Of a DNA stretch of 32,000 nucleotides, positions 1 to 32,000 are shown one piece after another; the stretch's first letter is position 1; every line of letters starts with the position of its first letter. The translations under genes and the position numbers were made by a program. Below the pieces are notes generated by a model that had not been told where the DNA came from, did not search any database, and saw only the letters and a list, made by a program, of their open reading frames with translations. Source of the stretch: Nannocystaceae bacterium ST9. Its GTDB lineage: Bacteria > Myxococcota_A > Polyangia > Nannocystales > Nannocystaceae. The stretch is from assembly GCA_048320885.1 (NCBI GenBank), contig JBLWFJ010000001.1, positions 936,110 to 968,109 on the forward strand. Reading direction: 5' to 3'.

Positions 1-981
1 GACCGAGCCGGTGACCACGTACGCGGCCCCGAGGGCGAACGCGCTGGCGGCCGCGCTCGGCGTGCCGATCCCACCCGCGGCGCCGATTCGAATCGCGCTC
101 GCGTAGCCGCGCGCGCGGGCGATCTCGTCGCGCAGCGTCAGCATCCCGGGCAGCAGCGCGGCCATCGGGCGGTTGTCGGTGTGCCCGCCCGAGTCGGCCT
201 CGACCGTGATGTCTTCGGCGACCGGCACGAGCCGGGCGAGCTCGGCCTCTTCGCGGGTGATCTGACCGCGCTCGATCAGGATCTGAAGGATCGAGTCGGG
301 CGCGGGCTCGAGGAAGCGACGGGCGACCTCGGGCCGCGAGACCTTGGCCATCACGTGGCGCGGGCGAACGATCCGTCCGTGCGGATCGCGACGCAGCCCG
401 CTGACCGCGAAGCGGACGAGCGCGGGCGTCAGCGCCATGTAGGCCGCCGCCTCGACCCGCTTCACGCCGCGCTGGATGTAGAGGTTGGCGACCGCCTCCT
501 CGAGCGCGGGCTCGTTGGGCGAGTGGATCAGGTTGCAGCCCCAGGGCAGCGCGTCCCCGAGCTCGCGCTCGAGCTCGGTCACCGCCGCCTCGACCCGCGC
601 CGGCGAGAGCCCGGCCGCGCCGAAGAACCCGAGGAAGCCGGCCCGACCCATCGCGATCACCAGCTGCGTGGTCGCGATCCCGTTGGCCATCGCTCCGGTG
701 ACATAAGGGAAACGAACCCCATGAACCTCGGCGAAGCTGCGATCGCCGAGCCACTCGGGATAGAGCGGCGGCAACACGCCCCAGAGCGGCCAGCCTGTCT
801 CCGCGTCGAGTCGACCACCGACGCCGACTCCGATCGCACCGGTCTGCGGATGCCGGATCACGTAGGCCGGCTCGCGCACGCGCTCGACCGCCGCGAGGAT
901 CTCGGCGCTGCCGAACGCCGGTCCGGAGTCCGAGCCGTTCCAGTGTCCGAGCGAAGGTGGGGTCGTGAGGTTCGCGGCCAT
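1..981 (-). CDS. pfaD: PfaD-family enoyl reductase (trans-acting ER of PUFA/polyketide synthases). This is the N-terminal 327 aa; the C-terminus lies beyond the left window edge.
   Basis: The ORF is absent from the supplied track because it is open at the window edge. Minus-strand translation from ATG (981..979) reads MAANLTTPPSLGHWNGS...RFPYVTGAMANGIATTQLVIAMGRAGFLGFFGAAGL...WGCNLIHSPNEP...LVPVAEDITVEADSGGHTDNRPMAALLP...IRIGAAGGIGTP...YVVTGSV. The EADSGGHTDNRP and AAGGIGTP blocks are the motifs I associate with PfaD/PksE-type enoyl reductases. Confidence 0.85.
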   Translation of the reverse strand, partial: MAANLTTPPSLGHWNGSDSGPAFGSAEILAAVERVREPAYVIRHPQTGAIGVGVGGRLDAETGWPLWGVLPPLYPEWLGDRSFAEVHGVRFPYVTGAMANGIATTQLVIAMGRAGFLGFFGAAGLSPARVEAAVTELERELGDALPWGCNLIHSPNEPALEEAVANLYIQRGVKRVEAAAYMALTPALVRFAVSGLRRDPHGRIVRPRHVMAKVSRPEVARRFLEPAPDSILQILIERGQITREEAELARLVPVAEDITVEADSGGHTDNRPMAALLPGMLTLRDEIARARGYASAIRIGAAGGIGTPSAAASAFALGAAYVVTGSV

Positions 982-1050
982 CCGAGGCTTCCGAGACCCA
1001 AATGCCACTGGGTGGCGCTTGTTCTCCCGGCCGCGTATAACCCCTCTCGC

Positions 1051-1758
1051 TTGCCTGCGCCATCCAGCTCGCGTGAGCAGAAGAAGGTCGAAACGCGCGC
1101 CCGCATCTTGCGCTGCGCTCACGACATGTTTCGAACGCGCGGGTTCGACAGCACCACCCTCGACGACATCTGCTTCGCCGTACCGATCTCCAAGCGCACG
1201 TTCTTCCGCTACTTCCCGGATAAAGAGGCCCTGCTGGTGCCCAACCGCGAGAAGCGGCTCGATCGCTTCATCGAGGTCCTGCGGGCGCTGCCGGTGAGCG
1301 TGCCGCCCTTCGTGATCCTTCGCCGAGTCACCGATCTCTTCGCCGCCGAGTACACCGAGAACCGCGAGCAGCTGCTCGCGCAGCAGAGCCTGCTCGGCTC
1401 TTCGGCCGCGCTCATCGCCCGCGAGCGTGAGATCGACCGCGACTGGGAAGCCGTGATCGTGAAGGTATTCGTCGCTCGCCTGCCGCCCGGCCCCGAGTCT
1501 CAGCGCCACGCCGAAGTGACCGCAGGGGCCGTGATCGGGGCCGTTCGGGCGACGATGCGGTCTTGGTTCGCGCGCGGCTGCGTCGACGACCTCGCCGCGC
1601 TCGGGCACGAGGCGATCGACGGGCTCGAGTTCGGCTTCGGCGTGCGCCCCGACTCGCGCCGACCGCCACGTGACGAGACTCCGGTCGCCGAGTCCGGGCC
1701 CAGGAAGCGTGCGACCAAGTCCCAGGCCAAAGAAAAGCCGGCGATGACCAAACGGTGA
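1051..1758 (+). CDS. TetR/AcrR family transcriptional regulator
   Basis: This is the 3' part of track ORF 181..1758; the upstream part is antisense to pfaD. The block ETRARILRCAHDMFRTRGFDSTTLDDICFAVPISKRTFFRYFPDKEALL is a canonical TetR N-terminal HTH. The start is ambiguous: TTG 1051 (used) or GTG 1012. ATG 1126 would truncate the HTH. The gene is divergent from pfaD. Confidence 0.8.
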   Translation: MPAPSSSREQKKVETRARILRCAHDMFRTRGFDSTTLDDICFAVPISKRTFFRYFPDKEALLVPNREKRLDRFIEVLRALPVSVPPFVILRRVTDLFAAEYTENREQLLAQQSLLGSSAALIAREREIDRDWEAVIVKVFVARLPPGPESQRHAEVTAGAVIGAVRATMRSWFARGCVDDLAALGHEAIDGLEFGFGVRPDSRRPPRDETPVAESGPRKRATKSQAKEKPAMTKR

Positions 1759-1766
1759 CTTGCGGG

Positions 1767-3047
1767 TCAGGGGATCGGCGTGTGGCCGTACACGACCACA
1801 CGCCTGCTGCCGCGCATGAGCGTGACGATCTCGCCGAACCCGTCGACCTCGAGATCGCGGATCTCGATCGCCTCGGGCTGATCGTTGGGATCGCTGTTCA
1901 GCGTGCGGAACTCGTCGGTCAGGCCGGTGCCGGTGGCGAGCAGGATCGACACGTCGTGCGAGCCCGCGTTGGCGACCGCGACGTCGTCGATGCCGTCGCC
2001 GTCGATGTCGCCGATCGCGATGGCCTTGGGATCGTCGCCGACCGGGTGCTGCTCGATCGGCTGGAGGTTCGCGGCCGAGACCACCGTGAGAGTGTCGCCG
2101 TCGAGATCGACGACGAGCAGCTCGAGCTGCAGATCGCCGTCGACGTCGAGCAGCGCGACGTCGGACGCCCCCGACGACGTGAACAGGTCGGGGCCGGTGA
2201 GCATCCCGTTGCCCTCGCTGTTGACGAACACGCCGATCGCCACCGGCTCGGTCATCACCAGCGCGAGATCGATGAACACGTCGTCGTCGATCTCGCCGGC
2301 CGCCAGCCCCAGGCCGGCGTGGGGATAGGAGAACGGCATGCCGAACGCACCGCCGGTCAAGAGCGTGGTGCGCAAGGCCGCGCCGCTGACCACCAGATCG
2401 CCGTCCAGGTCGCCGTCGAGGTCGGCGAACACGGCGTCATGACCACCGAAGCCCAACATGGTCGGGCTGCTGAACTCACCGCCATTCGACAGGAAGATCT
2501 GGGTCTGATCGAAAGAGACGGCCGCGAAGTCGGGAGAGCCGTCGTCGTTGACGTCGTCGACCGCGAGCCCGATCCCGAACGCGCCCGTGATCGGGCTCCC
2601 GGCCCCGAATTGTCCGTTGCTGCTCGGCCACAGCGTCACGCCCGCGGCGCTCGCGACCAAGAGGTCGAGCGAGAAGTCCCCAGTGAAATCGGCGAGCGCG
2701 ATGTCGCCAGGCTCCGCCATCTCCCGCGGGAGGTTCAAGATCTGCTTGGTGTCGATGCAGACACTGCCGAGGTCGAGCTCGCCCGGCATGCAGGCGACGT
2801 CGGTGTCGCTGCTCTCGCTCTCGCTGCCGCTCCCCTCGGTCGTCTCGCTCTCGCTGCCGCCGCTCTCGCTGCTGCCGCTCTCGCTCGCGCTCTCGCTGCC
2901 GCTCTCGCCGAGCGTGCCACTCGAGTCGCCGCTGCTCTCGCTCTCGCCGTCGGCGACCAGATATTTGTCGACGTCGAACTCCCCCCGGCAAGCGAGCGGG
3001 ACCAGCACCAAGAGCGACGGCAGCACTCGCTTCACGCCGCGAAACAT
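1767..3047 (-). CDS. FG-GAP/VCBS-repeat lipoprotein with an acidic Ser/Glu/Gly linker
   Basis: Track ORF 1767..3212 is trimmed to ATG 3047, which has GGAGAG a few nt upstream. The N-terminus MFRGVKRVLPSLLVLVPLAC has a signal peptide and lipobox. An S/E/G-rich linker follows, then repeated D-x-D/N-x-D-G units (DVNDDGSPDF, DLDGDLDGDLVV, LDVDGDLQLELLV, GDIDGDGIDDVAV, LEVDGFGEIV) typical of FG-GAP/VCBS beta-propellers. Confidence 0.8.
   Translation of the reverse strand: MFRGVKRVLPSLLVLVPLACRGEFDVDKYLVADGESESSGDSSGTLGESGSESASESGSSESGGSESETTEGSGSESESSDTDVACMPGELDLGSVCIDTKQILNLPREMAEPGDIALADFTGDFSLDLLVASAAGVTLWPSSNGQFGAGSPITGAFGIGLAVDDVNDDGSPDFAAVSFDQTQIFLSNGGEFSSPTMLGFGGHDAVFADLDGDLDGDLVVSGAALRTTLLTGGAFGMPFSYPHAGLGLAAGEIDDDVFIDLALVMTEPVAIGVFVNSEGNGMLTGPDLFTSSGASDVALLDVDGDLQLELLVVDLDGDTLTVVSAANLQPIEQHPVGDDPKAIAIGDIDGDGIDDVAVANAGSHDVSILLATGTGLTDEFRTLNSDPNDQPEAIEIRDLEVDGFGEIVTLMRGSRRVVVYGHTPIP
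2803..2950. repeat. Low-complexity CTCGCT/GCCGCT-type repeat tract (coding; encodes the S/E/G linker of the FG-GAP lipoprotein)
   Basis: ctcgctctcgctgccgct-like units are visibly reiterated. On the minus strand they translate to ESGSESASESGSSESGGSESE. Confidence 0.7.
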
Positions 3048-3093
3048 ACCCCCACTCTCCCGGCCGAGAACAGTCCTGCTATCGTCCGACGCC

Positions 3094-3945
3094 GTGCTCG
3101 AGTCCATCGTCGCGTCCTGGCTCGCCCTTGCCCCAGCGTCGGCTCCGGCCGAGTCACCCCCGAGCGAGGCCGTCGATCTCAGCGAGGCCACGCGGCTCTT
3201 CGACGAGGGCACCGCCCGCTACGACGCGGCCGACTATGCCGGCGCGATCGAGGCCTTCACGCTCGCGCTCAGCGAGCTGCGCGGGCAGGGCGTCGACGAC
3301 TTTCGCATCCGCGGCCTGCTCATGTTCAACATCGGTCGCACGCACATGCGCGCGTTCGAGATCGACGAAAAGACCGAGCACGTCCGGCAAGCCAAGAGCA
3401 TCTTCACCCGCTTCATCGCCGAGGCCGAGCAGCACCCTGACCAGGTCGAGGCCAGCGACATCGACGAGGCCAAGGCTCAGCTGGTCGAGATCGAGCTCCT
3501 GCTCGCCGGCGAGCGAGAGCCCGAGCCGACGCCGGTCGAGCCCGAGCCCGAGCGCGACCGCGGCGAGCCCGAGCCGAAGCGCCTGCGCGCGAGCGGGATC
3601 GGCCTGACGGCGGGCGGCGGGGCCCTGCTCGCGACCGGCATCGGGCTGCTCGCCTGGGGCGCGAGCTTCGGACCGCACGCCGAAGGGCAAGTCGCCCAGC
3701 TCGACGAGCTCGGCCTGCCCGCCGACAGCCCGGCCTTCGCCGACGGCGAGGACTTCATCGCCGCCGAGCGCCGCAAGGGCAACGCGTGGATGGCCGCCGG
3801 CGGGGTCGCGGCGGCGATCGGGATCGTCGGCGTGGCGCTCGGCGTTCGCCAGCTCGTGCGAGCCAAGCGGGCCGACCAGCGCCTGCAGGCGAGCGCCTCG
3901 TTCGGCCCGCGAGGCGCGTGGGTCGGCCTGTCCGGCCGCTTCTGA
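3094..3945 (+). CDS. TPR-like membrane protein (signal peptide, helical repeat region, E/P-rich linker, two TM segments)
   Basis: Track ORF 2548..3945 is trimmed to the first in-frame start outside the opposite-strand gene (GTG 3094). The N-terminus (M)LESIVASWLALAPASA looks like a signal peptide. DYAGAIEAFTLALSEL...LMFNIGRTHMRAF is TPR-like. EPEPTPVEPEPERDRGEPEP is a linker. Hydrophobic segments are GIGLTAGGGALLATGIGLLAWG and WMAAGGVAAAIGIVGVALGV. Confidence 0.6.
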   Translation: MLESIVASWLALAPASAPAESPPSEAVDLSEATRLFDEGTARYDAADYAGAIEAFTLALSELRGQGVDDFRIRGLLMFNIGRTHMRAFEIDEKTEHVRQAKSIFTRFIAEAEQHPDQVEASDIDEAKAQLVEIELLLAGEREPEPTPVEPEPERDRGEPEPKRLRASGIGLTAGGGALLATGIGLLAWGASFGPHAEGQVAQLDELGLPADSPAFADGEDFIAAERRKGNAWMAAGGVAAAIGIVGVALGVRQLVRAKRADQRLQASASFGPRGAWVGLSGRF

Positions 3946-3972
3946 TCGTCGTCACGCGTTCGAGCATCGACC

Positions 3973-4845
3973 ATGGCCATCATCGAGCTCTCGATCCCCG
4001 CCCGCCGCCGCGAGCTGGTCCCCGGCTTCTCGGTCGGTCGCGTGCTGCCCTTCGCCAAGCGCCGCAACCTCGGGCCCTTCGTGTTCCTCGATCACATGGG
4101 CCCGCTCGAGCTGCCGCCCGGTCGGGGCATGGACATCGGCGCTCACCCGCACATTGGCCTGGCGACCGTCACCTACTTGTTCGCCGGTCGCGTCGTCCAC
4201 CGCGACTCGACCGGCGCGGTCCAGACGATCGAGCCCGGCGACGTCAACTGGATGTCGGCCGGCCGCGGCATCGCCCACTCCGAGCGCACGCCCGACGACG
4301 CGCGTCGACTCGGCGGCCCCGTGCACGGGCTACAGTCCTGGGTCGCGCTGCCGCTCGCCGCCGAGCAGTCGGAGCCGGCGTTCTTCCATCACCCCGCGGC
4401 GAGCTTGCCCGAGCTCGCGTTCGAAGGTGGGAGCCTGCGGGTGATCGCCGGCAGCGAGCAGGGCCTGCGCTCGCCGGTCGCGATCGCGTCGCCGCTCGTC
4501 TACGCCGAGCTGCGCATGCAGGACGGTGCGACCTTCACCTTCTCGGCCGAGCACGAGCAGCGCGGCGCCTACGTGATCGAGGGCGCGCTGCAGACCGACG
4601 ATGGCCAGCTCGCGAGCGCCGGAGCGCTCGCGGTGTTCGAGCCCGGCCGCGCGCTGGTCCTGCGCGCGAGCGGCCCGACCCACGCGATGCTGCTCGGCGG
4701 CGCCCCGCTCGACGCCCCGCGCTTCATCGACTGGAACTTCGTGGCCAGCTCGCGCGAGCGGATCGAGCAGGCCAAGCGCGACTGGACCGAAGGTCGCTTC
4801 CCGCTCGTGCCCGGCGAGCCCGATCGGATCCCCCTGCCCGGCTGA
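3973..4845 (+). CDS. Pirin family protein (bicupin, 290 aa)
   Basis: FSVGRVLPFAKRRNLGPFVFLDHMGP...GAHPHIGLATVTYLFAGRVVHRDSTG...IEPGDVNWMSAGRGIAHSE matches the pirin N-terminal cupin with its metal-binding His/Glu pattern. Confidence 0.85.
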   Translation: MAIIELSIPARRRELVPGFSVGRVLPFAKRRNLGPFVFLDHMGPLELPPGRGMDIGAHPHIGLATVTYLFAGRVVHRDSTGAVQTIEPGDVNWMSAGRGIAHSERTPDDARRLGGPVHGLQSWVALPLAAEQSEPAFFHHPAASLPELAFEGGSLRVIAGSEQGLRSPVAIASPLVYAELRMQDGATFTFSAEHEQRGAYVIEGALQTDDGQLASAGALAVFEPGRALVLRASGPTHAMLLGGAPLDAPRFIDWNFVASSRERIEQAKRDWTEGRFPLVPGEPDRIPLPG

Positions 4846-4851
4846 GCCCGA

Positions 4852-5160
4852 TCAGCGCTCACGCGGATCGAGCTCGCGCAGCGGCGCGACGAAGGCCGCG
4901 ATCTCGTCGCGCCCGTACTTGCTCTGCCGTCGCCGCGTCGAGGGTGGATCGTGATCCCGCGAGGTGTTCTCGCGCCACGCCCGACTCGGACGGATCGGCC
5001 GGGCCACGAAGTTGCCGCCGCAGTTGGGGCACACGCCGTGCAGGACCTCGTCGACGCAGCGCGCACAGAAGGTGCACTCGTAGCTGCAGATCCTCGCCTC
5101 GTCGCTCTCGGGCGGAAGATCGCGGTCGCACAGCTCGCAGTTGGGTCGAAGCTCGAGCAT
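4852..5160 (-). CDS. DUF1272 domain protein (Cys-rich, zinc-ribbon-like)
   Basis: Track ORF 4852..5190 is trimmed to ATG 5160. MLELRPNCELCDRDLPPESDEARICSYECTFCARCVDEVLHGVCPNCGGNFVARPIRP matches the DUF1272 pattern as I remember it. Confidence 0.7.
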   Translation of the reverse strand: MLELRPNCELCDRDLPPESDEARICSYECTFCARCVDEVLHGVCPNCGGNFVARPIRPSRAWRENTSRDHDPPSTRRRQSKYGRDEIAAFVAPLRELDPRER

Positions 5161-5168
5161 GCCGGAGT

Positions 5169-5336
5169 CTAGCAGGCTGCGGAAGAACACATCACGACCC
5201 AGGGCACGCCCCTGAGGGCCGATCCCTTTGTCGCCGAAAGCTCGCAGTATGCCCGATACAGCTTCGTTTCGGCTTCGCGGCCTCGGCCCTCATTGACGCA
5301 CCCTGGGCCGCGCTGCGTTCTTCCGCAGCCTGCTAG
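5169..5336. repeat. 168-bp element bounded by a perfect 20-bp inverted repeat (MITE-like element or long intercistronic stem-loop)
   Basis: ctagcaggctgcggaagaac (5169..5188) is the exact reverse complement of gttcttccgcagcctgctag (5317..5336). The symmetry continues imperfectly inward (acccaggg / ccctgggc). The right arm overlaps the SRPBCC stop codon (5333..5335). The left arm ends 9 nt from the DUF1272 start. Confidence 0.75.
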
Positions 5337-5845
5337 CAGCGTTGCAACGCAACGAGCTCCTCGTCCAGTTGCCCGAACGTCTCGCCCATCCCTTCGTACG
5401 CTCCGGAGGCCAGCGCCGCATCGCGAACTTCCTTCGACCGATAGCGCTCGTGCAGCACCTGCAGGGTCTTGTCGCCCTTCTCCTCGAGGGTCACCGTCGT
5501 GATGGCCCCATCCTCGCCGCTCTCGTCGTTCGTCCAGACGATTCGCGAGTAGGGCGTCACTTCGATGTACGTGCCGAAGAACGCCATCGTCTTCGTCTCG
5601 TCGACGCCGAACACGAGACGGTAGCCACCTCCAGTACGGATATCCGCCTCGTAGGAGAGCAGGGGCAGCGGCATCGACTTCGGAACCCACCACCGCCTGA
5701 AGAGGCTGGGCGTGGTCCAGGCCTGAAAGACGATGCGCGGCGGGGCGTCGAAGATTCGCGTGACCACGATCTCGCACTCGGCCTTCGGTTCCACCGTCGT
5801 GCGGTGCTTCGTGGGGTTGGGCTCACTGTCTTTTGCTGCGCTCAT
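5333..5845 (-). CDS. SRPBCC superfamily protein (AHSA1/START-like, 170 aa)
   Basis: Track ORF 5333..6367 is trimmed to ATG 5845. ECEIVVTRIFDAPPRIVFQAWTTPSLFRRWWVPK...YRLVFG...FFGTYIEVTPYSRIVWT is typical of the Aha1-like SRPBCC domain. It has a 4-bp ATGA overlap with the upstream ArsR gene. Confidence 0.8.
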   Translation of the reverse strand: MSAAKDSEPNPTKHRTTVEPKAECEIVVTRIFDAPPRIVFQAWTTPSLFRRWWVPKSMPLPLLSYEADIRTGGGYRLVFGVDETKTMAFFGTYIEVTPYSRIVWTNDESGEDGAITTVTLEEKGDKTLQVLHERYRSKEVRDAALASGAYEGMGETFGQLDEELVALQRC

Positions 5846-6189
5846 CGATTGTTCTCTTTCCGTTTCAGTTCCGCGATGACCTCGTCCAGCTCGTCGAAGC
5901 GTGCGCTCCAGAGCTGGCGGTAACCTTCGATCCATTCCGTCTCCGCGGAGAGGCGGCTCGGGCCGAGCTTGCAGGTCCGTACGCGCCCGACCTTCTGCGT
6001 GGCGACGAGCCCGGCTCGCTCCAACACGCCAACGTGCTTCTTCATGCCCGTGAGGGTCATGTGGAATTTCTCGGCCAGCTCCGTGATCGAAGCGTCTGCG
6101 CGGCCGAGCTGGGCTAGAACGCCGCGCCGGGTCGCGTCCGAGAGGGCGGCGAACGAGGCGTCCAGCCGGGCACTCGAATGATGAACCAT
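5842..6189 (-). CDS. ArsR/SmtB family transcriptional regulator (115 aa)
   Basis: This is the C-terminal segment of the artefactual 1059-aa track ORF 5842..9021. From ATG 6189 it reads MVHHSSARLDASFAALSDATRRGVLAQLGRADASITELAEKFHMTLTGMKKHVGVLERAGLV, a winged HTH of ArsR type. The ArsR + SRPBCC pair is a common operon. Confidence 0.8.
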   Translation of the reverse strand: MVHHSSARLDASFAALSDATRRGVLAQLGRADASITELAEKFHMTLTGMKKHVGVLERAGLVATQKVGRVRTCKLGPSRLSAETEWIEGYRQLWSARFDELDEVIAELKRKENNR

Positions 6190-6269
6190 GTGGTTCAGTA
6201 TTAGCCCAGCGACCCGCAGCACGCAAGCCAAATCGAGCACGCGCGAAGTTCGTCCTCGTGACTCGGGCC

Positions 6270-8936
6270 TCAGTGCGCTTCGGCCCAGGTGTTGCCGACC
6301 CCGACGTCGACGACCAGCGGCACCCGCAGCGGGTGGGCGTGCTCCATCCGCTCGCGGACGATCGCACAGACCCGCTCGACCTCGGCCTCGGGCGCTTCGA
6401 AGAGCAGCTCGTCGTGGATCTGCAGGACCATCCGCGTGCTCAGCTCGGCCGCGCGCAGGTCGGTCGCGATCGTCAGCATCGCGAGCTTGCAGATGTCGGC
6501 GGCCGAGCCTTGGATCGGCGTGTTGGCGGCGATCCGCTCGCCACCCTGGCGATCTTGCAGGTTGTTGCTCGACAGCTCCGGCACGTAGCGACGCCGGCCG
6601 AGCAGGGTCTCGACGTAGCCGTCGCGGTGAGCCTGGGCGATCGTCGCGTCGAGCCAGGCCCGCACGCCCTGGTAGTACTCGAAGTACTCGTCGATGTAGG
6701 TCTGGGCCTGCTTGCGCGCGACCCCGAGGATCTGGCTCAGCGCGGTCGCGCCTTGCCCATAGATGGTCGCGAAGTTGACCAGCTTGCCGATCCCTCGCTG
6801 CTCGCGATCGACCTCGTCGACCCCGACGGCGAACAGCTGCGCGGCCGTGCGGGCGTGGACGTCGAGCCCGAGCGTGAACGCCTCGACCAGCCGCGCGTCG
6901 CCGGTCACGTGCGCGAGCAGGCGCAGCTCGATCTGACTCCAGTCGGCCGAGATGATCTTCATGCCCGGCTTGGCCGGGAACGCCTGGCGGATCCGCCGGC
7001 CCTCGGGCGTCTTGACCGGCGTGCGCTGGAGATCGGGCTCGGTCGTGATCAAGCGACCGCTGACCCCGACGGTCTGCTGAAAGGTCGCGTGGACCCGCCC
7101 GGTCTCCGGGTTGATCGCGTGTTGCAGGACCTCGGTGTAGGTGTTGATCAGCTTGGCCAGCTTGCGGTGCTCGAGCAGGTTCGAAGCGATCGCGTGCTTG
7201 GGCGCCAGCCGCTCGAGCACCTCGGCGTTGGTCGAGTAGCCGGTCTTGGTCTTCTTGATCACCGGCAGCTTGAGCTCGTCGAAGAGCACGGTCCCGAGCT
7301 GCTTGGTCGACGCGATGTTGAACTCGTGGCCGGCCTGCTCGTAGATCGTGGTCTCGAGCTGGTTGAGCCGGGTCGAGAACTCCTCGCCCATCGCCGCGAG
7401 GTCGGCCCGATCGACGCCGACCCCGTCGAGCTCCATCTGCCCGAGCACCCACGAGAGCGGCAGCTCGACGGTCTCGAGGTAGTGGCGGTGGCCCTCGAGC
7501 TCGAGCCGCTCGCGGACCGGACCGAACGCCGCCGCGATCGCCTCGACCTGCTGGCCCGACCAGTCGAGCAGCTCGCTCGCCGGCAGCTCGGTGAACAGCT
7601 TGGCCTGCTTGCCCGCGCCGAGCACCCGCTTGGCCGGCGGCAGCGTGCGCTGCAGGAACTCCTTGCTGATCTGCGCGAGCTCGTGGGGGATCAGCTTGTT
7701 GGGATCGATCAAGAACGACTCGAGCATCGTGTCGCCGACCACCCCGGCCAGCGCCACGCCCTTGCGCCGCAGCGACACCCACAGCGCCTTGCAGTCGTGG
7801 CCGATCTTGGCGCGGGTCGGATCCTCGAGCCAGGGCTTGCACTTGGCCAGCGCCGCGTCGCCGAGCCCGTCGCTGCACGCGAGCGGGATCAGCCGCGCAT
7901 GCCCGGGCCCGAGCGAGAGCGCGAGCGCGGCCAGGCCCCCGCGCACCGGCGAGGGTGGATCGTGGATCGGAAACACCGCGACCGCGCCCTCGTCGGGCCC
8001 CGGCAGCTCCGCGAGCAGCTCGGCGAGCGCCGCCAGGCTCTCGACCACCGCGAAGTCCATCTCGGCCCCGGCCTGTTGATCGGCCTTGGCGTCCTCTTCG
8101 GAGAGCAGCGAGTAGAACTCGAGCCGCTTGTAGAGCAGGTTGAGCGCCGCGGGCTCGACCGGCGTCAGCTTGAGCGCGTCGAGCTCGAGCTCGAGCGGCA
8201 CGGCGCAGTCGATCCGCGCGAGGTCTTGCGAGAGCAGGGCCTGCTCGCGGTAGTCCTCGAGCCGCTCCTTGGTCTTGCCCTTGAGCTCGGCGGTGTGGGC
8301 GAGCACGCCGGCGAGGTCGCCGTAGTCGTCGAGCAGCTTCTGCGCGGTCTTCTGGCCGATGCCCGGCACGCCCGGGATGTTGTCGACCTTGTCGCCCATC
8401 AGCGCGAGCAGATCGACGAACTTCTCGGGCAGCACGCCCCACTTCTTGCGGACCAGCTCGGGGTCGTAGGTGACGTCGCGCAGCGTGTCGACCATGCGCA
8501 CGCGCTCGCCGATCAGCTGGGCGAAGTCCTTGTCGCCCGACACGATGAACACCTCCATGTTGGCCGCCAGCGCCCGCTTGGTCAGCGTGCCGATCACGTC
8601 GTCGGCCTCGAACCCCGGCACGCGCACGCGCGGGAACTGATGGGCGTCGACCAGCTTGTCGATCCACTCGAGCTGCTCGCGCAGCTCGAAGTCCATCGGC
8701 GGGCGCTGGGCCTTGTAGTCGGGGTACTTCTCCTCGCGATGGCTGCGGCCGGGCGCGTCGAACACGACCGCCCCGCGCTCGGGCTGCTTGCCCGCGAGGA
8801 TCTTGCGGAACATCGTGGCGAACCCGTAGATCGCGTTGGTGTGCAGGCCGTCCGCGGTCGTGAAGTTGGCCGGGATCGCAAAATAGGCCCGATAGATCAG
8901 CGAGCTGGCGTCGACGAGGATCAGGCGTTCCGGCAC
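6270..8936 (-). CDS. polA: DNA polymerase I
   Basis: The 5'-nuclease N-terminus reads (M)PERLILVDASSLIYRAYFAIP...GFEADDVIG...SGDKDFAQL...DNIPGVPGIGQKTA. Polymerase motifs are A (ISADWSQIELRLLAH), B (RGIGKLVNFATIYG) and C (LQIHDELLFE). The track start 9002 would lie only 23 bp from the divergent gene at 9026. GTG 8936 gives a canonical Pol I N-terminus and is used here; 9002 remains possible. Confidence 0.95.
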   Translation of the reverse strand: MPERLILVDASSLIYRAYFAIPANFTTADGLHTNAIYGFATMFRKILAGKQPERGAVVFDAPGRSHREEKYPDYKAQRPPMDFELREQLEWIDKLVDAHQFPRVRVPGFEADDVIGTLTKRALAANMEVFIVSGDKDFAQLIGERVRMVDTLRDVTYDPELVRKKWGVLPEKFVDLLALMGDKVDNIPGVPGIGQKTAQKLLDDYGDLAGVLAHTAELKGKTKERLEDYREQALLSQDLARIDCAVPLELELDALKLTPVEPAALNLLYKRLEFYSLLSEEDAKADQQAGAEMDFAVVESLAALAELLAELPGPDEGAVAVFPIHDPPSPVRGGLAALALSLGPGHARLIPLACSDGLGDAALAKCKPWLEDPTRAKIGHDCKALWVSLRRKGVALAGVVGDTMLESFLIDPNKLIPHELAQISKEFLQRTLPPAKRVLGAGKQAKLFTELPASELLDWSGQQVEAIAAAFGPVRERLELEGHRHYLETVELPLSWVLGQMELDGVGVDRADLAAMGEEFSTRLNQLETTIYEQAGHEFNIASTKQLGTVLFDELKLPVIKKTKTGYSTNAEVLERLAPKHAIASNLLEHRKLAKLINTYTEVLQHAINPETGRVHATFQQTVGVSGRLITTEPDLQRTPVKTPEGRRIRQAFPAKPGMKIISADWSQIELRLLAHVTGDARLVEAFTLGLDVHARTAAQLFAVGVDEVDREQRGIGKLVNFATIYGQGATALSQILGVARKQAQTYIDEYFEYYQGVRAWLDATIAQAHRDGYVETLLGRRRYVPELSSNNLQDRQGGERIAANTPIQGSAADICKLAMLTIATDLRAAELSTRMVLQIHDELLFEAPEAEVERVCAIVRERMEHAHPLRVPLVVDVGVGNTWAEAH

Positions 8937-9025
8937 GGCGCAGGGTAACGCCGACCCACAGGTGCTCGCAACGCGCTCGCGCCCGCCGGCCCGCGCTGGC
9001 ATCCTGATTCGGCGAGGACACCCCG

Positions 9026-9475
9026 ATGTCGATGTGGCTTCACCTCACCCAGCTCGATCCCCCGCTCTACCAGCACGCGATCACCCACCCCGAACACTTC
9101 GCCACGCTGGTCTACGGCGACGACGAGGGCGGCGAGCTCGGCCCGCTCGACGCCGTCGACGAAGACGAGGACGTGTTCGGCACCGACTATCGAACCATCC
9201 ACATGCTCCTCGAAGAGCAGTACGGCGAGGACTTCGAGGACGACCCCGAGGCCCAGGCCGATCCCTTCTATCGGATCGCGCACGGCGACGGCGAGATCGC
9301 GGCGATCGAGTTCAACTACGGGCCCGGGTTCGGGTTCTCGCCTGCAACGGTCGCTAGCCTGGCCAAGGATCTCGCCGAGTTCGCCGACACCGACGCGGGC
9401 GATCTGAGCGAGCTGGCCAGGTTCTTCGCGAGGGCGGCGAAGCGAGGGCGGCACGTGATCGGCGGCGTCGATTGA
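9026..9475 (+). CDS. DUF1877 (YfbM-like) family protein
   Basis: GAGGA lies about 10 nt upstream of the ATG. The acidic 149-aa protein has a layout and C-terminus (FFARAAKRGRHVIGGVD) that resemble E. coli YfbM as I recall it. Confidence 0.5.
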   Translation: MSMWLHLTQLDPPLYQHAITHPEHFATLVYGDDEGGELGPLDAVDEDEDVFGTDYRTIHMLLEEQYGEDFEDDPEAQADPFYRIAHGDGEIAAIEFNYGPGFGFSPATVASLAKDLAEFADTDAGDLSELARFFARAAKRGRHVIGGVD

Positions 9476-9546
9476 TCACGGAGCGACGTGAGGCGACCCG
9501 TCACGCGTCTTGCGCACGCCGTTCCTGGGCGGTACCATCGAGTGGC

Positions 9547-10464
9547 ATGTCAACTCGTCCTCTATCCGTCACGGCGTGCATCGCAGGCCTGGCTTGTACG
9601 ACGAGTTGCGGATGGAACCCGTGGGGAGCCTCGAGCGACGAAGTGGGCAATGAGCCCGAGACGTCCGGTCGACGCTACTTCATCGCCGAGATTACCGATT
9701 ACTCGAGCCCGCTGGCCAATTGCCCCCAGGCGTCCCTCAACGATGTCACGACGCTCTTTCAAATGACCCTCGAGTCCGATGGCTGGCAAGGAACTCGAAG
9801 GAGCGAAGGGCAGACGATACCCGCCGATTTCCTCGATCCCGCCATCAACGCGGGCGGTCACGATGACATCTTTGCAGATGCCGTGCCCGTCGCTGTGTTC
9901 GCGGGCCATGGCGATCGCGGTCTGCATCTCTGGCCCGTCAACGGTCCGCCTTTCGATCTCTGCCACAACGCGACTGCGGGGTACTATCTCGGCACGGGCT
10001 CCGGAGACGAGAGCACGGTCTTCATCAACGCGGCGAGCTGTGGTGGTGCGTTCGGCGACGACCTCGCCAAGCCTGAGAGCTGCTTCAACCAGACCTGGGG
10101 AAACTCGGAATTTCGGCAATGGCTCGGCTTCATCGATTCGCCAACAATCGGCTCCTACAGCCTCTCCGAATTTTTCCTGTCACTCGCCACGAATCCCAGC
10201 ATGGCGAGCGGTCAACTCGAACCTTGGCTGCTGCTCATGGAATTCCCCGTCGAGGGGGTTCACAACCTCCCCATCGTCTACACCAAGCTCTCCGACGATG
10301 AGCCACTCGACCTCGCCGAAGCCTTGCATTTCGAGCTCAACATGAGGTCGGGCCGCTACATGGACGCGGCCAACCCCGAGCCCAAGCAGGATATAGCGAT
10401 GAGTCCAACCATTGGCGAGATCGACACCACGCTCTTTTGCACGGACCCACCATTCTCTTGCTGA
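9547..10464 (+). CDS. Uncharacterised lipoprotein; possible caspase/gingipain-fold His-Cys dyad
   Basis: Track ORF 9472..10464 is trimmed to ATG 9547. MSTRPLSVTACIAGLACTTSC has a signal peptide and lipobox. VAVFAGHGDRG followed about 45 aa later by TVFINAASCGGAF resembles the strand-His-Gly ... strand-x-Cys arrangement of caspase-hemoglobinase-fold peptidases. That peptidase reading is speculative. Confidence 0.6.
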   Translation: MSTRPLSVTACIAGLACTTSCGWNPWGASSDEVGNEPETSGRRYFIAEITDYSSPLANCPQASLNDVTTLFQMTLESDGWQGTRRSEGQTIPADFLDPAINAGGHDDIFADAVPVAVFAGHGDRGLHLWPVNGPPFDLCHNATAGYYLGTGSGDESTVFINAASCGGAFGDDLAKPESCFNQTWGNSEFRQWLGFIDSPTIGSYSLSEFFLSLATNPSMASGQLEPWLLLMEFPVEGVHNLPIVYTKLSDDEPLDLAEALHFELNMRSGRYMDAANPEPKQDIAMSPTIGEIDTTLFCTDPPFSC

Positions 10465-10480
10465 GTCGAAGTCGAGGACC

Positions 10481-11485
10481 ATGATGGCAATGGCGAAGCA
10501 CTCCACCCACGCCGGCATCGTCGTTTGGCTCTCGCTCGCCGGTTGCGAGACCCCGCTCGGCGAACCTGTCGAGTCGTCCGAGCAAGCCGGCTTACCACGC
10601 AGCACCGCCTGGGGTACTTTTCAGATGACTCGCCCCGACCGGGCCCCCCACGAGGTCCTCCGCCGTGCCCACGCAATCGGCAAGATCGTACTGGGCGACT
10701 CCCAGTTGCCCGATCCAGCTGTTCTCGATGGCGCCGACATCCGGGACTGGGCCGATGTCGCCCTCGCCGAGCCGCATCGGCAAGCCGTGGTTCGCTTCGA
10801 ACTGGGGGGAAGGGACATCCTCGCTACCTATCGGCCGACCGGGGACAGGCTCACCATCGCGGCAATGGACACGCGCGTGCGCCCCGAGCATCCCCAAGGC
10901 GAGATGGATCTGGGGATCGGAGAGGCCCGTGCTCTCGTCGTGGCCCAATCATGCATCGACGGTCTCGAAGCCGCCGGCGTGATCGGTCCCGACGAATTCC
11001 TCCAGGTCCCTAGCGAGACGACTTCGACGCCCTTCGCCTTTCGTGACGAGGCTTGGGTGGAGCGCTACAATTTCGTATTCAACCCCGATCTCGACGGGCT
11101 TCCCCTTCGCAGCGCGGAGGTCATCATCAGCGTGAATGCCTGGTCAGCAGTCTGTCAGCGAATTACCGTCGGTGGTCAAGTCCGCCTGAGCCGGATCGGC
11201 GACGCACCGATCGTCTTGCGCGATGCCCAGGCCGCCACGACTACCGCAAAATCCAAGATCCTCGCCACGACCACCCATGCCACCGAAGTGACGCTGACTG
11301 GCGATTTTGGCTACTACCTGCCCTTCGAGCAGGACTCCGCGCCCGTCTCCCCGCAATTCCTCGTGTACTACGCGACTCACGGCCCTGCTGGCCAAGCGAC
11401 CGCGACCAGCCGCAAGCGCTTTGTCGGCCTCTCTCTGGATGGTCACGATGGCCTCACGGATCTCCTCGGCCCGACCTGGCAATGA
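10481..11485 (+). CDS. Uncharacterised lipoprotein (334 aa)
   Basis: Track ORF 10412..11485 is trimmed to ATG 10481. MMAMAKHSTHAGIVVWLSLAGCETP has an LAGC lipobox. It starts 17 bp after the previous gene. I recognise no family. Confidence 0.6.
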   Translation: MMAMAKHSTHAGIVVWLSLAGCETPLGEPVESSEQAGLPRSTAWGTFQMTRPDRAPHEVLRRAHAIGKIVLGDSQLPDPAVLDGADIRDWADVALAEPHRQAVVRFELGGRDILATYRPTGDRLTIAAMDTRVRPEHPQGEMDLGIGEARALVVAQSCIDGLEAAGVIGPDEFLQVPSETTSTPFAFRDEAWVERYNFVFNPDLDGLPLRSAEVIISVNAWSAVCQRITVGGQVRLSRIGDAPIVLRDAQAATTTAKSKILATTTHATEVTLTGDFGYYLPFEQDSAPVSPQFLVYYATHGPAGQATATSRKRFVGLSLDGHDGLTDLLGPTWQ

Positions 11486-11492
11486 CTTCGCC

Positions 11493-12176
11493 ATGCTGCT
11501 CGGCCTGCTCGCGGCCCTCGTGAGCTGCATGAGCGACGACCCCTCGTCCGACCCGATCGAGGACGAGGGCGGCACCTGCCGGTTCACCGAGCGGACCTAC
11601 TCGGCCAGCGACCCATCTCGGCTGCTCGCTCCCGAGCTCAGGGTCGGCGACTTGCTCGAGCGCGTGGCCACGATCGAGATCCCCTTGCGCTGGACCGGCT
11701 GGGCCGACGACTACCTCGATCCCACACCGCTCGTCGGCGCGACCACGACGCTGCACGTGGCGTTTCGGCCCGAGACGATCACGTTCATCGTGCGCGACTC
11801 GGCGTTCGACGATCCGGTCTGTCACGACTGGATCGAAGTCGAGGGCGAGGCCGAGATCGCGACCGACGACGAGGTCCTGATCGGCGGCACGTGGGCCCGC
11901 GTCCACGTGAACCTCGAAGACGGCAGCGCGACCCTCCAGTCGAGCGCGTCGCTCGACGAGCTCGGCTCGACGCTGATCTGGCCGGCCGACGATCCGCGCC
12001 CGGTGCCGGTCGAGGCCTACCTCGAGTTCGTCGCGCTCAGCCCGATCGGCGACTTTCGCGAGCCCACGGGCCGCGAGGGCGACGTCGAGATGACCCACGT
12101 CTGGTACGTGACCTCCGAGGGCGGCTTCCTCTGGCGGGTGCTCGAGTACTTCTCGATCGCCGAGCTCGGCGCGTGA
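11493..12176 (+). CDS. Uncharacterised lipoprotein (227 aa)
   Basis: Track ORF 11307..12176 is trimmed to ATG 11493. MLLGLLAALVSCMSDD has an LVSC lipobox. It starts 8 bp after the previous gene, so the three lipoprotein genes look co-transcribed. Confidence 0.55.
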   Translation: MLLGLLAALVSCMSDDPSSDPIEDEGGTCRFTERTYSASDPSRLLAPELRVGDLLERVATIEIPLRWTGWADDYLDPTPLVGATTTLHVAFRPETITFIVRDSAFDDPVCHDWIEVEGEAEIATDDEVLIGGTWARVHVNLEDGSATLQSSASLDELGSTLIWPADDPRPVPVEAYLEFVALSPIGDFREPTGREGDVEMTHVWYVTSEGGFLWRVLEYFSIAELGA

Positions 12177-12189
12177 GTCCGGCGAGCGA

Positions 12190-12630
12190 TCAGCAGCCCT
12201 GCTTCTTCAGCGCCGCGACGCTCGTCTTCGCCTTCGCAATGTCCTCGCCATACTTGTCGGGCTCGGCGTACTGCACGAAGTGCTCGTAGAACAAGATCGC
12301 CTTGGCGCAGTCGCCCGCGCGCTCGGCCGTGGTGGCGACCTTGAGCGCGAAGCCGTGCTTGCCGGGCACGAGGTGATAGGCCTGCTCGTAGAGCACGAGC
12401 GCGCCCGCCCAGTCCTCGGCCTTCGCCTTGCCCTCGGCCTCGACGTAGATCGCCTTGGCCTGAGCCTGCCGCTCGTCCTCGGACAGCTCGGGGGCCGGCG
12501 GGGCGACCGGGGCGGGGGCCGGCTCCCGACCTTCGTCGGGGATCCAGGTGTCGTCTTCGGGAGCGACGGGCTCCTCCTTCGGCTTGCAGGCCGAAACGCA
12601 GAGAATCCACGAGGCTGCCATCACCAACAT
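12190..12630 (-). CDS. TPR-like lipoprotein
   Basis: Track ORF 12190..12669 is trimmed to ATG 12630. MLVMAASWILCVSACKPK has a lipobox, followed by a Pro-rich linker. WAGALVLYEQAYHLVP...AGDCAKAILFYEHFVQY is TPR-like. Confidence 0.65.
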   Translation of the reverse strand: MLVMAASWILCVSACKPKEEPVAPEDDTWIPDEGREPAPAPVAPPAPELSEDERQAQAKAIYVEAEGKAKAEDWAGALVLYEQAYHLVPGKHGFALKVATTAERAGDCAKAILFYEHFVQYAEPDKYGEDIAKAKTSVAALKKQGC

Positions 12631-12744
12631 CGAGTTGCGTCGCACGATCCCAGTATCGCACGGCGGCACATTTCGGTTTAGGATCTCCGAGATTCGCTCG
12701 CTCTTCGGCCCTCGATCGCGGCGCGCTGCACCGTCGACCGAGGA

Positions 12745-13053
12745 TCAATCGCCAACGTCCGTGACCACGCCATAAATTGCTCCGCGCCCGACCCAGCCGT
12801 TGATCCCACCGCGGTTGTTGCCGATCAAGAACCGGCGATGATCTCCGTGGCCCGAGATCGCCTTGACCAGGTGCACGAACACGTTGCCCTTGCAGCGACA
12901 GAGCACCGCGTCGTCGACCCCCGGCTCGAGCGTCGGGTCGAGCGTGACCAGTTGCCCGCTCTCGATTCGCCCGCGCATCGACCCGCCGTGCGGCCGACAT
13001 TGCGTGACCGCGCCTGCCTTCAGCGCCTGAATGTGTCGTTCGGCCCAGCCCAT
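12745..13053 (-). CDS. Stand-alone S24/LexA-like serine peptidase-fold protein (102 aa, no DNA-binding domain)
   Basis: Track ORF 12745..13260 is trimmed to ATG 13053. CRPHGGSMRGRIESGQLVTLDP fits the G-x-S-M-x-P-x-I-x-x-G-D/Q nucleophile strand. VFVHLVKAI supplies the Lys. The GNNRGGINGW...IYGVV tail resembles the LexA/UmuD C-terminus. The start lies 1 nt after the stop of the upstream ORF. Confidence 0.5.
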   Translation of the reverse strand: MGWAERHIQALKAGAVTQCRPHGGSMRGRIESGQLVTLDPTLEPGVDDAVLCRCKGNVFVHLVKAISGHGDHRRFLIGNNRGGINGWVGRGAIYGVVTDVGD

Positions 13054-13054
13054 G

Positions 13055-13318
13055 TCAGGCCGCCTCCTCGATCGCATACTCGACCTGTCGGCGCTCGGCG
13101 ACCTCACGGCAGCGCTCGGCGTCGGCGAGGTGCTGCTTGCCGCGCAACCAGGCGCGCAAGATGCAGAGCTCGGTCGCCTCGCGCTTGCGCGCATGCAGCT
13201 CGCGCTGCAATTCGGCCATCGGCGTCGTCCAGGTGGTTCGCAGCGCCGCCTTGATCGCACGAATGCGAATCTCGAGCGCGCGCCGATCGGCCCGCAACTT
13301 CATCATTTCAATCTTCAT
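13055..13318 (-). CDS. Small Arg/Glu-rich helical protein (87 aa), unknown function
   Basis: Track ORF 13055..13453 is trimmed to ATG 13318 (MKIEMMKLRADRRALEIRIRAIKAALR...). It is preceded by an unusual CA/A-rich low-GC leader and is tightly coupled to the S24-like gene. Confidence 0.45.
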   Translation of the reverse strand: MKIEMMKLRADRRALEIRIRAIKAALRTTWTTPMAELQRELHARKREATELCILRAWLRGKQHLADAERCREVAERRQVEYAIEEAA

Positions 13319-13359
13319 TTTTGGTTTTCTGTCTTTCTGTGTGTGTTTGTGTTTTTGCG

Positions 13360-13653
13360 TCACCGCAGCAGCTTCAAGCCGCCCGTGACTGGTTTCACGA
13401 TGCTGCGATCCGCGACCGGCACGATGCCGATCGCCATCAAGGCACCATTCCAAGGTGGATCCGGCTCGCGGATCGCACGATGGGGAATGTCGAGTCGCCG
13501 CAGCGCCTGCTCGAGGGATTCGAGGTGAACCTCGTCCCGAGCCGCGAGCGCCACGGCGACGGTGTGCGGCGGCAAGGCGCCCCGCGAGCTCTCGCCGGCA
13601 GCGTGGATCAGCTGCGCAGCCAGAACCCCGCGTGGGAGGTCTTGCCGGATCAC
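13360..13653 (-). CDS. PTH2-fold (peptidyl-tRNA hydrolase II-like) protein
   Basis: (V)IRQDLPRGVLAAQLIHAAGES aligns by eye to human PTRH2 [21 protein letters not shown]. ...MAIGIVPVADRSIVKPVTGGLKLLR aligns to [22 protein letters not shown]. The D-A-G catalytic stretch is not conserved (REPDPPW). The start is uncertain: GTG 13653 (used) avoids the tRNA-like remnant, while the track start is 13797. Confidence 0.5.
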   Translation of the reverse strand: MIRQDLPRGVLAAQLIHAAGESSRGALPPHTVAVALAARDEVHLESLEQALRRLDIPHRAIREPDPPWNGALMAIGIVPVADRSIVKPVTGGLKLLR

Positions 13654-13676
13654 GCAGTAGTGCGTGAGGGGTATTT

Positions 13677-13750
13677 GCGCCCGACGGGAGTCGAACCCGC
13701 TCGATCCAGGGTGCTTACTCCCGGACCCCATCCACATGGCCAGACGCGCT
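13677..13750 (-). pseudogene. Degenerate tRNA-like element: intact T-arm and 3' acceptor strand, decayed 5' half
   Basis: The minus-strand RNA is GCGCGTCTGGCCATGTGGATGGGGTCCGGGAGTAAGCACCCTGGATCGAGCGGGTTCGACTCCCGTCGGGCGCA (74 nt). It has a canonical T-arm (GCGGG-TTCGACT-CCCGT) followed by a 7-nt acceptor strand and discriminator A. Only 4 of 7 acceptor pairs form (plus one G-U wobble). The D-arm is non-canonical, and the anticodon arm is imperfect (loop GTAAGCA with a closing mismatch). Confidence 0.35.
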
Positions 13751-13943
13751 GGGATGTGCTCGATGCCGTGGTCGACGAACCCCCGGACGGCCGCCAAGGC
13801 CCTCGTCAGGATTCGTTCGCTGTGCCCCTCGCTCCGGGTGGGGCCTCCAAGGCTGTCAAGCTCGCATGTCGATTCACAAACTAGGCGAGGGTCATTGTGC
13901 TGTCAAGCATGCCCGACGTTCGAGTGATAGCTTCGTCGCTCAC

Positions 13944-15146
13944 ATGCTCGCCGCGAATCGAAGTCTGCTCGCCCTCGCGTGGCTCGCCATGGCCGCATGC
14001 TCGCCCACGAACTCGAACGACGACGAGGTCGCGGACGAGACCGCCGGCGAGTCGAGTGGCGACTCGGAGACCGGCGAATCCTCGGGCGAGGTCGGCGAGA
14101 CCAGCGAGTCGAGCGAGGGCGAGACCAACCCTGATACCGGCACCGACACTGCGACCAGCACCGAGACGGGCGATGGCGACGGCGATGGCCACCTGAGCGC
14201 GGAGCACTGCCCGGGCACGCCCGGGCACCCGCCGGGCACGGGCTTGTTCGTCGGCGGTGGCGGGGTCGATGGCCGGGTGACCTCGACGCTCGAAGGCGAG
14301 AGCTGGGCCGACGTGACCACCACCTCCCAGGGACCGCAATTCGAAGGCCACAGCCGCAACCTGATCCGCGGACTCGGCTACGGCGGCGGCGTGTTCGTGG
14401 CCGTCGGCGGGCTCGACAATTGCTATGTCGTGACCTCGTGCGATGGCGTGAATTGGAGGCACGACGTGCTCGCCACCAACGTCGAGGGCGACCTCGATCC
14501 CACGCTCGCGCAATTCCTGAGCGACGTCGCCTACCTCGACGGCGTGTTCGTGGCCGCCGGCGGAGCCGGGGCCCTGCTGCGCTCCGACGATCACGGCCTG
14601 ACCTGGACGCGGGTCGACCCGGACTACTACGCGGGCCACCTGCGCGGCATCGCGGCCGAGGCCGGTCGCTTCGTCGCGACCGGGCACGCGTGGGAGGGCG
14701 ACGTCGGCGTGTCGATCGTGTCGACCGACGGCGGCCTGACCTGGTCGTCGATGTTCGAACATCCGGGCACGCTCGGCCGCGTGGTCGCGGGCAATGGCGT
14801 GTTCGTGGCCACCGGCGCGCAACGCTGCGCGGTCTCGAGCGATGGCGAGACCTGGGACGCGTGCGGCTTCGCGGTCACCGGCGACCTCGCCGGCCCGCTC
14901 TTCGTCGACGGCGAATTCCTCGTGCAGACGCTCGCCGGCGAGTTCTTTCGCTCGCCCGACGGATCCGCGTGGACGGGTCCGACCCAGGGCTGGCTGCCCG
15001 ACACGATCACCCACGCCGGCGAGCGCTTCGTGATGGCCCGTTGGATGCAGCGCGGCTGGGCGAGCGCGATCGAGGGTCCGTGGACGACCCTCGACATGGG
15101 CGGACTGAGCGAAGTGGTCTGGGGCGAGGTGCTCTGGTCGCCCTGA
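13944..15146 (+). CDS. BNR/Asp-box repeat beta-propeller lipoprotein (sialidase/Ycf48-like fold)
   Basis: Track ORF 13866..15146 is trimmed to ATG 13944. MLAANRSLLALAWLAMAAC has a lipobox, followed by an acidic S/E/T/G/D linker. There are six Asp-box-like motifs (S-x-D-x-G-x-T/S-W): LEGESWAD, SCDGVNWRH, SDDHGLTWT, STDGGLTWS, SSDGETWDA, SPDGSAWTG. Confidence 0.75.
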   Translation: MLAANRSLLALAWLAMAACSPTNSNDDEVADETAGESSGDSETGESSGEVGETSESSEGETNPDTGTDTATSTETGDGDGDGHLSAEHCPGTPGHPPGTGLFVGGGGVDGRVTSTLEGESWADVTTTSQGPQFEGHSRNLIRGLGYGGGVFVAVGGLDNCYVVTSCDGVNWRHDVLATNVEGDLDPTLAQFLSDVAYLDGVFVAAGGAGALLRSDDHGLTWTRVDPDYYAGHLRGIAAEAGRFVATGHAWEGDVGVSIVSTDGGLTWSSMFEHPGTLGRVVAGNGVFVATGAQRCAVSSDGETWDACGFAVTGDLAGPLFVDGEFLVQTLAGEFFRSPDGSAWTGPTQGWLPDTITHAGERFVMARWMQRGWASAIEGPWTTLDMGGLSEVVWGEVLWSP

Positions 15147-15155
15147 GCTCGGCGT

Positions 15156-17119
<1,964 letters not shown>

Positions 17120-17159
17120 TCACGCCCGCACCACCGGCCGATCGGCCGCGCTTCGCAGC

Positions 17160-17205
17160 GACACGCACGAATCGACGCATGCGATTGCGTCGATTCGTGC
17201 GTGTC
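17160..17205. terminator. Perfect 20-bp stem / 6-nt loop hairpin: a terminator of the Cys-rich lipoprotein gene and/or a palindromic operator upstream of the BRCT operon
   Basis: gacacgcacgaatcgacgca (17160..17179), loop tgcgat, then tgcgtcgattcgtgcgtgtc (17186..17205) is the exact reverse complement. It lies 24 nt downstream of the stop at 17229 and about 55 nt upstream of the 17095/17104 start. There is no U-tract. Confidence 0.55.
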
Positions 17206-17228
17206 CGTGTACGACGATTCGCAGGCGA

Positions 17229-17789
17229 TCAGCAGCTGCCCGGCGCGGTGCAGCAGGCGTCGGCGCTCATCAGGCAGAAGGTCGGATCCCCCTCGGCACC
17301 GATCAAGGGCATGATCGTGCAGCCGTAGCCCTCGCGGCCACACTCCGAGTCGCTGGCGCAGACGGGGGCGCAGGCCGTGAACGAGCCGTCGATGCCGACG
17401 CAGGCGACCCCGCCCGCGGGATCGCACTCGGGATCGTCGAGCACGAACGAGACGTCGGTGCTGCCGACCGAGCACTCGCGGGTGCAGTAGCCTCCGGGCA
17501 GATCGAACACGCCCAGGATGTTGGTGATGCACTTGGCACCCGCACCGAGCCCGCCCTCGCAGTCGGCGTCGACCATGCAGGGGGCGCCCCAGGCCGTCAT
17601 GATCGTCGGCGTGGTCCCGTCCTTCTCGACGAACTCCTCGCCACAGACCAGGTCGGTCCCCGTCTCGCCAGCCGTGGTCTCGTCGGTGCCGGCCGTATCG
17701 GCGACTTCGTCGTCGCCGTCGTCGGAGTCGCAGGCGAACGCGAACAGGCTCAGGGCGGGGATCAGCGAGAGAACGGCGAAGCGCTTCAT
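17229..17789 (-). CDS. Cys-rich lipoprotein (186 aa)
   Basis: MKRFAVLSLIPALSLFAFAC has a lipobox, followed by an acidic D/E/T/G linker and a C-terminal domain with at least 14 Cys. I recognise no family. Confidence 0.7.
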   Translation of the reverse strand: MKRFAVLSLIPALSLFAFACDSDDGDDEVADTAGTDETTAGETGTDLVCGEEFVEKDGTTPTIMTAWGAPCMVDADCEGGLGAGAKCITNILGVFDLPGGYCTRECSVGSTDVSFVLDDPECDPAGGVACVGIDGSFTACAPVCASDSECGREGYGCTIMPLIGAEGDPTFCLMSADACCTAPGSC

Positions 17790-17830
17790 GCCGCGAGGCT
17801 AGAGGCGCCCGTGTTCACGCGTCAACGAAA

Positions 17831-17843
17831 GCACCGAAGGCGC
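17831..17843 (-). terminator. Possible short intrinsic terminator after the thiolase gene
   Basis: On the minus strand GCGCCTTCGGTGC (5-bp stem, one G-U pair, 3-nt TTC loop) starts 2 nt after the stop and is followed by TTTCGTT. The stem is weak. Confidence 0.3.
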
Positions 17844-17845
17844 GC

Positions 17846-19066
17846 TCAGCTCGTGCGCTGGAGCACACAAGCAATGCCCTGACCGACGCCGATGCACATG
17901 CTCGCCAAGCCCCATTCGCCGCCGGTGCGACGAAGGCCGTGGGCCAAGGTCGTGACGATGCGCGCGCCCGAACAACCGAGCGGGTGCCCCAGCGCGATCG
18001 CGCCTCCGGCTTGATTGACCTTGTCCTCGGGGATCCCGAGCGCGCGCAGGCTGGCCAGCGTCTGGCTGGCGAAGGCCTCGTTGAGCTCGACCATCGCGAG
18101 CGCGTCGACCCCGATGCCGGCCCGCGCGAGCGCGCGACGGCTGGCCGGGATCGGCCCGATGCCCATCATGTTGGGATGCACGCCCGCGTGGCCCCACGCG
18201 ACGATCCGCGCGATCGGGCGAAGGTCGAGGTGCTGCGCTCGCTCGAGCGAGGTGATCAGCAGGGCCGACGCGCCGTCGTTGAGCGGCGAGGAATTGCCCG
18301 CCGTCACGCTGCCGCCCTTGCGGAACACCGGCGGCAAAGCGGCCAGCTTGTCGAGCGACGTGTCGGCCCGGACGCTCTCGTCGGTGGTCACCCGAATCGG
18401 ATCACCCTTCGCCTGCGCGACCGAGACCGAGACCGTCTCGTCGTCGAACCATCCGTCTTCGGCGGCCGCCGCCGCGCGCTGGTGGCTGCGCAGCGCCCAG
18501 GCGTCCTGGTCGGCGCGGCTGATCTGATGGCGCTCGGCCACGTTCTCGGCCGTCGAGCCGAGCGTCTCGATCGGATAGAGTTGCTGCATCCGCGGGTTGA
18601 TCATTCGCCAGCCCAGCGAGGTGTCGAAGATCTCCGGCTTGTTGTGGAAGGCCTGGTCGCCCTTGGGCATCACGAAGGGCGCGCGAGTCATGCTCTCGAC
18701 GCCGCCCGCGATGTAGACCTCGCCCTCGCCGACCATGATCGACTTCGCGGCTTGAATGACGGCTTCCATGCCCGAGCCGCACAGCCGGTTGACCGTCGCG
18801 CCGGGGACCTCGACCGGCAGGCCGGCCAGCAGCGCGGCCATCCGCGCGACGTTGCGGTTGTCCTCGCCGGCTTGGTTGGCGGCGCCGAAGTAGATGTCGA
18901 CGAGATCCTCGAGCGCGGCCGGGTGGCGCTCGGCCAGCGTGCGCACGACGTGCGCGGCGAGATCGTCGGGCCGCATCGACGCCAGCGCCCCACGGAACTT
19001 GCCGATCGGGGTGCGCACGGCATCGACGATCACGGGAGTGCGAGCGGCGTCCAAAGCCTCGACCAT
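17846..19066 (-). CDS. Acetyl-CoA C-acyltransferase (thiolase II / 3-ketoacyl-CoA thiolase)
   Basis: PVIVDAVRTPIGKFRGALA is followed by the active-site Cys in VNRLCGSGMEAV, then NEAFA, GGAIALGHPLGCSGARI and MCIGVGQG. Track ORF 17846..19123 is trimmed to ATG 19066 (MVEALDAART...), giving a typical 406-aa length. Confidence 0.93.
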   Translation of the reverse strand: MVEALDAARTPVIVDAVRTPIGKFRGALASMRPDDLAAHVVRTLAERHPAALEDLVDIYFGAANQAGEDNRNVARMAALLAGLPVEVPGATVNRLCGSGMEAVIQAAKSIMVGEGEVYIAGGVESMTRAPFVMPKGDQAFHNKPEIFDTSLGWRMINPRMQQLYPIETLGSTAENVAERHQISRADQDAWALRSHQRAAAAAEDGWFDDETVSVSVAQAKGDPIRVTTDESVRADTSLDKLAALPPVFRKGGSVTAGNSSPLNDGASALLITSLERAQHLDLRPIARIVAWGHAGVHPNMMGIGPIPASRRALARAGIGVDALAMVELNEAFASQTLASLRALGIPEDKVNQAGGAIALGHPLGCSGARIVTTLAHGLRRTGGEWGLASMCIGVGQGIACVLQRTS

Positions 19067-19860
19067 TGGGCCCTGCCTACCATGCCCTCGCATGCGCTCG
19101 TCGCCGACTTCGATTGTGGACACTCACGGGACAGCGCCCGAAATGCCCGCACAGAGGCCCTTAGACGTGAGTTTTGCCGGCCGCGCTCGACATCGATGCG
19201 AGCGCGGGGCGATCGGCCTCGGGTACCCTTCGACGGCTCGCTGGTCGTGATCGCGATCGCGTGGCGTCGTCTTGATCGCGTGGTCGTGATCGCGTCGTGG
19301 TGAGCACGTCGTCGTGATCGCCTCGTCGTGATCGCGTTCGCCGACTCGAGCTCTCGCGTGTCTCGATCACTCGTCGATCGGCGCTCGATCGACGGGAGCG
19401 ATCGAGCTCCGCGAAGGGCCCGCTTCGCGAACAAGCCCACACGAGGGGAAGCCAGCCGCGAACTCGACTCGAAGTGAGATCGAACGCGGCCCGCGGGCTC
19501 GCGCGAGCGTTCGCCGTCCAGCCTGGACGCTTCGAACCCGCGCCTCGGTCGCGCACGATGTCGCTCGCTCCGGCCCGATCGGCAATGTGCATGGTCGGAG
19601 AGCCAACCAGGACCGATTCAGTGCAGTGTGTGGTCCGAGCGCGAGTGAAGGGCCGGCCGACGGACATTTCCACGTTCGCCGCAATTACGACTTCGTGAAT
19701 CGATTTGCAGTGTCGCTGAACGAGCAAAATCCCGTGCGTGGGTCCGAGAACCGTGGTACTCGATTGATCGAAGGTACAGGATATCCTTTCAGGACCCGGA
19801 TCGGCGCCCCCCGATACGATCCCGGCCACCTGGAAATCTTGGCCAAGAGGACGTGCATCC
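19067..19860. promoter_or_regulatory. Long (794 bp) non-coding divergent control region between the thiolase and the ThDP-enzyme operon
   Basis: Only junk-like ORFs cover it. It contains a 14-bp tandem repeat, clustered CGATCG palindromes (19360..19410), a lower-GC stretch (19680..19800) and a perfect 10-bp palindrome AGGATATCCT (19778..19787). Confidence 0.55.
19241..19335. repeat. Degenerate 14-bp tandem repeat, about 6.7 copies, consensus (G/C)T(G/C)GTCGTGATCGC
   Basis: Units are ctggtcgtgatcgc (19241), gtcgtcttgatcgc (19266), gtggtcgtgatcgc (19280), gtcgtggtgagcac (19294), gtcgtcgtgatcgc (19308) and ctcgtcgtgatcgc (19322). The period is not a multiple of 3, which is consistent with non-coding DNA. 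Confidence 0.85.
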
Positions 19861-21615
19861 ATGGCGAGGCTGATTCCGCATTCCTACGACGTATCGAATC
19901 CCGAGACACGAACGATCGAATCGCCGGTACCCCCGCCGACTTGGCTTCGCGGCCCACGAACCGTCTCGGACGCGTTGATCGAAGGGCTCCGGCTGATCGG
20001 CACCCAACACGCGTTCGGGGTGATCGGTGGGGCCTTGGTGCCCTTTTACGACGCCCTGAGTCGCTCGCCGCTCGGTGTGATCAATTGTCGGCACGAGAGC
20101 GGTGCCGCGTTCGCGGCACTCGAGGCCGCGCTGGCCAGCGATGCGCCCGCGCTGGTCTTCACGACCACGGGGCCTGGACTCACCAACGCGCTCACGGGCG
20201 CACTCACGGCTCGCTGGGAAGGTGCAAAATTATTGCTGATCTCGGGCACGACCGCGACCGCACGCCGCGGTCGCTTCACGCTACAGGAGAGCAATACACA
20301 CACCCTGGCCGCGGGGCTCTACTCGCCGGCCGGCTTGTTCGACTACGCGGTGGCGCTCGAGGATCCCGAAGAGCTGCCGCGAGTGATGCGAACGCTGGCC
20401 CGCGGGTTCGCGAGTCGACGTGGGTTCGTCGCCCACGTCGCGATGCCGCTCTCGGTCCAGGCCGCGCAGGCGCCCGCGCTGGGCATCACGATTCCGGCGA
20501 CCGAGGTCGCCCCCAACGCGGCGACCATCGCCGAGGTCGTCGATCGTCTGCGCGAGCCCTTCGCGATCTGGTTGGGCTTCGGCGCTCGCCATGCCAGCGC
20601 ACAGATCCGCGAGTTGGTCGCTCGCACCAACGCGCCGGTATTGGTCACGCCGCGAGCCAAGGGCGTGTTTCCAGAGGACGACCCGCGCTACCTGGGCGTG
20701 AGCGGGGCGTTCGGCAGCGATCCCGACCTCGTCGAGCGCATGCGCTCGGCCGGCGTCGAGCGGCTGCTGGTGCTCGGGACTCGGCTCGGCGAGGTCAGCA
20801 GCGCCTACTGTGACGACCTGATCCCGCCTGGTGGGTTGATCCACGTCGACCTCGATCCCGACGTGCCCGGCAACGCGTTCCCGCAGGTCGAGACGCTGAT
20901 CGTTCAGGCCGAGATCGGCGAGTTCATGCGCGCGCTGCTGGCCAAGCTGCCCGACGAGCGCCCGCGCCCGATCACCATCCCGGCCCGGCCCGCGCACGAG
21001 CGGCTCGTCGCTCGCAGCGAGCCACGCATCCGCCCGCAATACCTGATGCAGTGCGTCCAATCGCGGATCGTCGAGGGCTCGCAGAGCGTGGTCCTCTCGG
21101 AGTCGGGCAACGCGTTCGCCTGGACCACCCGCCACCTCAGCTTCGACGCGCCGCATCGCTACCGCCAGTCGGGGCTGTTCTGCCCGATGGGCCACGCCAG
21201 CGCCGGCGTGCTCGGGACCGCGATCGGCACCCGTCGACGCGCGGTCGCGATCGTCGGCGACGGGGCGTTCTTGATGCAGAACGAGATCAGCACGGCCGCG
21301 CAGGTCGGCGCCGACGTGACCTGGATCGTGCTCAACGACGCCCGCTACGGGATGGTCGATCAGGGCCTGCGCTCGCTCGGCTACGCCGACGCCAGCGTCG
21401 ACATGGTGTTCCCCGAGGTCGACTTCCTCGGGCTCGCGCGCTCGCTGGGCGCCGAGGGGGCTCGAGTGTGGCGCGAGCATCAACTCGCCGACGCGCTCGA
21501 GTGGGCGATGAATTGCCGCGGCCCCTTCGTGCTCGACGTGCTGATCGATCCCGAGCAGTTGGCCCCCTTCCGCAATCGCCTGCGCAGCATCGCCCAACAG
21601 ACCGATGGAGAGTGA
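19861..21615 (+). CDS. Thiamine-diphosphate-dependent enzyme, acetolactate-synthase-like family
   Basis: Pyr domain: VSDALIEGLRLIGTQHAFGVIGGALVPFYDAL...CRHESGAAFAALEAA...VFTTTGPGLTNALTGALTA...RFTLQE. ThDP-binding motif: IVGDGAFLMQNEISTAAQVGADVTWIVLNDARYGMV. Confidence 0.88.
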   Translation: MARLIPHSYDVSNPETRTIESPVPPPTWLRGPRTVSDALIEGLRLIGTQHAFGVIGGALVPFYDALSRSPLGVINCRHESGAAFAALEAALASDAPALVFTTTGPGLTNALTGALTARWEGAKLLLISGTTATARRGRFTLQESNTHTLAAGLYSPAGLFDYAVALEDPEELPRVMRTLARGFASRRGFVAHVAMPLSVQAAQAPALGITIPATEVAPNAATIAEVVDRLREPFAIWLGFGARHASAQIRELVARTNAPVLVTPRAKGVFPEDDPRYLGVSGAFGSDPDLVERMRSAGVERLLVLGTRLGEVSSAYCDDLIPPGGLIHVDLDPDVPGNAFPQVETLIVQAEIGEFMRALLAKLPDERPRPITIPARPAHERLVARSEPRIRPQYLMQCVQSRIVEGSQSVVLSESGNAFAWTTRHLSFDAPHRYRQSGLFCPMGHASAGVLGTAIGTRRRAVAIVGDGAFLMQNEISTAAQVGADVTWIVLNDARYGMVDQGLRSLGYADASVDMVFPEVDFLGLARSLGAEGARVWREHQLADALEWAMNCRGPFVLDVLIDPEQLAPFRNRLRSIAQQTDGE

Positions 21616-21616
21616 A

Positions 21617-22723
21617 ATGAGCCTTTCGCAAGCCCCCCGAATTCAGCAGCCCCGCCGGCCCGGCAACATCACCGCGCTCGGCGTCGCGTTCCCCCGCCAC
21701 GTCCGAACCAACGCCTGGTGGGACGACAACTACCCCGAGCTGGTCCGGCACGCCCGCGAGGCGACCTTGGCCAAGGTCTGGGCCGACTTCGGCGAGCTAT
21801 CCACCTACGATCGCGCGATTGCTCCTTACCTCGCCGATCCCTTTCGCGGAACCATCGAGCGGCGGGTGATGAGCCCGGACATGAGCGCTCAACAGCTGGA
21901 GGTCGCGGCCGCTCGCGCGGCGCTCGACGCCGGTGGGCTCGAGGTCGGCGACATCGATCTGGTCATGATCGCCGCGCTGCGGCCCGACAGCCACGTGGTC
22001 GGCGACGCGGCCTTCGTCGCCCGCGAGCTGGGTCTGCGCGCGCCGGCGATCGACTTCGAGACCGCCTGCTCGTCGGCGCTGGTCGGCTTTCACCTGGCCA
22101 GCGATCTGGTGTTCGCCGGTCGCTACCGACGAATCTTGGTGATCGCCTGCTGCACCTACACGCGCGACGTCGACATGGCCGACTCGTTCAGCTGGTTCCT
22201 CGGTGATGGCGCGGCCGCGTTCGTGGTCGAGCCGGCGCGCGAGGGCGCCGGCTTGCTCGGCGCTCACACGATCCCGACCATCGAGACCTGCGGCGCGTTC
22301 GCGTACCAGTTCGACGTCGTCGAGGGTCGGCCCGAGCTTCGCATCCACCCCGACAAGCTGCTCGCCGGCAAGAGCATCCGCGACGCGTCGGAGAGCTTTC
22401 TGCGGCGCTGCGTCGACGGTGCGCTGAGCGAGGCCAACCTCTCGCTCTCCGACGTCGACTTCCTGATCTGCAACACCCCGACGGCCTGGTACGCCGAGTT
22501 CTGCGCCAAGGTGCTCGGGTTCGAGGACCGGACGATCGACGGCTACCCGCGCTTCGCCAACTGCGGCCCGGTGCTCTGGCCCAACAACCTGCACACCGCG
22601 CTGCGCGAGCATCGGGTCGGGCCGGACGACGTGGTGCTCGGCTTCTCGGTCGGCAGCGTGAGCACCGCGAGCGCCGTGGTGTTTCGCTTGGGCGAGGTCG
22701 CCCTGGGCAGTGTCGAGCTGTGA
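21617..22723 (+). CDS. FabH-like (KAS III family) enzyme with a non-canonical catalytic set (Cys present, His replaced by Asn)
   Basis: GGAGAG lies upstream of ATG 21617, 1 nt after the ThDP gene stop. APAIDFETACSSALVGF contains the active Cys, and WFLGDGAAAFVV follows. The E. coli FabH LVPHQAN segment aligns with LICNTPT (His to Asn). The HGNTSAAS segment aligns with FANCGPV (Asn kept). Confidence 0.8.
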   Translation: MSLSQAPRIQQPRRPGNITALGVAFPRHVRTNAWWDDNYPELVRHAREATLAKVWADFGELSTYDRAIAPYLADPFRGTIERRVMSPDMSAQQLEVAAARAALDAGGLEVGDIDLVMIAALRPDSHVVGDAAFVARELGLRAPAIDFETACSSALVGFHLASDLVFAGRYRRILVIACCTYTRDVDMADSFSWFLGDGAAAFVVEPAREGAGLLGAHTIPTIETCGAFAYQFDVVEGRPELRIHPDKLLAGKSIRDASESFLRRCVDGALSEANLSLSDVDFLICNTPTAWYAEFCAKVLGFEDRTIDGYPRFANCGPVLWPNNLHTALREHRVGPDDVVLGFSVGSVSTASAVVFRLGEVALGSVEL

Positions 22724-22857
22724 TCCAACGCGCATCGTGCCCGCAACTCGAAGGGGATCATTTTTCGAAGTCGAGCGACGAACAGGATGCTGCTCGGCTG
22801 GGGGGATCCAACGAGCGCATCCGGTCGAGTTCGAGTCGAACCGGAGGGGGCACGTTC

Positions 22858-22929
22858 GAGCGAGTCGCCACGCCGGCATCATGATCGGCCCACCCCGAGG
22901 TCGTCGGGGCGACTCGCTCGGGCTTTTTG
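22858..22929 (+). terminator. Compound hairpin followed by a T-run: probable terminator of the ThDP/KAS III operon
   Basis: gagcgagtcgcc (22858..22869) pairs with ggcgactcgctc (22908..22919). It encloses an inner hairpin ccccga-ggtcg-tcgggg (22893..22909). It is followed by gggCTTTTTgtg (22920..22931). Confidence 0.5.
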
Positions 22930-22945
22930 TGTTCGTCCTGCCGGG

Positions 22946-23257
22946 TCAGGGAGGCGCGAGCGTTGCGCCGCGCGCTTGCTGGGCCTCGAGGTAGTCGGCC
23001 AGGCTGCTGACGCTCGCGTAGATGCGCGCGTTGGTCTGGTCGTCGCCCTCGGTCACCACCCCGAACCGACGCTGGAGCGCGGCCGCCAGCTCGAGCACGT
23101 CGATCGAGTCGAGCCCGAGCCCGGCCGAGACCAGCGGGGCGTCGCTCTCGATGTCGTCGGGGGTCGTCTCGTCGAGCTTGAGCGCGTCGATGATCAGCAC
23201 CTTGAGCTCTCGCTCGATCTCGTCACGCGTCAGCTTGCGCGCCGCTTGGCCCGGCAT
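22946..23257 (-). CDS. Discrete acyl carrier protein
   Basis: Track ORF 22946..23296 is trimmed to ATG 23257. ...IESDAPLVSAGLGLDSIDVLELAAALQRRFGV contains the phosphopantetheine-attachment DS(I/L)D motif. The protein is 103 aa. Confidence 0.8.
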   Translation of the reverse strand: MPGQAARKLTRDEIERELKVLIIDALKLDETTPDDIESDAPLVSAGLGLDSIDVLELAAALQRRFGVVTEGDDQTNARIYASVSSLADYLEAQQARGATLAPP

Positions 23258-23353
23258 GAGGCGAGGATCGTATACGCCGCATCGGGGTGAGTCCATCGGC
23301 GATCATGAAACCGCGCCGCACTTCGAACGAATGCGGGGATGGAGCCAGACATC

Positions 23354-24091
23354 ATGACCACCTCAGGGACAGTCTCGATTCGCCGTGCGGCCGCTCGCGG
23401 GCAAGCCGACCATGGTTGGCTGCGCAGTGCGCATACCTTCTCGTTTGCCGACTACTACGACCCCGCGCACATGGGCTTTCGCAACCTTCGGGTCATCAAC
23501 GAGGATCGCGTCGCGCCGGGCCGCGGGTTCGGGACCCATCCGCACCAGGACATGGAGATCGTCTCGTACGTGCTCGAGGGGTCGCTCGAGCACCGCGACT
23601 CGATGGGCAACGGCTCGACGATCCGGCCGGGCGAGGTCCAGCGGATGAGCGCGGGCACGGGCGTCCGGCACAGCGAGTTCAATGGCTCGGCCAGCGACCC
23701 GGTCCACTTCCTGCAGATCTGGATCCTGCCCGAGCGCAAGGGCATGCCGCCGAGCTACGACCAGCGGATGTTCGCGGTCGACGATCGCCGCGATCGCCTG
23801 CGGCGGGTGCTCGATCGCGAGGGCCGCGAGGGCGCGATGACGATCCACGCCGACGTCGCGATCTCGAGCGGCGTGCTCGCGGCCGGCGTGCGAGTCGAGC
23901 ACGTGGTCGCGCCGGGTCGGCACGCCTGGTTGCAGCTGTGTCGGGGCAGCGTCGATCTCGATCTCCTGCCCGGTTCGGAGCGCGTGGGCACGCTCGCGGC
24001 CGGCGACGGGGTCGCGATCAGTCGGGCGGGCGCGCTGGCGATCCAGGCCGGCAGCGAGGGTGCCGAGCTGCTCGTGTTCGATCTGCCCTGA
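23354..24091 (+). CDS. Pirin family protein, YhhW-like (quercetinase-type)
   Basis: RGQADHGWLRSAHTFSFADYYDPAHMGFRNLRVINEDRVAPGRGFGTHPHQDMEIVSYVLEGSLEHRDSMGN...MSAGTGVRHSEFN is close to E. coli YhhW as I recall it. GGAG lies 9 nt upstream of ATG 23354; the track start 23339 is also possible. Confidence 0.85.
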   Translation: MTTSGTVSIRRAAARGQADHGWLRSAHTFSFADYYDPAHMGFRNLRVINEDRVAPGRGFGTHPHQDMEIVSYVLEGSLEHRDSMGNGSTIRPGEVQRMSAGTGVRHSEFNGSASDPVHFLQIWILPERKGMPPSYDQRMFAVDDRRDRLRRVLDREGREGAMTIHADVAISSGVLAAGVRVEHVVAPGRHAWLQLCRGSVDLDLLPGSERVGTLAAGDGVAISRAGALAIQAGSEGAELLVFDLP

Positions 24092-24103
24092 CGCGGGTCG
24101 AAC

Positions 24104-24748
24104 TCAGATGCAGTCCATCACCGGGTCGGCCGGTGGATCGCAGGACGCGAACCCCTCGGGCGGCGGGCACAGGCTGTCGACGTGGTAGGCCTGCTCGCCC
24201 ATGCACAAGGTGCCGGTCGCGGGCAGGCAGGCGTCGATCGCGAACAGGCAGCCGATGAACTGCGGCTCGCCGAGGCAGGGTGTGCCGCTGATCGACTCGG
24301 TGTAGGGCTGGCCCATGTAGGGCACGCAGGTCTCGATGCCGTTGCAGGTCGGCTCGTCGAGCAGCAGACAGTTGGGCGGCGGCTCGCCGGTCTCGGTCGA
24401 GTCGCCGCCCATCGTCGCGGTCTCGTCGGTGCCGTCCGTGCCGGTGCCCGCGTCGGTGCCCGTGTTGGTGTCGGTGTTGGTGCCGGAGGCCGTGCCCGCA
24501 CTGCTGCCACTGCCTCCTTCGCCGCTGCCTTCGGCGTCGTCGGTGTTGGCGTCGTTGCCCTGACTGCCGGCCTCGGCGTTGCCCGAACCACCGCTGCCCT
24601 CTCCGCCGGTGCCGGTCGTGTCGCCCGCGGCTTCGTCGTCGCCCGCGGGCCCGACCGAGTCGCCGCAGCCGAACGCGAGCAGGACGCTCACCGTGGCCGA
24701 GCAGGACATGGGAAGGAGCCAGCGAGGTCGAAAATGGTTCGAGCGCAT
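24104..24748 (-). CDS. Cys-rich lipoprotein with a long G/T/S/D/E low-complexity linker
   Basis: Track ORF 24104..24883 is trimmed to ATG 24748 (alternative 24709). ...MSCSATVSVLLAFGC has a lipobox, and the C-terminal domain has 12 Cys. Confidence 0.65.
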   Translation of the reverse strand: MRSNHFRPRWLLPMSCSATVSVLLAFGCGDSVGPAGDDEAAGDTTGTGGEGSGGSGNAEAGSQGNDANTDDAEGSGEGGSGSSAGTASGTNTDTNTGTDAGTGTDGTDETATMGGDSTETGEPPPNCLLLDEPTCNGIETCVPYMGQPYTESISGTPCLGEPQFIGCLFAIDACLPATGTLCMGEQAYHVDSLCPPPEGFASCDPPADPVMDCI

Positions 24749-24814
24749 GGCCGCACGGTAGAGCCGGCGCGCCGGCGCGGCAAAGCCTGCCGTCGATCGG
24801 CCCACGAACGCGAT

Positions 24815-25678
24815 ATGATCGAGGTCATGGCCGACTACGCCCGGATCGGGCCGACCGCTCACGTGACCGCCTACGCCTGGCATCGGCTCGGCATGCCCTA
24901 CGGTGAACTATTCACCACTCGCGAAGGCGCCAGGATGTACTGGGCGTTTCGCGGCACGGTCGAGTGGACGACGCACTGGCTCTCGCTGCCCTCGCTGCTC
25001 GACTTCCTCGAGTTCCGCCATCGGCTGATGGAGGCCCAGCTCGAGCGGCTGGCGCCCGATCGCGTGATCGAGCTCGGCGCCGGGCTCTCGCGGCGCGGGA
25101 TCACCTGGGTGCTCGATCGCAACATCCCCTACGTCGAGATCGATCTGCCGCACATGAGCGCGGCCAAGCGAGCGATGCTCGAGCGCGGGCCCGGCCGCGT
25201 CCGCCGGGCGCTCGAGCGCAGCGACCTCGAGCTGCGCAGCACCGACATCTTCGCGCCGGGCTTCGCCGACGAGCTGGCCGCGCTGCTCGCCGGCGCCGAG
25301 CGGCCGGTGATCATCAGCGAGGGCATGCTGCCCTACTTTCCACAGGCCGACGCCGAGAAGCTGCTGCGCAACATCGTCGCCGGGCTGCGCAGCGTCGGCG
25401 TGACCGGCCACTACCTGACCGACGTGCAGCGAGCCGATCGCGAGCGCAAGTTCGGGCCGGCGCCGCAGGTGCTGCGCCAGGCGATCAACCTGGTGACCCG
25501 CGGCCAGGGTGCCGACCGGCCCTTCCGCGATCTCGAACACGTCGATCGCTTCTTCGCGCTCGCGGGCTTCGACGCCGGCGAAGAGCTGCGCCCGCGCGAC
25601 TTCTACGAGCGCGAGCCCAGGCTTCGTGACCTGCGCTCGCCGACCTCGATCTGGCTGGCGCGCGTCGAGCCGAAATGA
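24815..25678 (+). CDS. Class I SAM-dependent methyltransferase, LCM/TcmP-like O-methyltransferase family
   Basis: Track ORF 24182..25678 is trimmed to ATG 24815 (or 24827). VIELGAGLSRRGITWVLDRNIPYVEIDLPHMSAAKRAML contains motif I, and VIISEGMLPYFPQADAEKLL matches the leucine-carboxyl-methyltransferase-type pattern. Confidence 0.7.
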   Translation: MIEVMADYARIGPTAHVTAYAWHRLGMPYGELFTTREGARMYWAFRGTVEWTTHWLSLPSLLDFLEFRHRLMEAQLERLAPDRVIELGAGLSRRGITWVLDRNIPYVEIDLPHMSAAKRAMLERGPGRVRRALERSDLELRSTDIFAPGFADELAALLAGAERPVIISEGMLPYFPQADAEKLLRNIVAGLRSVGVTGHYLTDVQRADRERKFGPAPQVLRQAINLVTRGQGADRPFRDLEHVDRFFALAGFDAGEELRPRDFYEREPRLRDLRSPTSIWLARVEPK

Positions 25679-25739
25679 GCCGAGCGAAGTCGGCGAGCTC
25701 GCTTGCCAACTCGCGCGGGCCGGCGCGACACTGCCGGCG

Positions 25740-26147
25740 ATGCCCCGCACCGTCGAGGTTCCCGGCTGGCCGCGCCCGCGCGGCTACGCCAACGGCATGG
25801 CCGCCCGCGGCGAGCTGCTCGCGATCGCCGGCGAGATCGGCTGGGACGCGCGTGAGCAGATCGTGTCCGACGAGTTCGCCCCGCAGTTTCGCCAGGCGCT
25901 GGCCAACGTGGTCGCGGTCGTCGAGGCGGCCGGCGGCGAGCCGCGCGACCTGATCTCGCTGACGATCTACGTGACCGACAAGCGCGAGTACGTCGCCGCG
26001 ATCGCCGAGGTCGGGCAGATCTACCGCGCGCTGCTCGGCAAGCACTTCCCGGCGATGGCCCTGGTCGAGGTCGCGGCGCTGCTCGAAGACCGCGCCAAGG
26101 TCGAGATCCAGGGCCTGGCCGTGCTCCCCGATCGAGAGCCCCCATGA
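25740..26147 (+). CDS. RidA/YjgF/UK114 family protein
   Basis: Track ORF 25509..26147 is trimmed to ATG 25740. ...GYANGMAARGELLAIAGEIGWD...FAPQFRQALANVVAVVEAAGGEPRDLISLTIYVTD...PAMALVEVAALLEDRAKVEIQGLAV fits the family pattern. Confidence 0.8.
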   Translation: MPRTVEVPGWPRPRGYANGMAARGELLAIAGEIGWDAREQIVSDEFAPQFRQALANVVAVVEAAGGEPRDLISLTIYVTDKREYVAAIAEVGQIYRALLGKHFPAMALVEVAALLEDRAKVEIQGLAVLPDREPP

Positions 26148-26989
26148 GCCACGATCCCGACCTGCGTCCCCTGCCGCTGCCGACCCCGAGCAGCTTTCGC
26201 TACGAAGAGCGCGAGCGGGTCGGCGTGATCACCCTCGATCGTCCCGACCGCTTCAACGCGCTGACCTTCGCGGTCTACCGCGAGCTCACCGACCTGCTGA
26301 CGGTGATCGACCGCCGCAGCCTCGAGCCCGAGGGCGCGCGCTCACTGCTGATCCAGGGCGAGGGCAAGGCGTTCTGCTCGGGCGGCGACGTCGAGGACAT
26401 CATCACCCGGCTCTTCGCCCGCGACATGGAGGGCCTGCTCCGCTTCACGCGGATGACCGGCGAGCTGATCCACGCGATCCGTCGCTGCAAGCTGCCGGTC
26501 GTCACCTCGGTCAAGCGAGTCGCGGCCGGGGCCGGGGCCGTGATCGCCCTGGCCAGCGATCTGCGGGTGATGGGCAAGCGCTCGTTCTTCGCGTTCTTGT
26601 TTCCGCAAGTCGGGCTCTCGGGCGCCGACATGGGCGCGAGCTGGCTGCTGCCGCGCGTGGTCGGGCTCGGCCACGCCAACGAGATCCTGCTGCTCGGCGG
26701 GCGGGTCTCGGCCGAGCGCTGCATGGCGATCGGTCTGGCCAACCGCGTGGTCGACGACGACGATCCGGCCCAGATCGATCAGGCCGCGTTCGAGCTGGCC
26801 CGCGAGCTCGCCCAAAAGCCGCACTTCGCCACCCGCATGACCAAGACCATGGTCCAGCAGGAGCTCGACATGGGCTTCGGCGACGCAATCGAGGCCGAGG
26901 CCCAGGCCCAGGCGATCTGCATGCAGCACCCCGACTTCAAGGAAGCCAACGACGCCTGGCTGGCCAAGCGCGAGCCGCAGTGGAAGTGA
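26144..26989 (+). CDS. Enoyl-CoA hydratase/isomerase (crotonase) family protein
   Basis: VGVITLDRPDRFNALT...GEGKAFCSGGDVEDI...AAGAGAVIALASDLRVM...FPQVGLSGADMGASWLLPRVVG matches the crotonase pattern. It has a 4-bp ATGA overlap with the RidA gene. Confidence 0.85.
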   Translation: MSHDPDLRPLPLPTPSSFRYEERERVGVITLDRPDRFNALTFAVYRELTDLLTVIDRRSLEPEGARSLLIQGEGKAFCSGGDVEDIITRLFARDMEGLLRFTRMTGELIHAIRRCKLPVVTSVKRVAAGAGAVIALASDLRVMGKRSFFAFLFPQVGLSGADMGASWLLPRVVGLGHANEILLLGGRVSAERCMAIGLANRVVDDDDPAQIDQAAFELARELAQKPHFATRMTKTMVQQELDMGFGDAIEAEAQAQAICMQHPDFKEANDAWLAKREPQWK

Positions 26990-26999
26990 GCGAGAGGTC

Positions 27000-28181
27000 A
27001 TGAGCTTTGCTTCGCATCGGATCCTCGACCGCGACCTCGCGACCATCGCCCCGCCGCACGAGCCCTGGCGCCGCCTCGAGGATCGACTCGAAGCCTTCTG
27101 CGCCGAACTCGAGCGGCACGCGATCGACGAGGGCGACGTCGGCCTGGCCACGCGCGTCTACGTCCAGAAGCTGGCCGAGGCCGGGCTGCTGCGCCTGGTC
27201 GTGCCCGGCGAGTGGGGCGGCGAGCACGAGCGCGTGTCGGCGACCGCGATCTGCCTGGCCCGCCAGTGGCTTGCGCGAGTCAGCGGAGCGCTCGACACCG
27301 CGTTCGTGATGCAGGGCCTGGGCTCGTTCCCGATCGCGCTGGCCGGCCAGGCCGCGCTCCAGCGTCGGATCCTGCCCGCGGTCGCGCGTGGCGAGCTGAT
27401 CTGCGCGTTCGCTCTGACCGAGCCCGAGGCCGGCTCCGACGTCTCGGGCATCCAGACGATCGCCGAGCCGCTCTCCGACGGCGGCGTGCTGCTGCACGGC
27501 GACAAGACCTTCATCTCCAACGCCGGCATCGCCGACAGCTACGTCGTGTTCGCCCGCGAGGCCGAGCGCACGCCCGAGGGCAAGCCGCGCTTCGGCGCGT
27601 TCTGGGTCCCGGCCGACGCCGAGGGCCTGCGCGTCACCCCGATCACCGTGACCGCCCCGCACCCGATCGGCAGCGTGCACCTGCGCAGCGTGTCGGTGCC
27701 GGCCGAGCATCGGATCGGCGAGCCCGGTCAGGGCCTCAAGATCGCACTGGCCAACCTCGATCAGTTTCGGGCGACCGTCGGCGCCGCGGCGCTCGGCATC
27801 GCCGATCGGGCCTTCACGGCGTCGGTCGAGCACCTCGGCGCGCGCGTGCAATTCGGCAAGCCGCTCGCGACTCAGCAGGGCCTGCGCTTCGCCCTCGCCG
27901 AGCTGGCCGCCGAGCACGTCGCCGCCCAGCTGATGGTCTATCGAGCCGCGGCCGCCCGCGATCGCGGCGAGGCCGGGCCCGATCAGCCGGCGATGGCCAA
28001 GCTGCTCGCGACCGAGCTGGCCCAGCGCGTGGTCGATCGCTGCGTGCAGAACTTCGGCGGCCGCGGGGTCGTGGTCGGCGAGGTGCCCGAGCGGCTCTAT
28101 CGCGAGGTTCGGGCCCTGCGGATCTACGAGGGCACCTCGGAGATCCAAAAGCTGATCATCGCGCGGGCGCTGCTCGGATGA
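27000..28181 (+). CDS. Acyl-CoA dehydrogenase family protein
   Basis: GAGAGG RBS is present. CAFALTEPEAGSDVSGIQT...GDKTFISNAG...QFGKPLATQQGLRFALAEL...LYREVRALRIYEGTSEIQKLIIARALL matches the family pattern. Confidence 0.9.
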   Translation: MSFASHRILDRDLATIAPPHEPWRRLEDRLEAFCAELERHAIDEGDVGLATRVYVQKLAEAGLLRLVVPGEWGGEHERVSATAICLARQWLARVSGALDTAFVMQGLGSFPIALAGQAALQRRILPAVARGELICAFALTEPEAGSDVSGIQTIAEPLSDGGVLLHGDKTFISNAGIADSYVVFAREAERTPEGKPRFGAFWVPADAEGLRVTPITVTAPHPIGSVHLRSVSVPAEHRIGEPGQGLKIALANLDQFRATVGAAALGIADRAFTASVEHLGARVQFGKPLATQQGLRFALAELAAEHVAAQLMVYRAAAARDRGEAGPDQPAMAKLLATELAQRVVDRCVQNFGGRGVVVGEVPERLYREVRALRIYEGTSEIQKLIIARALLG

Positions 28182-28891
28182 GCTGGGCGCAGGCGGTCGT
28201 CAGTTGGAGCAGCGGCAAGGACAGCGCGTGGGCGCTGCGGGCCGCGCTGGCCGACTGGGGCCGGATCGAGGTCGTCGGCCTGCTGACCACGACCTCGACC
28301 GCGCCCGCGAGCGCCGGCCAGGCGAGCGAGCCGGTCGAGCGCGTCTCGATGCACGGCGTCCGACGATCGCTGCTCGACGCCCAGGCCCGCGCGCTCGGTC
28401 TGACTCAGCACGTCGTCGAGCTACCCTGGCCGTGCAGCAACGCCGAGTATCAGGCCCGCATGGCCGCGCAGGTCGAGGCCCTGGTCGCGCGCGAGATCGA
28501 GGTCGTCGTGTTCGGCGATCTGTTCTTGGCCGACGTTCGGGCCTACCGCGAGCGCATGCTCGCGGGCACGGGGCTGCGGCCGGTGTTTCCGCTGTGGGGC
28601 CGCGACACTCGCGAGCTCGCCCACGAGATGATCGAGCAGGGCCTGATCGCGACCTTGAGCTGTGTCGACCTCGCCAAGCTCCCGCGCGAGTTCGTCGGCC
28701 GCCGCTTCGACGCCGAGCTGCTCGCCGACCTGCCCGAGGGCGTCGATCCCTGCGGCGAGCGAGGCGAGTTTCACACCTTCGTGAGCGGCGGCCCGGGCTT
28801 CGCGTCGACGATCGAGCTCGCCCGGGGCGAGCGAGTCGAGCGCGAGGGCTTCGCCTGGGTCGACCTGCTGCCGAGCTCGATCAATGCGTGA
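28178..28891 (+). CDS. PP-loop adenine-nucleotide alpha-hydrolase of the Dph6/MJ0570 (DUF71, ATP_bind_4) type
   Basis: This is the C-terminal part of track ORF 27212..28891, from ATG 28178 (ATGA overlap with the ACAD stop). VVSWSSGKDSAWAL contains the SGGKDS-like PP-loop. ...VVFGDLFLADVRAYRE...LWGRDTRELAHEMIEQG...DPCGERGEFHTFV is typical of the family. Confidence 0.7.
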   Translation: MSWAQAVVSWSSGKDSAWALRAALADWGRIEVVGLLTTTSTAPASAGQASEPVERVSMHGVRRSLLDAQARALGLTQHVVELPWPCSNAEYQARMAAQVEALVAREIEVVVFGDLFLADVRAYRERMLAGTGLRPVFPLWGRDTRELAHEMIEQGLIATLSCVDLAKLPREFVGRRFDAELLADLPEGVDPCGERGEFHTFVSGGPGFASTIELARGERVEREGFAWVDLLPSSINA

Positions 28892-29363
28892 GCGCGACGA
28901 GCTCGTCGACGTCGCGGACGATCTGCTCGGGCACGAACGCCCCTTCGGGCAGGTGCGTCGCCAGCCAGTTCGCCGCCGCGAGCGGCTCGGAGAACACCTT
29001 CTCGGGGTGGGTCGGGCGCAGGACCACGTTGATGCCGGTGATCACCGCGCGGGCCATCGACGCCAAGAACCCCTCGCCCGCGACCACATAGGCGAACCCG
29101 ACCAGCTTGCCGGCGCGCGCCTTGAGTGACTCGGCCGCCCGCGCTCGAAACTCGTCGTCGGGCAGCTCCTTGACGCTGGTCGGCGAGACCCGGCAGAGCT
29201 GCACGTAGGGCACGCCGACGATCGGATGATCGAGCATGTGCAGCGACGCGTCGAGGTGCTCGCGGGAGACCTTGCCGGTGAACACCTGCACGACCACGCC
29301 CGGCGAGACTCGCATCGCGATCGTGTTGTTCGGGCCGAGAAAGGTACGGTCGGGGGCGGCCAT
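28881..29363 (-). CDS. Hypothetical protein (160 aa; possibly STAS/SpoIIAA-like fold), immediately downstream of the TIR-CHAT gene
   Basis: From ATG 29363 it reads MAAPDRTFLGPNNTIAMRVSPGVVVQVFTGKVSREHLD.... The track start 29381 is a GTG that overlaps the upstream stop (GTGA). The 3' end overlaps the convergent PP-loop gene by 11 bp. I recognise no family with confidence. Confidence 0.5.
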   Translation of the reverse strand: MAAPDRTFLGPNNTIAMRVSPGVVVQVFTGKVSREHLDASLHMLDHPIVGVPYVQLCRVSPTSVKELPDDEFRARAAESLKARAGKLVGFAYVVAGEGFLASMARAVITGINVVLRPTHPEKVFSEPLAAANWLATHLPEGAFVPEQIVRDVDELVALTH

Positions 29364-29377
29364 CCGCCGCGAGTGTG

Positions 29378-30556
29378 TCACCGATGGCCCGCCGGGAACA
29401 GGCGCGCCAGCTCGGCGTCGAGGTAGCCGGTGCCGAGCGTCGCGAGCTGGGCTTGCGCGAAGGCATGCGGGACGTCGGCGTCCTCGCGCGACGCCAGTCG
29501 CTCGTAGAAGGCGGCGCTGAACTGTCGAGCCGCGAAGTCGGAAATCTCGCCTGCGAAGCCGATCGCATGGCCGACGTGGGCGGCGGAGGCCTCGGCCATG
29601 CGTGCAGAGTTGCAGGTCGCGAACACGACCAGCGTGGGCGGTCGGCGGAGCGCGGCGAAGATCCGCGCGACATGCTCGGGCGACACGTGCAGCTCACCAC
29701 CACCATCCTCGAGCAAGATGATGTCGCCGCTCGAATGGCCGTGACCGCCGAAGTGCACGATCGTCGGCTCGTGGTCGTCGAGCTCGTGAACCACTCGCGC
29801 GAGCGTCACCTCGGGCGAGATTCGCGGCTCGTAGCGCTCACGGGCGTGGGCCCGGGCGAGCGCGTCGAGGATCGCTCGCAGCTCGGCGTCGAGTCGGAGC
29901 GGCTCGCCGACGTTGGCCGTGAACAGCAGGATCAGGCGGCGGGCCGCGACGACGTTGCGAGCCGGCGGTGGCGGCGAGAGGGTGATCGCGCCGAGGTTCA
30001 CCGTGCCCGTGACGTTGAGTTGCTGGCCGATCGTCGCGCCGCGATTGTCGACCTGCTGGCGGGAGCGCGGCGCCGGAGGCATCGAACGCATCGGGCCGAT
30101 CGGCGACGCCAAGGTCTTCGGCTGCCCGGTCAGGTGGCGAAAGAGATCGTCGTATCCGGTCAGAAGCCGATGATGCGTGAATGGGCGCAGCGTCAATGGA
30201 ATGTCCTCGTATTCGCCGTCCTCGAAGATCACCGGGATCAGCTTGGTGTTCAGCGAATTCGCGTCGTAAAGGAGCTGTTGAGCGATCAGGCCCTCCCAAG
30301 CCGCGCCCTTGCCCGTCCCCGAGGCTTCGCTGCCTTCGAAGCGCCGCCGGTAGGTCGGCGTGCAGACGAGGATCGTGAAGTCGCTCTCGACGAGCTGCTG
30401 CTGCATCCAGCGTGGCCAGCCTTGCGGGGGCGAGGGCGTGGTCTGATCGAGGCGCGCATCGAGGCCGTCGGCGCGCAGGCGATCGGCGAGGGCGAGGACG
30501 CGCTCGATGTGGGGGGTGGAGTCGTGCGAGTAGGAGATGAAGACGCGCTTGGTCAT
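29378..30556 (-). CDS. SEFIR/TIR-like domain fused to a compact CHAT (caspase-fold) protease-like domain (392 aa)
   Basis: N-terminus: KRVFISYSHDSTPHIERVLALADRLRADGLDARLDQ...WPRWMQQQLVESDFTILVCTPTYRRRF...GKGAAWEGLI...KLIPVIF is the bacterial SEFIR/TIR_2 pattern, with Glu88 at the TIR catalytic-Glu position. C-terminus: LILLFTANVGEPLRLDAELRAI...PTIVHFGGHGHSSGDIILLED...TLVVFATCNSARMAE...HAIGFAGEISDFAARQFSAAFYERL is a CHAT-like core with His272 and Cys315. Confidence 0.75.
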   Translation of the reverse strand: MTKRVFISYSHDSTPHIERVLALADRLRADGLDARLDQTTPSPPQGWPRWMQQQLVESDFTILVCTPTYRRRFEGSEASGTGKGAAWEGLIAQQLLYDANSLNTKLIPVIFEDGEYEDIPLTLRPFTHHRLLTGYDDLFRHLTGQPKTLASPIGPMRSMPPAPRSRQQVDNRGATIGQQLNVTGTVNLGAITLSPPPPARNVVAARRLILLFTANVGEPLRLDAELRAILDALARAHARERYEPRISPEVTLARVVHELDDHEPTIVHFGGHGHSSGDIILLEDGGGELHVSPEHVARIFAALRRPPTLVVFATCNSARMAEASAAHVGHAIGFAGEISDFAARQFSAAFYERLASREDADVPHAFAQAQLATLGTGYLDAELARLFPAGHR

Positions 30557-30672
30557 GAATGCGACCTCGAAGCTACATAGACCAACTCGCTGTCCAGCAC
30601 CAGCAAGCAGTGACTCGCCTCACGCTCTCAGGACCGATCGTTCAGGCCGCGCGGCCCACAGTCCACTCGACC
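30557..30672. promoter_or_regulatory. Probable divergent promoter region between the TIR-CHAT gene and the CHAT-like/STAND gene
   Basis: The track ORF start 30559 lies 2 bp from the opposite ATG (30556), leaving no promoter space. The next in-frame ATGs are 30673 and 30697. Confidence 0.4.
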
Positions 30673-31971
30673 ATGCCCGAACTCCTTCAAATTGGGATGC
30701 AGGTCAATGCCGATCAAGTGTACTTCGGCGGTGAACGACCATCCAAGCCGGAGCTCGATGCCGCGCGAGAAATCCTCGCGCTCCGTTTCAGGGAGGCCCT
30801 CGAGCGCGGCTCGCTTCGCCCCGACGACCCCGAACTCCGGAATCCGCTCAAGCGCCTCTTTGCACACCGTGGGACGTGGCTCGAGCATCCCAGTCACCGG
30901 TTGATCAGCGTACGATCAGCAGTCGAGAGCGATCTCGTCCTCCCTATCGAGTGTCTACGTCCACCAACCGGAACGATGCCGGTCGTTGTCCGCTGTGAAA
31001 TACCCAGGACCGAGACAGTCCGAGAACATCCCTGCCCTCGCCACGACGATGGTCGCATTCTGATGGCATCCTCGAATGCAGGAGGTGCCCTGCCTGACAA
31101 CGAGTTTGTGGAAGCGGCGCATCAAGCTTGCATCGCGGGCTTCCAGACATTCGTCCCCGAACGCGACCACGTCCACTCAGTCTCCAAGTTGAGCCTCGAT
31201 CGGGCCCTCGCTACGTCCTCAAGCGTCTCCGTACTACTGATGGCTTGCCATGTTCGGGACCGTGGTCTGGTTCTTCATGGAAATGAAGAACCAGATGCAA
31301 TCGTCGCGCCACATGAATTCGCATCGATCCTCGCGCCCTTCGCCGCTAATCTACGTCTCGTCGTAATTGTGCCGATCGACGATCTCAATGAGCCTGGTCG
31401 TGATCCGGGACGAATGATCGTCGAGACTGCGCTCGCGCTACACCGCATCGGCTTCGCCTCCGTCGTAGCACCGCGTGTACCTCTTCCCTCGGCCTCGCTC
31501 GGTTCGGTCACGAGTACTCTACTCGGCACCCTGCTCGGTGACGCCCAGACGCCACCAGCATCTCTCGAACAATCGGTTGCTGCCGTGAATGCCCGTCAAC
31601 GCCTACATGACGGTCTTGCATGGCTGGGTCTTCGCCTCTTTGCGCGTGCGAGCGACGGTGACGACACGCGACCTATTGTGATTCGCCCCTATCGCGGGCT
31701 ACTCTCGTTCGAGCGCGAACACGCACGCTTTTATGTCGGCCGAACGCAGGAGGTTCGGGAAATCACTGACCGCCTCGCCAAACTCGAGAGGTTGGGGCTC
31801 CCACGCTTTCTTCTTCTGGTCGGCGCATCAGGGGTCGGCAAGTCCTCACTCGCAAAAGCCGGCGTCGTGCCCGCCATTGTCGGCTCGGAGCCATCTCGAA
31901 TTCCAATAGTCACTCGCCCCAGTGAAAATCTGGAACTCGCACTACAAGGAAGCGAGGGATCAAGCGATTAA
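30673..31971 (+). CDS. Cys-less CHAT-like domain fused to a STAND-type P-loop NTPase, ending at an in-frame stop between Walker A and Walker B
   Basis: CHAT-like layout: RLISVRSAVESDLVLPIECL, RILMASSNAGGALP, VSVLLMACHVRDRGLVLHG...ANLRLVVIVPIDDL...IGFASVVAPRVPL (His position kept, Cys position lost). This is followed by IRPYRGLLSFEREHARFYVGRTQEVREITDRL...RFLLLVGASGVGKSSLAKAGVVPAI, the STAND N-terminal signature plus Walker A (Lys at 31840..31842). GC is lower here (52-58% on sampled lines). The start could be 30559, 30673 or 30697. Confidence 0.7.
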   Translation: MPELLQIGMQVNADQVYFGGERPSKPELDAAREILALRFREALERGSLRPDDPELRNPLKRLFAHRGTWLEHPSHRLISVRSAVESDLVLPIECLRPPTGTMPVVVRCEIPRTETVREHPCPRHDDGRILMASSNAGGALPDNEFVEAAHQACIAGFQTFVPERDHVHSVSKLSLDRALATSSSVSVLLMACHVRDRGLVLHGNEEPDAIVAPHEFASILAPFAANLRLVVIVPIDDLNEPGRDPGRMIVETALALHRIGFASVVAPRVPLPSASLGSVTSTLLGTLLGDAQTPPASLEQSVAAVNARQRLHDGLAWLGLRLFARASDGDDTRPIVIRPYRGLLSFEREHARFYVGRTQEVREITDRLAKLERLGLPRFLLLVGASGVGKSSLAKAGVVPAIVGSEPSRIPIVTRPSENLELALQGSEGSSD

Positions 31972-32000
31972 TTGTGATAGATCAGCTCGAAGAGTCGGTG
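31968..32000 (+). CDS. Continuation of the STAND NTPase in the -1 frame (Walker B), partial at the window edge
   Basis: tta att gtg ata gat cag ctc gaa gag tcg gtg translates to LIVIDQLEESV. This is the hhhhDQxEE Walker B motif of this NTPase class. The frame is open from 31926. Confidence 0.5.

Follow-up and report, generated by a model that had tools for sequence, protein, structure and literature searches.

The window (the whole 32,000-nucleotide stretch of the Nannocystaceae bacterium ST9 genome analysed here) ends in two divergently transcribed genes, A and B, with a further small gene, ORF3, overlapping the end of gene A. The left flank of the window consists of housekeeping genes and is not a defence island. 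The features are as follows, numbered from the first letter of the window.

28881..29381, minus strand: ORF3, a STAS/SpoIIAA-like protein of 160-166 aa (homologues, model fold)
29378..30556, minus strand: gene A, a 392-aa SEFIR-motif-CHAT dual effector, intact ORF
30131..30547, minus strand: SEFIR/TIR-like domain, gene A residues 4-142 (Pfam, PADLOC, profile and Foldseek matches)
30293-30295, minus strand: W87-E88, conserved, in the SEFIR domain of gene A
29987..30052, minus strand: shared signalling motif in the linker of gene A, VDNRGATIGQQLNVTGTVNLGA, residues 169-190 (A-family HMM)
29381..29944, minus strand: compact CHAT/caspase-fold protease module, gene A residues 205-392 (Pfam, profile, Foldseek)
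29741-29743 and 29612-29614, minus strand: His272 and Cys315, the catalytic dyad of gene A
30557..30672, no strand: divergent intergenic region of 116 bp, if gene B starts at ATG 30673
30673..31971, plus strand: gene B, remnant of a motif-pseudoCHAT-nSTAND1 sensor; 432 codons, stop TAA 31969-31971
30691..30735, plus strand: residual second half of the motif at the N-terminus of gene B, IGMQVNADQVYFGGE (motif HMM)
30760..31683, plus strand: CHAT-like domain of gene B, inactivated; helical insert and caspase fold
31684..31929, plus strand: N-terminal 80 residues of the nSTAND1 NTPase of gene B, RPYRGLLSF... (Pfam)
31822-31848, plus strand: Walker A of gene B, GASGVGKSS
31927..32000, plus strand: frameshift zone with in-frame stop 31969-31971 and out-of-frame Walker B (three-frame translation)
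31968-31994, plus strand: Walker B LIVIDQLEE, outside the gene B frame

Gene A and ORF3

ORF calling agrees with the earlier note on the frame of gene A, and Pfam, PADLOC and AlphaFold/Foldseek bear out the SEFIR/TIR-like domain and compact CHAT module proposed there. Residues 4-142 match Pfam TIR_2 (2e-14) and SEFIR (5e-13), and residues 221-374 match CHAT (4.8e-9). The PADLOC bSEFIR model matches at 1e-41, confined to the SEFIR part (model positions 35-197/412). The gene A profile aligns with the bacterial SEFIR structure 5y8e (8e-14; E88 is placed on the Glu of 'GVGTE') and with the SAVED-CHAT structure 8tl0 (1.5e-25; GHG and the catalytic Cys are in register). The AlphaFold model (pLDDT 79) resembles SAVED-CHAT 8tl0, SEFIR structures, caspases and TIRs; in Foldseek, SEFIR and TIR structures are matched, and the best structural match of the CHAT module is 8tl0 (1e-15), with caspases found too. 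The 8tl0 entry is titled 'activated SAVED-CHAT filament'. Pfam detects no ligand-binding domain beyond SEFIR and CHAT in gene A, the CHAT being a bare module of ~190 aa.

Gene A has 20 full-length homologues (identity 44-69%). The three residues singled out earlier, Glu88, His272 and Cys315, are present and conserved: all 21 full-length A-family sequences have His272, and at least 90% of them have W87-E88 and Cys315. Judged by its sequence, gene A is an intact putative dual effector, combining a SEFIR domain that has the conserved Glu with a compact CHAT that has the His/Cys dyad.

The stop of gene A overlaps the GTG start of ORF3 (GTGA), and the two are probably co-transcribed. ORF3 has a GC3 of 0.92 and belongs to a family of roughly 160 aa, with 448 representative homologues at E<=1e-3 (best 64% identity); its model (pLDDT 91) weakly matches the SpoIIAA-like fold (2q3l, E 5.6e-3). 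It had been suggested as a further component of the system. It is a real gene that overlaps gene A, but an HMM of its family finds no copy at any other A locus, a distribution by which ORF3 is not a conserved partner of gene A.

Gene B and its intact relatives

The 302-aa 'hypothetical protein ACNOYE_04070' recorded for Nannocystaceae bacterium ST9 matches gene B at 100% identity. The remainder of gene B lies beyond the window, and our findings on the gene cover 30673..32000. An alternative in-frame ATG is present at 30559. The stretch 30557..30672 showed neither a sigma-70-like promoter nor an intrinsic terminator, a result of little weight for a myxobacterium.

The earlier reading of the first domain as a CHAT that has lost its Cys is upheld. 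In a profile-profile comparison, hhalign pairs the A family with B-type N-domains at a probability of 95.4% (E 1.9e-8), relatives with 30-35% identity to the gene B N-domain match Pfam CHAT at 4e-22, and PADLOC SAVED_CHAT matches gene B itself at 8e-8. When gene B is aligned with both the active clade (LCHG / ACDSGN) and the inactive one, VPIDD falls where the catalytic Cys would be, and Ile235 stands in its place at 31375. The His that the note had found retained is indeed present (MACHV, His193 at 31249), but it carries no functional weight because it is not conserved in the gene B sub-clade, where R, Y, G or E are found elsewhere.

The NTPase is represented by a Pfam nSTAND1 match at residues 339-419 (6.6e-19, model positions 1-79/379). 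Of the STAND signature described earlier, the RPYRGL start and Walker A belong to gene B, but hhhhDQxEE lies in another frame, the one in which KRLIVIDQLEESV is read. In the assembly, the gene B frame shifts at a point between about 31927 and 31967. In tblastn, three relatives (P0125, P0129 and P0122) change frame within 31927..32000, and the spacing from Walker A to Walker B is normal in comparison with relatives. P0125 (1133 aa, start corrected to ATG 7953) and P0129 (1220 aa) are intact relatives, both with a full nSTAND1 and TPR.

GC is 0.59-0.64 across 30000-32000 and about 0.70 elsewhere in the window, which had been taken to indicate horizontal acquisition of gene B and the SEFIR half of gene A. 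This interpretation holds for gene B, whose GC3 is 0.59 vs 0.92 in host genes, but not for gene A, whose GC3 is near the host value, at 0.86 in both halves; the low GC of its SEFIR half stems from codon position 1 (amino-acid composition). Within the pair, gene B is the only compositionally foreign gene, and its codon usage marks it as a recently acquired, decaying gene. Since codon usage differs between the two genes here, A and B were not inherited together as one unit.

A shared motif and its partners

Between the SEFIR and CHAT domains of gene A lies a motif of ~22 aa, rich in G/N/Q/V/I, with consensus hDNRGAxIGQQhxVxGxAxFG; 18 of the 21 A-family members carry it. The gene A model is of low confidence in this region (block-mean pLDDT 42-61), which is usual where a linker is flexible. 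The same motif is found at the extreme N-terminus of all intact inactive-CHAT nSTAND1 relatives (P0129, start-corrected P0125, and proteins of loci L013, L066 and L097), in which it is followed by the helical insert, dead CHAT, nSTAND1 and TPR or WD40. At L097 the bearer is the second STAND of the locus.

As a non-circular test, an HMM was built from A-family sequences alone and searched against 6689 ORFs. The matches are a motif-EAD1 ORF at L096 (1.5e-8), an L097 STAND (7e-7), a NACHT at L093 (7.5e-5), the L013 sensor (1.6e-3) and P0129 (5.9e-3); the next match, where noise sets in, has E 3.4. The matched regions are STAND sensor N-termini or domain junctions, together with the EAD1 adaptor. 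The motif of the L066 sensor is not significant by itself with this HMM (E 0.43).

Gene B retains only the sensor-specific half of the motif. It scores 16.9 bits with the motif HMM, where three intact relatives reach 31-36 bits. The hDNRGA half that effectors and sensors have in common is not there, and DNRGA is absent upstream of the remnant in every frame; homology of P0125 and P0129 to gene B DNA starts at 30691-30697. As read from the DNA, gene B is disabled by two lesions, the loss of the shared motif half and a frameshift in the NTPase, after Walker A and ahead of Walker B. The local A/B pair is probably non-functional because of them. If the frameshift were an assembly error, gene B would be less decayed than stated here, with the loss of the shared half remaining.

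The motif behaves as a module. It is C-terminal to a SEFIR domain in P0028, lies between SEFIR and TIR_2 in P0023, precedes EAD1 in the L096 ORF and stands just ahead of the NTPase in the L093 NACHT. In P0122 a TIR domain is fused exactly at the motif's expected place, an 'all-in-one' form. Cyanobacterial compact-CHAT proteins, 31-39% identical to the gene A CHAT, precede nSTAND1-WD40 or nSTAND1-FGE genes, and each such pair has its own locus-specific motif in common (e.g. IDKRSGGIYFGDSATVQGDVVG vs IDNRSGGIFFGDQAVVQGDVVG); these nSTAND1 partners bear only a motif, without CHAT.

B-type proteins (inactive CHAT with nSTAND1 and TPR or WD40) are very rare in databases. One adjoins an A homologue in three of nine well-flanked A contexts, including the window: in tandem, 176 bp apart, at L013; convergent, about 44 bp apart, at L066; and divergent here. 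L013 and L066 are independent metagenomic loci, so that three loci show three orientations. The other six contexts (L001, L002, L092, L093, L094 and L095) have no B-type neighbour, the neighbour being the NACHT at L093 and a SEFIR-STAND-TPR protein at L095; the closest A homologues (64-69% identity), two in number, are among these six. The adjacency that the note proposed to check is seen at L013 and L066 but not in these six contexts, closest homologues included. The comparisons support membership of A and B in a recurring partnership between an effector and an NLR-like STAND.

Coupling of effector and sensor

The relatives suggest that the 22-residue motif, and not the common protease fold, links A and B. 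On balance, we think it likely that A and B are the intact and the decayed member of a two-gene NLR-like conflict system whose parts this short motif couples in trans. The earlier note had proposed homotypic recruitment, in which the sensor's dead CHAT would pair with the live CHAT of the effector to recruit and activate it. Such pairing would be comparable to that of cFLIP with caspase-8. The fold does occur on both proteins, as the hhalign result indicates, and the inactive CHAT is a maintained feature rather than simple decay, since it is conserved through the whole sub-clade, full-length members included. Kaur et al. remark that caspase-like domains of two components tend toward co-occurrence and that inactive peptidases may serve as binding modules (PMC7159879). 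However, the two CHATs are of different subfamilies, with HMMs of either missing the other at E<1e-4; P0122 retains its dead CHAT despite a TIR effector fused in cis; and the motif joins partners of which one or both have no CHAT (the L093 NACHT, P0028, P0023, L096 and the cyanobacterial nSTAND1 proteins). The comparative data favour the motif, and we consider CHAT-CHAT recruitment quite improbable.

The two genes could instead be unrelated neighbours, with A a stand-alone bSEFIR-like abortive-infection protein and B a horizontally acquired, decaying NLR-like gene. Here bSEFIR, a validated single-gene system (Millman et al. 2022, 10.1101/2022.05.11.491447), provides a precedent together with the PADLOC match of gene A; the unequal GC3 values, the broken state of gene B, the IS elements flanking P0125, the housekeeping left flank and the lack of a STAND near the closest A homologues all fit. 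We nevertheless regard this as unlikely: rare B-type proteins adjoin A homologues in three independent loci and orientations, the motif shared by A and sensors scores far above background, a TIR-fused relative (P0122) exists, and the bSEFIR model covers the SEFIR domain only. Very improbable, in our view, is that A acts as a type IV Thoeris in cis, a SEFIR/TIR nucleotide activating its own CHAT, or that the motif is a CHAT cleavage or pseudosubstrate site (cut between R and G of DNRG). A precedent is type IV Thoeris, whose caspase-like protease is switched on by N7-cADPR made by the TIR (10.1101/2024.10.24.620036), and the motif lies just N-terminal to the CHAT in A and near the CHAT-like start in B. 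Against this, the gene A CHAT lacks an extra ligand-binding domain by Pfam, Thoeris models score negligibly (ThsB1 0.013; ThcB4 16 bits vs a 220-bit cut-off), many members have Q, H, D, S or G in place of the Arg in DNRG, with conservation extending over 20 beta-prone residues, and the motif is found also without any CHAT.

By analogy, motif coupling would work in the way of EAD coupling and of NLR-associated signalling motifs such as BASS and HET-s/NWD2. Amyloid motif pairs (HET-s/NWD2; BASS1-11, including Bab/Agp) resemble the present case in having a G/N/Q/V/I-rich motif of ~20-25 aa that an effector has in common with a neighbouring STAND/NLR with TPR/WD40, where it stands at the very N-terminus, in their 'all-in-one' relatives with an effector domain in the motif's place, and in their occurrence in multicellular bacteria; for one of them, the antiphage system Bab/Agp, experiments have demonstrated amyloid signalling (10.1101/2024.11.07.622273). 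BASS is also known to include TIR2 and CHAT effectors. Unlike here, the sensors in the BASS screen were NACHT/NB-ARC proteins and the effectors Bell proteins, from actinobacteria and cyanobacteria. The sensor NTPase here is nSTAND1 (NACHT in one case), the B-type sensor has an extra dead CHAT, the motif sequence was matched to no BASS family, and the host is a member of the Myxococcota, where Bell domains are reported absent. The gene A motif is internal, between two effector domains, unlike the C-terminal motif of classical BASS/HET-s effectors; this was counted against motif coupling, as were the six well-flanked A contexts without a B-type neighbour.

EAD-coupled NTPase conflict systems (Kaur, Burroughs, Iyer, Aravind 2020/2021; EAD principle in PMC8195603) likewise occur in multicellular bacteria and place a small module on the sensor N-terminus and on a separate effector, which broadens the effector range open to the sensor. 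They share TIR, caspase, PNP, FGE-sulfatase, nSTAND and inactive enzyme domains with the present systems, and EAD1 itself is found in the L096 adaptor and on many SEFIR homologues. EADs, however, are helical Death-like domains of ~90 aa, whereas the module here is beta-prone and spans ~22 aa. Neither SEFIR nor nSTAND1 occurs as a word in the main texts of PMC7159879 and PMC8195603. As the earlier note had it, the pair falls outside the characterised systems in that no PADLOC system model covers it, but coupling of an effector and a STAND sensor in trans via a short shared module, with TIR/CHAT effectors, has been described computationally (PMC7159879, PMC8195603, 10.1101/2020.01.06.895854).

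Among single effectors, bSEFIR shares the N-terminal SEFIR, and its documented activity is NAD+ depletion; gene A has the motif and CHAT in place of the bSEFIR C-terminal region, and A-family members are repeatedly tied to STAND sensors. Type III CRISPR-associated SAVED-CHAT has the CHAT nearest to that of gene A in sequence and structure, but no SAVED or other nucleotide-sensing domain is detected in gene A. Type IV Thoeris also joins TIR signalling and caspase-like proteolysis (ThsE) in one immune pathway, whereas gene A has both domains on one chain. Unlike in either system, the proposed trigger is a STAND NTPase and not a cyclic-nucleotide synthase or ThsB.

In intact systems with motif coupling, the repeat domain would sense an invader and the nSTAND1 NTPase would oligomerise. 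The sensor N-terminal motifs clustered in this way would recruit their counterpart in the effector or serve as its template. Polymerised effectors would gather SEFIR domains for NAD+ hydrolysis (SEFIR depletes NAD+; 10.1101/2024.02.11.579819) and CHAT domains for proximity-activated proteolysis, leading to abortive infection or cell death. The sensor's dead CHAT may add a cFLIP-like docking surface without being the primary coupler. If gene A still works, its trigger would have to be another motif-bearing STAND elsewhere in the genome.

Domains of gene A and gene B

Features of the locus, in window coordinates:
28881-29381, minus strand: ORF3, a real gene with GC3 0.92
29378..30556, minus strand: gene A, an ORF of 392 aa
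29987-30052, minus strand: motif of gene A (aa 169-190, in the SEFIR-CHAT linker), VDNRGATIGQQLNVTGTVNLGA
30691-30735, plus strand: residual motif half of gene B, IGMQVNADQVYFGGE (sensor-specific half only, 16.9 bits)
31822-31848, plus strand: Walker A of gene B, GASGVGKSS, in frame
31969-31971, plus strand: in-frame stop TAA of gene B, the end of the ORF

Gene A was described in the earlier note as a SEFIR/TIR-like domain joined to a compact CHAT module with Glu88, His272 and Cys315, a description that Pfam, alignment, and profile and structure matches all confirm. Residues 4-142 match both SEFIR (Pfam PF08357; 50 bits, 5e-13, cut-off 23) and TIR_2 (PF13676; 54.6 bits, 2e-14, cut-off 28), and residues 221-374 match CHAT (PF12770; 36.5 bits, 4.8e-9, cut-off 24). 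Gene A was aligned with 20 full-length homologues of 44-69% identity; all of them share His272, and conservation reaches at least 90% at W87-E88 and at Cys315. The CHAT domain combines a profile match with a His/Cys dyad; the family profile matches 8tl0, an activated SAVED-CHAT filament, at 1.5e-25, and there both dyad residues are in register with GHG and the catalytic Cys. The same profile matches a bacterial SEFIR (5y8e) at 8e-14, with E88, the candidate catalytic residue, facing the Glu of 'GVGTE'; the SEFIR of Act1 has no Glu at this position in the profile alignment. The AlphaFold model of gene A (mean pLDDT 79) resembles 8tl0 in Foldseek (1e-15), and also the SEFIR of the IL-17R/Act1 complex, Bacillus SEFIR 5y8e/f, caspases and TIR domains. 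The PADLOC bSEFIR match (1e-41) is confined to model positions 35-197 of 412 and so falls short of full-length similarity, the C-terminal half of gene A being CHAT.

The N-domain of gene B, the sensor remnant, has no direct Pfam match. Pfam CHAT is matched at 4e-22 by its relatives at 30-35% N-domain identity, and hhalign, comparing profiles of gene B-type N-domains and of the CHAT of gene A, gives 95.4% probability; both back the fold relationship proposed earlier. The relatives form two clades, one active (LCHG, ACDSGN) and one inactive, the latter comprising gene B, P0122, P0125, P0129, the second STAND of L097 and the sensors of L013 and L066. In the alignment, members of the inactive clade have another residue instead of the Cys and a deletion of four residues past the His position, which itself is occupied by H, R, Y, G or E. 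Gene B itself has VPIDD in place of the Cys together with the four-residue deletion, and thus no His/Cys dyad; of the earlier statement that it keeps the His and has lost the Cys, the loss holds, and the His position varies across the sub-clade. The inactive-CHAT clade is rare, with four members (P0121, P0122, P0125 and P0129) among the matches listed by the profile search. The dead CHAT is a feature that has been maintained, since it occurs in full-length members: nSTAND1 is complete and accompanied by TPR in P0125 (1133 aa) and P0129 (1220 aa), and WD40 is present in the sensor of L013.

Residues 339-419 of gene B match nSTAND1 (Pfam PF20703; 69.2 bits, 6.6e-19, cut-off 27.1) over model positions 1-79 of 379. 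The start of the STAND signature and its Walker A are therefore present as first described, but the Walker B quoted in the earlier note (KRLIVIDQLEESV) is read in another frame. Searches by tblastn with three relatives place a frame switch at about 31927-31967, just ahead of the TAA that truncates the gene, and the ORF contains no contiguous nSTAND1 with an in-frame Walker B. The note's overall observation thus stands for domains and residues and fails for the reading frame and completeness of gene B. The gene is seen to the window end, and its remainder, including the C-terminal part, lies beyond base 32000. In the NCBI annotation it is represented by a 302-aa fragment only, 'hypothetical protein ACNOYE_04070' of Nannocystaceae bacterium ST9, which matches part of gene B at 100% identity.

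Lower GC had been taken as a sign of horizontal acquisition of both gene B and the SEFIR half of gene A. GC3 is 0.59 in gene B, against 0.86 in gene A and 0.92 in neighbouring host genes, so gene B is compositionally foreign and gene A is not. Acquisition of the SEFIR half is rejected, since GC3 is 0.86 in both halves and the lower GC of that half comes from codon position 1. Gene A is intact, with codon usage near that of the host. Homology of gene B to its relatives begins at 30691-30697, and the hDNRGA half of the motif described below was found in no frame at its N-terminal region. With half a motif, a frameshift and foreign codon usage, gene B has the appearance of an acquired gene in decay; as a sensor it is degenerate, and for annotation purposes it is a probable pseudogene. 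Gene A, if still in use, is probably triggered in trans.

Several further observations concern the two gene lineages. P0125 has a GC3 of 0.59 in a host of 0.92, with IS110 and IS3 transposase genes on its flanks, and the L013 sensor has 0.54 versus 0.75 for its effector; other inactive-CHAT sensor genes also look mobile. Truncation or degeneration inside the NTPase domain also seems to affect two other relatives of gene B: P0122 (L011:2848-5037) ends after nSTAND1 model position 222, in low-complexity sequence, and P0123 ends directly past Walker B, which may reflect frequent decay in the sensor lineage or else poor assemblies. A paralogue of gene A, P0002 (63% identity), lies elsewhere in the same genome and has the motif. 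This paralogue and the gene B fragment are present in the protein and contig collections, where no exact entry exists for the 392-aa product of gene A; the deposited ST9 annotation may use another start for gene A or mark it differently. A scan of the contig collection gave distant cyanobacterial CHAT matches only. A plasmid search found no record spanning at least 80% of gene A or of P0129, the matches being separate SEFIR, compact-CHAT or nSTAND1 domains, mostly from Nostoc, Streptomyces and similar genera. DNA polymerase I is encoded at 6273-9044 (minus strand) in the window, 20 kb from gene A, and at L001:15393-18059 and L002:13761-16463, 2.6-4.2 kb from gene A homologues; this loose synteny suggests a long residence of gene A in Nannocystaceae chromosomes.

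A motif shared by effectors and sensors

The linker between SEFIR and CHAT in gene A contains a motif of about 22 residues, overlooked in the earlier note, with the consensus hDNRGAxIGQQhxVxGxAxFG, present in 18 of the 21 A-family members. In the AlphaFold model this region is predicted with low confidence, at block-mean pLDDT values of 42-61, and has two short strands. The motif recurs at the very N-terminus of the inactive-CHAT sensors P0129, L097 sensor 2, L013, L066 and, once its start is corrected, P0125; the active-CHAT clade of sensors is without it. The annotated start of P0125 (8001) cuts its own motif, and the ATG at 7953 is a better fit. An HMM was built from A-family sequences only, because circularity was to be avoided, and run on 6689 ORFs.

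Motif sequences of sensors, and E values with the HMM built from A-family sequences only
L096 small ORF adjoining P0125: E 1.5e-8
L097 STAND: E 7e-7
L097 sensor 2, N-terminal: MSSGIHVDNRGATIGQQVVAGRVFFGGEEPS
L093 NACHT protein: E 7.5e-5
L013 sensor: ...LDNRGASIGMQVNSESIYFGGEVPS; E 1.6e-3
P0129, N-terminal: MSTVIIDNRDAAIGQQVVGEQVFFGGERPS; E 5.9e-3
L066 sensor: ...VDSRGATIGSMVIAECVVFGGKEP; E 0.43
P0125, start at the upstream ATG: MSNSNVTVDNSGASISMQIV...
Noise: E 3.4 and above

The contexts of the motif vary. According to Pfam, it precedes EAD1 in the L096 ORF and lies directly ahead of the NACHT domain in the L093 protein, P0028 consists of SEFIR and a C-terminal motif, and P0023 is SEFIR-motif-TIR_2. 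In P0122, a relative of gene B, TIR_2 is fused at the exact place of the motif, an 'all-in-one' form. An effector and the N-terminus of the adjoining STAND/NLR protein both carry the same short motif in the L013 pair, the L093 NACHT pair, the L096 adaptor/sensor pair and the cyanobacterial pairs; in the window pair, gene B retains only the second, non-shared half.

The L096 ORF (7378-7851, minus strand), absent from the gene calls and divergent from P0125 (L096:7953-11402), has an A-type motif, VDNRGATIGSQIMVGGDAVLGP, followed by EAD1 (Pfam 2.8e-6), and its product may act as an adaptor between motif-type sensors and EAD1-tagged effectors.

In cyanobacteria, a compact-CHAT gene (31-39% identical to the CHAT of gene A) is followed by an nSTAND1-WD40 or nSTAND1-FGE-sulfatase gene, and each pair has a motif of its own, e.g. 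IDKRSGGIYFGDSATVQGDVVG versus IDNRSGGIFFGDQAVVQGDVVG and GGMQAVQGNYNQQ versus GGIQAIQGERNIQ. These pairs are located in L003, L005, L006 and L007 (about 10000-14700; L007 563-5086). Their G/N/Q-rich motif, at the tail of the CHAT protein and the N-terminus of the sensor, differs between loci and matches within a locus.

Whether the pairing recurs was addressed by scanning HMMs of the gene A and gene B domains over 97 loci, with a census of about a dozen A contexts. A B-type neighbour, i.e. an inactive-CHAT nSTAND1 sensor, occurs in three of nine well-flanked A contexts, in three orientations: divergent in the window; 176 bp downstream on the same strand in L013, where the sensor comprises the motif, a dead CHAT, nSTAND1 (375-750) and WD40; and convergent, about 44 bp apart, in L066 (nSTAND1 at 395-771, and TPR). 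Other STANDs accompany gene A homologues at two contexts, a NACHT in L093 and a SEFIR-STAND-TPR with SIR2-CHAT in L095. Next to the two closest homologues of gene A (69% and 64% identity) there is no STAND gene; each is followed by a PTH2-like gene.

Three of these loci have further features. In L013 (3265-6336, plus strand), the A homologue is part of a single stop-free ORF of 1023 aa, with a CAP12/Pycsar-type TIR-like segment (aa 170-239) and a PNP_UDP_1 phosphorylase (315-566) upstream of SEFIR-motif-CHAT, apparently a three- or four-effector fusion ahead of the motif-pseudoCHAT-nSTAND1-WD40 sensor. The L095 cluster (2400-9122) contains SIR2_2-CHAT (469 aa), SEFIR-STAND(DUF7779)-TPR (1355 aa) and the A homologue P0021, whose SEFIR is without the SYSHDS and WE signatures, whose motif is absent and whose CHAT retains His/Cys; here SEFIR may be the adaptor and CHAT the effector. 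In L093 (6931-17242), SEFIR alone (293 aa), SEFIR-motif-CHAT and SEFIR-Metallophos (727 aa) stand in tandem, near an FGE-sulfatase fragment and an opposite-strand Metallophos-motif-NACHT-FGE-sulfatase sensor. Domain sharing between effector and sensor in L093 is wider than the motif.

Proposed coupling of sensor and effector

The partnership between A and B types proposed in the earlier note holds as a recurrent effector/STAND adjacency and not in the details of coupling through the CHAT fold, an intact local sensor or participation of ORF3. CHAT-CHAT homotypic contact had been suggested on the grounds that both proteins have the fold, but several motif-linked partners are without CHAT, so such pairing cannot be the general coupler; it may serve as an accessory contact. 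Nor does the motif-plus-CHAT of gene A appear to be a collinear duplicate of the N-terminal module of gene B: hhalign aligns the CHAT cores only (A 204-354 to B-type 134-309), and the sensors have a helical insert of about 100 aa between motif and CHAT. The earlier interpretation is partly supported: the effector/STAND partnership is real, but it is probably coupled via the shared motif and not via the CHAT fold.

Motif sharing, adjacency and TIR fusion are features of the loci themselves; for what links them, the mechanism we infer as most likely would begin with oligomerisation of the sensor and clustering of its N-terminal motifs, which would then recruit or template the motif of the effector, so that induced proximity would activate SEFIR and CHAT. 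Oligomerisation is generally needed by TIR NADases. The nearest relative of the gene A CHAT is a protease whose structure was deposited as an activated filament (8tl0), and in the bSEFIR system NAD+ is depleted by SEFIR (10.1101/2024.02.11.579819).

A more elaborate joint reading goes beyond motif coupling, and we regard it as rather unlikely in its entirety. Here hDNRGAxIGQQ... would be an undescribed, prion-like (beta-arch or amyloid) family of signalling motifs in Myxococcota, through which activated nSTAND1 or NACHT sensors would template effector polymerisation. Placed between the SEFIR NADase and the CHAT protease, the motif would switch on both death activities together, and the conserved dead CHAT of the sensor would be a platform or decoy in the manner of cFLIP. 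The effector gene would be the resident one, with sensor genes exchanged beside it through horizontal transfer; their low GC3 and IS flanks would follow from this.

By analogy, the motif loci appear to share the features by which NLR-associated signalling-motif systems are defined: effector and sensor N-terminus bear a short motif rich in G/N/Q/V/I, the genes are adjacent, all-in-one fusions occur as alternatives, and the systems are confined to multicellular bacteria. Named examples are the fungal HET-s/NWD2 and the bacterial BASS, whose motif families were established from Bell effectors and NACHT/NB-ARC sensors and for which TIR2 and CHAT effectors have already been noted; BASS1 and BASS3 have been put through a Podospora prion-propagation assay. 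The Bab/Agp system, whose phage defence has been demonstrated experimentally, is the one on which, within the literature consulted, experimental evidence for an amyloid-type relay from sensor to death effector in bacteria rests (10.1101/2024.11.07.622273). The effector-associated domain (EAD) principle of Kaur et al. (PMC8195603) is a further parallel. In BASS-like effectors the motif is at the C-terminal end, whereas in gene A it is internal (aa 169-190 of 392) and only in P0028 C-terminal. Type IV Thoeris has a separate ThsB TIR gene and a ThsE caspase-like effector, whereas gene A has both domains in one protein.

The pair had been placed outside Avs, bNACHT and Thoeris, in agreement with the model searches. 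Gene B has no PADLOC match to Avs or bNACHT models, its matches there being SAVED_CHAT (8e-8) and weak mad3 and mad8 P-loop matches; Thoeris models match gene A far too weakly for assignment (ThsB1 at E 0.013 in PADLOC; ThcB4 at 16 bits versus a 220-bit cut-off in NCBIfam). The literature search found no paper on a SEFIR-CHAT/nSTAND1 pair, and two Aravind-lab papers (PMC7159879, PMC8195603) mention neither SEFIR nor nSTAND1 in their main text. The system belongs with signalling-motif or EAD-coupled NLR-like systems and is not categorically new.

If the motif works as in Bab/Agp and BASS, the principle would reach nSTAND1 sensors and Myxococcota, as well as enzymatic effectors with an NADase and a caspase-like protease in one chain. 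A role could then be assigned to many 'SEFIR/TIR-X' proteins of multicellular bacteria, and a 22-residue tag would identify sensor-effector partners even where their domains are not homologous and their genes not strictly adjacent. A compact, testable pair would be available in the intact genes of L013 or L066, or in gene A together with a repaired gene B.

ORF3 and the surrounding genes

ORF3 had been put forward as a possible further component of the system. Its start overlaps the stop of gene A (GTGA), as first described, making co-transcription likely; an ATG follows 15 nt downstream. The protein belongs to an unnamed family of about 160 aa with 448 representative homologues/clusters at E<=1e-3 (best 64% identity), and its model (pLDDT 91) has a weak likeness to STAS/SpoIIAA/DUF3478 proteins. 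It has no PADLOC or NCBIfam match and marginal Pfam matches only. A third conserved component is not what the comparison indicates: an HMM of the ORF3 family found no member at any other A locus among those scanned, and the PTH2-like genes that follow the closest A homologues show no homology to ORF3.

A defence-island context was likewise rejected, since the genes on the left side of the window are of housekeeping or metabolic kinds (PolA, thiolase, TPP enzyme, KAS III, pirin, enoyl-CoA hydratase, acyl-CoA dehydrogenase, Dph6-like) and there are no tRNA genes in the surroundings. A promoter/terminator scan of 28700-30900 found nothing and was uninformative. A second GC trough (0.605-0.63) lies at 9500-11500, around an ORF of 360 aa (10403-11482, plus strand) with reduced GC3 (0.74) and no Pfam match; a 492-aa ORF at 13668-15143 (plus strand) has no Pfam match either, and both may be further foreign or lineage-specific genes.
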